Source: an uncultured Gammaproteobacteria bacterium
GTDB taxonomy: Bacteria; Pseudomonadota; Gammaproteobacteria; DRLM01
Direction: 5' to 3'
DNA: 64,000 bases
Assembly: GCA_963729605.1 (NCBI GenBank)
Contig: CAVSNY010000006.1
Coordinates: 288,001-352,000 of the forward strand
The position numbers and the translations under genes are program-made. The notes beneath the pieces are model-generated. The model worked only from the letters and a program-made list of their open reading frames with translations, was not told the origin of the DNA and ran no database searches. Positions 1-64,000 of the stretch are shown one piece after another (position 1 is the first letter of the stretch; each line of letters starts with the position of its first letter).

Positions 1-348
1 CTGTAGCCCATGCTCGCGCGCCGCATCAGCCAAGGCTTTGACGCGCCCGTGATACCTGAATCCGGAGCGATCAAAGGCCACTTCCGTGATCCCCGCCGCC
101 TTGGCCCGCTCGGCAATGAACTTGCCGACCAGCGCCGCGGCCTCGGCATTGCCGGTAGCTTTGACTTCGCCGCGCACCAGCGGATCGACGGTGGAGGCCG
201 AAGCCATCACCACCGCACCGGCCGGCGCAATGATTTGCGCATAAATATGCCGGGGCGTGCGGTGCACGCTCAAGCGATGCACGCCTAACCGTTTAATTGT
301 GGCGCGGGTACGTCGCGCCCGACGGATACGAGAAACTTTTTTATCCAC
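1..348 (-). CDS. rplR: 50S ribosomal protein L18 (3' end runs off window)
   Basis: Manual translation from GTG at 348: [16 protein letters not shown]...AREHGLQ; directly downstream of rplF. Confidence 0.93.
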
Positions 349-360
349 GGAAGTCACCTA

Positions 361-894
361 TTACTTCTTCTTGGCCTCTTTACGAACGATTACTTCGTCC
401 GAGTACTTGACGCCTTTGCCCTTGTAGGGTTCGGGCGGACGGTACGCACGAATTTCGGCCGCCACCTGCCCTACCCGCTGCTTGTCCGCGCCCTTGACCA
501 GAATTTCAGTCGGGCTGGGAGTCTCGACGGTAATACCTTCCGGGACCGCATAGGCCACGGGGTGGGAATAACCGAGGGTGAGATTAAGCACTCTGCCTTG
601 AGCCTGGGCGCGATAACCGACGCCCACCAGGTCCAGCTTACGCACGAAACCCGCGCTGACGCCCGTCACCATATTGTTGATCAACGCACGGAAGGTACCC
701 GCCAGCGCATCAGCCGATTTGCTGTTATTGCGCGGCGCCAAGTGTACCACTTTTCCATCATTCTGCATCTCTACTTGCGGATGCAAATCCATATTTAACG
801 CGCCATTTTTGCCCTTGACGGTCAAGATCTGCCCTTTCAGGGAGACTTCAACCCCGCTGGGCAGATTGATGGGCATTTTAGCTACTCGGGACAT
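361..894 (-). CDS. rplF: 50S ribosomal protein L6
   Basis: MSRVAKMPI...[13 protein letters not shown]; start trimmed to ATG 894. Confidence 0.97.
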
Positions 895-907
895 GAGACA
901 CCTACCC

Positions 908-1303
908 TTATGCGACGTAACACAGTATCTCGCCGCCATGGCCGGCCGCGCGGGCCGCCCGGTCGGTCATCACCCCATGCGAGGTGGAGATGATAGCGAC
1001 ACCCAAACCGCCCTGAACCTTGGGCAGCTCGTCTTTACCTTTATAAACGCGGAGACCCGGCGTGCTCCTGCGCTCGATGTGCGCGATGACCGGGGCGCCG
1101 TTGTAATACTTGAGGGCGATGGTCAGCGTGCGCTTGGCGCCTTCTTCACTGACGTTGTACGCGCTCACGTAACCCTCATCGCGCAGCACCTTGGCGATGG
1201 ACTCTTTGACATTCGACGCCGGCATGCTCACGTCCGCCTTTTGCGCCGCTTGGGCGTTGCGGATGCGGGTCAGCATATCGGCGATAGGATCGGTCATACT
1301 CAT
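908..1303 (-). CDS. rpsH: 30S ribosomal protein S8
   Basis: [17 protein letters not shown]...GGEILCYVA; start trimmed to 1303. Confidence 0.97.
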
Positions 1304-1362
1304 AAATTCATGCCCACTTGTTAATACTCGGCTGTTTCGTCTTTTGCACGGGACCGGCGCGG

Positions 1363-1668
1363 TTACCAGCTGGCCTTGACCAGGCCCGGGACGTCTCCCC
1401 GCATCGCCGCCTCGCGCAGCTTGTTGCGGCCCAAACCGAACTTGCGGTACACGCCCCGCGAACGGCCGCTGAGCCGGCACCGGCGGCGCAAACGGGTCGG
1501 ACTGGCGTCGCGCGGCAGCGATTGAAACTGGCGGCGCAAATCATCGCGCTCTTCCTGGCCCAGGTTGGGGTCCCGCAGTTTTTCCTTGAGGTCGCCACGC
1601 TTGGCGGCAAAGCGCTCGATGGTGCGCTCGCGCTTCACTTCCCGCATCAACATAGACAATTTAGCCAT
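1363..1668 (-). CDS. rpsN: 30S ribosomal protein S14 (101 aa, zinc-independent type)
   Basis: [14 protein letters not shown]...PGLVKASW. Confidence 0.97.
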
Positions 1669-1677
1669 ATCCGCTTC

Positions 1678-2217
1678 CTAACTCCTGAATGGAAAGCTGA
1701 ACGCGGTCAACAAGGCGCGTCCTTCTTCGTCGGTAGTCGCCGTGGTGGTGATGGTAATGTTCATACCACGCAAGGCGTCGATTTTGTCGTAATCGACTTC
1801 GGGAAAAATGATCTGCTCCCGCACGCCCATATTGTAACTGCCGCGGCCGTCGAAACTCTTGGCGCTCAAACCGCGAAAGTCGCGGATACGCGGGATGGCG
1901 ACCGAGATGAGACGGTCGAGAAATTCGTACATGCGCTCGCGGCGCAAGGTCACTTTGCAGCCCACCGGCCAGCCTTCACGAATTTTGAAACCCGCGACCG
2001 ACTTACGGGCCTTGGTGACCAAGGGTTTTTGACCGGTGATCTTCACCAGGTCGCCCACCGCGTTGTCGATGATCTTTTTGTCGCCGACCGCTTCACCGAC
2101 ACCCATGTTCACGGTGATCTTGGTGATACGCGGCACTTGCATGACACTGTCATAGCCGAACTGGTCCATCAACTTCTTGACCACTTCGTTCCGGTAATAC
2201 TCTTGTAAACGCGCCAT
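1678..2217 (-). CDS. rplE: 50S ribosomal protein L5
   Basis: [25 protein letters not shown]. Confidence 0.97.
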
Positions 2218-2235
2218 TGTCTGCTACCCGTTACT

Positions 2236-2550
2236 TTAAACGTCGACGACTTCGCCGTTGGATTTGAAGAAGCGAACTCTCTTACCGTTCTCCAAGGTCT
2301 TCACCCCGGCCCGGTCGGCCTTGCCGGTGGCGGTATTGAACAGCGCCACGTTGGACACGTGGAGAGACGCCTCTTTTTCGACGATGCCGCCGGGCGTGCC
2401 CCGCATGGGGTTGCCCTTGGTGTGGCGCTTGATCATATTGATGTTCTGCACCACCACCCGGTCTTCGCCCACGCTCAACACCGTGCCGCGCTTGCCCTTG
2501 TCTTTGCCGGCGATGACGATGACGTCGTCGCCTTTTTTGATCTTACGCAT
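2236..2550 (-). CDS. rplX: 50S ribosomal protein L24
   Basis: [23 protein letters not shown] motif. Confidence 0.97.
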
Positions 2551-2585
2551 TGCTAGACCACCTTCGCTTTTTCGTCACACCCGTC

Positions 2586-2954
2586 TCACAGCACTTCAGG
2601 CGCGAGCGAGACGATCTTCATGAATTTTTCGGTTCTGAGTTCGCGCGTCACCGGCCCGAAGATACGGGTGCCGATCGGCTGCAGCTGGTTGTTCAACAAC
2701 ACCGCGGCATTGCCGTCGAAGCGGATCAACGAACCGTCCGGACGGCGCACGCCTTTGCGGGTCCGCACCACGAGCGCGTTATACACCTCGCCCTTTTTCA
2801 CTTTGCCGCGGGGAATCGCCTCTTTGATGCTGACCTTGATGACATCGCCCACACCCGCGTAGCGGCGTTTCGATCCACCCAACACTTTAATGCACATCAG
2901 GCTGCGGGCACCGCTATTGTCGGCCGCGTCCAATATTGATTGCATCTGGATCAT
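2586..2954 (-). CDS. rplN: 50S ribosomal protein L14
   Basis: [16 protein letters not shown]...SLAPEVL. Confidence 0.98.
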
Positions 2955-2991
2955 TGTCTGTCTCCAACCCTGTAAAAAATGTCTTGCCGAT

Positions 2992-3028
2992 CCCCTCTCC
3001 CGCTGGCGGGAAAAGGCCGGGGTGAGAG
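2992..3028. repeat. Short palindromic intergenic repeat (CCCTCTCCC-loop-GGGAGAGG..GGTGAG type)
   Basis: CCCCTCTCCCGCTGGCGGGAAAAGGCCGGGGTGAGAG between rpsQ and rplN; related copies at 30615-30735. Confidence 0.55.
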
Positions 3029-3048
3029 CGTAGATCGAATCCGCTGCG

Positions 3049-3315
3049 TTATTCCGCTATCGCCCGCTCGACCACGTTAACCAAACGCCAGGCCTTGGTC
3101 TTGGCCAACGGCCGGCACTGGGTGATCATGACCAAGTCACCGGCCTTGCACTCGTTGTTTTCGTCATGGGCGTGAACCTTGGTGGACCGCCGCACATATT
3201 TGCCGTACACCGGGTGAGGCACTTTGCGCTCGATCAACACGGTGATGGTCTTGTCCATCTTGTCACTGACCACGCGACCGGTAAGGGTGCGCATCGCTTT
3301 TTGCTGTTCAGTCAT
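3049..3315 (-). CDS. rpsQ: 30S ribosomal protein S17
   Basis: [20 protein letters not shown]. Confidence 0.97.
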
Positions 3316-3320
3316 TGCCC

Positions 3321-3512
3321 TTACCCTGCCTTCTTCGCGTTCAGGACGGTTTTGACGCGCGCGATGTTGCGGCGCACGTTGCGGATCAGATGACCCTTGG
3401 AGAGTTGTCCCGAGGCCTTCTGCATACGCAGATTGAATTGCTCGCGCAGCAGGGACATCAGCTCCTCTTTGAGCTCCACTTCGCTTTTTTGCTTGAGTTC
3501 GTTCGCGTTCAT
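3321..3512 (-). CDS. rpmC: 50S ribosomal protein L29
   Basis: [11 protein letters not shown]...RRNIARVKT; ATG overlaps rplP stop (TGATG). Confidence 0.96.
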
Positions 3513-3925
3513 CACATCACCGTCCGGGTAATAAAGGCGGTCTTCAGCGGCAATTTCGCGGCCGCGAGCTTGAAGGCTTCACGGGCGATTTCCGGGGTCA
3601 CGCCTTCCATTTCATACAACATCCGGCCGGGCTGGATTTCCGCCACCCAATACTCGACGTTGCCCTTACCGCTGCCCATCCGCACTTCCAACGGCTTTTT
3701 GGAAATGGGTTTGTCGGGGAAAATCCGGATCCAGATCTTGCCGCCGCGCTTGACGTGGCGGGTCATGGCACGGCGCGCCGCTTCGATCTGGCGGGCGGTA
3801 ATCCGGCCGCGCGCAACGGCCTTCAATCCAAATTGACCGAAGCTCACTTCATTGCCGGTCTGGGCCAAGCCCCGATTACGGCCTTTGTGTTGCTTACGGT
3901 ACTTTGTCCTTTTTGGCTGCATCAT
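3512..3925 (-). CDS. rplP: 50S ribosomal protein L16
   Basis: [21 protein letters not shown]. Confidence 0.98.
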
Positions 3926-3939
3926 AACCGCATATCCTC

Positions 3940-4617
3940 TTAATTAGCAGCGGCCTTCTCGGCGCTCGGTTCGGCAGCCTCGGTAGCTTGGTTGAACACT
4001 TCACCCTTGAAGATCCACACCTTTACTCCGACGACGCCGGAAGGCGTGTGCGCTTCGGCGAAACCATAATCAATGTCCGCACGCAGGGTGTGCAAGGGCA
4101 CACGGCCTTCGCGATACCACTCGGTGCGGGCGATTTCAGCGCCGCCCAAACGGCCGGCGATGTTGACCTTGATGCCTTGGGCGCCGAGTCGCATGGTGGT
4201 GGTCACCGAGCGCTTCATGGCGCGACGGAACATGATACGGCGCACCAGCTGCTGGGTGATGCTTTCGGCGACCAACTGGGCGTCGAGTTCCGGCTTGCGA
4301 ATCTCTTCCACGTTGATGTGCACCGGCACACCCATCATGGCGGAGACCTCTTTACGCAGCGCATCGATGTCCTCGCCCTTCTTACCGATCACGATGCCGG
4401 GACGGGCACTGTGTATGGTGATGCGCGCGGTGCGCGCCGGACGCTCGATCTGGATGCGGCTCACCGAGGCGCTGGCGAGTTTTTTACGCAAAAACTCCCG
4501 CACCTTGAGATCGGTGAACAAATAGTCCGCGTACTGCTTGGAATCGGCATACCACGTCGAGGTCCAATCTTTGACGATCCCCAGACGTATACCCGTTGGA
4601 TTTACCTTTTGACCCAT
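3940..4617 (-). CDS. rpsC: 30S ribosomal protein S3
   Basis: [27 protein letters not shown]. Confidence 0.98.
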
Positions 4618-4629
4618 TACCGCCTCGCT

Positions 4630-4962
4630 TTACTTATCACCGACCACCACAGAGATGTGGCAGGTCCGCTTGAGGATCCGATTCGCCCGGCCTTTGGCCC
4701 GTGCGCGGATACGTTTTTGACTGGGACCTTCATCAACGAAGACCTTGGTGACCTTGAGCTCATCCACGTCGGCGCCTTCGTTGTGCTCGGCATTGGCGAT
4801 CGCCGACTCCAGCACCTTCTTGAAAATACCCGCGGCCTTCTTCGGACTGAACGCCAAAAGATTCAAGGCGCGATCAACGGGCATGCCACGCACTTGGTCG
4901 GCGACCAAACGGCCTTTCTGGGCCGAGAGGCGGGCATAGCGTAATTTTGCGGCTGCTTCCAT
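4630..4962 (-). CDS. rplV: 50S ribosomal protein L22
   Basis: [22 protein letters not shown]. Confidence 0.97.
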
Positions 4963-4976
4963 CTCTATCGTCCCCG

Positions 4977-5249
4977 TTACTTCGCTTTTTTCGCGCCGGC
5001 ATGACCACGGAAGGTACGCGTCACCGCGAACTCACCGAGCTTATGGCCGACCATGTTTTCACTGATCAAAATCGGTATGTGCTGCTTGCCGTTGTGGATG
5101 GCCAACGTCAAACCGATCATTTGCGGCAGCACGGTAGAACGCCGTGACCACGTCTTGATGGGTTTTCTGCTGTTCGTCGCCGCAGCCTCCTCCACTTTTT
5201 TAGCCAAGTGGAGATCAATGAATGGACCTTTTTTAACTGAACGTGGCAC
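4977..5249 (-). CDS. rpsS: 30S ribosomal protein S19
   Basis: [23 protein letters not shown]; GTG start. Confidence 0.97.
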
Positions 5250-5282
5250 TGGAAGTCTCCCAAGCCTGAATAAAAATCTTCA

Positions 5283-6107
5283 TTACTTACCGCGGCGCCG
5301 CAAAATCATGCCGTCGGTACGCTTATTGCCGCGCGTCTTGTAACCCTTGGTGGGCATGCCCCACGGACTCACCGGATGGCGACCGCCCTTGGTACGCCCT
5401 TCGCCACCACCGTGCGGATGATCCACCGGATTCATGGCGGTACCACGCACGGTCGGACGGATACCGCGCCAGCGTTTGGCGCCAGCTTTACCCAGGGACC
5501 GCAGATTATGCTGGGTATTGCCCGCTTCGCCAATAGTCGCTTTGCATTCCACGTGCACTTTGCGCATCTCGCCGGAGCGCAAGCGCACCGTGGCGTACGC
5601 GCCTTCTTTCGCCATCAGCTGCACACCGGCGCCGGCGCTGCGCGCCAACTGGGCGCCACGGCCCGGCTTCATTTCCAGGCAGTGAACGGTGGTACCCACC
5701 GGGATGTTGCGCAGCGGCAGGCAATTGCCGGCCTTGATCGGCGCATCCACCGCGCTGATCAGCTTGGCGCCCGCCTCGACACCCTTGGGCGCGATAATAT
5801 AGCGGCGTTCGCCGTCGGCGTACAGCAATAATGCAATGTGAGCGCTGCGATTCGGATCATATTCCAAACGCTCGACCACGCCGGGGATGCCCAGCTTGTC
5901 GCGGCGAAAATCCACCACGCGGTAATGCTGCTTGTGACCGCCGCCTTGATGGCGCACGGTAACCCGGCCCAGATTGTTGCGGCCGCCGTTCTTGTTCAAA
6001 CGTTCGACCAGCGCCTCGTGGGGCCCGCCTTTGTGCAACTTCGGCTCCACCACTTTGACTACAAAGCGGCGGCCCGGGGAAGTTGGCTTCACTTTAACCA
6101 GTGCCAT
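5283..6107 (-). CDS. rplB: 50S ribosomal protein L2
   Basis: [21 protein letters not shown]. Confidence 0.98.
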
Positions 6108-6143
6108 CGATTACATCCTTCTTTTCAGCCAGCGCGGGAGGAC

Positions 6144-6440
6144 TTACTGGGCACCCGCAAACTCGATATCGAAACCCGGCTTCAACTTAACGTAAGCCTT
6201 TTTGCTATGGGAGCGGCGGCCGAGCATCTGGCCAAAGCGTTTCACCTTGCCCTTGCTGTTCACCACGCGAACCTGATCCACTTCCACGCTGAACAAATGC
6301 TCGACCGCCTTTTTGATCTCATCCTTGCTGGCGTCGCGCATCACCTTGAACACGAACTGGCGATCTTTGTCCGCCGCCATCGTGCTCTTTTCCGAGACGT
6401 GGGGCGCCAGCAGCACCTTCATCAAACGTTCATTGCTCAT
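6144..6440 (-). CDS. rplW: 50S ribosomal protein L23
   Basis: [19 protein letters not shown]...KKAYVKL; start trimmed to 6440, overlapping rplD stop. Confidence 0.96.
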
Positions 6441-7054
6441 GCCAGGCTCTCCCCGATTTGTTTGGCGGCGCCGGCGGTAAGCAGCACCTTGTCGAACTTG
6501 ATCAAACACACCGGATCGATCTCGAGCACGTTGCGCACTTCGACCTTGTGCAGATTGCGCGCGGCCAGATACAAGGCCTCGCTGGCGTCGTCGGCGACGA
6601 TCAACACATTGTCCATGCCCAGCGCCTTCAGCTTCGCCACCAGATCGCGGGTCTTAGGCTGTTCTAGCCCCAGATCCGACACCACCACCAAGCGGTCCTG
6701 GCGCAGCAGTTCCGAAAAAATCGAACGAAGGGCGACCTTGTAGGATTTCTTGTTGACCTTCTGCGAATAGTCGGCGGTCACCGCGGCAAACACTTTGCCG
6801 CCACCGCGCCACAACGGGCTGCGGATGGTACCGGCGCGGGCGCGGCCCGTGCCTTTTTGTTTAAAAGGCTTGGCGCCGCCGCCGCGCACCGCGGCGCGCG
6901 TCTTCTGCGCATGGGTACCGGCGCGGGCGCCGGCCAAATAGGCCGTCACGACTTGATGGACAAGGCTTTCGTTGAACTCGCGTCCGAACACCTCATCCGG
7001 CACCGCGACACTGCCAGCGCTGGCGCCGGCCGCATTGAGTATGCTGAGTTCCAT
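6437..7054 (-). CDS. rplD: 50S ribosomal protein L4
   Basis: [19 protein letters not shown]. Confidence 0.97.
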
Positions 7055-7710
7055 TACTTCTCTCCTCTCGCGGCGAACTTCACCGACGCACGCACGATCA
7101 CGTCGCGGCCTTCCGAACCGGGAACCGCGCCTTTGATCAGCAGCAGATTGCGTTCGGCATCCACCCGCACCACTTCCAGATTCTGCTGGGTACGCTGGGT
7201 ATTACCCAGATGACCGGCCATCTTCTTGCCGACGAACACCCGGCCCGGGGTCTGGCGCTGACCGATAGAACCCGGCGCGCGATGCGACAGCGAGTTACCG
7301 TGGGTCGCGTCGCCCATGGTGAAGTGATGACGCTTGACGGTACCGGCGAAACCTTTACCGAGCGACACGCCGGTGACGTCGACTTTTTGTCCGGCCTGGA
7401 AAATATCCACCTTGAGTTCGCTGCCCGGCGCCAGATCGGCACCTTCGCCTTCGCCCAAACGAAATTCCCACAAACCGCGACCCGCATTGACCCCGGCCTT
7501 GGCGAAGTGCCCGGCCATGGCCTTGGTCACCCGCGACGGACGGCGCGTGCCCACGGTGATTTGCACCGCCGCGTAGCCGTCGGTCTCCGCGCTCTTCACT
7601 TGCGTGACGCGATTCGGTTCGACCTCGACCACGGTCACCGGAATGCTCACCCCATCTTCAGTGAAGACGCGGGTCATTCCGCATTTGCGACCAACTAGTC
7701 CGATTGCCAT
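7054..7710 (-). CDS. rplC: 50S ribosomal protein L3
   Basis: [24 protein letters not shown]; start trimmed to ATG 7710. Confidence 0.97.
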
Positions 7711-7805
7711 ATCCAACACTCCAGTAGCAAGTTTCAAGCGGCAAGTTCAAGTTTTTAAAGCAGAGGCGCACCGCACCTCGATCTTGCCGCTCGCTATTTT
7801 TTTAA

Positions 7806-8117
7806 TTAATGCAATTTAATCTGCACGTCGACGCCGGCGGCCAGATCCAACTTCATCAACGCATCCACGGTTTTGTCCGTGGGATCGACGATGTCCATCA
7901 GGCGCTTGTGGGTGCGGATCTCATATTGATCGCGCGCGTCTTTATCGACGTGGGGCGAGATCAAAATGGTGAAGCGCTCCTTTTTCGACGGCAGCGGGAT
8001 CGGGCCGCGGACCTGGGCGCCGGTGCGCTTGGCCGTTTCCACGATTTCGCGCGCCGAGCGGTCGATCAAGCGGTGATCGAACGCCTTCAAGCGGATGCGT
8101 ATTTTTTGATTGGCCAT
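7806..8117 (-). CDS. rpsJ: 30S ribosomal protein S10
   Basis: [20 protein letters not shown]. Confidence 0.98.
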
Positions 8118-8123
8118 GTATGT

Positions 8124-9314
<1,191 letters not shown>

Positions 9315-9364
9315 GGTAGCTACCTCTCTCGATCTGCTCGCAATAACTGATTCAATAACCGATT

Positions 9365-11467
9365 TTAAGCTGACGCTTCTTTGATGATGGCGTCGGCGAT
9401 ATTGGCCGGGACTTCGCTGTAGCGGGTGAACTCCATGGCGTAGGTGGCGCGGCCCTGAGTCGCCGAACGCAAGGAGGTGGAATAACCGAACATCTCCGCG
9501 AGCGGGACGTCGGCGTGCACAATCTTGCCGGACACCGAGTCGTCCATACCCAACACCATGCCGCGACGGCGGTTGAGGTCGCCGATCACGTCGCCCATGT
9601 AATCTTCCGGGGTGACCACTTCGACCTTCATGATGGGTTCGAGCAAGACCGCGCCGGCTTTGCGGGCGCCTTCCTTGAAGCCCATCGAACCCGCGATCTT
9701 GAACGCCATTTCGTTGGAGTCCACATCATGGTACGAACCGTCGAAGATGGTGACCTTGACGTCGACCACCGGGTAGCCGGCGATCACACCGTTCTTCATC
9801 TGTTCTTGAATGCCCTTGTCCACCGCGGGAATGTATTCGCGCGGGACCACGCCGCCGACGATACCGTTGACGAATTCATAACCCTTGCCGGCTTCTTGCG
9901 GCTCGAGCTTGAGCCAGACATGGCCGTACTGGCCGCGGCCGCCGGACTGGCGCACGAACTTGCCTTCCTGCTCGACCGACTTGCGGATGGTCTCGCGATA
10001 GGCGACGCGCGGCTTGCCGACATTGGCCTCCACCTTGAATTCGCGCCTCATGCGGTCGACGATGATTTCAAGATGCAGCTCGCCCATGCCGGAGATGATG
10101 GTCTGGCCGGTTTCTTCGTCGGTATGCACGCGGAACGAGGGATCCTCCTGGGCGAGACGGCCCAGCGCGATACCCATTTTTTCCTGGTCGGGTTTGGTCT
10201 TGGGCTCCACCGCCACCGAAATCACCGGCTCGGGGAATACCATGCGCTCCAGGATGATGACGTTATTGAGGTCGCACAAGGTGTCGCCGGTGGTGACGTC
10301 TTTCAGACCGACCGCCGCGGCGATGTCGCCGGCGCGCACTTCCTTGATTTCTTCACGGCTGTTGGCGTGCATCTGCACGATACGGCCGATACGCTCCTTG
10401 CGGCTCTTCATCGGATTGTAGACCGTGTCGCCGGAATTCAACACGCCGGAATAGACGCGGAAGAACGTCAGCGTACCGACGAACGGATCGGTGGCGATCT
10501 TGAACGCCAGCGCGGAAAACGGTTCGCTATCGGAGGAATGGCGCTCGGCGTGAGTATGATTGGCGTCGTCCAACATCCCGTTGATGGCGGGCACATCCGC
10601 CGGCGACGGCATGTATTCCACCACCGCGTCCAGCATGGCCTGCACGCCTTTATTCTTGAAGGCGGAACCGCACAACATGGGCACGACTTCGTTGGCCACG
10701 GTGCGGGCGCGCAAGCCCTGCTTGATTTCCACATCGGTGAGCGCCTGGCCGTCCAGGTATTTTTCCATCAACTCTTCCGAGCCTTCGGCGGCGGCTTCCA
10801 CCATCTTTTCGCGCCACTCTTCACACTCGGCGCGCAGCTCGGCGGGAATCTCTTTTTCCTCGAAGGTCATGCCCTGGTTTTCTTCATTCCAGTAGATGGC
10901 CTTCATCTTGATCAAATCGACCACGCCTTTGAAATTCTCTTCGGCGCCGATCGGCCATTGAATGGGTACCGGATTACCGCCCAGGCGTTTTTTGATCTGA
11001 TCGACGATGCGGCCGAAATTGGCGCCGACCCGGTCCATCTTATTGACGAAGGCGAGACGCGGCACTTTATATTTATTGGCTTGGCGCCACACGGTCTCGG
11101 ATTGGGGCTGCACGCCGCCCACGGCGCAGAATACCGCGCAGGCGCCGTCGAGCACGCGCAGCGAACGCTCGACTTCAATGGTGAAATCGACGTGGCCGGG
11201 GGTGTCGATGATATTGATACGGTGCTGGGGGAATTGCTTTTCCATCCCAAACCAGTAACAGGTGGTGGCCGCGGACGTAATGGTGATGCCACGTTCCTGC
11301 TCCTGCTCCATCCAGTCCATGATGGCGGCGCCGTCGTGCACCTCACCTATCTTGTGAGAGACACCGGTGTAGAACAGGACGCGCTCAGTCGTCGTCGTTT
11401 TACCGGCATCGATGTGAGCCATGATGCCGATGTTCCGATAACGCTCGATGGGGGTAGTGCGTGCCAC
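9365..11467 (-). CDS. fusA: Elongation factor G
   Basis: [21 protein letters not shown]; 700 aa. Confidence 0.99.
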
Positions 11468-11514
11468 GACTTAATCCTTAACTTACGATCAGCTTGTATA
11501 CAGACGCAAACCGC

Positions 11515-11985
11515 TTACCAGCGGTAATGCGAAAACGCCTTGTTGGCTTCCGCCATGCGATGAGTGTCTTCACGCTTCTTCACCGCGCTGCCGCGTTTTT
11601 CAGCGGCATCGAGGATTTCGCCGGCCAGCCGCAATCCCATGGATTTTTCACCGCGGGCACGGGCGGCGTCGATAATCCAACGCATAGCCAAGGCGGATTG
11701 GCGATCGGAACGCACTTCGACGGGAACCTGGTAGGTGGCGCCGCCGACCCGGCGGGATTTCACTTCGACGGCGGGCTTGACGTTATCGAAAGCCTGATTC
11801 AAAACCGCCAGCGGATCACCTTTGGTTTTTTCGGTCACGCGGTCCAGCGCACCGTACACAATGCGCTCGGCCACGGACTTTTTACCGCTCTGCATCAACG
11901 AATTGACGAAGCGGGCCAAAAATTCGCTACCGAATTTGGGATCCGGCAACACCGCACGTTTAGTCGCTTCTCTTCTACGTGACAT
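11515..11985 (-). CDS. rpsG: 30S ribosomal protein S7
   Basis: [23 protein letters not shown]. Confidence 0.98.
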
Positions 11986-12007
11986 ACACTTTCACCGCTC
12001 TCTGAAA

Positions 12008-12382
12008 TTAGGCCTTAGGCCGTTTCGCGCCGTATTTGGACCGCCCTTGACGGCGCTTCGCGACACCGGCGGTGTCCAAGCTGCCGCGCACGGTGTGATA
12101 ACGCACACCGGGCAAATCCTTGACACGCCCACCGCGGATCAATACCACGGAGTGCTCCTGAAGATTGTGTCCTTCGCCACCAATATAGGTGGATACTTCC
12201 ATGCCGTTGGTCAAACGCACACGGGCGACTTTACGCAAGGCCGAGTTGGGCTTTTTCGGGGTCGTGGTATACACCCGGGTACACACGCCGCGCTTTTGCG
12301 GGCAGTTCGCCAAGGCCGGCACTTTACTTTTTTCCTGCTTGCGCGCTCGTGGCTTGCGCACCAATTGATTCATCGTTGCCAT
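12008..12382 (-). CDS. rpsL: 30S ribosomal protein S12
   Basis: [21 protein letters not shown]; start trimmed to ATG 12382. Confidence 0.98.
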
Positions 12383-12538
12383 GAATTGCTCGACTCCAGC
12401 CCAAAAAACATAAACGTCCACCCTTCAGCGTCCACTGTCCCACGGCAGTGGCACCCACTTCTCGGTAGAACGCTTATATTTGTATGATTTAGTTAGGTGA
12501 CAGACGGCAAACGTATGTCGCCCCACGAAAGAAGCGGC

Positions 12539-12567
12539 ATTTTAGGGCCGCCACCCCACGCTGTCAA
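12539..12567 (-). promoter_or_regulatory. Sigma70 promoter of str operon
   Basis: Minus strand TTGACA (12567-12562), 17 nt spacer, TAAAAT (12544-12539), GC-rich discriminator. Confidence 0.8.
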
Positions 12568-12597
12568 TAGGGACCGCGAGGTTCGCGATCCCTATTG
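12565..12597 (-). terminator. Hairpin downstream of rpoC (probable terminator)
   Basis: CAATAGGGA-CCGCGA-GGT-TCGCGA-TCCCTATTG inverted repeat 20 nt after rpoC stop; weak U-tract. Confidence 0.55.
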
Positions 12598-12617
12598 GGG
12601 CGTGGACTTACTTTTAA

Positions 12618-16826
<4,209 letters not shown>

Positions 16827-16960
16827 CGTGTCTCCTGCTCGAAAGATTTCGAGTTACGAGTTTCGGGTCGATGGCGGGTGCGGCAACTCACGCCGCCGCA
16901 CCTTCCATTCGGCGGATTGGCGCATACCACGCGTCCAACCCACCCTCATTTTTTACCCTA

Positions 16961-19900
16961 TCAATCCTGCTCAAGTTCGATGTCGATACCCAGCGCGCGG
17001 ATTTCCTTGACCAATACATTGAAGGATTCGGGCATGCCGGCCTCCATGCGGTGGTCGCCGTCCACGATGTTCTTGTACATCTTGGTGCGGCCGGTGACGT
17101 CGTCGGATTTCACCGTCAACATTTCCTGCAAGGTGTACGCGGCGCCGTAGGCCTCGAGCGCCCACACTTCCATTTCACCGAAGCGCTGGCCGCCGAACTG
17201 GGCCTTGCCGCCCAAGGGCTGCTGGGTGACCAGGCTGTACGGGCCGGTGGAACGCGCGTGCATCTTGTCATCGACCAAGTGGTTGAGCTTGAGCATGTAC
17301 ATATAGCCCACGGTGACCGGACGTTCGAAGGCGTCGCCGGTGCGGCCGTCATACAACGTGGTCTGCCCGGACGGCGGCAGACCCGCCAAGGCCAACATGC
17401 CCTTGATCTCTTTCTCCGAAGCGCCGTCGAACACCGGCGTGGCCATCGGCACGCCGCGGCGCAGATTGCCGGCCAATTCGATGACTTCCGCGTCGCTCAA
17501 ACTGTCGATGTCCTCCTGCTTGCCGCTGGTGTTGTAGACCTGATCGAGGAACTTACGTAGCTCCTGCATCTTGACGTGGGCATCCAGCATCTCGCCGATC
17601 TTCTGGCCTATGCCTTTGGCCGCCCAGCCCAGATGGGCCTCGAGGATCTGGCCGATGTTCATACGCGACGGCACGCCGAGCGGATTCAGCACCACGTCGA
17701 CCGGCCGGCCGTCGGCGCTGTACGGCATGTCTTCCGCTGGCACGATCATCGAGATCACGCCCTTGTTACCGTGGCGGCCGGCCATTTTGTCACCGGGCTG
17801 GATGCGACGCTTCACCGCCAGATAGACCTTGACCATTTTCAGCACGCCGGGGGCGAGGTCGTCGCCGGCGGTGATCTTGGCCTTTTTCTCGTCGAAACGC
17901 TGATCGAATTCCTTGCGACGCTCCTTGAGCTGGTCGGCCAAGGCCTCGAGCTGCTTGTCGGCGTTTTCGTCCTGCAGGCGGATCTCGAACCATTTCTCGC
18001 GCGGCACATCGTCGAGATAATCCTTGGCGATCACGCCGCCGGCCTTGAGTTTCTTCGGACCGCCCGCCGCCGCCTGTTTCAGCAGCAGCTTTTCGACGCG
18101 GTTATAAATGTCTTCTTCGAAAATGCGGAATTGATCGTAGAGATCTTTTTTGAAGCGTTCGAGCTCGGCCTTTTCGATGTCTTTCGAACGCTGATCTTTC
18201 TCGACGCCCTCGCGCGTGAACACCTGCACGTCGATCACCGTTCCGTTCATGCCGGAAGGCACCCGCATCGAGGTGTCTTTCACGTCGGACGCCTTCTCAC
18301 CGAAAATGGCCCGCAGCAATTTTTCTTCCGGGGTGAGCTGAGTCTCACCTTTGGGCGTGACTTTACCCACCAGGATGTCGCCCGGCCCCACTTCGGCGCC
18401 GATGTAGACGATGCCGGATTCGTCGAGCTTGTTGAGCGCGGCTTCACCGACGTTCGGGATGTCCGCGGTGATTTCCTCGGGCCCCAGTTTGGTGTCGCGC
18501 GCGACGCAGGTCAGCTCTTCGATGTGGATGCTGGTGAAACGGTCTTCCTGCACCACCCGCTCCGAGATCAGGATCGAGTCCTCGAAGTTGTAGCCGTTCC
18601 ACGGCATGAAGGCCACCAGCATGTTCTGTCCTAAGGCCAGCTCGCCCAAATCGGTGGAAGGGCCGTCGGCCAACACGTCGTCGCGGGCGATCACGTCGCC
18701 GGTCTTCACCAGCGGCCGCTGGTTGATGCAGGTGTTTTGATTGGAACGGGTGTATTTGATGAGGTTGTAAATGTCCACACCCGCTTCGCCGGCCAGGGTC
18801 TCTTCATCATTGACCCGCACCACGATGCGGCTGGCATCCACCGAATCCACCACGCCGCCGCGGCGGGCGTTGACGGTGACGCCGGAGTCCTGCGCGACCA
18901 CGCGCTCGATGCCCGTGCCCACCAGCGGTTTTTCCGCGCGCAAGGTCGGCACGGCCTGACGTTGCATGTTCGAACCCATCAAGGCGCGGTTGGCGTCGTC
19001 GTGCTCCAGAAACGGAATCAACGAGGCCGCCACCGACACGATCTGGCGCGGCGACACGTCGATGTAATTCACCCGGTCCGGGGTGATCATGTTGAACTCG
19101 TTCAAATGACGGCAGGACACCAGGTCGTCGGTCAATTTGCCCTTGGCGTCCACCGTGGCATTGGCCTGGGCGATGATGTATTGCCCTTCCTCGATGGCGG
19201 AGAGGAACTCGATATCGTCGGTCACCTTGCCGTCCACCACCTTGCGGTACGGCGTTTCCAAAAAGCCGTAGGGATTGGTGCGCGCGTAGGTGGCCAGCGA
19301 ATTGATCAGACCGATGTTCGGGCCTTCCGGCGTTTCGATCGGGCAGACCCGGCCGTAATGGGTGGGATGCACGTCGCGCACTTCGAAACCGGCGCGTTCG
19401 CGGGTCAAACCGCCCGGCCCCAAGGCCGAGACGCGGCGCTTGTGGGTCACTTCCGACAGCGGGTTGTTTTGGTCCATGAACTGCGAGAGCTGCGAAGAAC
19501 CGAAGAATTCCTTGATGGCCGCCGACACCGGTTTGGCGTTGATCAATTCGTGCGGCATCAAACCCTCGGTTTCCGCCAGGCTCAAACGCTCTTTAACCGC
19601 GCGCTCGACACGGACCAAGCCGATGCGGAATTGATTTTCCACCATCTCGCCTACGCTGCGGACGCGGCGGTTACCCAAGTGGTCGATGTCGTCTATCGTG
19701 CCGTTACCGTCGCGGATGGCGATGAGGGTGCGCAATACGTCGATGATGTCGTCCTTGGCCAATACGCCCGAACCGGTCACTTCCTGACGGCCGACGCGGC
19801 GGTTGAATTTCATGCGGCCCACCGCCGACAGATCGTAGCGGTCGGCGCTGAAGAACAGATTTTGGAACAGGGCCTGCGCCGCCTCCTTGGTGGGCGGCTC

Positions 19901-21031
19901 GCCGGGACGCATCATGCGGTAGATTTCCACCAGCGCCTCCAATTCGGTGCGCGTCGAATCGGCACGCAAGGTCTGGGAGATGTAGGGGCCGCGGTCGAGG
20001 TCGTTGGTGAACAGGGTTTGGATGCCGGTCACACCGCTGTCGATGATCTTTTCCAGCAAGGCGGCATTGATCTCGTCATTGGCGTTGGCGATGACCTCGC
20101 CGGTGTTGACGTCCACCACGTTGTGGGCAAGGGTCTTGCCGAACAAATAGTCTTGGGGAACCACCAAGGTTTTGATCGCGGCCTTCTCGATCTCCTTGAT
20201 GTGGCGCGCCATGATGCGGCGGCCGGCCTCGACGATGACCTTGCCCTTGATCTTGATGTCGAAGGCCGCGGTTTCGCCGCGCAGACGCTCGGGAATGAGG
20301 TCCAGTTTCACGTCGTCTTTATCGAAGGTGAAGGTGTTGGTCTCGAAGAACAGCGCGAGCATCTCCTCGGTGCTGTACCCGAGGGCGCGCAGCAGCATGG
20401 TCGCCGGCAATTTACGGCGGCGGTCGATGCGCACGAACACCAGATCGTTCGGATCGAATTCGAAGTCCAGCCAGGAGCCGCGATAGGGGATCACGCGCGC
20501 CGAAAACAGCAGTTTGCCGGACGAATGGGTCTTGCCCTTGTCGTGCTCGAAAAACACGCCGGGCGAACGGTGCAGCTGCGACACCACCACGCGCTCGGTG
20601 CCGTTGATGACGAAGGTGCCGTTGTCGGTCATGAGCGGCATTTCGCCCATGTAGACTTCCTGCTCCTTGATGTCCTTCACCGTGCCGGCCGGGGCCTCTT
20701 TGTCATAAATGACCAGGCGCACCTTGACACGCAGCGGCGCGGCGTAGGTCATGCCGCGCTGCTGACACTCGCGCACGTCGAAAGTGGGCGTGCCGAGGCG
20801 GTAACTCACATACTCCAACATCGCCGAGCCGGAATAACTCGTGATGGGGAAAACCGTCTTAAACGCGGCATGCAGACCTTGGTCGAGCCGCTGCTCCAGG
20901 GTTCTGTCCACTTGCAGAAACTGCTTGTAGGAATCCACTTGGATCGCCAGTAGATAAGGCACTTCCAGAACTATCGGGAGTTTGCCAAAATCCTTACGGA
21001 TAGACTTTTTCTCAGTGAAGGAGTAGGCCAT
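16961..21031 (-). CDS. rpoB: RNA polymerase beta subunit
   Basis: [21 protein letters not shown]; 1356 aa. Confidence 0.99.
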
Positions 21032-21163
21032 TAATCTTCCTCGAGGAGTAGTTCAACAAACGGTATTGCTCGCAACCGTTACCTGGCTCGCACATCAGGA
21101 CACCAGGCCTGCTGCAACGCGAACCGCCCCCGCATCGCGTGCGGGTCTATCAGTCGTAACAGG

Positions 21164-21192
21164 AAAAGGCCGGCAGCTTAATGCTGCCAGCC
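21164..21192 (-). terminator. rplL-rpoB intercistronic attenuator/terminator
   Basis: Minus strand GGCTGGCAGC-ATTAA-GCTGCCGGCC-TTTT at the position of the known gammaproteobacterial attenuator. Confidence 0.7.
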
Positions 21193-21355
21193 CATTCCGC
21201 GCGGGCGTCCCAAAACGGACCCCGCGCCTTTCATCACCAGTGCGCGCCCGGGCCGGCCGCGGAAAAACTTCTTCTCCGCGATCGCCGATGAGCCGCGCAC
21301 CTTCATGCCATTGGGCATATCGTTCAGCAGTACCGTCCTAATAAAAGCGACCCGC

Positions 21356-21730
21356 TTACTTGATGTCCACCTTGGCGCCAGCCTCTTCCAATTGCTTTTT
21401 GATGGCTTCGGCGTCGGCCTTGGGAATGCCTTCTTTCACGGTGGCGGGCACGCCTTCCACCATGTCTTTGGCTTCCTTCAGACCCAAACCGGTGACCGTG
21501 CGGATGACTTTAATCACGTTCACCTTGTTTTCGCCGAAGCTGGTCATGACCACATTGAACTCGGTCTTCTCCTCGGCGGGGGCCGCGGCGGCGACCGCCG
21601 GACCGGCCGCTACGGCCATGGTGGCCGCGGACACGCCGAACTTCTCTTCCATGGCGGAAATCAGATCGACGATTTCCAGCACGGTCATGTTAGCAATGGT
21701 TTCCAAGATTTCTTCTTTGGCAACAGCCAT
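21356..21730 (-). CDS. rplL: 50S ribosomal protein L7/L12
   Basis: [22 protein letters not shown]. Confidence 0.98.
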
Positions 21731-21798
21731 GGTCTTAACTCCTAAAAAATAGTCTATGCAGTTTTCCCGGCCAAACGGAGGGCGTAATCGCCGCCGTA

Positions 21799-22326
21799 TC
21801 AGGCCGCCGATTGTTTCTGTTCGCGTACCGCGGCGATGGTGCGTACCAGCTTGTCGGCCGGGGCCTTGATGGTGCGCGCCAGTTTTTCAACCGGGGCTTT
21901 CATCACGGCCATCAGCTTGCTGATCGCTTCGTCACGGGTCGGCATGGTCGCGAGGGCCGCCAAATCACCGGGGACGAGCAATTTGCCGCTGAGGGCGATT
22001 GCCCTCACCACCAACTTGTCGTTGTCCTTGGCGAAATCGCGGATAATCCGCGCGGCGGCGGCGGGTTCGTCCCTGGAGAAGGCCAATACCAGCGGCCCCG
22101 TCAAGGAATCACCCATGCACTCGTAACCGGTACCCATCAACGCTCGCCGCGCCAAGGTGTTCTTGACGACGCGGACATAGACGCCCGCATTGCGCGCATC
22201 GACACGCAATTTGGTCATCTTCTCCACGCTTAAACCACGGTATTCCGCGGCAATGGCGGACTGAGCGTCGCGGGCCACAACGGCGACCTCGGCGACGATG
22301 GCCTCTTTTTCCTGTCTCGTTAACAA
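21799..22326 (-). CDS. rplJ: 50S ribosomal protein L10
   Basis: [17 protein letters not shown]; TTG start 8 nt after GAGGAG. Confidence 0.95.
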
Positions 22327-22459
22327 GAGTCCATCTCCTCTTCATTGGAACGGCGCGCGCCTTGCGGCCGCCTGCCGTTCCGCCTTACACGGATGCGTCC
22401 ACCCCGTGGACACACCCCCTTACGGCTACCTTTGCCAGGAAAATCCTGTCTCGGGCCAG

Positions 22460-22521
22460 ACCGTCTACGCAGGCCGGTTGTTTTTACAACCCATTAAGCG
22501 AACACCTGCGGTCTTTGACGG
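22460..22521 (-). promoter_or_regulatory. L10 leader (autogenous regulatory RNA)
   Basis: Minus strand CCGTCAAAGACCGCAGG...TTAA...CCTGCGTAGACGG upstream of rplJ, the characteristic L10-leader pattern. Confidence 0.75.
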
Positions 22522-22594
22522 CTGCCGGACCAGGCCGACAGCCCAAAGCCATCACCGATGGAGGCGCGGCGCGCCTCCATCGTCATCAAACGAA

Positions 22595-23292
<698 letters not shown>

Positions 23293-23293
<1 letters not shown>

Positions 23294-23724
23294 CACACAC
23301 CCTCCACGGTCAGGCCCATGCTGCGGGCGCTACCGGCAATGGTGCGCACCGCGGCGTCCATATCCGCCGCCGTGAGGTCGGGCATCTTGGTCTTGGCGAT
23401 TTCTTCCAATTGAGCGCGGGTCACCTTGCCCACCTTGACGGTGTGCGGGGTGCTGCTGCCGCTGGCGATCCCGGCGGCCTTCTTCAATAGAATGGACGCG
23501 GGCGGGGTCTTGGTGATGAACGTGAAACTGCGGTCGCTATAAACCGTGATCACCACCGGCAGGGGCAGGCCCTGCTCGACCTTCTGGGTCGCGGCGTTGA
23601 ACTGCTTGCAGAACTCCATGATGTTGACGCCGTGCTGGCCCAAGGCAGGACCGACCGGCGGACTGGGGTTGGCCTGACCGGCCTTCACCTGCAATTTGAT
23701 GTATGCCTGAATTTTCTTTGCCAT
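23293..23724 (-). CDS. rplK: 50S ribosomal protein L11
   Basis: [21 protein letters not shown]. Confidence 0.98.
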
Positions 23725-23736
23725 GTTTCACTCCTC

Positions 23737-23765
23737 AGTGGGTGCTAGCGCCTCGCGGCTCCCCG
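23737..23765 (-). promoter_or_regulatory. L1-binding site in rplK leader
   Basis: Minus strand GGGGAGCC-GCGA-GGCGCTAGCACCC just upstream of the rplK SD. Confidence 0.6.
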
Positions 23766-23837
23766 GACAACAGCGACAGGTTCCAAGCCACACCCATGGT
23801 GAGCCCGGAACCCGGCGCCCGAAATAATCGTTAAAAC

Positions 23838-24371
23838 TTAACCTTTTTCTACCTGACCAAACTCCAACTCGACCGGCGTGGAGCGGCCGAAGATCAACAC
23901 CGCCACCCGCAGGCGACTCTTTTCGTAGTTGACCTCTTCCACCACGCCGTTGAAATCCGCGAAAGGACCTTCGGTGACCCGCACCACCTCGCCCGGCTCG
24001 AACAATACCTTGGGCCGCGGCTTCTCCACCCCCTCCTGCACGCGCTGCAGGATCTTTTCCGCCTCTTTCTCGGAGATCGGCGCGGGGCGGTTGCTGGTGC
24101 CGCCGATGAAACCCATCACCTTGGGCACGTCTTTGACGAGATGCCAGGTGTTGTCGTCCATCTCCATCTGCACCAGCACATAGCCGGGGAAGAATTTTCG
24201 GTCACTCTTACGCTTCTGTCCGGCGCGCATCTCCACCACCTCTTCGGTGGGCACGAGAATCTCGCCGAACTTCTCTTCCATACTATGCAATTTGATCCGC
24301 TCCCGCATGGAGCGCACCACCTGGTTTTCAAACCCGGAATAGACGTGGACTACGTACCAGCGCATCGCCAT
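23838..24371 (-). CDS. nusG: Transcription termination/antitermination factor NusG
   Basis: [29 protein letters not shown]. Confidence 0.98.
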
Positions 24372-24377
24372 GTATCC

Positions 24378-24725
24378 TTAGCCCCCTTGACCAGTCAACA
24401 GCTTAACGGACCACACCAAAAACGTATCCAAGCCCCACAGAATCAACGCGACAAGCACCACCATCCCCATCACTATCAATGTGGTCTGATTGGTCTCCTT
24501 GCCCGTGGGCCAGACGATTTTACGCAGCTCAATGCTCGCCTCGCGGAAAAAACCGATGAGCTGGCCGCCGTTTTCGGTCTGCAACACGATCGCGATACAC
24601 AGGCCGACCACCACCAGCAACGCGATCACACGCATCCACAAGGCATAATCAGCGAGGTAATAAAAACCGGCGAGGCCGCCGATCAACAACAGCGCCGCTG
24701 CCAGCCATTTAAGTTTATCCACCAT
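24378..24725 (-). CDS. secE: Preprotein translocase subunit SecE
   Basis: ELRKIVWPT motif, three hydrophobic segments, upstream of nusG. Confidence 0.95.
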   Translation of the reverse strand: MVDKLKWLAAALLLIGGLAGFYYLADYALWMRVIALLVVVGLCIAIVLQTENGGQLIGFFREASIELRKIVWPTGKETNQTTLIVMGMVVLVALILWGLDTFLVWSVKLLTGQGG

Positions 24726-24763
24726 ACTCGCTACTTTAAAAATCTATCTATCCAGCTGCCAGA

Positions 24764-24839
24764 TGGCAGGCCAGGAGGGAATCGAACCCCCAACCTGCGG
24801 TTTTGGAGACCGCCGCTCTGCCAATTGAGCTACTGGCCT
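24764..24839 (-). tRNA. tRNA-Trp (CCA)
   Basis: AGGCCAGTAGCTCAATTGG...CTCCAAA...GGTTCGATTCC...GCCTGCCA, 76 nt. Confidence 0.96.
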
Positions 24840-24912
24840 TTAACTCTTGATCTTTAAAAAACGAAGTGGACGACACCCAGGCATCGCCCACCCGCTCGAC
24901 CATATTCAGTCG

Positions 24913-26103
<1,191 letters not shown>

Positions 26104-26260
26104 CGCTAAAGTCTCCTCAACGCAAATGGATGGCCCTTACCTGGAATGAGCCCATCACACACCAAAACCCAAGAGCACGCCGGCGAGGACCGCAACTCAC
26201 ATCCATCTCACAACGCGCCATTTTAAAGCGGCGGCGACCCGCGCTACCTGATCATACTTA

Positions 26261-26336
<76 letters not shown>

Positions 26337-26425
26337 CTGCATTCAGGGCAAAACGAACGGCATTGAGAGATAAAGCCAAATGCTTTTACTTCCAATTCCT
26401 TCCCTTTACCCCTTTCCTCTCACAC

Positions 26426-26499
26426 TGGAGCGGGTGATGGGAATCGAACCCACGCTATCAGCTTGGAAGGCTGAAGTTCTACCATTGAACTACACCCGC
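26426..26499 (-). tRNA. tRNA-Gly (TCC)
   Basis: GCGGGTGTAGTTCAATGG...CTTCCAA...GGTTCGATTCC...CCGCTCCA, 74 nt. Confidence 0.96.
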
Positions 26500-26561
26500 C
26501 TTCTCATCACGGACCAATGAAGACACCCCCGATTAAGAAAGCTCCACCATCGGCAAAACAC

Positions 26562-26646
26562 TGGTGGAGGGGGGAGGATTCGAACCTCCGAAGGCAGAGC
26601 CGTCAGATTTACAGTCTGATCCCTTTGGCCGCTCGGGAACCCCTCC
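26562..26646 (-). tRNA. tRNA-Tyr (GTA)
   Basis: GGAGGGGTTCCCGAGCGG...CTGTAAA, long variable arm, CCA end, 85 nt. Confidence 0.96.
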
Positions 26647-26664
26647 TCAAGACACAAGCCGCGT

Positions 26665-26693
26665 ATTTTGATAGATCGGAAGACATGTGTCAA
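26665..26693 (-). promoter_or_regulatory. Sigma70 promoter of tRNA-tuf operon
   Basis: TTGACA (26693-26688), 17 nt spacer, CAAAAT (26670-26665), GC-rich discriminator. Confidence 0.75.
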
Positions 26694-26748
26694 CGCTAAC
26701 CGGCCCAGAAATTGCCGGCGGCGCCCGCGCCTCCCGCCTCAAATTTCG

Positions 26749-28419
26749 TCAGGCGATATATCCTTGGCGTTTCAGGTAAAGAAATACCTGCTGGGCCGCC
26801 TCTTCCACCGTAAGCTGGCTGGTGTCAACGCGCAGCTCCGGGTTTTCCGGCGTTTCGTAAGGATCGCTGATCCCGGTGAACTCCTTGAGCACGCCGGCGC
26901 GCGCCTTGGCGTAAAGGCCTTTGCGATCGCGACCTTCGCAGACCTCGAGAGGGGTGGAGACATGAATCTCGATGAAGCCGCCATACGGACTGATCATCTG
27001 CCGCACCTCGCGCCGCAGCGCGGTATAAGGGGCGATCGGCGCGCAGATGGCGATGCCGCCGTTTTTGGTGATCTCGCTGGCCACGTAGCCGATACGGCGG
27101 ATATTGATATTGCGATGTTCTTTGGAGAACCCCAGTTCGCTGGATAGGTGTTTGCGCACCACGTCGCCGTCGAGCACGCTGACCGGCCGGCCGCCCAGCT
27201 CCAATAATTTGGCCAACACCGCCTTGGCGACGGTGGACTTCCCGGAACCGGACAAGCCTGTAAAAAACAACGTAAACCCCTGCTTGGCGCGGGCCGGGAA
27301 TCGGTTGCGCAATTCGGCGGCAACCTCGGGAAAACAAAACCATTCGGGGATTTCCAAGCCCTCGCGCAAACGGCGCTGCAACTCCTCGGCGCCGAAATCG
27401 CCAATCCGCGCCCCGGCCGGCACCTCGCCCGGCGGCAGGTAATCGGCCCGCTCCTCCACATACACCAAGGGTTCACAGGCCACCAAATGGATGGCGAGTT
27501 GCTGGGCGATATCGGGCCGGGCCTCCGCCAGCGCGCGCGCGTCCAAGCCATAAGCGCCCGTCTCCCACGCCATGGCGCTGCAACCGCAGTTTTGACGCAC
27601 GATGGCGTGCAGCAACAACTCCCGCCAACCGCCGCCGCGGGCGGGAATGGTCAACAGGCTCAGCAGGGTGGTCTGGGCCGGAGCTCGTCCCAAAACCTCG
27701 CGGTAACAACGCACCCGGTAATAATAGTCATCCCCCTCTTCCACCACGGGGTGCAGCAGCAACGCCGCGCCGAGTTCGCGGGCGATCCGTGCGCTCAATT
27801 TTTGTTGTGCGACATACAGGGGCTCGGCCGTATGAAAGGCCGCCACTGCGCCCCAGCCCCGTTTGACAAATTCCTGGCGCAGCTCCGCCGGGCCGTGACG
27901 CAGGGCGTTGAAGCTGTGATAGCTGGGCGCCTCCACACCTTCGACGCGGCCGCCCACGTAATAAGGCTGGGTTTTGGTGAGGAGTCGGTCGACCTCCGGC
28001 TGCGCCGCATCCGCCTCGCCATAAAGGGCGCGGGCCTCGGCGGCACGATCCGGCTGCCAAACCTCGTCCACTCGCAATACCGCCAGCAGCACACCCTCGA
28101 GGTCGCGCAATGCCAAGGCCGCCCCCGGCGCCAACTGCGCCGCCAGCGCCTCACTCACGTCCAGCACCACCGGCAGCGGCCACAAAGTACCGTCCGCCAG
28201 CGCCATCCCCTCCAGCACGCACCGGTAATCCGTCCGGCCCATGAAACCCCGCAGGGGGGAATAGGCGCCGTTCATCAACAAGGCCAGTTCGGCCTGCTGA
28301 CGCGGATCGAGGTCCAACGATGGCAAGGAGAGCGCCTCCTGCTTGAGCTCTGCGATGCGCGCACTCTCGGCGAACAAAACTTGCAACTGGCCGCCGTGGG
28401 GTTGGGTAAGCTGTTTCAT
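26749..28419 (-). CDS. cysC: APS kinase with N-terminal degenerate ATP-sulfurylase (Sat) domain
   Basis: N-term QPHGG, NGAYSPLRGFM (Sat-like); C-term FTGLSGSGKST, LDGDVVR, RDRKGLY, FTGISDPYE (APS kinase); start trimmed to MKQLTQ. Confidence 0.88.
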   Translation of the reverse strand: MKQLTQPHGGQLQVLFAESARIAELKQEALSLPSLDLDPRQQAELALLMNGAYSPLRGFMGRTDYRCVLEGMALADGTLWPLPVVLDVSEALAAQLAPGAALALRDLEGVLLAVLRVDEVWQPDRAAEARALYGEADAAQPEVDRLLTKTQPYYVGGRVEGVEAPSYHSFNALRHGPAELRQEFVKRGWGAVAAFHTAEPLYVAQQKLSARIARELGAALLLHPVVEEGDDYYYRVRCYREVLGRAPAQTTLLSLLTIPARGGGWRELLLHAIVRQNCGCSAMAWETGAYGLDARALAEARPDIAQQLAIHLVACEPLVYVEERADYLPPGEVPAGARIGDFGAEELQRRLREGLEIPEWFCFPEVAAELRNRFPARAKQGFTLFFTGLSGSGKSTVAKAVLAKLLELGGRPVSVLDGDVVRKHLSSELGFSKEHRNINIRRIGYVASEITKNGGIAICAPIAPYTALRREVRQMISPYGGFIEIHVSTPLEVCEGRDRKGLYAKARAGVLKEFTGISDPYETPENPELRVDTSQLTVEEAAQQVFLYLKRQGYIA

Positions 28420-28688
28420 GGATCCGCTCTCTCGGGGTAGGTAAATTTTAAGATCGGCTATTGTAGGCGGCCGGGGACCGGCAAGCCAGACCCGCGCCAT
28501 CACATCGCCGCCGCGCCGGGCCCGCGGCACGCACAGCGCTCGGCCCACAACCAGCGCCCCGAAACGGACTTACCCGGCACGACGACCGTAATCATGGCGC
28601 CCTGGGTTTTCCCGCCGTCCGCGAAGCTCAACATGGGCGGCGATGATGATATGCTGTGCCCCATTTTGCGGGAGACGAGACGGATTTT

Positions 28689-29666
28689 ATGCAAAAGCAA
28701 CCCATCCTGGTGACCGGCGGCGCCGGTTACATCGGCAGCCACGTCGTACGTCAACTGGGCGAGGCCGGTCACGAAGTCGTCGTACTCGACAATCTCTCCA
28801 CCGGTTTTCGCGCCTCGGTGCTGTACGGCAAACTGGTAATAGGCGACACCGGCGACCGCGCCTTCGTCACTCAACTGCTGCGCGACCACGGCATCGAATC
28901 GGTGCTGCACTTCGCCGCGCATATCGTCGTGCCCGAATCGGTGAGCGACCCGCTCAAATACTACGGCAACAACACCTGCAATACCCGCGAACTGCTGGCG
29001 GCCTGCGCCGACGCGGGCGTCAAACATTTCATCTTCTCGTCTACCGCCGCCGTGTATGGCATCCCGCCCGATATGGAATGCGCGGAAGACAGCCCGCTCG
29101 CGCCCATCAATCCCTACGGCCGCTCCAAACTCATGAGCGAATGGATGCTGCAAGACCTCGCCGCGGCCGGCGATTTGCGCTACGGCGTCTTGCGCTATTT
29201 CAACGTCGCCGGCGCCGACCCCGGCGGCCGCATCGGTCAATCCACCCCCAAGGCCACCCACCTCATCAAGGTGGCCTGCGAAGCGACGCTGGGCAAACGC
29301 GGCCACATCGACGTCTTCGGCACCGACTACGCCACGCCGGACGGCACCTGCATCCGCGACTACATCCACATCGAAGACCTGGCCGGCGCCCACCTGCTGG
29401 CGCTGGATCATCTCCGCAACGGCGGAGAGTCTTTTACCGCCAACTGCGGTTACGGTCACGGCTACAGCGTGCGCGAAGTCCTGGACATGGTGCAGCAAGT
29501 CAGCGGCGTCAAATTGAATATCCGCGAGGCGGCGCGCCGCGCCGGCGATCCGCCCGCCCTCATCGCCAAGGCCGAGCGGATACGCGCGCTGCTGGGCTGG
29601 ACACCGCGTCACGACGACCTGCAAGGCATCGTCGCCCATGCCCTGGCCTGGGAACGCCGGCTCTAA
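28689..29666 (+). CDS. galE: UDP-glucose 4-epimerase
   Basis: GGAGYIGSH, SSTAAVYG, YGRSK, LRYFNVAGA, DGTCIRDYIH. Confidence 0.93.
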   Translation: MQKQPILVTGGAGYIGSHVVRQLGEAGHEVVVLDNLSTGFRASVLYGKLVIGDTGDRAFVTQLLRDHGIESVLHFAAHIVVPESVSDPLKYYGNNTCNTRELLAACADAGVKHFIFSSTAAVYGIPPDMECAEDSPLAPINPYGRSKLMSEWMLQDLAAAGDLRYGVLRYFNVAGADPGGRIGQSTPKATHLIKVACEATLGKRGHIDVFGTDYATPDGTCIRDYIHIEDLAGAHLLALDHLRNGGESFTANCGYGHGYSVREVLDMVQQVSGVKLNIREAARRAGDPPALIAKAERIRALLGWTPRHDDLQGIVAHALAWERRL

Positions 29667-29877
29667 GGAACATGGATTTATCGGCGGCCCGACTCTAAGG
29701 ATGCGCCGCCTTTTCCAAGCGCTTTTCTGACCGGAAAAGGGCAAAAAACAAAAATCGCCTTTTAGTTTTCACCCCTGAAATCCAGCGAGGGTATTTCAAA
29801 ACTTCTTTGACACCCCGCCAATCACGCGGCGGACTGACAGCCAGCCGCCCTGTTTTCAATCACGAGGTAAACCGACC

Positions 29878-30564
29878 ATGCACGCCATGAAACGCATTCC
29901 CTATTTCTTCATCCTCACCACGCTGGCGTGCTGGTTCTGTACAGGTGCGGCGGCGCAAACCCGCTACGTCAGCGATCAACTGGAGATCAACCTGCGGTCA
30001 GGACAAAGCAACTCGCACAGGATCCTGCATATGCTGAAGAGCGGCAGCCCGGTGGACGTCTTGGAGACCGACGCCGCCAGCGGCTACAGCAAAGTACGCG
30101 CCAGCAACGGTGCCGAGGGCTGGGTGTTGAGCCGTTATCTGACGAGCACGCCCGGCGCGCGCGAAGAATTGGAGAAACTGCAACGCAAATTCGCCGCCCT
30201 GGAAACCGAAAACCGCCAACTCAAAGAACGCAGCGGTTCGTTGCGCGAACAACAAAAAACCATCAGCGAGCAACAAAAAAATCTCGATGACAGCAATCGC
30301 CGGCTCGAACAGGAGCTGGCGCAGATCCGCACCACCGCCGGCAGCGCCCTCGCGCTCGAAAGCGACAACAAACGGTTGAAGGAGCAATACCTCGGCCTGC
30401 AGAGCGAGCTGCAAATCCTGCAGCAGGAAACCAGAGCGCTGAAAGATCGCAGTGATCGCGAATGGTTCGTGCGCGGCGCCGGCGTGGTGGTCATCGGCAT
30501 CCTCATCGGGCTCATCGTGCCGCGCCTGAAATTCCGCCGCAGATCGAGCTGGGATTCGTTGTAG
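29878..30564 (+). CDS. SH3-domain/coiled-coil membrane protein (TIGR04211, YgiM-like)
   Basis: Signal peptide, RYVSD...LRSG...GWV SH3b domain, coiled coil, C-terminal TM segment GILIGLIVP. Confidence 0.85.
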   Translation: MHAMKRIPYFFILTTLACWFCTGAAAQTRYVSDQLEINLRSGQSNSHRILHMLKSGSPVDVLETDAASGYSKVRASNGAEGWVLSRYLTSTPGAREELEKLQRKFAALETENRQLKERSGSLREQQKTISEQQKNLDDSNRRLEQELAQIRTTAGSALALESDNKRLKEQYLGLQSELQILQQETRALKDRSDREWFVRGAGVVVIGILIGLIVPRLKFRRRSSWDSL

Positions 30565-30614
30565 GGTTATCGCGCGCTGTTAATCCGGCGATTGAAATGA
30601 TGATCTTAAAAATT

Positions 30615-30735
30615 CCCTCTCCCTTTTTAGGGGGAGGGTTGCGGTGAGGGTAGAACGGCTGGCATTTCCCGCCATCTCACCCCCGTCCCAACCTTTCCAC
30701 TTAGAACGCCCCCTCTCCCTGGCGGGAGAGAGGGG
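30615..30735. repeat. Inverted pair of CCCTCTCCC...GGGAGAGGG palindromic elements
   Basis: CCCTCTCCCTTTTTAGGGGGAGGGTTGCGGTGAGGG (30615-30650) and CTCACCCC...CCCTCTCCCTGGCGGGAGAGAGGGG (30676-30735) between convergent genes. Confidence 0.6.
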
Positions 30736-30844
30736 TTTGATGGGAAGGATTAACGGCTTCAATCACCCCCATCGAGAGAGGATCAAATGGACACCGAATG
30801 AATAATTTTTTTCCGTGTTCTCCGCGCGCGGCGCGGCCCGCCGC

Positions 30845-32698
30845 TTACTTCTTTTCCAACTGACTCACATCCCTCACGGCGCCGCGCGCCGCGCTCGTCG
30901 TCATGGCCGCATAGGCTTTGAGCGCCGCGGAGACTTCGCGTTGGCGATTCACCGGTTTCCAGGCCGCGGCGCCTTTCGCTTCCATGGCGGCGCGGCGGCG
31001 GGTCAGTTCGCCAGCGGTGATCGCGATACCGATGCTGCGTTTGAGAATGTCGATCTCGATGATGTCGCCTTCTTCGACCAGGCCGATGGCTCCGCCCTCG
31101 GCCGCCTCCGGCGAGACGTGGCCGATGGACAAACCCGATGTGCCGCCGGAGAAGCGGCCGTCGGTGACCAGCGCGCAGGCTTTACCGAGGCCCTTCGATT
31201 TCAAATAACTGGTGGGATACAACATCTCCTGCATGCCGGGTCCGCCGCGCGGGCCTTCATAACGGATGACCAACACGTCGCCTTTGTTGATGTGATTGGC
31301 CAAGATCGCCTCCACCGCCGCGTCCTGGCTCTCGAAGATGCGCGCCGGGCCGGAGAATTTGAGAATGCTCTCGTCGACGCCCGCGGTCTTGACGATGCAA
31401 CCGTCGAGGGCGAGGTTGCCGTGCAACACGGCGAGTCCGCCTTCTTGGCTGTAGGCGTGTTCATACGCGCGGATGCAGCCCTGCTCACGATCCAGGTCGA
31501 GCTCGGTGTAGCGTTTGTTTTGACTGAAGGCCTGGGTGGTGGGCACGCCGCCCGGCGCGGCGCGGTAGAAGTCGCGCACCTTGGGATCGTCGTTCACCAT
31601 CACATCCCACTGCGCCAGCGCCGCGCCGAGAGTGGCGGCGTGCACCGTCGGCACGTCGCGATGCAGCAAGCCGGCGCGGTCCAGCTCGCCGAGGATGCCG
31701 ATCACGCCGCCGGCGCGATGCACGTCTTCCATGTGATATTGCTGGCTGCTCGGCGCCACTTTGCAGAGATGGCGCACCTTGCGCGAGAGGCGATCCATGT
31801 CGTGCATGGTGAAGTTCACACCGGCCTCTTCCGCCGCGGCGAGCAAATGCAACACGGTGTTGGTGGAACCGCCCATGGCGATGTCGAGCGTCATGGCATT
31901 TTCGAAGGCCTGGAAACTGGCGATAGTGCGCGGCAGCGCCGAGGCGTCGTCCTGCTCATAGTAACGCTTGGCCAACTGCACGATCACGCGACCGGCTTCC
32001 AAAAATAATTCCTTGCGGTCGGCGTGGGTGGCGAGCAGGCTGCCGTTGCCGGGCAGGCTCAGGCCCAAAGCCTCGGTGAGACAGTTCATGGAATTGGCGG
32101 TGAACATGCCGGAGCAGGAACCGCAGGTGGGACAGGCCGAGCGCTCGATGGAGGCGATCTCGTCATCGCTGTATTTGTCGTCGGCGGCGGCGACCATCGC
32201 GTCCACCAGATCCAGGCTCACCATCTTGCCCTGCACCCGCGCCTTGCCCGCCTCCATCGGTCCGCCGGAAACGAACACCGCCGGGATATTCAGCCGCAGC
32301 GCGGCGTTGAGCATGCCGGGGGTGATCTTGTCGCAGTTGGAGATGCACACCAGCGCGTCGGCGCAATGGGCGTTGACCATGTATTCCACCGCGTCGGAAA
32401 TCAGCTCGCGCGACGGCAGCGAATACAACATGCCGCCGTGGCCCATGGCGATACCGTCATCGACGGCGATGGTGTTGAACTCCTTCGCGACGCCGCCGGC
32501 GCGTTCGATCTCGCGCGCCACCAGTTGCCCCATGTCCTTGAGATGCACATGACCGGGCACGAACTGGGTGAAGGAATTGGCGACGGCGATGATGGGTTTG
32601 CCGAAGTCGTCGTTCTTCATGCCGGTGGCGCGCCACAGGGCGCGGGCGCCGGCCATGTTGCGGCCGTGGGTGGTGGTGCGTGAGCGGTATTGGGGCAT
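30845..32698 (-). CDS. ilvD: Dihydroxy-acid dehydratase
   Basis: [47 protein letters not shown]. Confidence 0.97.
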
Positions 32699-32913
32699 GG
32701 GCGTCTCGATGATGGTTCACAACAAGAGACGACAACGATAACAAAACCGGGGCCGGAAAGCACTCCATGGGCCGACCCGACGCGCTTTCACCCCTGTTAA
32801 GTAACGATTAATTCATAAGGAATTGCCGGAGGGTAAACACCCGTCGACCGCTATTGAAACCGATCTTTACCGGCGCGTTCCGCACCGGGGCGCCGGCCGT
32901 TTCAGCCTCCCAT

Positions 32914-33087
32914 TCATTCATGAGGACCCGGCGCGTCGTCCGTCGACTTGGGTTGTTTCTTGACCCAGCGCTTGAGCAGAAAGTACAGGACGAACACCGC
33001 CAGAAAACCGCTCACCCACAATATTTCCACCCCCAGCAACACGCCGAAGGCATGATCGTGCACCCAGGCTTCGATTTCCGGTCCCAT
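32914..33087 (-). CDS. Small single-pass membrane protein (57 aa, below the ORF-track cutoff)
   Basis: MGPEIEAWVHDHAFGVLLGVEILWVSGFLAVFVLYFLLKRWVKKQPKSTDDAPGPHE*; G-rich SD, host-like codon usage, hydrophobic stretch followed by KRWVKK. Confidence 0.6.
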   Translation of the reverse strand: MGPEIEAWVHDHAFGVLLGVEILWVSGFLAVFVLYFLLKRWVKKQPKSTDDAPGPHE

Positions 33088-33136
33088 AGTGCCCCCCCTC
33101 TCGGTGCTTGTCCGCCGTGATCCGCATCCTCTTTAA

Positions 33137-33221
33137 GGAAGCTCTGAATAATTCCATCCTGGAATTTCAGAGCACGGGCACATCCATGTGCCGCGGGGCC
33201 TCTGAATAAATCAGAGGTCCC
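33137..33221. mobile_element. 85-bp MITE with IS5-like ends
   Basis: Terminal inverted repeats GGAAGCTCTGAATAATTC / GGGACCTCTGATTTATTC (14/18), flanked on both sides by TTAA. Confidence 0.65.
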
Positions 33222-33310
33222 TTAATTTAAGATAGCAGCACGGACGGCATGATGCCGCCTCTGCTAAAGTGATTACTATTCGTTTTTTGATGCTGACCGA
33301 TGGAGTCGTC

Positions 33311-34807
33311 ATGCCCAGCCGCGCGCAAGATACCCTGACCGCCTTGCACAGCTTTCTCGATACGCCGCTGGCCGCGCGGCTCGCCGGCGCCCATCCCGCG
33401 GCCGTCGAAGCACGTGTTTTGGCGTTATTCCGCGACACCGCCGCCGAGGTGCCCGCCTACCGGCGTTTTCTCGCCGAACACGGCATCGCCGCGGAACGGA
33501 TCACCTCCCTCGCCGATTTTCAAACCCTGCCGCTGATGACCAAACCAAACTATATGCGCGCCTATCCGCTGACGGAACGCTGCCGTCACGGCGCCTTGCA
33601 CGAATGCGACATGCTCGCCGTCTCCTCCGGCTCCACCGGCACGCCCACGGTGTGGCCGCGCACGGTGGCGCACGAGCTCGACATCGCCTTCCGTTTCGAA
33701 CAGGTGTTTCACGCCTTCCGCGCCCAACAGCACCGCACGCTGGCGGTGGTGTGTTTCGCCCTCGGTACCTGGGTGGGCGGCATGTTCACCGCCGCCTGCT
33801 GCCGTTATCTGGCGCTGAAAGGTTATCCCGTCACCGTGGTCACGCCGGGCAATAAAAAAGAAGAGATTTTCCGCGCGGTGGAAGAACTCGGACCGAGTTA
33901 TGAACAAATCGTGCTGTTGGGTTATCCGCCCTTCATCAAGGACGTGATCGACTCCGGCCGCGCGCAACGGATCGACTGGCCGCGTTACCGGCCGAAGCTG
34001 GTGTTCGCCGGCGAGGTGTTCAGCGAAGAATGGCGCGCGCTGGTGTGCGAACGCGTCGGCGCCGAAGATCCCTGTCAGACCACGGCTGCCCTGTACGGCA
34101 CCGCCGACGGCGGCGTGCTCGGCAACGAGACGCCGCTCAGCATCGCGCTGCGCCGATTCTTCGCGGCGCGCCCCGCGCTGGCGCGCGAGGTGTTCGGCGA
34201 ATCGCGGCTGCCGACCCTGGTGCAATACGACCCGCGCAGCCGTTATTTCGAACTGCACGACGACGGCACCCTGGTGGTCAGCGGTGACGGCGGCGTGCCG
34301 CTGCTCCGTTACCACATCGCCGACCAAGGCGGCCTCATTTCCTACGACGAGATGCGTAATATCGCGCGCACGGCGGGTTGCGACGCCTTCGATAATTTGA
34401 CCGGCAACGACGCCCCGCCGCTGCCCTTCGTCTACCTGTTCGGCCGCGCCGACTTCACCGTCTCCTATTTCGGCGCCAACATCTATCCCGAGAACATCAG
34501 CGTCGGCCTGGAACAGGCCGAGGTGCGCGACTGGGTGAGCGGTAAATTCGTGCTGCAAGTGAGCGAGGCCGCCGATCTCAACGAGACGCTGAGCATCGTG
34601 GTGGAATTGTTGCCGGGCGTCACCGCCGACGATGCGAAACGCGGGACCATCGCCGCGGCGGTGTTAGCCCAGTTGCGGCGGCTCAACAGCGAATTCGCCA
34701 ACTACGTGCCGGCGGAATATCAACCGCCGCAAGTAACGTTGAAACCGGCCGGCGATCCCGAGTGGTTTCCGGCGGGAGTGAAGCACCGCTATACACGAAA
34801 GAAATAA
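33311..34807 (+). CDS. Phenylacetate-CoA ligase (PaaK/CapK)-family adenylating enzyme
   Basis: SSGSTGTP, GYPP, AGE, YGTADGG, PLLRYHIAD, GRADF, GANIYPE; start at ATG 33311 after GGAG. Confidence 0.75.
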   Translation: MPSRAQDTLTALHSFLDTPLAARLAGAHPAAVEARVLALFRDTAAEVPAYRRFLAEHGIAAERITSLADFQTLPLMTKPNYMRAYPLTERCRHGALHECDMLAVSSGSTGTPTVWPRTVAHELDIAFRFEQVFHAFRAQQHRTLAVVCFALGTWVGGMFTAACCRYLALKGYPVTVVTPGNKKEEIFRAVEELGPSYEQIVLLGYPPFIKDVIDSGRAQRIDWPRYRPKLVFAGEVFSEEWRALVCERVGAEDPCQTTAALYGTADGGVLGNETPLSIALRRFFAARPALAREVFGESRLPTLVQYDPRSRYFELHDDGTLVVSGDGGVPLLRYHIADQGGLISYDEMRNIARTAGCDAFDNLTGNDAPPLPFVYLFGRADFTVSYFGANIYPENISVGLEQAEVRDWVSGKFVLQVSEAADLNETLSIVVELLPGVTADDAKRGTIAAAVLAQLRRLNSEFANYVPAEYQPPQVTLKPAGDPEWFPAGVKHRYTRKK

Positions 34808-35049
34808 TGATGGGCGATGTCCTCGCACGGGCGAATTACGCAAACGCCGCAATCGATCCGCCAACGCAAACGGCCACGCAACGTCCGACGACACGCGGAA
34901 AACGCAGCGTGTTTATCGTGTCGCCGTCGCAACCATGAATGCGGCCTGGGGTCTTCGATTTAGTAAAAGAATCGCCCTTCACCCGGCGGTACACGCTGCG
35001 CGTTTACACACCGCGACGGCTATCGTATAAATTTGATACTGGAGATGTG

Positions 35050-35475
35050 ATGTTCAATCCTTATGTAATCATACTCGCCCTCTTCACCCTCGCCGGACTG
35101 GCCATCGCCGTCTGGGGCTGGCGGCTGATCGCCCAGGGTCGTGCGACCCGGCGCTGGCCAACTGTCGAAGGCATCGTCGAAAACGAAACGCAAACCGATG
35201 ACAAGATGCCGATCCCCTACGTGAATTACTCGGTGAACGGCCACGCCTACCGCCAGGCATTAACCTTGCCGGACGAAATGCCGTCCGTGGGTGCGGTCAC
35301 GACCAGGCATCTCGAAAAATTTCCGGCGGGCGCCCGTATCCAAGTCCACTACGATCCCGCCCATCCCGAACACATCACCCTCGAACCCGGCCTGGGACGC
35401 GGCGATTGGCTGGTGTTCGCCGCCGGGATAGCCGCCATGCTGTTCGGGATACTCGCTTTATTATTTGGAAAATGA
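35050..35475 (+). CDS. DUF3592-like membrane protein
   Basis: N-terminal TM, WPTVEGIV, Y.VNG..Y, VHYDPAHP, C-terminal TM. Confidence 0.7.
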   Translation: MFNPYVIILALFTLAGLAIAVWGWRLIAQGRATRRWPTVEGIVENETQTDDKMPIPYVNYSVNGHAYRQALTLPDEMPSVGAVTTRHLEKFPAGARIQVHYDPAHPEHITLEPGLGRGDWLVFAAGIAAMLFGILALLFGK

Positions 35476-35530
35476 GCGCGGGAAATTTCGGGTCGTGGCT
35501 GCCTTTGTTCTACGGCACGCGGCCACTGAA

Positions 35531-35563
35531 CCGCCTTGACCAAGCGCCGTCACCCCCCCGGCG
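35531..35563 (+). repeat. Left island-boundary direct repeat
   Basis: CCGCCTTGACCAAGCGCCGTCACCCCCCCGGCG. Confidence 0.65.
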
Positions 35564-35640
35564 AATGCCCCGTAAAATAGCGACCCATAACAGCGGGGCG
35601 CATCGTCTACTGTCAAACTGTAGCGATCTATCCAAGACCA

Positions 35641-35790
35641 CTAGACGATTCGACGACCTTGAATGAGACGAATCAGTATCACCACGATGGCGATCACCAA
35701 AAGAATATGAATGAATCCCCCCATGGTGTATGAGCTGACCAAGCCAAGTAACCACAATACAATTAAGATGACCGCTATTGTCTCGAGCAT
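35641..35790 (-). CDS. lmo0937-family (DUF5670-like) small membrane protein, 49 aa (not in ORF track)
   Basis: MLETIAVILIVLWLLGLVSSYTMGGFIHILLVIAIVVILIRLIQGRRIV*; SD AGGAGG. Confidence 0.85.
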   Translation of the reverse strand: MLETIAVILIVLWLLGLVSSYTMGGFIHILLVIAIVVILIRLIQGRRIV

Positions 35791-36272
35791 TTTCTATCCT
35801 CCTATTAAACTGCCGTAAATCCAGGTCCGCGGAGAGGTTAGCGACGACGCATCTGACATAGCCGATATTGGCAAGATATTCTCCGCCATCCTCTATCTTG
35901 GAATAGCGGGTTCTCACGGCGACGCGGCACAAGAGGCAAGCACATCATCTCCATCTCACGGACGGTTTTTTCCTTCAATTGCATCGGCAAACCCCGCAAC
36001 AGGTCCGTCAACGCGTAAGCATGTGCTCCTCCGTCGCCAATATCCTGTCCGGCATGCGGCCTGTGGTAGGGTTTTGTTCGGCGAGGTATTCAAGGCCAAA
36101 GCTGATGGAGAGTTATGCGCATCAATCGGATCTGATACCTGAACAATAGAATGCTCATCAATTGAACGGAGCGGCGCTCAGCGAACCATCTCGCACTCGC
36201 CAGCACGGCAAAAGCTGGACCCACTACTGAAATTTATATCCGACAGTGGGCCGCATCCTAACTATCCACCCC

Positions 36273-36590
36273 TCATTTGAGCAGGATGTCGTCCTTGACG
36301 GATTTTACGCCCTTGACGCCTTGCGCAATCTCCGCCGCCTTGCGTTTGTCGCCCGCGTCGTGCACAAAGCCACTCAATTGAACCACGCCTTTGAAGGTTT
36401 CAACGTTGATCTCGGCCGACTTCAACGCAGCGTCATTGAAAATCGCCGCCTTCACTTTGGTGGTAATGACAGTATCGTCAATGAATTCGCCAGTCCCTGC
36501 GTGCTTTGCCGATGACGCACAACCCAGGGCGGAGGCTAACACAACGGTAAAAAACAATGCGGCAATGTGTTTCAGTGTTTTCACGGACAT
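36273..36590 (-). CDS. Single BON-domain (OsmY-like) lipoprotein
   Basis: Lipobox ALGC; IDDTVITTKVKAA, INVETFKGVVQLSGFV, VKGVKSVKD. Confidence 0.88.
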   Translation of the reverse strand: MSVKTLKHIAALFFTVVLASALGCASSAKHAGTGEFIDDTVITTKVKAAIFNDAALKSAEINVETFKGVVQLSGFVHDAGDKRKAAEIAQGVKGVKSVKDDILLK

Positions 36591-36861
36591 GCTCTCCTGA
36601 TGCTATTGAAATAATACTTCTAATTCTCGCTCGAATTTATAATGAGCCGCTCCTACTGACGACCACTCAACGCGGTGCGATGCTGCGGCCGGTGCTGAAA
36701 GCTGCCTGTCTGATTGTCAATGCGCATCTATAAAAAGCACCGTCGCCATACCGAACCCGCTGGCTGCCATCGCCATCAAGCTCACGCATCGACGCAATCA
36801 CACCGTACCTCGCCATTCTGAAACGGTGAGAGGCAGCTTAGGCTCAACACTGAGCGCGGTC

Positions 36862-36877
36862 GGTACGGTGACGCACA
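36862..36877 (-). promoter_or_regulatory. Putative Crp-family operator upstream of BON gene
   Basis: Minus strand TGTGCG-TCAC-CGTACC; TAAGCT -10 box exactly 21 nt downstream. Confidence 0.65.
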
Positions 36878-37132
36878 TAAGACAGACAATGGTCGTGTAG
36901 GGTAGATGATCCCCAGGCGGGCTGAGCGACCATTCAACTCTGCATGAATCGTTAAGGATGTCCGAACGCGGATTGACCAGGCGGTTCGGCGCGAAACAGA
37001 GCGACGGAGACCGGTTCGATCGACTCAGCGTACCCGCCGCCTCGGCCGAGGCCGAGACACCGCCATCGTAAATATAACGACTACGTTGATCAGACTAAAT
37101 TAGGCCTCTTCCAAAATTTTCCACAGGCTCGC

Positions 37133-38299
37133 TCAAGCATCCGCGGGTCGTTGCAGTACCAATCGGTACGCATCCATTCCGCGACTGAGGAAGGCGTACG
37201 CCGATCCCCAGAGATAGAGGCGAAAGCGACGGTAGAGCATCTCGCCCCAGCGGCTGATGATCTCCTCCCTCGCGGCATCCAGATTTTCGGCCCACGCCTT
37301 ACATGTGAGGTAATAGTTGTGGCGGTCGTTGTGAACCGCCAACACCTCCAACGGAGTTTTCGCCGCTTCGCTCAGGAACTCGTGTAGACAGAAGTAGCTA
37401 TGATCCCCAGGAAAGATATAACGGGAGACGAAGGTGGGTTTGGAATATTTCTCGCGGAAAGCGCTGGCGTCGAGATACACTCGCCCCCCGGGTTTCAATA
37501 GGTTTTGTAACTGCCGCAACACGGCCGGATAATCGGGAAGATGCTCCATCACGCCCAATATGACGATGGCGTCATAAGGTTCAGGCGAGGTGTATTCCAA
37601 AAAATCCTGGTTCAGCACGCGGCAGGGAAGCTGCAAGCACTGAATCAGATCCGTCAGGAACTCTGCCGAGTGGCGCGATATCGTCAGCGAGGTGACCGCT
37701 ATACCGCGCCGGCCGGCATGCTCGGTAAAGGCGCCCCATCCACCGCCGACATCCAACACGCGACATCCCGGCCGCAATCGGCATGCATCGATGGCAAAGT
37801 CCAGTTTGCGGCACTGCGCCGTTTCCAGGGTCTCGTCGTCGCGCTCGAACACCGCTTGCGAATAACAGCGGGTCGGATCCATGAATTTTAGATAAAACTC
37901 ATTGCTGAAATCATAGTGGCTGGCAATCGCCCGGCGGTCGGTTTGCACCCGTCCGACGAATAGCGGCGCGATCCGCCGCCACAGGGTGTGCAGCGGATGG
38001 CTATCGCTCAGCACGCCGCGGAGACTGACGAAACCCAGCATATCCCCGACGACGTCCAGGCTACCCGCCATGTAAGCTTCGCAGATTCTCAGTTCGTCCA
38101 GTCCGCTGAGAGCGGCCAAACCGTCGCGATCCTTGACCAAGACCTTGAGCGCGGGTTCTCCTTTGCCGAAGCGATAGCTGCGATCTCCCCATAAGCGAAT
38201 CTCGAAGGGAATCTTTATCTGATCGGCCAAGCGATCCTGAAACAGCTTGAATACCCTATCGTAACGCGTTACCAAGGCAGCTTCGGCCGATATATCCAT
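37133..38299 (-). CDS. Cyclopropane-fatty-acyl-phospholipid synthase family SAM methyltransferase
   Basis: IASHYDFSNEFY, YSQAVF, VLDVGGGWG, GVMEH, YIFPG; start at ATG 38299 after GGAGGAG. Confidence 0.8.
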   Translation of the reverse strand: MDISAEAALVTRYDRVFKLFQDRLADQIKIPFEIRLWGDRSYRFGKGEPALKVLVKDRDGLAALSGLDELRICEAYMAGSLDVVGDMLGFVSLRGVLSDSHPLHTLWRRIAPLFVGRVQTDRRAIASHYDFSNEFYLKFMDPTRCYSQAVFERDDETLETAQCRKLDFAIDACRLRPGCRVLDVGGGWGAFTEHAGRRGIAVTSLTISRHSAEFLTDLIQCLQLPCRVLNQDFLEYTSPEPYDAIVILGVMEHLPDYPAVLRQLQNLLKPGGRVYLDASAFREKYSKPTFVSRYIFPGDHSYFCLHEFLSEAAKTPLEVLAVHNDRHNYYLTCKAWAENLDAAREEIISRWGEMLYRRFRLYLWGSAYAFLSRGMDAYRLVLQRPADA

Positions 38300-38522
38300 T
38301 GATCGCTCCTCCCATGAAACCCTAAAGTCCCACACCTTTAACAAGCACAGATCAGGATACTATCAGTTGAGGGATAACAGGGCTGTCAGTTTACAACACG
38401 CTTTGATTTTTATTGTCACGGCATCCGCCGTCCTCTTTCAGATCAAGGCCGCGGTCGAATAAAAACCGATCTTGCATCTTAAGGATAGTAAAACGGGTCA
38501 AGCATTATGACCTGGCGGCGCC

Positions 38523-40685
38523 TCACTTGAATTCAGCAAGGGCTCGCTTCATACTGGCCCTAAGCTCATCCCAGACCTTATCCACGATTACTTTGCCTGG
38601 CATACCGGTTCTCAGTAGTTCGGTGTACTCCTCGGCAACCATCGGCCGGTGGAAGTAATACCCTTGCGCCTCTCCACAGCGTGCCGTTCGGAGAAAGTCG
38701 AGTTGCTCTTGAGTTTCCACACCCTCGGCGCTGACCCGCTTATGAAGACTATTGCCCATGCCAATCACGGCACTAACGATGATGGCATCGTCCGGATCGG
38801 TGGTGATGTCACGCACGAACGACTGGTCGATTTTCAGGGTATCGATCGGAAAGCGTTTCAGATAACTTAAACTGGAATAACCAGTACCGAAGTCGTCGAT
38901 AGCCAGCTGCACGCCCAAGGCTTTGAGCGCCTGCAACACGCTGGCGGTGGATTCACCATCCTGCATGAGCGCGCTCTCGGTCAGCTCGATCCCGAGATAA
39001 GCCGGCTCCAGGCGAGTTTCCTCCAGGGCGTCGCGAATACCCTCGAGAAAATGCTTGCTGCGGAATTCGACTGCCGAGATATTGATAGCCACCGAGGCTG
39101 GCTGCAGGCCGGCATCCAACCACGCGCGAATTTGCCGGCATGCCTCGCGCAATACCCAACGCCCGATCGGTACGATGAGGCCGCACTCTTCGGCGATGGA
39201 TACGAATTGCCCAGGATGGAGGAGGCCGCGCTTGGGATGCAGCCAGCGGATAAGTGCCTCGGCGCCAGCAATCTCGCCGGTCTCGAGATGGATTTTTGGT
39301 TGATAATGCAAGACGAATTCCTGTGCTGCCACGGCACGCCGCAGCCCGGTTTCGAGAGATTGCCGCTCCACGGCCCGGTCGTTCATGTCCTGCATAAAGA
39401 ACTGGAAATTGTCGCGGCCATTTTGCTTGGCGTAATACATCGCGGCGTCGGCATTCTTGATTAGGGTTTCCGCATCTTCGCCGTCACCGGGATAAATGCT
39501 GATGCCTATGCTGAGGGTGATATGGAGGTCGTGTCCCGCGATATGGTGACGGTCCGCCAGCGCCAAAATGATCTTTTCCGCGCGGTGCGCCGCATCTTCC
39601 GAACGCTCGATATCGGAAAGCAACACCACGAATTCATCCCCGCCCTGGCGGCTGACGGTATCCGACTCGCGGACGCATGTCGTCAAGCGTTCCGCCACCG
39701 ACTCCAGTAATTTATCGCCGATCAGATGCCCCAACGAGTCATTAATGTTTTTGAACATATCCAGGTCCATAAACAGTACTGCCAGTCGTTTTCGCCGCCG
39801 CCGGGCATGCGAGATCGCTTGGGTAAGCCGATCACTCAAAAGCACGCGGTTGGGCAACCCAGTAAGAAAATCATGTTGGGCCAAATGCGACATTTTGAGT
39901 ACCATTGTCCGCGCCTCGCTGACATCATGGAAAACCATCACGGCGCCGATCACGTGACCGCCCCGGTCGCGAATGGGGGCAGCGGAATCCTCGATGGGTA
40001 CTTCAACACCGTCGCGCCGGATCAGGCTACTGTTTGCACTGAGTCCGACGGCTTTATTTCGCAGCACGGCCAATTCGATAGGACTGCGGGCAGGTTCGCC
40101 GGTAATGCCGTCGATGATGTGGAGCACGTCGGCAAGCGGCCGACCGGTTGCCTCTTCCCGCGACCAACCGGTCATGCGTTCGGCGACCAGATTGAGGTAG
40201 GTGACATTGCCGAGAATGTCGGAGCTGATTACGGCATCACCTATGGAGTCGAGCGTGACTTGAGCACGCTCTCTCTCGATAAACAGCGCCTCTTCCGCTA
40301 CCTTGCGCGCTATCACGTTGCGCAGGGCGTGAGACAAGGAGTAGCCGTCAATATGACTTCTGAGGAGGAAATCCTGCGCGCCGTGTTGTATGGCTTGCTG
40401 TGCGGCGTCTTCCTGGTCCAAATCACTGAGAATCAGGATCGGGACCTGAGACTCGATCGCATATAATTTATCGAAGGTCTCGATACGATGACTATCGGAC
40501 AGGAATAGATTGAGTAAGACCGCCTTGATCCCTCCATCATTGATGCGTGCGATGCCGTCCGCGAGTGTTGTAACCCATTCGATCGTGAATGGACCATATC
40601 TTGCGTCAACGAGCGTATCCCGAATCGATTTGGCAGCAGTGGGATCACCTTCGATGAGTAGAACCCTTTCATTGATATTGCCCAT
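38523..40685 (-). CDS. Pseudo-REC/PAS/GGDEF/EAL c-di-GMP metabolism protein
   Basis: HDFLTGLPNR, RESD..GGDEF, YQPK, EALIRW, DDFGTGYSSL; N-terminal receiver-like and PAS domains. Confidence 0.92.
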   Translation of the reverse strand: MGNINERVLLIEGDPTAAKSIRDTLVDARYGPFTIEWVTTLADGIARINDGGIKAVLLNLFLSDSHRIETFDKLYAIESQVPILILSDLDQEDAAQQAIQHGAQDFLLRSHIDGYSLSHALRNVIARKVAEEALFIERERAQVTLDSIGDAVISSDILGNVTYLNLVAERMTGWSREEATGRPLADVLHIIDGITGEPARSPIELAVLRNKAVGLSANSSLIRRDGVEVPIEDSAAPIRDRGGHVIGAVMVFHDVSEARTMVLKMSHLAQHDFLTGLPNRVLLSDRLTQAISHARRRRKRLAVLFMDLDMFKNINDSLGHLIGDKLLESVAERLTTCVRESDTVSRQGGDEFVVLLSDIERSEDAAHRAEKIILALADRHHIAGHDLHITLSIGISIYPGDGEDAETLIKNADAAMYYAKQNGRDNFQFFMQDMNDRAVERQSLETGLRRAVAAQEFVLHYQPKIHLETGEIAGAEALIRWLHPKRGLLHPGQFVSIAEECGLIVPIGRWVLREACRQIRAWLDAGLQPASVAINISAVEFRSKHFLEGIRDALEETRLEPAYLGIELTESALMQDGESTASVLQALKALGVQLAIDDFGTGYSSLSYLKRFPIDTLKIDQSFVRDITTDPDDAIIVSAVIGMGNSLHKRVSAEGVETQEQLDFLRTARCGEAQGYYFHRPMVAEEYTELLRTGMPGKVIVDKVWDELRASMKRALAEFK

Positions 40686-40816
40686 GCTCGTAAACTCCCT
40701 TAAATGCTAAATGACGCAGAGTGCAGGGTGTCGAACCCACTGCTGTTCTTAAGCTGCTCATCCATCGGGCAAGTCAATCGCCATGATTACGATACAGCGA
40801 GAAGGTTGGCATGCTC

Positions 40817-40832
40817 TGTTCGCTAACGAACA
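40817..40832 (-). promoter_or_regulatory. Putative Crp-family operator upstream of GGDEF/EAL gene
   Basis: Minus strand TGTTCG-TTAG-CGAACA (perfect arms); TATCGT 22 nt downstream. Confidence 0.65.
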
Positions 40833-41041
40833 TAAGGTTGTAGCCGGTCTCAACCGGAGGACAGTGGTTCGCGGCGTCCATCACCATGAAAATACAACCC
40901 TGATAAGGACAGAGTCCGTTAATTTCTTGTCGTGGATTTATCAGACCAAAAAAAGGCCCTGCGAGGGGGCGCAAGGCTGAAGGGAGAATATGTCGTCTAT
41001 ACCGCTTTAACCATAGAACTATAAATCAGTAACCCGCCTAC

Positions 41042-41953
41042 TCACGGCCGACGTTCCACGGTTTCGGGTTTAGGTTCCTGGGGAGCACCGGTCATACTCT
41101 CTTTTAACGACTGCCTCCAGTTTCCCTGGGCTATCTCAGGACTATTCTTAAGCTGGTCCAGGGTAGAAGAAATCCGTAATTTATCTTTCTTTTCGCCCAT
41201 GGAAAGCGTATTGGTAGGGACAACAACCACCTTGTCATTGATGCCCGCAAATCCTCCAATTGAAAGAATGGCGTAAGGTACGCGGCCGCCTTCAAAATCC
41301 ACGGCCAAGTTTTTCACTTTGCCAACATCCTCATTCTGACCAGTAATGATTTTTCCTCCGATAATATCGCTGGCTTTGCTGATCTTTTTGGTCTTTGCTA
41401 ACTCAGCCGGCATGTGTACGCCTGCACGCTGATACATGCTGTTTAAGGCTTGCTGATTTACAGAATTGTTCCACTCAGAATTCGGAAGTGCCGGAGATTC
41501 CTTAATAATCTTCTCTGATAAATTAAGAATAAGAGATTGGCCGGTCGCGACACTCGCTCCGTCATTAAACAAACCGAAACTTTGCGGCGGCATGGCTAAT
41601 AATTTATCGCCCATCCCCAGAAAACCACCTGCGGACACTACTACGTAGCTGATTCGACCGCCGTTCAAATCGATGGCTAAATCCTTCACTTCTCCAATCT
41701 TATTTTTTTTGTTGTCAGTAACGCTTTTTCCAATTATGTCGGACGCTTCTACAAATTTGTGGCCCTGTTCCAGCTCTTGGGCACGACGCCCGTCTTCCAC
41801 GCCCTCTTGAACTTTTCCTTGTCGACTTGAATCGGAAGCGGCGATGACCTCACTCGTCCCCAGCGTCATTGTCGAAAAGAAAATGGCGCCCGTTAAAAAC
41901 ATACCCGCCCCTTTCATGGGGCGAACCGCCAACATTTGCTTACTCATATCCAA
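41042..41953 (-). CDS. Secreted tandem PRC-barrel domain protein
   Basis: Two ASDIIG...IGEVKDL/VGKVKNL...YxxxSxGGFxGxxDK repeats; signal-like N-terminus. Confidence 0.82.
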   Translation of the reverse strand: MDMSKQMLAVRPMKGAGMFLTGAIFFSTMTLGTSEVIAASDSSRQGKVQEGVEDGRRAQELEQGHKFVEASDIIGKSVTDNKKNKIGEVKDLAIDLNGGRISYVVVSAGGFLGMGDKLLAMPPQSFGLFNDGASVATGQSLILNLSEKIIKESPALPNSEWNNSVNQQALNSMYQRAGVHMPAELAKTKKISKASDIIGGKIITGQNEDVGKVKNLAVDFEGGRVPYAILSIGGFAGINDKVVVVPTNTLSMGEKKDKLRISSTLDQLKNSPEIAQGNWRQSLKESMTGAPQEPKPETVERRP

Positions 41954-42263
41954 CTCCTTAATTTAAATAAACATAGACACTCGGGATCTGCCTGCGCATT
42001 TTTAGCAAGTGCCCTATACCACAGAAGACGACATACATTAAAAATTTTTAGAGCGGCTTGGAATTTCATACTCAATATGAGCATGGCCAGGTATGCCATC
42101 TGAGTTATCCGGCAAACACCTTCAGCCACGTGGCGGATAAATCAGAGTTAAATGAGCCTTACTTTTTGTGATTTAAACATCTCGAGAGAGGACCCGGCTG
42201 CGCAGGCAGACTCTAAGATCAACCTTCACTGCCAACTTTATACACCCCTCCCACAATACGTTC

Positions 42264-42279
42264 TGTACGCTGACGCACA
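42264..42279 (-). promoter_or_regulatory. Putative Crp-family operator upstream of PRC-barrel gene
   Basis: Minus strand TGTGCG-TCAG-CGTACA; TATAAA/TAAAGT 21-23 nt downstream. Confidence 0.65.
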
Positions 42280-42345
42280 GAGGCGGCAGATTGACGCTGC
42301 CTCATGCCGACGCTTACTCATATAATCTTCTGGCTGATTATGTTC

Positions 42346-42361
42346 TGTGCGGTAGAGGACA
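42346..42361 (+). promoter_or_regulatory. Degenerate Crp-family operator upstream of first Crp gene
   Basis: TGTGCG-GTAG-AGGACA; TATACT 18 nt downstream. Confidence 0.45.
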
Positions 42362-42475
42362 TACCAGGAAGGAGGGGTATATACTGCGACGGCGTAAGTC
42401 CATCCCCATATCAACCCATGGTCCTTATTGTCGAGATCGCCTCATGGAACGAATCTGACAGCATGGAGGTGTCGT

Positions 42476-43192
42476 ATGGCTTTACAAAAACCAGAGCACA
42501 ACAATCTTCTCGCCGCCCTGCCCGAGCCCATACGCGGGCGGCTGTTTCCGCATTTGGAATTAGTAGAGATGCCGCTTGGCGAGGTCCTTTACGAATCCGG
42601 CTGCCAGTTGCACTACGTCTATTTCCCCACGACCTCCATCGTGTCTTTGCTTTACGTCATGGAAGATGGCGCATCGGCCGAGATTGCGGTGGTGGGAAAG
42701 GAAGGCATACTCGGCGTCGCCATTTTCATGGGCGGTGAAACCACCCCGAGCCGGGCCATCGTACAGAGCGAAGGCCACGGATTCCGGCTCAAGGCGCAGT
42801 TGCTCAAGGATGAATTCAATCGTGCCGGACCGATGATGCATCTATTGCTGCGTTACACCCAGGCGCTGATTACCCAGATGTCGCAGACGGCGGTCTGCAA
42901 TCGGCATCATTCCGTACATCAACAACTGTGTCGCTGGCTGCTGTTGAGCCTGGACCGACTGCCTTCGAGCAAACTGACCATGACTCAGGAATTGATCGCC
43001 AATATGCTCGGCGTGCGCCGCGAGGGAGTTACGGAAGCCGCCGGTAAATTGCAAAACGCCGGGTTGATACTCTACAGTCGCGGACAAATCACCATTCTCG
43101 ATCGGCAGGGACTGGAGGCGCAGGCCTGCGAGTGCTATCAAGTGGTCAAAAAGGAGTTTGATCGCCTGCTCCCCGACCTGATGGCCGAGTAA
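42476..43192 (+). CDS. Crp/Fnr-family transcriptional regulator 1
   Basis: NNLLAALP, VYFPT, AVCNRHH, LCRWLL, HTH TQELIANMLGVRREGVTEAAGKL, ACECY; start at ATG 42476 after GGAGGT. Confidence 0.92.
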   Translation: MALQKPEHNNLLAALPEPIRGRLFPHLELVEMPLGEVLYESGCQLHYVYFPTTSIVSLLYVMEDGASAEIAVVGKEGILGVAIFMGGETTPSRAIVQSEGHGFRLKAQLLKDEFNRAGPMMHLLLRYTQALITQMSQTAVCNRHHSVHQQLCRWLLLSLDRLPSSKLTMTQELIANMLGVRREGVTEAAGKLQNAGLILYSRGQITILDRQGLEAQACECYQVVKKEFDRLLPDLMAE

Positions 43193-43254
43193 TTCCTTAC
43201 CAAGCGTTGCACACTCTCACCCTGACCCACCCACCTCGCAGAAATTACGCGCTA

Positions 43255-43270
43255 TGTTCGACAGCGTACA
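43255..43270 (+). promoter_or_regulatory. Putative Crp-family operator upstream of second Crp gene
   Basis: TGTTCG-ACAG-CGTACA; CAAGCT 21 nt downstream. Confidence 0.6.
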
Positions 43271-43662
43271 GAATTTACCGCCGCTTCGGCTCAAGCTTAG
43301 CGAGGATTATGTTAGCGAACCAGGATGTATTCTAAAAAGTGCGCCGCCTTTTCGCGCGCGGGAGAGTCTCTCTTAATATAGGCTAATATAGGCGGCACCG
43401 CTGAGGCTGCTAATAGCAGCACGGGCGCATGGGGGGCCGATAAAGGACGCTCCGTTTTTAACAAAGCGTAAATTCAGATAAGACCGAATTACACGCTTCC
43501 CGATCAAATTGCTAGTCGGCCCCTCTTACCAAAATATTGCGCATCGGGTCGGAGACCCTTTTATCCGGCAAACTCCATCCGAAATCAGGATTACATCGCG
43601 TACATGGCCCGCACCGCCCGTTGGCTTTAGACCCGACGCTACAGGAGATTCCTACCCCCACT

Positions 43663-44357
43663 ATGCACGCTCCTCATACCAATCGTCTGCTTACCGCGCT
43701 GCCCCCCAGGATCGGAAACACTTCCTTGCGAGCTGCGAACAAGTCGAACTCGTGTTCGCCGACGTGCTCTGCGAACCGGGCGACCCTATCCGTCACGTTT
43801 ACTTCCCCACCGACAGCTATATTTCTTTGGTTAATCCGATCGATCGCGACACCCGCCTGGAGGTGGCACTGGTAGGTAATGAAGGCATGCACGGGATTGC
43901 CCTGGTACTGGGAGTGAATATTTCACCGCTGCACGCCTTGGTGCAGGGCGATGGTTCCGCGTTGCGCATCAGCGCCGCGCCGTTTCGCCGTCAACTCCAG
44001 CACAGCCCGGCGCTGCAACGGGGTCTGAACAGCTACATCTATGTGCAAATGAGCCAACTCGCGCAGACGGCGGCCTGCACCCGTTTTCATGTGGTCGAGG
44101 CGCGTCTCGCCCGCTGGCTGTTGATGACCCACGATCGAGCGCATTCGGACGAACTGCATATCACCCAAGAATTTCTCGCCTCCATGCTGGGCGTGCGTCG
44201 GGTCGGCATCACCAAGGCCGCCGGCTCACTGCAAAAACGCAAACTGATCAACTATAGCCGCGGCACCATCACGGTTCTCAACCGCGGCGGCCTGGAAGCC
44301 GCTTCTTGCGGGTGTTATCAGGCCGACAAGGCAACGTACACCCGCATCATGGGCTAG
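43663..44357 (+). pseudogene. Crp/Fnr-family regulator 2, split by a 1-nt deletion in a C6 run (real or assembly error)
   Basis: [14 protein letters not shown] in one frame, QDRKHFL...[21 protein letters not shown]...SCGCY in another; junction GCCCCCCAGG at 43701-43710. Confidence 0.75.
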
Positions 44358-44502
44358 CCCGCCCGCCATATCTTGATGGATGGATGAAGTCTGCATGCGC
44401 AGTGCGGGATGAAATACTAGGTTACCCGTCTTCACGACAGCCTCGGTGAGACATGCCTCAATCTCTTGCATCCACTCACCCAGAGGCGTTTCCACTATTA
44501 AG

Positions 44503-44531
44503 AAGGAAGCTCTGAATAATTCCGTCCTGGA
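44503..44531 (+). repeat. Solo left end of the 33137-33221 MITE
   Basis: AAGGAAGCTCTGAATAATTCCGTCCTGGA matches 33135-33163 at 28/29. Confidence 0.7.
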
Positions 44532-44689
44532 TTCACCGGATATAAGGAGAGCGAAAAATGTCATGTTTTCTTTCCTTCATTAAACATTCTGCGCCCGCTC
44601 ATACCGCATAACCAAATTAATTGGTTACCCACATCGGCGGAACGCCGGTTGCATCTCAAATACGGTTCCTTTCCAAAAACTTTTCCTAA

Positions 44690-44705
44690 TGTGCGATAGC
44701 GTACG
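44690..44705 (+). promoter_or_regulatory. Putative Crp-family operator upstream of ice-binding-like gene
   Basis: TGTGCG-ATAG-CGTACG, with a degenerate copy TATGCG-ATA-AGTACG at 44722-44736. Confidence 0.6.
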
Positions 44706-44922
44706 GAAGGCGGTGGACGAATATGCGATAAGTACGGACGGCATGATAACCCGTCTTATCGCACTGATCCGATTTTGCATTAACGCCGGTCAAAGTGATG
44801 CTCACCCAGCCGCGAAGCCCGGCAACAGCGAAAGTCAAACATTGAAAAAACACATCGGCATAAACACCGGCAAAGAGCCGGTCGATTTTTTAACGATTCT
44901 GCCAGAGTAAAGAGGGTTGCAA

Positions 44923-46755
44923 ATGAAAAATTTCGAAAGCATTACTAAACTACCGACGCAGTTCATGACATTACTGTTGATTATATTAATGGCGGCATGC
45001 GAAGGCGGGCGAGATCCCATCCTAGGCGGGGGCGGTAGTCTCGCCGCACTCGCGCCGACGGTGACTGCCGTCGCCCCGGTCAATAACGCCACCGGCGTAG
45101 CGATCAACACCCTCATCACCGCCGCTTTTAATGAACCGATGGCCCCCCTCACCGGCGCGGCAAGCTTCACGGTGACGTGCGCGGCGCCTTGCACCGATCC
45201 CACGGGCACGGTAGCCCTCGACGCCACAAACAGGATTGCCAGCTTTACTCTTGCAAGCACAACCACCCTCGCGCCCTCCACCCTCTATACGGTCACGGTC
45301 ACCGGGGCTCGCAGTCTCGCCACAGGCCTGGCATTGGCGAGCCCCTATGTATGGCGCTTTACGACGGGCGTCACGTCGGACACCACCCGGCCCACAGTGA
45401 CGTCTACCGCCCCTGCCGACGGTGCTACCGACGTTGCGATCAACAGGAGGGTCACCGCGACGTTCAGTGAAGACATGAACCCGGCAACGATCACCGGAAC
45501 CAGCTTTGCGGTGACGGGGCCCGGCACAACCGGGGTAGCAGGCACGGTGAGCTACACTGTCGGTGCCAGAACCGCGATCTTTACGCCGACAGCCAATCTG
45601 CCAGACGGCGTCTTGTTTACTGCCACGCTTAACACGGGAAACGCGGATCTGGCCGGCAATACGCTGGCGGTTAACAAGGTATGGACCTTTACAACCGGTA
45701 CGGCCGCAGATACCACCGCACCCACGGCGATTCTGGTGAATCCCGCCGATCTTGCCACGGCCGTGGCAGTCAACAGTGCCGTCAACGTGACGTTCAGCGA
45801 GGCAATGGACCCGTTAACGATCAGCACGGCCAGCTTTATGGTACAAGCCAGCGGCCCCCCGCTGGGTCCAACATTAGCAGGGTCGGTCAGCCATGATCCA
45901 CTGACCCATATTGCAACCTTTACGCCCTCAAGCGATCTCGCAGTCAATACCGCGTATACAGCCACGGTTACCACCGAAGCCACCGACTTGGCGGGAAATG
46001 CGCTTGCGGTTAACAAAATATGGAGTTTTACAACTGCAGCAGCAGCGCCGGTGATACAAACCGCGGTAAACCTGCAATCGGTCGCACCGTTCGGCGCGGC
46101 GGGTGGCGCGGGGATCACCAGCTGCGGGAATACCGTGATTACGGGTGATGTCTCGACCACCTCCGCATCGACTTTAGTCACTGGATTAACCGATGGGAAC
46201 GGACTCGGCAACTCCTATACGATCGCGGGTTGTCCGGGAATAGTAGACGGAAAGATCTATACCGCCCCACCACCGCCCGGAGACGCAGATTCACTGGCGA
46301 TCGCAACTCAGGCCCAAGATGATGCGCAAACCGCGTTTGATGCCACCTCGCCCGCGTCAATGCCGGGGGGAATAAGTCAGGCCGCCGAACTCGGCGCGCT
46401 AACCCTCGCCCCCGGTATCTATACGTCGGGAACCTCGTTTGAGATAACCACCGTGGATCTCACCCTCGACGCCCAGGGCGACGCGAATGCCGTCTGGATA
46501 TTCCAGTCACCGAGCACGCTCACCGTGGGAGTCAATGTCAACGTTATTCTGACCAACGGCGCCAAGGCCAAGAATGTTTTTTGGCATGTCGGCAGTGCAG
46601 CCACTATCAACGCCGGCGCGGCGATGCAAGGAACCATCCTAGCCTTTTCAGGCGTCTCGATGGGTACCGGCGCGACGCTGGAGGGCAGGGCCATATCCCT
46701 GGTCGGCGGCCCGGTTACCTTGCTGAGCAACATTATCAACGTGCCTGCCCCGTAA
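44923..46755 (+). CDS. Lipoprotein with three Ig-like (Big_5/SbsA-type) repeats and a C-terminal DUF3494 ice-binding-like domain
   Basis: Lipobox LMAAC; 3x PTV/PTA...ATxVAxN...FxExM...WxFTT; C-terminal LAPGIY, LDAQGDANAVWIFQ, NGAKAKNVFWHVGSAAT, GTILA. Confidence 0.85.
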   Translation: MKNFESITKLPTQFMTLLLIILMAACEGGRDPILGGGGSLAALAPTVTAVAPVNNATGVAINTLITAAFNEPMAPLTGAASFTVTCAAPCTDPTGTVALDATNRIASFTLASTTTLAPSTLYTVTVTGARSLATGLALASPYVWRFTTGVTSDTTRPTVTSTAPADGATDVAINRRVTATFSEDMNPATITGTSFAVTGPGTTGVAGTVSYTVGARTAIFTPTANLPDGVLFTATLNTGNADLAGNTLAVNKVWTFTTGTAADTTAPTAILVNPADLATAVAVNSAVNVTFSEAMDPLTISTASFMVQASGPPLGPTLAGSVSHDPLTHIATFTPSSDLAVNTAYTATVTTEATDLAGNALAVNKIWSFTTAAAAPVIQTAVNLQSVAPFGAAGGAGITSCGNTVITGDVSTTSASTLVTGLTDGNGLGNSYTIAGCPGIVDGKIYTAPPPPGDADSLAIATQAQDDAQTAFDATSPASMPGGISQAAELGALTLAPGIYTSGTSFEITTVDLTLDAQGDANAVWIFQSPSTLTVGVNVNVILTNGAKAKNVFWHVGSAATINAGAAMQGTILAFSGVSMGTGATLEGRAISLVGGPVTLLSNIINVPAP

Positions 46756-46898
46756 GGCTCGAGGTCAAAATAAAGGCCGGCAGAGTCATTCTTCCTGCCG
46801 ACCTTTATTGCTTCATCAGGACAAAGTCAACTCACAGTCATGCTTCACCGTGACGTGATGACTTTAATTAAAGACGGTAAATCCCCCGGGAGAAAAAT

Positions 46899-48395
46899 AT
46901 GAAACTAGCAAGAGCCAAATCAGCAAGAACCTCAGGGACGCTGGGGTTGATGGCACTCGCTGCGATCACCAGCTCATTCGCAATGGCGGACGATTCAGGC
47001 TGGTACGGCGGGATCAATCTTGGCCACTCGAGCGCCAAATTCGACGACGGCAATATCACCCGCGGCCTACAGGAGCGCGGTTTTACCACGACCTCGTTCG
47101 CCGGGGACGACGACGAACTCGGCTATAAGCTTTTTGGCGGGTATCAGTTCAACAAGAATTTTGCGCTTGAAGGCGGTTATTTCGATCTGGGCGAGTTTGA
47201 TTTTACGGCGACCACGGTGCCGGCCGGGACACTGAACGGCAATATCAAGCTCAAAGGCGTGAATCTCGATGCCGTCGGCATATTACCCCTCGCCGAACGA
47301 TTTTCTGCATTTGGCCGGGTCGGATTGAACTACGCTGAAGCCGAAGACTCCTTCACCGGCACCGGATTAGTCAATGTGCTCAACCCCAACTCCAGCAAGC
47401 GTGATACGAATTACAAGTTTGGCTTGGGGCTTCAGTACGATTTCACGGAATCTCTCGCAATGCGCGCCGAGGCGGAACGCTACCGGATCAACGACGCCGT
47501 CGGCGACAAAGGCGACGTCGATCTGGTCTCGGTCGGCCTGGTCTACCGGTTCGGCAAAAATAAGGCCGCTCCCGTAGCCGCCACGAAAACGGCGGCGACC
47601 CCTCCCTCCGCGCCCATGGTTGCGGCGGCACCGGTGCTGGTTGTCGTGCCGGTCCCGGCGCAGACCGAACAGTATTGCAGCATTCTCGACATCCAGTTCG
47701 AAATTAACCAGGACGAAATTCAGCGCGAAGAGCAGGAGAAGCTCGCGGTGGTGGGCACCTTCTTGAACAAATATCCCGACACCACGGCCATGATCGAGGG
47801 TCACAGCGATAATGTAGGAATGCCTGAGCAAAATATAAAACTGTCCCAACAGCGGGCGAAGAGCGTGGTGGACTATCTGGTGAATAACTTCCAGATCGCG
47901 CCGTCCCGCTTGTCGGCGGTGGGCTACGGAGATACCCGCCCCATCGCGGACAACGGTACCGAGGAAGGGAAACGGCGGAACCGGCGTATCAATGCCGTCA
48001 TCGCGTGTGCGACGGACATCGAGGGGCTGACGGTGATCCCCGCCAGAACCACCATGGCCATGCTAATCGAGTTCGACCAGAACAAGGCCGATATTCGGCC
48101 GCAGTACCGCGATGAAATCGGCAAGGTGGCCAATTTTATGAAAGCGAACCCCTCCATCACCGCAACCGTGGAAGGCCATACCGGCAATCTAAGTGGGACC
48201 CCCGAGCTGGCGATGGAAATCTCGCAACGCCGCGCTCAGAAGGTGGTGGATTACCTGGTGGATAACTTTGGTATCGCACGTTCGCGACTTTCCGCGGAAG
48301 GCTTCGGCGAAACTCGACGTTTCGCCTACAACACCAGCTTAGAAGGACAGCAGGAAAACCGCCGGGTCAACATCATCTTCAACTACGCCAAGTAG
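46899..48395 (+). CDS. OmpA-family protein: N-terminal beta-barrel plus two OmpA-like C-terminal domains
   Basis: SGWYGG...GYQFNKNFALEGGY...GLVYRFG; two domains with EGHSD/EGHTG, SQxRAxxV, RLSAxG(Y/F)G, NRR(I/V)N. Confidence 0.88.
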   Translation: MKLARAKSARTSGTLGLMALAAITSSFAMADDSGWYGGINLGHSSAKFDDGNITRGLQERGFTTTSFAGDDDELGYKLFGGYQFNKNFALEGGYFDLGEFDFTATTVPAGTLNGNIKLKGVNLDAVGILPLAERFSAFGRVGLNYAEAEDSFTGTGLVNVLNPNSSKRDTNYKFGLGLQYDFTESLAMRAEAERYRINDAVGDKGDVDLVSVGLVYRFGKNKAAPVAATKTAATPPSAPMVAAAPVLVVVPVPAQTEQYCSILDIQFEINQDEIQREEQEKLAVVGTFLNKYPDTTAMIEGHSDNVGMPEQNIKLSQQRAKSVVDYLVNNFQIAPSRLSAVGYGDTRPIADNGTEEGKRRNRRINAVIACATDIEGLTVIPARTTMAMLIEFDQNKADIRPQYRDEIGKVANFMKANPSITATVEGHTGNLSGTPELAMEISQRRAQKVVDYLVDNFGIARSRLSAEGFGETRRFAYNTSLEGQQENRRVNIIFNYAK

Positions 48396-48563
48396 CGGTA
48401 GAACCCGGGCTGCACGGCCCGGCACCGCATTCCAAACCTGGTCAACGCCATCCCCTCGGAGATGGCGTCGACGCATCCGGCATCACTATTTTTCGCATAA
48501 AACAATCCTCAGAAAAATTTTGGGGGTCGTGACTACCGTGATCGGCGCGGTATGCCCGGCAAC

Positions 48564-48594
48564 CCGCCTTGATCACACGCCGTCACCCCCGGCG
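48564..48594 (+). repeat. Right island-boundary direct repeat
   Basis: CCGCCTTGATCACACGCCGTCACCCCCGGCG; 28 identities to 35531-35563. Confidence 0.65.
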
Positions 48595-48666
48595 GCTGCG
48601 CCCGCCCCGCCGCTCTGCTAAAGTAGCGTCCCTCTGACAGTCGGCGCCGGGCGCCGCAACCGCAAG

Positions 48667-49515
48667 GTGATACGCGTGTCCAAACTCGAGCAATTGGAAA
48701 AAAAACTGCTGCACTACGTGGGCAAGGCCATCGCCGATTACAATCTGATCCAAAGCGGCGACAAGGTGATGGTGTGCCTGTCGGGCGGCAAGGATTCCTT
48801 CACCCTGTTGCACATCCTGCATCTGTTGCGGCGGCGCAGCCACAATAAGTTCGAGGTGTTTTCCTATACGCTGGACCAGAAGCAACCGGGCTGGAACGAC
48901 GGCGCGTTGCGGGCCTGGCTGGAGGAACGCGGCTATCCCTATGCGATCGCCGCCAAGGACACCTATTCGATCGTCATCGACAAGGTGCCCGAGGGCAAGA
49001 CCTATTGCTCGCTGTGTTCGCGCCTTCGGCGCGGCACCATTTACGAATACGCCGCGCGCCACGGCCACGACAAGATCGCCCTCGGCCATCACCGCGACGA
49101 CCTCATCCACAGCCTGTTGATGTCGATCCTCTACAACGGCGAGATCCGCTCGATGCCGCCCAAGCTGCTCACCGACGACAAACGCCACATCGTGATCCGG
49201 CCGCTGGTGTATTGCCAGGAGGCCGACATCGCCGAATACGCCGCGCTGCAAAATTTCCCGATCATCCCCTGCAATCTGTGCGGCTCGCAGGAAAACCTGG
49301 CGCGCCAGCGCGTCAAGCAATGGGTCAATGATCTCGCCCGAGAGAATCCGAAAATCCCCAGCAATACGCTGCACGCCTTGCAAGCGCTGCAACCCAGTCA
49401 GCTCATGGACAAAGAGTGGTGGGACTTTAAAAATCTGGAGCGGCAGCGGATCACGCCGGAACAAATCACCGACGAGAGCGACGCCGCGCCGGAGCCCAAA
49501 ACCTCCAGCCTGTAA
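48667..49515 (+). CDS. ttcA: tRNA 2-thiocytidine(32) synthetase
   Basis: SGGKDS PP-loop, [24 protein letters not shown]; start could be GTG 48676. Confidence 0.93.
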
Positions 49516-49610
49516 GTCATGGACGCGCGCCGCACCGGTCTTGCGAGCGCGCGGCAAAACGCGTATACATCCCAGCAAAACGTGTTGCCAAATTCGCAGG
49601 GGACCCGCCG

Positions 49611-50933
49611 TTGCCAGACGCCAAAAAAGATCAACAGTTCGTCAACTGGTTTCGCCACTCTTCACCCTACATCAACGCCTTTCGCGGGCGCACTTTCGTC
49701 ATCACCTTCGGCGGCGAGGCGGTGGCGGACCACCATTTCGCCAGCCTGATCCACGACATCGCCTTGCTCAACAGCCTGGGCGTGCGGCTGGTGCTGGTGC
49801 ACGGCGCGCGGCCGCAGATCGAACAACGCTTGAACGAACGGGGCGCGGACATCCGTTATGTGAACGGGTTGCGGGTCACCGACGCCACCGCGCTGGCCTG
49901 CGTGAAAGAGGCGGTGGGCACGCTGCGGGTGGAGATCGAGGCCCTGCTGTCGATGGGCCTCGCCAATTCGCCGATGGCCGGCGCGCGTATCCGCGTCAGT
50001 TCGGGCAACGCGGTCACCGCCAAACCGGTGGGGGTGCGTGACGGGGTGGATTACTGCCACACCGGCGAGGTACGGCGCATCGACGCCGAGGCGATTCGCC
50101 AGCAGCTCAACGAGGGCGGACTGGTGTTGCTGTCGCCGCTGGGTTACTCGCCGACCGGTGAAGTCTTCAATCTCACCGCTACCGAAGTCGCCACCGCCAC
50201 CGCGGTGGCTTTGAAGGCCGACAAACTGATCAGCCTCATCGAAGCGCCCGGTGTCGCCGGGCCGCGCAAACGCCTGCTCCGCCAACTCACCCTGCCCGAG
50301 GCGAAACGGGTGCTGGCGCAGCCGGGCGTATTCAGCGAAGAGGTATTTACCCATTTGCAAAGCGCGTTGCGCGCCTGCCAGAACGGCGTGCGGCGCGCCC
50401 ATCTGCTGGACCGCCACATCGACGGCGGACTGCTGCTGGAACTGTTCACCCGCGACGGCATCGGCACCATGATCACCGCCGATATCTATGAAGGCACCCG
50501 CCGCGCCACCATCGACGACATCGGCGGCCTGCTGGAGCTGATCGCGCCCTTGGAAGCGGCGGGAATATTGGTGCCGCGCTCACGGGAACGGCTCGAGATC
50601 GATATCGAGCACTTCACCGTGGTGGAACGTGACGGGACCATCATCGCCTGCGCGGGCTTTTATCCCTTCATCGAAAAGAAGGCGGCGGAAATCGCCTGTT
50701 TCGTGGTCCATCCGGATTATCAAGATCTGGGGTACGGCTCGGCCTTGCTCGAACAACTGGAGACCGAGGCGCAATTGTTGAACATCACCCGGATATTCGT
50801 ACTCACCACCCGCACCTCCCATTGGTTCCGCGAACGCGGCTTCGCGCCGGGCAGCTTGCAGGATCTGCCGGTGGCGCGGCGGCGCTTGTACAACTACCAA
50901 CGCAATTCTAAGATTTACGTGAAGACGCTGTAA
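49611..50933 (+). CDS. argA: Amino-acid N-acetyltransferase
   Basis: WFRHSSPYINAFRG, VHGARPQI, ELFTRDGIGT, GNAT domain ending YNYQRNSK. Confidence 0.95.
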   Translation: MPDAKKDQQFVNWFRHSSPYINAFRGRTFVITFGGEAVADHHFASLIHDIALLNSLGVRLVLVHGARPQIEQRLNERGADIRYVNGLRVTDATALACVKEAVGTLRVEIEALLSMGLANSPMAGARIRVSSGNAVTAKPVGVRDGVDYCHTGEVRRIDAEAIRQQLNEGGLVLLSPLGYSPTGEVFNLTATEVATATAVALKADKLISLIEAPGVAGPRKRLLRQLTLPEAKRVLAQPGVFSEEVFTHLQSALRACQNGVRRAHLLDRHIDGGLLLELFTRDGIGTMITADIYEGTRRATIDDIGGLLELIAPLEAAGILVPRSRERLEIDIEHFTVVERDGTIIACAGFYPFIEKKAAEIACFVVHPDYQDLGYGSALLEQLETEAQLLNITRIFVLTTRTSHWFRERGFAPGSLQDLPVARRRLYNYQRNSKIYVKTL

Positions 50934-51054
50934 GGACGCGGGTGGTTTTTCCGAGGACTTCGCACAATACACGTTTGCGGCTTCGCGCCCGCCAGAAACA
51001 TCCGCGGGCTCCGCGGGATTAAACGCGACGGTATGATGGGTGTAAATCCGACAC

Positions 51055-51086
51055 AAAATAAAAGGGCCAGGCATCCGCCCTGGCCC
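51055..51086 (-). terminator. Rho-independent terminator of the candidate ncRNA
   Basis: Minus strand GGGCCAGG-GCGGATG-CCTGGCCC-TTTTATTTT. Confidence 0.8.
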
Positions 51087-51333
51087 CGGTTCATGCCCCG
51101 ATGGGGGCACTTGGTTTGACCCATCGACTGATGGGTGACTAGGTGGACTTGCCTGTCCTAAGGACCATCTCCCACGAACCCGCCGTTGCCCGCCGCACCA
51201 ACCACAACACCCCGACGATCATTGTCTTGGGTTGATCGGGCCGCCGGTCACAACCGTCCGTTTCAAACGTCCTCCTTGTCAAGTGAACAGAGCAACGTCC
51301 CTGATTCCACACCCACGCTGATCAGCGAGGTGT
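51055..51333 (-). ncRNA. Candidate structured small RNA (~280 nt), family unassigned
   Basis: Own promoter (TTGACC-17-TAAACC), several hairpins, repeated GGA motifs, terminal intrinsic terminator, no long ORF. Confidence 0.6.
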
Positions 51334-51339
51334 TCTTAA

Positions 51340-51368
51340 GGTTTAGTAGACGATGGACAAAGGGTCAA
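51340..51368 (-). promoter_or_regulatory. Sigma70-like promoter of the candidate ncRNA
   Basis: TTGACC (51368-51363), 17 nt spacer, TAAACC (51345-51340). Confidence 0.55.
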
Positions 51369-51404
51369 GTCTGGGGGAAATCCCAATAGGATCGGGCGCG
51401 GAAT

Positions 51405-53675
51405 TTATTTGCCCGCCCGCACCAGGCCGCCCAGCCCGGCGTCCACCAAGGCGCGCTCGAGGTGCAGGCGGACCGTGTCGGCCCCTTCGCAGGCCAGGGC
51501 AACCGACAGCAGTTCACGGGCGCGTTGCTGAGTAAAATTGCGCAATACCCACTTCACCCGCGGCAGACTGGCCACGCTCATGCTGAGATTGTCCACCCCC
51601 ATGCCCAGCAGCAAAATCGCCGCCACCGGATCGCCCGCCATTTCACCGCAGATGCCCACCGGTTTGGCTTGAGCGTGGCCGGCGGTCACCACGTCTTGTA
51701 TGGCCTGCAACACCGCCGGATGCAATGCGTCGTACAAGCCGGCGACGCGGGAGTTGTTGCGATCCACCGCCAGCAGATATTGGGTAAGGTCGTTGCTGCC
51801 GATGGAGAGAAAATCCACCCGCCGGGCGATGGCCTCGGCTTGATAGACCGCCGAAGGCACTTCCACCATGACGCCTAGCGGCGGCATGACTACGTTCTCA
51901 CCTTTCTCGCGCAATTCGCGGTAGGCGCGTTCCACCAGCCGTTTGGCTTCATCCACTTCGGCGAGTTGGCTGACCATCGGCAACAACAGGCGCAGATTGT
52001 CGAGGCCCGCGCTGGCGTGCAGCATGGCGCGCAGCTGCACCATGAAAATTTCCGGATGATCGAGGGTGATGCGGATGCCGCGCCAACCGAGAAACGGATT
52101 GTCTTCGGTGATGGGAAAATACGACAGCGGCTTGTCACCGCCCACATCCAGGGTGCGCAACACCACCGGCCGCGGCGCGAAGGCCTCCAGCACTTGGCGA
52201 TAGATCCGCCGCTGTTCCTCTTCGCCGGGAAAACGATCGCGGATCATGAAGGGAAATTCGGTGCGGTACAAACCGATGCCTTCCGCGCCGTTGGCCAGCG
52301 AGGTCGAGACATCGGAGATCAAACCGGAATTGACGTACAAGGGCAGGCGCACGCCGTCGGGGGTCTCGGCGGGCAGGTCGCGCAAGTCCTGCAAACCGGC
52401 CACCAGCTCCGCTTCCTCGCGGGCCAGCCGGGTGTATTCGCTGCGCACCGCCTCGGACGGGTTCATGTAAACCCGGCCGCGATAACCGTCGACGATCAAC
52501 GCCCGCCCGTCCATGCGCCCCACCGGCAGATCGTCGGCACCCACCACCGACGGCACGCCCATCGCCCGCGCCAGAATCGCCACGTGGGAGGAACGCGAAC
52601 CGCTGGCGGACACCACCGCCACCAACCGTTCGCGCGGCACCTCCGCCAGCATGGTGGCGGTGATCTCCTCGCCGACCAGGATGGTCCGTTCGGGATAAGG
52701 CGGCGCCTTGCGCCGGCCCGCGCTCTGTAGACAGACCAATATTCGCCGGCCGAGGTCACGGATGTCGCCGGCCCGTTCGCGCAGGTAAGGTTCGTCCATG
52801 TCCTCGAACACCCGGGCGTGTTCATGGACGGTGTCGCGCAAGGCGCCGGAGGCCCAATTGCCGGCGCGGATGCGTTCCAGCACTTTGTCGACCAGGCTGC
52901 CGCTGCTCAGCATCAAGCCGTAGGCGTCGAACAAGGCCAGTTCTTCGGCGCTGAGGTGCAGGCTGAGCCGCTCGCCCCAGGTTTGAATCTCGCCCTGCAC
53001 CATGCCCACCGCGGTTTTGAAGGCGATGATTTCGGCATCGACGTCGGTGATCTTGCGATCGGGCACCGCGTCCAGATCCGCGGGCGGATAGATGACCATC
53101 GCCGTGCCGATGCCCACCCCCGGCGCGCCGGCCAAGCCATCGACCACGCCGCCGTCGAACGCGGTACCGCCATCACCCACCGGACCGATGCCGCCGCTCG
53201 CTTCGGCATGAGCGAGGGCGCCGGCCAGCTGCGCGGCCATGGTCACCAGAAACGCCACCTCGTCCTCGGCGAATTTGCGGCGCTCGCGCTGCCGCACCAC
53301 CAGCACGCCGAGCAGCTTGCGGTGATGAATGATGGGGACACCGAGAAAGGCGTGGTAATACTCCTCGCCGGTCTCGGCGACGAAGCGGTAGCGGGGATGA
53401 TCGGGGGCGTTGTCGAGGTTGAGCGGTTCGGCGGCGTCGGCCACCACGCTCACCACACCCTCGCCCATGGCCAGCGATACCCGGCCCACCGCGGCGGGAT
53501 TCAAACCGTCGGTGGCCATCAGGACGTGGCGGCGCTGGGTGTAATCGGCGAGATACACGGAACACACGTCGGCGGCCATGGCCTGTTTGACGCGTTTTAC
53601 GATGATGGCGAGGGCTTGCTCGAGATTACGGGCACTGGCGACTTCTTGAACGATGCGCCGCAAAACGTCGAGCAC
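51405..53675 (-). CDS. ptsP: Phosphoenolpyruvate-protein phosphotransferase EI-Ntr (GAF domain)
   Basis: N-terminal GAF, SHVAILAR, GLYRTEF, RTLDVGGDK, GSNDLTQY, CGEMAGD. Confidence 0.96.
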   Translation of the reverse strand: MLDVLRRIVQEVASARNLEQALAIIVKRVKQAMAADVCSVYLADYTQRRHVLMATDGLNPAAVGRVSLAMGEGVVSVVADAAEPLNLDNAPDHPRYRFVAETGEEYYHAFLGVPIIHHRKLLGVLVVRQRERRKFAEDEVAFLVTMAAQLAGALAHAEASGGIGPVGDGGTAFDGGVVDGLAGAPGVGIGTAMVIYPPADLDAVPDRKITDVDAEIIAFKTAVGMVQGEIQTWGERLSLHLSAEELALFDAYGLMLSSGSLVDKVLERIRAGNWASGALRDTVHEHARVFEDMDEPYLRERAGDIRDLGRRILVCLQSAGRRKAPPYPERTILVGEEITATMLAEVPRERLVAVVSASGSRSSHVAILARAMGVPSVVGADDLPVGRMDGRALIVDGYRGRVYMNPSEAVRSEYTRLAREEAELVAGLQDLRDLPAETPDGVRLPLYVNSGLISDVSTSLANGAEGIGLYRTEFPFMIRDRFPGEEEQRRIYRQVLEAFAPRPVVLRTLDVGGDKPLSYFPITEDNPFLGWRGIRITLDHPEIFMVQLRAMLHASAGLDNLRLLLPMVSQLAEVDEAKRLVERAYRELREKGENVVMPPLGVMVEVPSAVYQAEAIARRVDFLSIGSNDLTQYLLAVDRNNSRVAGLYDALHPAVLQAIQDVVTAGHAQAKPVGICGEMAGDPVAAILLLGMGVDNLSMSVASLPRVKWVLRNFTQQRARELLSVALACEGADTVRLHLERALVDAGLGGLVRAGK

Positions 53676-53700
53676 TGGATTTTATCTCCGCGGAATAAAA

Positions 53701-54234
53701 TCAACGCGGCAGCGCGTCATAACCCGTCTCTGTCGCCGCCAAGTCCGGCGCATCTCCAATATGCCGCCTCAGCAAGGGCGCCAGCTCGCGCAGGGCGCGG
53801 GTGTAGACCCGCCGCTTGAACGGCACCACGTTGCGCACCGGATACCAGTAGCTCACCCATCGCCAGTGATCGAACTCCGGCCGCTCGCTGAGATTCAAGC
53901 AGACATCGCTGTCGTCGGCGGCCAGCCGCAGCAGATACCACACCTGCTTCTGGCCGATGCACACCGGCTTGTCGTGATGGCGGATCAAACGGCTGGGCAG
54001 GCGATAACGCAACCAGCCGCGGGTATTGCCCATCACTTCAACGTGCTCGGGCAATAAACCCAGCTCTTCATTCAGCTCGCGGTACAAGGCCTCTTCGGGG
54101 GTCTCTTCGCAGCGGATGCCACCCTGCGGGAACTGCCATGCGTCCTGGCCGATGCGGCGCGCCCACAATAGGCGGCCGCGATCATTGCTGAGAATGATCC
54201 CGACATTCGGCCTATATCCTTCTAGGTCAATCAC
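53701..54234 (-). CDS. rppH: RNA pyrophosphohydrolase
   Basis: [24 protein letters not shown] Nudix box, IGQKQ, PEFDHW; upstream of ptsP. Confidence 0.96.
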
Positions 54235-54405
54235 TTGAGATGGATGTCTCGAATTTTAATACCTCAATTCTTTCACAAAACAACGACATCCTGCAAATCG
54301 AAAAAATAGCTGGCGCGGCGGTAACCGCTCACGGGTAAGAATTTACCTTTGCCGGCACAACTTCTATGCTTGGCCCTTTTTTGCACGACAAAGAAGGCTG
54401 GAGCC

Positions 54406-55059
54406 GTGACATTAGCCATTTTCGATTTGGACAATACCCTGCTGGGCGGGGACAGCGACTACCTGTGGGGCAACTATCTGGTGGAAAAAGGCCTGGTGGA
54501 CGGCGCCTATTATGAACGCGAGAACCAGCGTTTTTACGACGAATACCGGTCGGGCCGCCTCGACATCCATGAGTTTCTCGATTTCTCGCTCCGCCCGCTG
54601 GCGGAGACTCCCATCGCGCAATTGCGGGCCCTCCGCGAGCAATTCATGCGGGAGAAGATCGAGCCCATCATCCTCCCCGCCGCCCGCACATTATTGGACC
54701 ATCACCGGCAACGCGGCCACCTGTTGCTGATCATCACCGCCACCAACCAGTTCGTCACCGCCCCCATCGCCGCCGCGCTGGGGGTGGAACACCTGCTGGC
54801 CACCGATCCCGAGATGATCGACGGCCGCTACACCGGCCGGGTCGCGGGCACCCCCACCTTCCGCGAAGGCAAGGTGCAGCGGCTCACGGAATGGCTGCAA
54901 CGACACGGACACCACCTGGCGGACGCCTGGTTCTACAGCGACTCGCACAATGACCTGCCTTTGCTCGAACTGGTGACCAACCCGGTGGCGGTGGACCCGG
55001 ACGAGACGCTCCGCGTCCATGCCGAGGCCAAGGGCTGGCCCGTCATCAGTCTGCGATGA
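54406..55059 (+). CDS. HAD-IB family phosphatase (SerB/HisN-like)
   Basis: FDLDNTLL, ITATN, GK, YSDSHNDLP; GTG start after GGAG. Confidence 0.85.
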   Translation: MTLAIFDLDNTLLGGDSDYLWGNYLVEKGLVDGAYYERENQRFYDEYRSGRLDIHEFLDFSLRPLAETPIAQLRALREQFMREKIEPIILPAARTLLDHHRQRGHLLLIITATNQFVTAPIAAALGVEHLLATDPEMIDGRYTGRVAGTPTFREGKVQRLTEWLQRHGHHLADAWFYSDSHNDLPLLELVTNPVAVDPDETLRVHAEAKGWPVISLR

Positions 55060-56027
55060 TCCGGCCACAGCCACTGTTCCTCGGCCTCTTGTTGCTGAGC
55101 GGCGTCAGCCTCGCGGCGGCGCTGCTGATCGGCAGCGTCACCCTGAGTCCAAATACGGCGTGGGCGGTGTTGCAAGGCGGCGGCGATGACCTGCAACGGG
55201 CGGTGATCCTGGAATTGCGCTTGCCGCGCGCCCTCAGCGCCTTCGCGGTGGGCGGCCTGCTGGCCCTGGCCGGCGCCTTGATGCAGGTATTGCTGCGCAA
55301 TCCGCTGGCCGATCCCTACATCCTCGGCGTGTCGGGCGGCGCGGCGGTGTTCACGCTCACCGCCATGCTGCTCGGCGCCAGCGGCGCGCTGCTCAGCGGG
55401 GCCGCCTTCGGCGGCGCCTTGTTCACCATGCTGCTGGTGTTCGCCCTGGCGCGGGGGCAAGGCGGTTGGACGCCGGTGCGGCTGCTGCTCACCGGGGTGG
55501 TGATCGCCTCCGGCTGGGCGGCGCTGATCGGTTTCATACTCGCGGTGAGCCCGGACACCACCCTGCGCGGCATGCTGTTCTGGTTGATGGGCGACCTCGA
55601 ATTCTCGACGCGGCCTTACAGCGCCTGGGCGGTGCTGACCGCGGGACTGGCGGTGGCGCTGGTGCTGGCCCGCGACCTCAACGTGCTGGCGCGCGGCGAC
55701 TTGCAGGCCCGCGCGCTCGGCGTGCCGGTCGGCGTGCTGTTTCCTCTGCTGTACGTCGGCGCCTCGCTGCTCACCGCGGCGGCCGTCACCTTGGCCGGCA
55801 CGGTCGGCTTCATCGGCTTGATCGTGCCCCATCTGCTGCGCTTGGTGGCGGGCGGCGATCATCGCATTCTGCTCCCCGGCGCGGTGCTGCTGGGCGGCAG
55901 CCTGCTCACCGCCGCCGACACCCTGGCGCGCACGGTGATCGCCCCGCAGCAACTGCCGGTGGGCGTGATCACCGCCCTGCTCGGCGTGCCGGTGTTTCTC
56001 TATCTGCTCAACCGGAGGGGCGGATGA
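55056..56027 (+). CDS. FecCD/BtuC-family ABC transporter permease
   Basis: LRLPR, RNPLADPYILGVSGGA, FWLMG, GFIGLIVPH, LPVGVITALLG. Confidence 0.9.
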   Translation: MIRPQPLFLGLLLLSGVSLAAALLIGSVTLSPNTAWAVLQGGGDDLQRAVILELRLPRALSAFAVGGLLALAGALMQVLLRNPLADPYILGVSGGAAVFTLTAMLLGASGALLSGAAFGGALFTMLLVFALARGQGGWTPVRLLLTGVVIASGWAALIGFILAVSPDTTLRGMLFWLMGDLEFSTRPYSAWAVLTAGLAVALVLARDLNVLARGDLQARALGVPVGVLFPLLYVGASLLTAAAVTLAGTVGFIGLIVPHLLRLVAGGDHRILLPGAVLLGGSLLTAADTLARTVIAPQQLPVGVITALLGVPVFLYLLNRRGG

Positions 56028-56809
56028 GCCTGTTGCTGGAAACCCGCGGCCTCAAGGTCGGCATCGCCGGCAAGACCGTCTGCCGCGCCCTCGACCTGCG
56101 CATCGCCGCCGGTCAACGCTGGGCGGTGCTGGGTCCCAACGGCAGCGGCAAGACCACGTTGCTCCACACCCTGACCGGATTGCGCGCCGCCGACAGCGGC
56201 GAGATTCTGATTCAGAACCGGCCGCTCGCCGCCTGGCCCAGCCGGGAGTTGGCGCGGATCGTCGGCACCCTGCTGCAAAGCCAGGACGATCCCTTCTCCA
56301 GCACGGTGATCGAAACGGTTTTAATCGGCCGTCATCCCCATCTGCAACGCTGGCAATGGGAGAGTGCCGAAGACCGGCGGCGCGCGGTGGCCGCCTTGGC
56401 GGCGGTGGATTTGCAGGGATTCGACGCGCGGACGCTCGCCACCCTCTCCGGCGGCGAGCGGCGGCGGGTCGGCCTCGCCGCGGTGCTGTGTCAGGAACCG
56501 CTGCTGTTCGCCCTGGATGAGCCGACCAATCATCTCGACCTGCATCATCAAGTGAGTGTATTGAACCTGTTCGCGCAGCTGGCGCGGGAAAATTCGCGCG
56601 CGCTGCTGATGGTGCTGCACGACGTCACCAGCGCGGCGCATTACTGCGATCACGTGCTATTGGTTTATGGTGACGGCGAAGTGCAGGCGGGGCCGAGCGG
56701 GGAATTATTGAACGAAGAAAATTTACGGCGTCTGTACGGCCACCGCCTGTACCAACTACGCGGTCCCGACGGCGTGGCCTGGCTGCCGGCGATGACCCGG
56801 CAAAGTTAG
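56024..56809 (+). CDS. FecE/BtuD-family ABC transporter ATP-binding protein
   Basis: GPNGSGKTT, LSGGE, LDEPTNHLD, LHD; ATG 56024 overlaps permease stop. Confidence 0.9.
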   Translation: MSLLLETRGLKVGIAGKTVCRALDLRIAAGQRWAVLGPNGSGKTTLLHTLTGLRAADSGEILIQNRPLAAWPSRELARIVGTLLQSQDDPFSSTVIETVLIGRHPHLQRWQWESAEDRRRAVAALAAVDLQGFDARTLATLSGGERRRVGLAAVLCQEPLLFALDEPTNHLDLHHQVSVLNLFAQLARENSRALLMVLHDVTSAAHYCDHVLLVYGDGEVQAGPSGELLNEENLRRLYGHRLYQLRGPDGVAWLPAMTRQS

Positions 56810-56833
56810 AAAGCGAAGATCGGTCCGGCGGGC

Positions 56834-57871
56834 TTACAAGAAAGTATCCTTGTTCGCCGCTTTCGACGCGGCCTCTTGTTTGCCGACCACACCGCGGCGC
56901 ACCAGGTCTTGCAGGCATTGGTCGAGGGTCTGCATGCCGACGTTCTGACCGGTTTGAATGGCCGAATACATCTGGGGAATTTTCGCTTCGCGTATCAGAT
57001 TGCGGATGGCCGGCGTGCCGATCATGATCTCGTGCGCCGCGGCGCGGCCGCCGCCGATCTTCTTCAACAAGGTTTGCGAAATCACCGCCCGCAGCGATTC
57101 CGACAACATGGAACGCACCATCTCTTTTTCCGCGGCGGGAAACACGTCGACGATACGGTCGATGGTCTTGGCGGCGGAGCTGGTGTGCAGGGTGCCGAAC
57201 ACCAAGTGGCCGGTCTCGGCGGCGGTGAGCGCGAGGCGGATGGTCTCCGGGTCGCGCATTTCGCCGACTAGAATGATGTCCGGATCTTCGCGCAAGGCCG
57301 AACGCAGCGATTCGTTGAAACCGAGCGTGTCGCGATGCACCTCGCGCTGGTTGACCAGGCACTTCTTGCTGGTGTGCACGAATTCGATGGGGTCCTCGAT
57401 GGTGAGGATGTGGCCGAACTCGGTGTTGTTCTTGTAATCGACCATCGCCGCGAGGGTGGTGGATTTACCCGAACCGGTCGGTCCGGTCACCAGCACCAGG
57501 CCGCGCGGATTGTCGGCGATGGTTTTGAACACCGCCGGCGCGCCCAGTTCTTCCAATGACAAAATATTGGAAGGAATGGTGCGGAACACCCCGCCGACGC
57601 CGCGGTTGTGGTTGAACGCGTTGACGCGGAAGCGGGCGAGGCCGGGAATTTCGAAGGAGAAGTCAGTCTCGAGGAATTCCTCGAAATCCTTGCGCTGCTT
57701 GTCGTTCATGATGTCGTACATCATGGCGTGCACCGCCTTGTTGTCGAGGGGCGGCACGTTGATGCGCCGCACGTCGCCGTCGACGCGGATCATCGGCGGC
57801 AGGCCCGCGGACAAGTGCAAATCGGAGGCCGCGTTCTTGACGCTGAATGCGAGTAACTCGGCAATATCCAT
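56834..57871 (-). CDS. pilT: Type IV pilus retraction ATPase
   Basis: ASDLHLSAG, GPTGSGKST, EDPIE, GEMRD, TLHT, AIRNLIRE, GMQT. Confidence 0.97.
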   Translation of the reverse strand: MDIAELLAFSVKNAASDLHLSAGLPPMIRVDGDVRRINVPPLDNKAVHAMMYDIMNDKQRKDFEEFLETDFSFEIPGLARFRVNAFNHNRGVGGVFRTIPSNILSLEELGAPAVFKTIADNPRGLVLVTGPTGSGKSTTLAAMVDYKNNTEFGHILTIEDPIEFVHTSKKCLVNQREVHRDTLGFNESLRSALREDPDIILVGEMRDPETIRLALTAAETGHLVFGTLHTSSAAKTIDRIVDVFPAAEKEMVRSMLSESLRAVISQTLLKKIGGGRAAAHEIMIGTPAIRNLIREAKIPQMYSAIQTGQNVGMQTLDQCLQDLVRRGVVGKQEAASKAANKDTFL

Positions 57872-58014
57872 CGCTGATCTCCCTCATGCTGGATCGGTAC
57901 AACGTACGCCATCGGCAGAATAAACGCTTGCCTCCTTAGCGGCAGCCGGGCCGGGTTCTTGATACCATAGCACAGCGCCACGCGGCGCCCGTCGGTCTTG
58001 AATACATTCAACTC

Positions 58015-58731
58015 ATGAACGAAGCACAATATCAGCTCGAGGCCTTGCTCGCGGCGCGGCTCGCCGAGGTGCGGGCGCGCATCGCGGCGGCGGAACGGAC
58101 TTACGGCCGGCCGGCCGGCGCCGTCACCCTGCTCGCGGTCAGCAAGACCCAGCCGGTCGAGGCCGTCGCCGCCGCGTTCAAGGCCGGCCAGCACGAGTTC
58201 GGCGAAAGTTATCTGCAAGAGGCCCAACCCAAACTGAAAGCGCTCGGTACGGAAGACGTGACCTGGCATTTCACCGGAGCGCTGCAATCGAACAAGTCCG
58301 CCTGGATAGCTCAACATTTCGCCTGGGTGCACAGCGTCGATCGCCTGAAGATCGCCGAGCGGCTCAGCGCGCAACGGCCGCCGCACCTGCCCGCGCTCAA
58401 CGTCTGTATTCAAGTCAACGTGGGCGATGAGCCGCAGAAGGCCGGCATCGATCCGGGGCATTTGCCGGTATTGGCCCATGCCGTCGCCGCGTTGCCGCGC
58501 CTGCGCTTGCGCGGGTTGATGACGCTGCCCCCGGAGTCCGATGATTTCGCCACTCAGCGGCGGCACTTCCGCGCGCTGCGCGAGGCATGGCAGGCCTTGC
58601 GCGAACAAGGTCTGCCGCTGGACACCCTTTCTATGGGCATGTCGCAAGACCTGGAGGCGGCCATCGCCGAAGGCGCCTCTCTGGTACGGGTGGGCACCGC
58701 CCTGTTCGGCGCGCGGCCGCGCAAAACCTAA
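58015..58731 (+). CDS. yggS: PLP homeostasis protein
   Basis: LLAVSKT, FGESYLQE, LQSNK, LSMGMS, VRVGTALFG; divergent from pilT. Confidence 0.94.
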   Translation: MNEAQYQLEALLAARLAEVRARIAAAERTYGRPAGAVTLLAVSKTQPVEAVAAAFKAGQHEFGESYLQEAQPKLKALGTEDVTWHFTGALQSNKSAWIAQHFAWVHSVDRLKIAERLSAQRPPHLPALNVCIQVNVGDEPQKAGIDPGHLPVLAHAVAALPRLRLRGLMTLPPESDDFATQRRHFRALREAWQALREQGLPLDTLSMGMSQDLEAAIAEGASLVRVGTALFGARPRKT

Positions 58732-58811
58732 ATCGCCGATCGCGGACTACACTTGTGATAATCTTCGCTGATTATCAGCATGCCCATTACCACGATGAAA
58801 GCCCGGCTCCC

Positions 58812-59644
58812 ATGAAGAACGTAGACATCGCCTTTATCGGCGGCGGCAATATGGCGCGCAGCCTGATCGGCGGCCTGATCGCCGACGGCGTCAAACCCGC
58901 GCGCATTTGGGTGGCGGACCCCAATCCGGCGAGCCTCAGCGACCATCAAAACCACTTTGGCGTGCGCACCACCGCCGACAATTCCCAGGCGGCCCGGCAG
59001 GCGCAAGTGATCGTGCTGGCGGTAAAACCGCAAGTGGCCAAAGCCGCGGCGCAGTCCTTGGCCGGCGTGTTGCGCGAACGGCCGGCGCTGGTCATCTCGG
59101 TGGCGGCGGGCATCCGTATAACCCACCTGCGGGACTGGCTGGGGGAAGAGACCGCGATCGTGCGCTGCATGCCCAACACCCCGGCGCTGGTGGGCAGCGG
59201 CGCCACCGCCTTATTCGCCAACCCCCATGTCACGCGCGAACAAAAGGATCTGGCCGAATCCATTCTGCGCGCGGTGGGCATGACGCTGTGGGTGGACGAT
59301 GAAGATTTGATGGACGCGGTCACCGCTCTCTCGGGCAGCGGACCGGCCTATTTCTTTTTGGTGATGGAAGCCATGGAGCAGGCCGGCGTTGCGCTGGGTC
59401 TGCCGCGACAAACCGCGCGCCTGCTGACCTTGCAGACCGCCTTCGGCGCCGCCAAGATGGCGCTGGAAAGCACCGAGGACGTGGCCGCGTTGCGGCGCCG
59501 GGTCACCTCGCCGGGGGCACCACCGAGCAGGCCATCAGGGTATTGGAAGAACACGGGCTCGCCGCCGGCTTTGACCAGGCATTGCGCGCCGCCCGGCAAC
59601 GCTCGATCGAATTGGCCAGTCTGTTCGGAGGGGAAAAACAATAA
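58812..59644 (+). CDS. proC: Pyrroline-5-carboxylate reductase with an apparent 1-nt frameshift in a G5 run
   Basis: FIGGGNMA, AVKPQ, RCMPNTP, SGSGPAY, VTSPG; restoring one G at 59513-59517 gives TSPGGTTEQA...GEKQ* ending TAA 59642-59644. Confidence 0.88.
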
Positions 59645-60219
59645 TGGAGAACCAGTATTTGGCGGCCTCCGCGGTCTTTTTGATCAACACGGTATTCGGT
59701 CTGTATTTATTCGCGGTGATGCTGCGGCTGTTGCTGCAATGGGCGCGCGCGGATTTTTACAATCCCATCTCGCAATTCCTGGTGAAGGTCACCAATCCGC
59801 CGCTGCGGCCCTTGCGGCGCATCATCCCCGGTTGGGGCGGTATCGATTTCGCGTCCATATTCTTGCTGATCGTACTGCAAATGCTGGAAATCTTTTTGGC
59901 GAACATGGTGCTGGGCCGCGCCATGCCCTTGAGCGGCTTGTTCGTCACCTCGGTGGCCGAACTGCTCAATCTATTGTTGAACATTTTCCTCATCGCGATC
60001 TTGGTGCAAGTCGTCATGAGCTGGGTCTCGCCGAATACGCATAATCCCGCCACCGTCCTGCTCCATCGTCTCACCGAACCGGTGCTGGCGCCGGCCCGCC
60101 GCATCATCCCGCCCATCTCCGGCGTCGATCTCTCGCCCTTGGTGGTGCTGGTGGTCTTTCAGCTCATCAAATTCCTGCTCATCGCCCCGCTGGTGGACAT
60201 CGGCCATCGCATGGCGTGA
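59644..60219 (+). CDS. yggT: YggT-family membrane protein
   Basis: RADFYNPISQF...TNPPLRPLRRIIP, DLSP; two YGGT repeats. Confidence 0.93.
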   Translation: MENQYLAASAVFLINTVFGLYLFAVMLRLLLQWARADFYNPISQFLVKVTNPPLRPLRRIIPGWGGIDFASIFLLIVLQMLEIFLANMVLGRAMPLSGLFVTSVAELLNLLLNIFLIAILVQVVMSWVSPNTHNPATVLLHRLTEPVLAPARRIIPPISGVDLSPLVVLVVFQLIKFLLIAPLVDIGHRMA

Positions 60220-60244
60220 GGAATGAATCTGGAAAGCCATTGAC

Positions 60245-60315
60245 CACGGAGAAACGGGATTCGACCGGCGTACTCGCCCAAGGCCGCCCCGTGCTGATTC
60301 TCCGCGTCCTCCGCG
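60245..60315. repeat. CACGGAG...CTCCGYGTCCTCCGYG intergenic inverted-repeat element
   Basis: Left arm CACGGAGAAACGGG, right arm CTCCGCGTCCTCCGCG; related copies at 62917-63011, 30811, 51000. Confidence 0.5.
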
Positions 60316-60333
60316 GCATCTACGATTTTTAGG

Positions 60334-60633
60334 ATGAGCGCGCCCTGGTACCGGTGGGACGGCGACGATTTGATCCTGCATCTTCGCATCCAGCCGCGCG
60401 CGGCTAAAACCGAGCTGGCCGGCCCGCACGGCGATCGTTTGAAGGTTCGGATCACCGCCCCGCCGGTGGACGGCAAGGCCAACGAGGCGCTCATCGCCCT
60501 GTTCGGCGAACTGTGCTGCGTGGCCAAATCCCGCGTCACCCTGCTCGCGGGCGCCGGCGGGCGGGAAAAGTCCCTGCGCATCCACGCACCCCGCCGATTG
60601 CCGGACGGCGTCATCCCCTCCACCCCCTCTTAA
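60334..60633 (+). CDS. yggU: DUF167 (UPF0235) protein
   Basis: IQPRA, APPVDGKAN; synteny after yggT. Confidence 0.9.
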   Translation: MSAPWYRWDGDDLILHLRIQPRAAKTELAGPHGDRLKVRITAPPVDGKANEALIALFGELCCVAKSRVTLLAGAGGREKSLRIHAPRRLPDGVIPSTPS

Positions 60634-60829
60634 ATACCTTTCCTTCTCCTCAACTGGCGGGGGACGGGGCCGATACCCAGGCACGAATCATCGATCGCAC
60701 TCCGGCACCCCGTCACATTGTGATGTTATCGAGCGTGTCCTCGGGTCGCGCGCGCTAAAGGCCGATGAGGAATGACCGATACTCCCTTAGGGATTTGCAT
60801 CCCGCAGTGTCGTCTTGGAGAAGACAAAT

Positions 60830-62848
60830 ATGCTCGCAAGGGTGGATAACGAAGCGGAAAAACAGGGCCATTTCAAGGATCAGATGCGGGCCTACGACCG
60901 CTGGAAGGCCGAGGTCGCCCACGCTATTGAGGAATACAGGCAGTGGCTGGAAGACCACCGCATGGGGACCCCGGAAATCGAACTGCGTATCCACGACAGT
61001 ATCGAAAGTCTGCGCGGCGACCGGCTGGTGATCGCCTTCGTCGCGGAATTTTCGCGCGGCAAGACCGAGCTGATCAACGCGATTTTCTTCTCCGATTATC
61101 AACGCCGCCTGCTGCCTTCCGACGCGGGCCGCACCACCATGTGCCCGACCGAGTTGTTTTACGATCAGCAGAGCGACGAGGCGTATATTCGCCTGCTGCC
61201 CATCGAAACCCGCTTGGAAGACATCAGCATCTCCGAATTCAAGAAGCAGCCCGAACGCTGGACCACCATCTCTCTCGACGTCAATTCACCCGACCAAATG
61301 GCCGAATCGTTGCGCGAGGTGGTCAAGGTCAAACGCGTATCGGTGGACGACGCCAAGAAACTCGGCCTCTACACCGAGGAATTGCACAACCACTTCAAAG
61401 ACGATGACGACATCGTTACCCACTTGGATATCCCGATGTGGCGTCACGCGTTGATCAGTTTCCCGCACCCCTTGTTGCAGCAAGGGCTGTCCATCCTCGA
61501 CACCCCCGGCCTCAACGCCCTCGGCAGCGAGCCGGAACTGACCTTGAGCATGTTGCCCAACGCCCATGCGGTGCTGTTCGTTCTGGCCGCCGACACCGGC
61601 GTGACCCGCAGCGACATGGACATGTGGCAGTTCCACATCAAGACCTACCGCAAAAACGGCCACAAGGGGCTGGTGGCGGCGCTCAACAAGATCGACACCT
61701 TGTGGGACGAGATGAAAAAACCGGAAGAAGTGGACGAGTCGGTCCGTCATCAATGCGCCGAAACCGCGCGGCTGCTGGGCATCGAACCCGGCAGTGTCTT
61801 TCCGGTGTCCGCGCAAAAGGCCCTGGTGGGCAAGATCCGCAAGGACCATGCGCTGCTCGCCAAGAGCCGCTTGTTGGATTTGGAAAGTTATTTGGCGGAT
61901 AAAATTTTACCGGCCAAACAAGTCATCGTCCGCGACACCATCGTCGGCGCCATCGATCAGATGATCTCCGGCTCGCGGCAGATGGTGACTCAACGGCTGG
62001 AGGCGGCGCAAACCCAACTGAGTGAATTGCGTTCCTTGAGCGGACGCAACGCCGACGTCATCACCGGGCTGATGCGCAAGACCCGCGAACGGCAGGCCGC
62101 CTACAATAAAAACATGGAGAGCTTTCAAGCCAGCCGCCGCATCCTGGCGCAACATTCCAAATCCATGCTCGACGCGCTGAGCATCAAGTCCGTCGACGAC
62201 CTGGTGGCGACCACCCGCAAAGACATGGAAGGCAGTTGGACCACCGGCGGCATGAAGGGCGGCATGAAAACCTTCTTCGACGGCGCTCGCGATACCATGC
62301 AACATGTCGGCACCCTCGCCGAACAGACCCAAAACGTGGTGCAGGCGATTTACCGCAAATTTCACGAGGAGCACGGTCTGCCGATCGGCGAGCTCAAGAC
62401 CTATTCGCTAAAAAAATACCGCATCGAACTGGAACGGCTTTACGAAGAGGCGGAAACCTTCCGCAACAGTCCGATCACCACCATGACGGAACAACATTTC
62501 GTCATCAAGAAATTCTTCATCTCATTGGTGAGCCACGTCCGCCATTTATTCATGAAGGCCAATCGCGAGACCGACGCCTGGCTGAAGGGCATTTTGATCC
62601 CGCTGGTGCGGCAGGTGAACGAGAACAAACAACAACTCGATCAGCATCTGGAAACCCTGTGCAAGATCAATGAATCGCGCGACGGACTCGACAGTAAAAT
62701 CCGCGAGCTGGAGAAACGCTGCACCTTGCTGGAACGCGAACGCGACACCCTCAGCCACATCATCGAACGCCTGCACACCCCGCTCCCCGCCGCCGTGCAC
62801 ACGCCGGACGCCGGCGACGAGGCGCGGGTGACGCGCGCGGCGGGCTGA
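60830..62848 (+). CDS. Bacterial dynamin-like GTPase
   Basis: AEFSRGKTELIN (G1), RTTMCPT (G2), DTPG (G3), NKID (G4), PVSA; long helical/coiled-coil C-terminus; start could be 60815. Confidence 0.82.
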   Translation: MLARVDNEAEKQGHFKDQMRAYDRWKAEVAHAIEEYRQWLEDHRMGTPEIELRIHDSIESLRGDRLVIAFVAEFSRGKTELINAIFFSDYQRRLLPSDAGRTTMCPTELFYDQQSDEAYIRLLPIETRLEDISISEFKKQPERWTTISLDVNSPDQMAESLREVVKVKRVSVDDAKKLGLYTEELHNHFKDDDDIVTHLDIPMWRHALISFPHPLLQQGLSILDTPGLNALGSEPELTLSMLPNAHAVLFVLAADTGVTRSDMDMWQFHIKTYRKNGHKGLVAALNKIDTLWDEMKKPEEVDESVRHQCAETARLLGIEPGSVFPVSAQKALVGKIRKDHALLAKSRLLDLESYLADKILPAKQVIVRDTIVGAIDQMISGSRQMVTQRLEAAQTQLSELRSLSGRNADVITGLMRKTRERQAAYNKNMESFQASRRILAQHSKSMLDALSIKSVDDLVATTRKDMEGSWTTGGMKGGMKTFFDGARDTMQHVGTLAEQTQNVVQAIYRKFHEEHGLPIGELKTYSLKKYRIELERLYEEAETFRNSPITTMTEQHFVIKKFFISLVSHVRHLFMKANRETDAWLKGILIPLVRQVNENKQQLDQHLETLCKINESRDGLDSKIRELEKRCTLLERERDTLSHIIERLHTPLPAAVHTPDAGDEARVTRAAG

Positions 62849-62916
62849 GTCGAACCCCGCCGCGTTTTCACGGGAACGGTCTATTTAATCGAATTAAATC
62901 AGAACAAAAAATTAAT

Positions 62917-63011
62917 CACGGAGGAGCATCGAGGACGCGCCCTGCGTCGAAATCATCCTATAGTGAATGCGCCGCATGCCTCGACAATTCTCATTCTCCG
63001 TGTCCTCCGTG
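62917..63011. repeat. CACGGAG...CTCCGTGTCCTCCGTG intergenic element
   Basis: Second copy of the element at 60245-60315, between convergent genes. Confidence 0.5.
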
Positions 63012-63102
63012 ATTCGCATCCGCGGGTTTTTAAGTTTAATGCGCGAGACATCAACCGCCACTACGCCGATTCGGCGCTTCACCATTCACCCCGCAAACGC
63101 CG

Positions 63103-63876
63103 TTAAATTTCGCCGTGGTATTCCATGATCAGCGGTGCGTGATCGGAAAACCACTGTTCTTTATAAATCGCCGCCGAGATGATTTTTTCTTTTAGGCGCG
63201 GATTGACCATGTGGTAATCGATGCGCCATCCCACATTTTTTTCCCGGGCGCGGCCGCGATTCGACCACCAGGTGTATTGCTCGGCGGCCTCGTTGACGGC
63301 GCGGAACGCGTCGATCCAGCCGACTTGTTCGAACACATGATCCAGCCAGGCCCGCTCCTCCGGTAAAAAACCGGAGTTCTTTTGATTGGAACGCCAGTTC
63401 TTCAAGTCGATGGGTTTATGCGCGATGTTCCAATCGCCGCAGATGATGTAGTCGCGATCGCTGTCGCGCAATTGTTGCAGCACCGTGAGAAAACGCGCCA
63501 TCACGTCGAACTTCACCGCCTGCCGCTCCGGGCCGCTCGAGCCCGAAGGCAGATACAAGGACACCACGCTGAGATTGCCGAAATCCACTTGCAGGTAACG
63601 GCCCTCGGCATCCACGTCGGGCCAGCCCAGGCCGACCTGCACGCGGTCCGGTTCGCGCCGGCAATAGACCGCCACCCCGCTGTAGCCCTTCTTCTGCGCA
63701 TCGTGGAAATAACCGTAATAACCCGGCGGGCGCAACACCTCGGGCCCGAGCTGATGCACTTGCGCCTTGGTTTCCTGGAGGCAGACCACGTCGGCGTCCT
63801 GCTTGAGCATCCAGTCGAAAAAACCCTTGCCGGCCGCGGAGCGGATCCCGTTCAGATTGGCGGTGATGATCTTCAT
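63103..63876 (-). CDS. xth: Exodeoxyribonuclease III-family AP endonuclease (Crc-syntenic)
   Basis: ANLNGIR, LQETK, GYSGV, YLPSG, GDWNIAH, GWRIDY, SDHAP; start trimmed to ATG 63876. Confidence 0.88.
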   Translation of the reverse strand: MKIITANLNGIRSAAGKGFFDWMLKQDADVVCLQETKAQVHQLGPEVLRPPGYYGYFHDAQKKGYSGVAVYCRREPDRVQVGLGWPDVDAEGRYLQVDFGNLSVVSLYLPSGSSGPERQAVKFDVMARFLTVLQQLRDSDRDYIICGDWNIAHKPIDLKNWRSNQKNSGFLPEERAWLDHVFEQVGWIDAFRAVNEAAEQYTWWSNRGRAREKNVGWRIDYHMVNPRLKEKIISAAIYKEQWFSDHAPLIMEYHGEI

Positions 63877-63980
63877 AAAACTGTTCCGTGGGCGGTGACA
63901 AAGCCGGCGAGTGTAACAAAAACGTATCCGGCCGGGCGCGGCGCGTTTCCCTCGCGAGAAGGAATCGTTACAATGACGCC

Positions 63981-64000
63981 ATGCTGCCATATCAAAAAGA
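63981..64000 (+). CDS. pyrE: Probable start of orotate phosphoribosyltransferase (runs off window)
   Basis: ATG CTG CCA TAT CAA AAA = MLPYQK, like PyrE N-termini; divergent from the xth/crc-like gene as in known synteny; only 6 codons visible. Confidence 0.5.

Follow-up and report, generated by a model that had tools for sequence, protein, structure and literature searches.

The E. coli CRP box reads TGTGA-N6-TCACA, and cyanobacterial NtcA promoters lack a -35 element and carry a TAN3T -10 box downstream of a GTA-N8-TAC site whose centre is at -41.5. In Thermus thermophilus, the Crp-family protein SdrP activates stationary-phase and stress genes from class II-type sites. For Mycobacterium tuberculosis, the accessible part of PMC5758884 describes CRPMt and Cmr as paralogues with overlapping 16-bp motifs, that agree at positions 2, 3, 14, and 15 and are told apart by positions 4 and 13, the base pair contacted by a glutamate of the helix. 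Burkholderia cenocepacia provides two further cases, as far as the available sections of the papers describe them: the lxa low-oxygen regulon, with an Anr/Fnr-like motif, TGA-N6-TCA (PMC3721108), and BerA (Bcam1349), a c-di-GMP-responsive Crp/Fnr regulator, for which no DNA motif was found in those sections of PMC3584217 and PMC5552954.

Here, we describe six 16-bp sites in a 64-kb window, the whole stretch of DNA that was analysed (Table 1). It is likely that they are operators of a widespread and highly conserved Crp/Fnr subfamily (Crp1), which would activate the module in class II fashion and also control crp1 and crp2. We infer Crp1 as the binding protein, activation as the outcome, and the signal sensed from sequence. 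The subfamily is apparently uncharacterised, and no published description of the operator was found in the literature, in keeping with the sequence-only reading, which had not recognised it as characterised.

Table 1. Putative operators and neighbouring genes in the window; positions are counted from its first letter.
Feature	Position	Strand	Matrix score or Pfam match	Details
Operator 1, before BON gene	36862..36877	-	22.2 bits	TGTGCGTCACCGTACC in gene direction; TAAGCT 21 nt downstream at 36835-36840
Operator 2, before GGDEF/EAL gene	40817..40832	-	25.7 bits	TATCGT 22 nt downstream at 40789-40794
Operator 3, divergent PRC/crp1 region	42264..42279	-	26.3 bits	TATAAA 21 nt off, PRC side, at 42237-42242
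Operator 4, before crp1	42346..42361	+	21.0 bits	TGTGCGGTAGAGGACA
Operator 5, before crp2	43255..43270	+	24.8 bits	CAAGCT 21 nt downstream at 43292-43297
Operator 6, before ice-binding-like gene	44690..44705	+	22.4 bits	
BON-domain (OsmY-like) gene	36273..36590	-	BON, E=5.8e-19	105 aa
Cyclopropane-fatty-acid-synthase-like methyltransferase gene	37133..38299	-	CMAS, E=4e-54	
Response regulator-PAS-GGDEF-EAL gene	38523..40685	-	Pfam	
Gene with two PRC-barrel domains	41042..41953	-	PRC, two stretches	
crp1, Crp/Fnr-family regulator	42476..43192	+	cNMP_binding and HTH_Crp_2	238 aa; recognition helix GVRREGVTEAAGKLQ
crp2, paralogue of crp1	43663..44357	+		41% identity to crp1; reading frame shifts in C run at 43701-43706
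Gene with three Big_5 domains and Ice_binding (DUF3494)	44923..46755	+	Pfam	
OmpA-type barrel with two OmpA C-terminal domains	46899..48395	+	Pfam	

Crp1 belongs to the Crp/Fnr superfamily (PF00027, 31.8 bits against a cut-off of 27.5; PF13545, 56.9 bits), and Crp2, of which 216 aa downstream of the frameshift were scanned, matches PF13545 only. Among solved structures, the best matches have E values of 6e-6 or higher (about 1e-5). Crp1 shares with E. coli CRP the two-domain build, the 16-bp core within a 20- to 22-bp palindrome in a TGT-N10-ACA frame, a site centre about 41.5 nt from the inferred start, and Arg and Glu at the beginning of the recognition helix. In contrast to the CRP box, however, the matrix built from 342 sites has C (0.88) and G (0.93) rather than A-N at core positions 5 and 6, with G, A, or T at position 4, and the target genes have nothing to do with carbon catabolism. 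CRP proper was therefore rejected on the basis of its operator. FNR/Anr was likewise rejected, since the operator is not TTGAT-N4-ATCAA and no Cys is invariant in the first 140 residues of the Crp1 alignment A1, where the invariant cysteines are C141, C152, C218, and C220. The earlier statement that the operator is neither a CRP nor an FNR box thus holds.

NtcA has the same promoter architecture, a GTA-N8-TAC site results where position 4 is A, and the NtcA model TIGR03697 is the only NCBIfam model that Crp1 and Crp2 match. With 21.9 bits for Crp1 and 30.3 bits for Crp2 against a cut-off of 244.95, neither is NtcA itself. Unlike NtcA sites, the operator prefers G at position 4 (56%), with A and T tolerated, has a nearly invariant inner CG, and stands before stress and envelope genes of proteobacteria. 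SdrP is similar as a Crp-family activator of stress genes with class II-type sites but differs in phylum and motif. The lxa locus, as presented in the available part of PMC3721108, resembles the Crp1 loci as a clustered stress locus with Crp-family genes and a Crp/Fnr-type box repeated at many intergenic points, but its TGA-N6-TCA is not the Crp1 palindrome. The likeness to BerA, whose papers were likewise available in part, is one of context only: GGDEF/EAL targets are frequent, and a Mycetohabitans relative, 55% identical and with the same recognition helix, adjoins exopolysaccharide genes and sigma-54 activators.

All six 16-mers that had been read from the window were recovered letter for letter at their positions. 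The pattern TGTKCG-N4-CGWAC is matched exactly by five sites (six strand matches), which are all intergenic and span 36863-44704; shuffled windows contained 0.17 matches on average, and none of 100 reached six. A 22-nt weight matrix, trained on other species only and with the window kept out of training, scored the six sites at 21.0-26.3 bits, against 9.9 for the next-best window position and 19.4 for the best among 100 shuffled windows. Operator 2 has perfectly palindromic half-sites (TGTTCG/CGAACA). Operator 4 differs from the pattern at two positions and is not significant by the pattern alone, as two mismatches give 76 window matches versus 75.3 expected; it nevertheless reaches 21.0 bits because it also has the T and A that flank the core in the extended palindrome.

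Comparison with 80 loci from other species, each chosen for a Crp1 homologue and fetched as 20 kb of DNA, bore out the conservation on which the original proposal had been staked. The matrix found 361 sites in 76 of the 80 loci versus 8-19 in ten shuffles, a co-occurrence that is partly by design since the loci were picked through Crp1, and the matrix had been trained on the same loci. The exact pattern occurred at 98 sites versus 3.4 in shuffles, and only two to four times when its spacer was changed to N3, N5, or N6. Motif density was about 1.13/kb in intergenic and about 0.03-0.036/kb in coding DNA. In an unbiased dyad search of intergenic DNA, the top palindromic dyads, TGTG-N8-CACA (29 vs 1.8), GTGC-N6-GCAC, and CGCTAGCG, were registers of the motif.

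Recognition by an unrelated regulator encoded elsewhere, or a non-regulatory repeated extragenic element, seems barely credible as an explanation of the palindrome. Selection of the loci through Crp1 leaves some room for it, but both the TGT-N10-ACA frame and the length of 20-22 bp are typical of Crp-family sites, the motif is kept between species with differing flanking DNA, 96 of 107 strand matches are intergenic, and just five lack a following gene start. The fixed -10 spacing and the helix-to-base covariation described below argue against it as well. Repetitive extragenic palindromes were rejected, given the presence of the motif in so many loci of different species, upstream of gene starts, and at fixed distance from a -10 hexamer.

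Crp1 remains the favoured binding protein, and the sites gather around its gene. In the comparators, site density was 0.98/kb within 1 kb of crp1, and in the complete pKLC102 (103.5 kb) all six sites of at least 14 bits are confined to 6.3 kb around the Crp/Fnr gene. The description of the regulon as self-contained holds for the 64-kb window and for pKLC102 and is not supported beyond them, 0.15 sites/kb being still present at 8-10 kb from crp1 in the comparators. Operators before crp1 and crp2, as proposed from the window, recur elsewhere: a site is present in the 400 nt upstream of 60 of the 80 crp1 homologues, and crp2-like genes, mostly just downstream of crp1, occur in 35 of the 80 loci, 27 of them with a site of their own.

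The -10-like hexamers reported for four window sites were found at their distances (BON, PRC, and crp2, 21 nt; GGDEF/EAL, 22 nt), and these four sites fit class II spacing. Operator 3 serves the PRC side, and no -10-like hexamer is present on its crp1 side; at operator 6, the region 21-23 nt downstream contains no clear -10 hexamer and nothing fitting nAnnnT. In the comparators, a TAnnnT hexamer begins 21 nt past the core on 116 of 720 site sides and 22 nt past it on a further 32, versus 8, 11, and 8 sides at gaps of 19, 20, and 23 nt, and at 178 sites with a single target, as assigned by our own crude gene caller, the hexamer lay on the gene side in 49 cases and on the mirror side in 7. This fixed spacing is the class II (-41.5) geometry, as had been suggested from the window alone. 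Two points weigh against this reading in the window: if transcription starts 41.5 nt from the site centre, four of the six leaders would be long (about 184-359 nt), two of them with terminator-like hairpins, and operator 6 lacks a clear -10 hexamer.

Crp1 would most likely bind as a dimer to a 20-bp palindrome, T-n-TGT(G/A/T)CG-cYRg-CG(C/T/A)ACA-n-A. At most targets, the centre of the site would lie about 41.5 nt before the transcription start, and there the bound dimer would replace the missing -35 element and activate a weak TAnnnT -10 promoter. Both the crp1 and the crp2 promoter would be under the control of Crp1 as well, and the window module would comprise the BON, receiver-PAS-GGDEF-EAL (perhaps with the CFA-synthase-like), PRC-barrel, crp1, crp2, and ice-binding-like (perhaps with the OmpA) genes.

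The crp1 promoter itself is arranged differently. The centre of operator 4 lies 122.5 nt from the crp1 ATG, and 29 of the 80 comparator loci have an upstream site at 95-135 nt. A promoter scan identified AGGACA-18-TATACT, in which the proximal half-site AGGACA doubles as a -35-like hexamer; the gap between operator and -10 hexamer is 18 nt in the window and about 18-21 nt in the homologues, shorter than at other targets. This spacing also fits autorepression, and with the -35 overlap it speaks for a Crp-type protein that shuts the whole module off and induces it by releasing the DNA. As a general account, repression appears quite improbable: no -35 element is conserved at targets other than crp1, and the exact class II spacing counts against a repressor, which needs no such spacing.

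The operator had also been described as oriented, down to its spacer. Sites oriented by the -10 hexamer carry G in the promoter-distal half in 51 cases versus 25 (p=0.004), a tendency of about 2:1 that upholds part of this claim. Strict orientation, however, did not survive: with our own gene calls, 18 sites agreed and 21 were opposite (14 versus 20 without the window sites), the choice of base at position 4 (G>A>T) in one half depends hardly at all on that in the other, and the spacer NYAS is what the palindromic c-Y-R-g spacer gives when read in a single direction, which is no evidence of orientation.

The recognition helix is invariant in the Crp1 alignment, and the paralogues differ at its Glu position (RREG in Crp1, RRVG in Crp2). 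In five loci with RRSG instead of RREG, a Glu-to-Ser exchange, core position 4 is C in 8 of 22 half-sites and G in 3, versus C in 41 and G in 398 of 716 half-sites in the remaining loci (Fisher p=3e-5 for C and 1e-4 for G). These 11 sites stem from five related Burkholderiaceae records, and the covariation is possibly a single evolutionary event. According to the accessible text of PMC5758884, the same residue-to-base pair discriminates CRPMt from Cmr. The two systems are alike in having two Crp paralogues and position-4 discrimination, here deduced from covariation only, whereas sequences and organisms differ.

This precedent, the recurrence of the crp1-crp2 pair, and the difference between the two helices raise the question of whether Crp2 or a Crp1-Crp2 heterodimer reads the operator, or the paralogues compete for it, with positions 4 and 13 as discriminator. 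The intergenic dyad search left no second palindrome after masking of the motif sites, and G in one half only is slightly above expectation (202 vs 178.2 sites), both of which would agree with such sharing. We nevertheless consider a role of this kind for Crp2 rather unlikely. The window crp2 is frameshifted, and crp2-like genes are missing from the fetched DNA of 45 of the 80 loci, which nonetheless contain 0.26 sites/kb, although absence from the locus is weak evidence because crp2 could sit outside the fetched 20 kb. Presence or absence of crp2 makes no difference to position-4 usage (chi-square p=0.77), and the roles of the paralogues are therefore inseparable by this measure. The co-activation by two Crp proteins proposed earlier is at most conjectural.

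With Crp1 as the preferred regulator, the targets across the family resemble a general-stress and envelope set. Every target class of the window recurs in other loci, and further recurring targets are CsbD, DUF3309, DUF3096, and YeaQ-type genes. The envelope, cold, and adhesion label proposed earlier is too narrow for this set, ice-binding genes being only 2 of 236 non-Crp targets scanned. Tentatively, and as a possibility rather than a probability, the Crp1 subfamily might, in beta- and gammaproteobacteria, serve as master activator of a portable regulon for general stress and envelope remodelling, with CsbD, BON/OsmY, YeaQ-type, DUF883, and Dps-like proteins, hibernation factor, lipid-modifying and c-di-GMP enzymes, and KaiC as targets. 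Such a regulon would be a counterpart of the RpoS and EcfG regulons run by a Crp-type protein, would be carried as a cassette by plasmids and by integrative elements like pKLC102, and might sense its signal through an unusual site formed by the invariant cysteines C141, C152, C218, and C220 with the histidines H144 and H145, or via c-di-GMP.

Crp1-type regulators at 75-90% identity are found across beta- and gammaproteobacteria, in thousands of sequenced proteobacteria, annotated only as "Crp/Fnr family transcriptional regulator". The family now has three testable items: an operator with its position-specific matrix, a promoter architecture, and a predicted target set, which includes many small proteins without assigned function (DUF3309, DUF3096, DUF1328, and CsbD). 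If confirmed, these would define a stress-response circuit in bacteria in which such genes are usually credited to sigma factors, and would show that it travels with its own regulator on mobile DNA. The pairing of Glu-to-Ser with G-to-C offers a ready-made specificity swap.

The gene identities given by the sequence-only reading were confirmed by Pfam, and their homologues recur among the targets. BON genes are targets in nine other loci and PRC genes in four as well as on a Methylomagnum plasmid, and other loci contain ten GGDEF-type targets, three of which share the receiver-PAS-GGDEF-EAL build; the window PRC gene likely starts at the ATG at 41917. The CMAS gene has no operator of its own (no site of at least 7 bits at 38300-38522 in the matrix scan) and may be reached by read-through from the GGDEF/EAL gene; a CMAS gene is a target in locus L052. 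L002 and L042 have Ice_binding genes among their targets. The OmpA-type gene, also without an operator of its own, may be co-transcribed with the ice-binding gene, and OmpA genes are targets in L003 and L047.

The six 16-mers that the sequence-only reading had described in front of the BON, GGDEF/EAL, PRC, crp1, crp2 and ice-binding genes (sites 1 to 6, in this order) were all found in the window exactly as written, and its gene names were confirmed by Pfam (see table). Without mismatches, the pattern TGTKCG-N4-CGWAC occurs at five places in the window, all intergenic and between 36863 and 44704. The number of strand matches is six, since the perfect palindrome of site 2 is matched on both strands. 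In 100 dinucleotide-shuffled versions of the window, the mean was 0.17 matches, and none contained as many as six. Allowing one or two mismatches, the pattern was not enriched in the window (11 versus 6.0 and 76 versus 75.3 expected matches, respectively). Site 4, preceding crp1, has two mismatches, and thus the pattern alone cannot justify it. A matrix derived from other species, with the window left out of its training, scored the six sites at 21.0 to 26.3 bits, versus 9.9 bits for the next best position; the highest value reached by any of 100 shuffled windows was 19.4 bits. Given this separation, we regard site 4 as real; one of its half-sites is perfect, and it has the T and A that flank the palindrome.

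Features of the window and hexamers following the sites
Feature	Position	Basis	Hexamer following the site	Distance from core (nt)
BON gene	36273-36590	Pfam	TAAGCT	21
CFA-synthase-like methyltransferase gene	37133-38299	Pfam		
Receiver-PAS-GGDEF-EAL gene	38523-40685	Pfam	TATCGT	22
Double PRC barrel gene	41042-41953	Pfam	TATAAA	21
crp1	42476-43192 (+)	Pfam	TATACT	18
Conserved Cys/His stretch of Crp1, residues 141-152	42896-42931			
Conserved Cys/His stretch of Crp1, residues 218-220	43127-43135			
TTG from which the long crp2 frame is open	43509			
Terminator-like hairpin and T run, leader between operator 5 and crp2	43546-43566			
crp2 ATG (43663) followed by the family N-terminal motif	43663-43710			
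C run in crp2	43701-43706			
crp2	ends 44357	Pfam	CAAGCT	21
Terminator-like hairpin and T run, leader between operator 6 and ice-binding gene	44866-44890			
Gene with three Big_5 domains and Ice_binding	44923-46755	Pfam		
OmpA barrel gene with two OmpA domains	46899-48395	Pfam		
Stretch of low G+C	35000-48000 (about)			
Stretch of unusual composition (G+C 0.71, AT skew -0.33)	55000-55999			

The regulon had been called self-contained, and as far as the window extends this holds: all strong sites lie within 7.9 kb, with none in the other 56 kb. The surrounding stretch has a G+C content of 47-62%, versus 59-66% in the flanks on both sides, which fits horizontally acquired DNA; no adjoining tRNA or integrase gene was found. 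Two of the long leaders contain a terminator-like hairpin, and these hairpins could be attenuators or ends of small transcripts. An Rfam scan of 35500-49000 for riboswitches and small RNAs returned only a chance miRNA match below threshold, and no convincing small ORF was found in the four long leaders of the window.

Conservation of the motif in homologous clusters was examined in regions around homologs of crp1. Scanning one genome per species yielded at least 609 crp1-type loci, of which the best 80 were used, with as much as 10 kb of DNA to either side of the gene (1.27 Mb in total); they derive mostly from beta- and gammaproteobacteria, although taxon labels of assembled genomes among them may be wrong. 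The exact pattern occurred 98 times in these loci, versus a mean of 3.4 in 20 shuffles (standard deviation 2.1, maximum 10), and with a spacer of 3, 5, or 6 nt instead, just 2 to 4 matches remained. By our own rough gene caller, which assigns about 79% of the locus DNA to coding regions, 96 of 107 strand matches, six of the 107 being from the window, are intergenic. When palindromic 4-mer dyads were counted blindly in intergenic versus coding DNA, registers of the same palindrome ranked at the top: TGTG-N8-CACA (29 versus 1.8), GTGC-N6-GCAC (57 versus 12.3), and CGCTAGCG (31 versus 2.6). The symmetrized 22-nt matrix, iterated on the 80 loci only, has the consensus T-c-TGT(G/A/T)CG-c(T/C)(A/G)g-CG(C/T/A)ACA-g-A. 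Counted in the loci on which it was trained, it gave 1.13 matches of at least 11 bits per kb of intergenic DNA versus 0.036 per kb of coding DNA, and at 13 bits 361 sites in 76 of the 80 loci, with 8 to 19 in ten shuffles.

The class II arrangement proposed for these promoters was borne out across the loci. Of the 720 sides of 360 sites, 116 had a TAnnnT hexamer starting exactly 21 nt beyond the 16-bp core and 32 had one starting at 22 nt, with gaps of 19, 20, and 23 nt accounting for 8, 11, and 8 sides, respectively. Where only one gene lies downstream of the site (178 sites), the 21-nt gap was found 49 times on the gene side versus 7 times on the far side. A gap of 21 nt places the site center 41.5 nt upstream of a start lying 7 nt after the hexamer. 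No conserved -35 element was detected at the sites, and the central bases of the hexamers are rich in G+C (TACCCT, TAGCCT), both of which would fit activator-dependent promoters. NtcA-activated promoters are built in the same way. RpoS-dependent promoters typically have a C immediately before the -10 hexamer; the sites show no enrichment of C there (0.28 at gap 20). Concerning the -10-like hexamers initially proposed at four window sites, distances of 21-22 nt were obtained for the BON, GGDEF/EAL, PRC, and crp2 sites, and no hexamer fitting nAnnnT was found at the site of the ice-binding gene. At the crp1 site the distance is shorter, and the proximal half-site AGGACA serves as a -35-like hexamer. 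Distances are likewise short, about 18-21 nt, at crp1 homologs, and thus the putative autoregulation might be of either sign.

The operator had also been described as oriented, its spacer following gene direction. What was written as an asymmetric NYAS spacer results from reading the palindromic c-Y-R-g in a single direction. Among 174 half-sites, position 4 of the core (TGTNCG-N4-CGNACA, mirrored by position 13) held G 80 times, A 55 times, T 31 times, and C 8 times, and the bases of the two halves combine nearly as independence predicts. With our own gene calls and a strict K/W reading, unambiguous sites pointed in the same direction as the gene in 18 cases versus 21 opposite, or 14 versus 20 without the window's own sites. 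When 138 sites were oriented by their -10 hexamer, G was present in the distal half of 89 and in the proximal half of 63, and mixed sites favored a distal G by 51 to 25 (p=0.004). Hence, orientation persists as a 2:1 tendency in the proposed direction, not as a rule.

Several observations bear on which protein reads the motif. A site lies no more than 400 nt upstream of 60 of the 80 crp1 homologs, and in 29 loci 95-135 nt before the crp1 start codon (122.5 nt in the window). In these loci, which were selected through Crp1, sites thin out with distance from crp1, from 0.98 per kb in the first 1 kb to 0.15 per kb 8-10 kb away. A crp2-like gene is present in 35 of the 80 loci, usually directly downstream of crp1, and 27 such genes have a site of their own. 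Loci without crp2 still contain 0.26 sites per kb, position-4 usage did not differ between loci with and without crp2, and no second palindrome that might serve Crp2 was found after site masking. Five records, all from Burkholderiaceae (L059, L063, L078, L079, and a Ralstonia megaplasmid, L084), have RRSG in place of RREG in the recognition helix. Their 22 half-sites, scored without positions 4 and 13, have C at position 4 in 8 cases and G in 3, versus 41 and 398 of 716 half-sites elsewhere (Fisher p=3e-5 for C and 1e-4 for G). According to the sections covered of a study on the mycobacterial paralogs CRPMt and Cmr, the two proteins are told apart by positions 4 and 13, and critical core-motif bases are contacted by residues including the helix Glu (PMC5758884). 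The covariation of Glu-to-Ser exchange and position 4 would fit Crp1-type proteins as readers of the motif, albeit it may reflect a single evolutionary event.

The family of Crp1 (238 amino acids) is very large and strongly conserved, the best 120 of at least 8000 database candidates being 78-100% identical to Crp1. By the tests that define them, Crp1 falls outside CRP proper, FNR, and NtcA within the Crp/Fnr family, and no close solved structure was found. All 15 members of an alignment share the same recognition helix, GVRREGVTEAAG-L. C141, H144, H145, C152, C218, and C220 are likewise invariant in 15 homologs, and Crp2, 41% identical to Crp1, retains C141, H145, and the C-x-C. These residues may connect the C-terminal tail with the hinge helix in a metal, iron-sulfur, or redox-sensing site; Bacillus subtilis Fnr has a similar layout. 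In crp2, the ATG is followed by the family N-terminal motif (…NRLLTALPP), which the long frame open from a TTG lacks. Relative to ten homologs, the frame is shifted by one base in a C run, either by a homopolymer assembly error or by a real frameshift.

Genes starting within 450 nt of a site were considered predicted targets. Crp-type genes account for 84 of these 320 genes (54 crp1-like, 27 crp2-like, and 3 other), and the other 236 were scanned with Pfam. Most frequent were CsbD (15), GGDEF with or without EAL (10), BON (9), DUF3309 and/or M48 peptidase (8), PAS histidine kinases and related PAS sensor proteins (8), DUF3096 (7), and YeaQ-type Transgly_assoc proteins (5), followed by PRC barrel and fatty-acid desaturase (4 each), DUF4398, fatty-acid hydroxylase, DUF1328, and DUF883 (3 each), and Ice_binding, OmpA, KaiC, PLD-type enzymes, ferritin-like, SPFH, and phasin (2 each). 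Among those found once were CFA synthase, a cold-shock protein, a hibernation factor, Usp, entericidin, squalene-hopene cyclase, phosphoketolase, transaldolase, and a class I aldolase. Each target class of the window was seen again in other species. As a whole, the set presumably resembles general-stress regulons. Circumstantially related is an Allochromatium transcriptome in which PRC-barrel, M48 peptidase, CsbD, and phosphoketolase genes rise together, with no regulator named in the portion covered (PMC11267869).

Deposited annotation of two mobile elements agrees with this picture of predicted targets. On a 70-kb Methylomagnum plasmid, four sites of at least 17 bits precede genes for BON, PRC-barrel, and copper-binding four-helix proteins and a hypothetical gene. 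The complete 103.5-kb pKLC102 has six sites of at least 14 bits, all of them at 92,907-99,161 around a Crp/Fnr gene, near desaturase, methyltransferase, and GH94 genes; the rest of the element has just two weak matches (10.5 and 11.9 bits). In this conjugative element of Pseudomonas aeruginosa (L083, L087-L089; NC_019202.1), the Crp/Fnr gene, 75% identical, forms a compact cargo module with the six predicted operators and the GH94, methyltransferase, and desaturase genes.

Literature searches with the motif strings gave no match, a looser search retrieved unrelated papers only, and a search combining CsbD, BON domain, Crp, and regulon was also without match. The covered parts of two Crp/Fnr family surveys (PMC3590769, PMC12531629) do not mention the motif. 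The lxa regulon of Burkholderia cenocepacia was ruled out as the same system, its motif being described in the text covered as Anr-like TGA-N6-TCA (PMC3721108). Compared by motif only, and as far as the source was covered, RedB differs as well, its motif being non-palindromic and AT-rich (PMC9603854). For BerA (Bcam1349), the c-di-GMP-responsive Crp/Fnr regulator of B. cenocepacia, no DNA motif is given in the text covered (PMC3584217, PMC5552954). A Mycetohabitans relative of Crp1 (L086; NZ_CP062180.1, 206126-222815), 55% identical and with an unchanged recognition helix, is encoded between sigma-54 activator genes, and exopolysaccharide synthesis genes follow directly downstream of it. This setting resembles the berA-berB-bep region as described in the covered parts of the B. 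cenocepacia papers and, by analogy, offers a lead, and nothing more, to c-di-GMP as a possible ligand of the Crp1 family.

Follow-up and report, generated by a model that had tools for sequence, protein, structure and literature searches.

A possible lineage-specific non-coding RNA in the convergent ptsP-argA spacer of an uncultured gammaproteobacterium

The minus strand of the spacer between ptsP and argA is best read, tentatively, as the source of a lineage-specific non-coding RNA with a few CsrA-type sites, either standing alone or derived from the 3' untranslated region (3' UTR) of ptsP. Almost as likely is a long 3' UTR without function, in which nothing separate is made: the tail of ptsP and the terminators of two convergent genes would fill the spacer, and chance alone would have produced the CsrA-like motifs and the match to a promoter. 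The evidence that bears on these two readings, and on three others that we consider far less probable, is set out below.

Genomic context of the spacer

The window, that is, the whole stretch of DNA analysed here, comprises 64,000 nucleotides. Within it ptsP, encoding enzyme I of the PTS-Ntr (51405-53675, minus strand; NCBIfam NF008283, 836 bits against a cut-off of 583), and argA, encoding amino-acid N-acetyltransferase (49611-50933, plus strand; NCBIfam NF003641, 660 bits against a cut-off of 344), converge on a spacer of 471 nt (50934-51404). ptsP, whose stop codon occupies 51407-51405, is the same-strand upstream gene of the candidate RNA, and rppH (53701-54234) lies upstream of ptsP. The wider neighbourhood contains ilvD, sulfate adenylyltransferase/APS kinase, pilT, proC, xth, a GGDEF-EAL protein and two Crp-family regulators; the surroundings of the spacer are ordinary chromosome. 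No second copy of the spacer region was found within the window; it is therefore no repeat element, which counts for the non-coding RNA. Spacers of 350-700 nt are also present elsewhere in the window, a point in favour of a functionless tail. Literature searches found no published RNA at the ptsP-argA locus. Re-reading of the sequence located all the motifs quoted in an earlier note on this DNA, on the minus strand and where that note had placed them.

Several other features of the window were recorded. The two regulators of the Crp/Fnr family are adjacent on the plus strand (42428-43192 and 43509-44357), each combining a cNMP-binding domain with a Crp-type HTH. The identical strings GGGGTGTGCCGGCCGCCTT, TTCGACGAGGTCGAG and GTCGACCATGTCGGC occur in both 8344-8903 and 25133-25692, about 16.8 kb apart; judging from the letters, this points to a duplicated segment, probably a pair of tuf genes next to the str operon and the tRNA cluster. 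The plus-strand frame 44917-46755 encodes a 612-aa protein, the C-terminal part of which resembles an ice-binding protein family at 76.9 bits, far below the cut-off of 400.

Terminator, promoter-like site and predicted folds

On the minus strand a terminator scan identified an intrinsic terminator at 51087-51055, GGGGCCAGG(GCGGAUG)CCUGGCCCU followed by UUUAUUUU. Its stem-loop (51087-51063) has nine pairs, seven of them G-C, and a loop of 7 nt, with the tail UUUUAUUUU reaching to 51055; the earlier note had credited the candidate with its own terminator, and the scan confirmed a strong one. Six terminator-like sites occur in 50500-51900 against 1.2 +/- 1.2 in shuffles, and the scan gave no other minus-strand site between 51404 and 51087. 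The terminator at 51087-51055 is the first after ptsP and lies 318 nt past its stop codon, whereas for three further strong terminators of the window the distance from the gene is 65-90 nt (6833 after 6743, 33195 after 33120, and 40977 after 41042). This distance counts for a separate unit such as a lineage-specific non-coding RNA and against a functionless tail. An imperfect, G+C-rich minus-strand hairpin of 11 bp at 51393-51419, whose loop contains the ptsP stop codon, is followed only by a weak U-rich stretch; it was considered as the ptsP terminator and rejected, its z of -0.07 being no better than shuffles.

The promoter-like site TTGACC-17-TAAACC (51368-51340, minus strand) lies 37 nt past the ptsP stop codon. 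Its -35 hexamer (TTGACC, 51368-51363) is good and its 17-nt spacer ideal; its -10 hexamer (TAAACC, 51345-51340) lacks the final T, and because of this missing T at position 6 the site was not called by the promoter scan. Two clear promoters in the window, for comparison, read TTGACA-17-TAAAAT and TTGACA-17-CAAAAT. The window contains 25 sites of the candidate's grade, where block shuffles give 31.8 +/- 5.0, so that this grade is not enriched. Judged by its hexamers, the putative promoter at 51340-51368 is weak and its match not above chance, and the own promoter asserted in the earlier note loses its footing. That the site escaped the scan and that its grade is not enriched count against the non-coding RNA reading, and the chance-level grade favours a functionless tail. 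In the opposite direction, the good -35 hexamer and the 17-nt spacer stand right before a significantly stable hairpin, which counts for the non-coding RNA; the position of this hairpin, exactly at the expected start of a transcript from the promoter-like site, speaks against a functionless tail.

This hairpin, ACACCUCGCU(GAUC)AGCG-U-GGGUGU (51309-51333, minus strand), is present in every predicted fold and would form the extreme 5' end of any transcript begun at the promoter-like site. Taken alone it has a local z of -2.63, equalled by one of 200 shuffles. Further along the minus strand, the hairpin CGAUCA(ACCCAAGACAA)UGAUCG (51216-51238) and the small hairpin GUCC(UUA)GGAC (51155-51165) were read in the sequence, and ACCCAUC(AGUC)GAUGGGU (51119-51136) and UGCCCC(CAUC)GGGGCA (51094-51109) appear in the predicted folds. 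The last of these can form on both strands; on the plus strand it is a terminator-like site, followed by CTTGGTTTGA, and hence may be the terminator of argA.

The whole RNA of 286 nt is predicted to fold at -123.5 kcal/mol (z -2.89, equalled by one of 200 shuffles). In these models the folding signal is local, being confined to the hairpins at the two ends: the last 96 nt, which contain three hairpins, reach a z of -3.04 against shuffles, and neither the middle 131 nt (z -1.23) nor the entire first 101 nt (z 0.11) does better than shuffles. Such confinement counts against the non-coding RNA reading and agrees with a functionless tail, in which one of the terminal hairpins doubles as the plus-strand terminator-like site for argA. 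The features that rise above chance, the terminator and the terminal hairpins, are equally expected of an ordinary convergent spacer. An inverted repeat would also allow 51334-51319 to pair with 51221-51206 (16 nt, 81% complementary), bringing the 5' arm of the 5' hairpin to the 3' arm and flank of the hairpin at 51216-51238, around the ATG of a 27-codon ORF discussed below. Since 51221-51206 resembles the 3' arm of the 5' hairpin, the RNA could adopt either of two folds that exclude each other.

Coding capacity of the spacer

The earlier note had seen no credible long ORF here, and our searches agree. A 57-aa ORF with a GTG start (51139-51312, minus strand) has no homologue among 5.8 billion proteins, no homologue was found for a 67-aa ORF on the plus strand of the spacer, and none of the three spacer ORFs was matched in Pfam. 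Compared with 1.84 billion representatives, the 57-aa ORF gave a single match (E 2.3e-9) consisting of eight stretches to a 1417-aa translated tandem repeat, which is taken as chance. The absence of a credible homologue or family for the spacer ORFs counts for a lineage-specific non-coding RNA.

Two smaller ORFs on the minus strand raise the alternative, which we regard as unlikely, that the RNA is the mRNA of small proteins. The first is a 15-codon mini-ORF (51219-51266) with a TTG start at 51266, 4 nt past AAGGAGG, which would make a perfect 7-nt ribosome-binding sequence; its TGA stop overlaps, as ATGA, the ATG start at 51222 of a 27-codon mini-ORF (51139-51222) that is the 3' part of the 57-aa ORF. 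AAGGAGG would serve the 15-codon ORF, and translation of the 27-codon ORF would be coupled to it by the overlap. The GC3 of the 27-codon ORF, 0.86, is like that of real genes in the window (about 0.8), and the 5' arm of the first hairpin is able to pair with the ATG region instead of its own 3' arm, which would also suit an mRNA. Other findings weigh against this alternative: the 57-aa frame lacks homologues and Pfam families, its sole match being the translated tandem repeat; no separate ribosome-binding site precedes the ATG of the 27-codon ORF; and the 27-aa peptide, with nine hydrophobic residues followed by RR and a polar tail, would form no membrane helix. The 15- and 27-aa peptides themselves fall below the length handled by search tools; the homology searches used the 57-aa frame. 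The 27-codon mini-ORF is probably not coding. A type I toxin-antitoxin system of the hok/sok kind, which encodes a small hydrophobic membrane peptide, was rejected on the same composition of the 27-aa peptide.

By analogy, the mRNA alternative would see in the two CsrA-type sites described in the next section, one of them on the ribosome-binding site, a leader repressed by CsrA as in hcnA. The hcnA type is a CsrA-repressed mRNA leader with one site on the Shine-Dalgarno sequence. The candidate is similar in having one consensus site upstream and one overlapping the perfect AAGGAGG before a start codon; it differs in that this is followed by mere 15- and 27-codon ORFs without homologues and then by the terminator, with no real gene to control.

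CsrA-type sites and comparison with known RNA families

Three near-repeats, CAGGGACGUU, AAGGAGGACGUU and AACGGACGGUU, were read in the minus strand from 51303, 51277 and 51262, respectively. The RsmE/CsrA consensus given in PMC6849547 is A/U-CANGGANG-U/A. To this, UCAGGGACGU (51295-51304, minus strand) is an exact match and ACAAGGAGGA (51270-51279, minus strand), which includes the Shine-Dalgarno-like AAGGAGG (51277-51271), is a second; the third near-repeat, AACGGACGG (51254-51262, minus strand), agrees with the consensus at seven of eight core positions. The sites are 25 and 16 nt apart, the two exact matches being separated by 25 nt on the same strand, and all good sites fall within 50 nt, the remaining 230 nt of the RNA having none. 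Two exact matches make the binding of a CsrA dimer possible, and from the motifs one or two dimers could possibly bind the candidate sites.

Whether these motifs exceed chance depends on how they are counted. The trinucleotide GGA occurs eight times against 7.86 +/- 1.87 expected from 2000 dinucleotide shuffles, which is the chance level, and ANGGA three times against 1.52, so the multiple ANGGA motifs on which the earlier note had leaned are not enriched. GGACG, the core of the near-repeats, occurs three times against 0.63 expected, a count reached by 1.6% of the 2000 shuffles; this enrichment counts for the non-coding RNA reading. In the predicted folds the GGA near-repeats are located in stems or internal loops and not in hairpin loops, which together with the chance-level GGA count argues against that reading; the lack of GGA enrichment likewise favours a functionless tail.

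The exact consensus matches in the whole window number 15 against 5.7 expected, and simple arithmetic from the observed rate gives about 0.24 chance same-strand pairs within 286 nt per window. A second same-strand pair does exist at 42657/42804, 147 nt apart and inside an ORF, which indicates that such pairs arise by chance in the window and counts against the non-coding RNA reading. Given both the expectation and this second pair, the pair in the spacer is suggestive and not significant. The ORF concerned is the first of the two Crp/Fnr-family regulators (42428-43192). Another 10-mer that matches the CsrA consensus, TCACGGAGGA, occurs at 62916-62925 (plus strand) and 63003-63012 (minus strand), about 80 nt apart, as an inverted repeat in the spacer on which a dynamin-family gene (60815-62848) and xth (63103-63990) converge. 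Of 75 distant loci, none has two consensus matches within 500 nt past ptsP, and four have one against about 3.5 expected. Two exact sites 25 nt apart count for the non-coding RNA reading and against a functionless tail; the absence of such a pair from the 75 loci also counts for the non-coding RNA, and it goes against a classical sponge.

The leading idea of the earlier note, a classical CsrA/RsmA sponge with multiple sites like CsrB, RsmY or RsmZ, appears improbable, most of the defining tests having failed. In its favour are the three sites of RsmE/CsrA type, two exact and one near, and the intrinsic terminator. RsmY/RsmZ/RsmX and CsrB/CsrC are, like the candidate, intergenic, non-coding and a few hundred nucleotides long, with an intrinsic terminator and sites fitting the RsmE/CsrA consensus. 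Unlike them, the candidate has no covariance-model match, only two or three good sites, crowded into 50 nt with the other 230 nt empty, no GGA enrichment and no motifs in hairpin loops. The GacA/UvrY upstream box of such RNAs has the consensus TGTAAG-N6-CTTACA. No box of this type was found near 51340-51500; with three mismatches allowed the window has 11 matches, all of them elsewhere. The missing box also counts against the non-coding RNA reading. With the GGA, fold, GacA-box and Rfam tests all failing, a classical sponge is not supported.

The comparison with known families was made at several levels. A search of the whole window with Rfam 15 at gathering scores returned four tRNAs and nothing at the locus; at E up to 10, the only match in 50850-51500 was a spurious lncRNA (E 0.34), and none of the CsrB/Rsm, CrcZ and 6S covariance models matched the locus even at this level. 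Rfam searches of the 16 closest of the listed loci (see below) gave nothing relevant. All 42 occurrences of the CrcZ-type motif AANAANAA in the window lie outside 51055-51340, which has none on either strand. The statement of the earlier note that the candidate lacks CrcZ-type runs was thus upheld, and no known RNA family matches it. The absence of a known family is also compatible with a functionless tail.

A closer likeness is found in sRNAs that derive from a 3' UTR and share the terminator of the upstream mRNA, such as the DapZ, CpxQ and SdhX types. Like these, the candidate immediately follows a same-strand protein gene, extends to the first terminator past that gene, and has a long U tail and an internal promoter-like site or possible processing. 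It differs in being longer than most of them (about 280-340 nt).

Occurrence in relatives

The 80 loci listed from a genome scan encode PtsP proteins that are at most 66% identical, relatives at 78-99% not being among them, and belong mostly to uncultured Gammaproteobacteria and Chromatiales, then to Alcanivorax, Pseudomonas and Legionellales. Searches of these 80 loci with blastn (word 7), nhmmer and tblastx for a homologue of the spacer gave nothing convincing, and sensitive blastn gave no match to the spacer in plasmid and phage collections. These negative results count against the non-coding RNA reading, and the lack of a homologue among the 80 listed loci at PtsP identities of at most 66% is consistent with a functionless tail. 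Closer PtsP relatives, at 99, 98, 89, 84, 80 and 79% identity, were found by protein search, some of them on NCBI contigs as long as 3.02 Mb; the named ones are all from metagenome-assembled genomes. The PtsP of the window itself lies on a single contig of 505,528 nt.

The gene order behind ptsP varies from locus to locus among the 80 listed loci, with argA near ptsP in one (L004), where other genes lie in between. In Pseudomonas an NRDE-like gene (MCLIVFAW...ANRDEF) is convergent to ptsP, at 6394-7140 on the minus strand of L075 and in matching places in L069, L074 and L076. The start region of this gene is the source of the sole weak DNA match to the spacer among the listed loci, and the spacer might on this account be the decayed remnant of a gene behind ptsP. 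This idea, which we rate very improbable, was rejected: the blastn match of the AAGGAGG/TTG region to the gene start in five Pseudomonas loci (68% over 72 nt, E 0.018) is not borne out at the protein level, where tblastn of the 248-aa NRDE-like protein against the window and the spacer found a mere ten-residue resemblance and tblastx of the spacer against the 80 listed loci gave nothing below E 0.008, the Pseudomonas gene and ptsP lie on opposite strands, and each close locus examined among those listed has different genes past ptsP.

Proposed origin of the RNA and its implications

We propose, as the tentative best reading, that the minus strand of the ptsP-argA spacer would yield a lineage-specific non-coding RNA ending at the terminator at 51087-51055, by either of two routes. 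Transcription might start at the weak promoter-like site and give a discrete RNA of about 280 nt headed by the stable 5' hairpin; alternatively, the rppH-ptsP transcript would carry a tail of about 340 nt, from which a stable 3' fragment could be cut and accumulate. The stand-alone regulatory RNA of the earlier note survives in part in this proposal: the absence of an ORF of substance and of a known family and the real, distant terminator stand, whereas the promoter of its own does not. The first third of such an RNA would offer two or three CsrA/RsmA-type sites, with room for one or two CsrA dimers, far fewer than on a CsrB or RsmZ sponge. If the RNA is functional, its likeliest role would be that of a small 3'-end regulatory RNA.

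A bolder version, which we rate a long shot, is that the rppH-ptsP operon ends in a lineage-specific CsrA/RsmA-binding RNA: transcription of the operon would release a small CsrA decoy, the 5' hairpin would shield this decoy from RppH-dependent decay, and the RNA might perhaps double as the mRNA of a tiny peptide. Were the decoy reading true, nitrogen-PTS signalling would be tied to the Csr network via a 3' UTR. Returning to the preferred reading, a lineage-specific non-coding RNA with few CsrA-type sites, if real, would be another lineage-specific sRNA in a barely studied and apparently uncultured gammaproteobacterial lineage, and possibly a CsrA-binding RNA from the 3' end of an operon encoding RppH and the nitrogen PTS.
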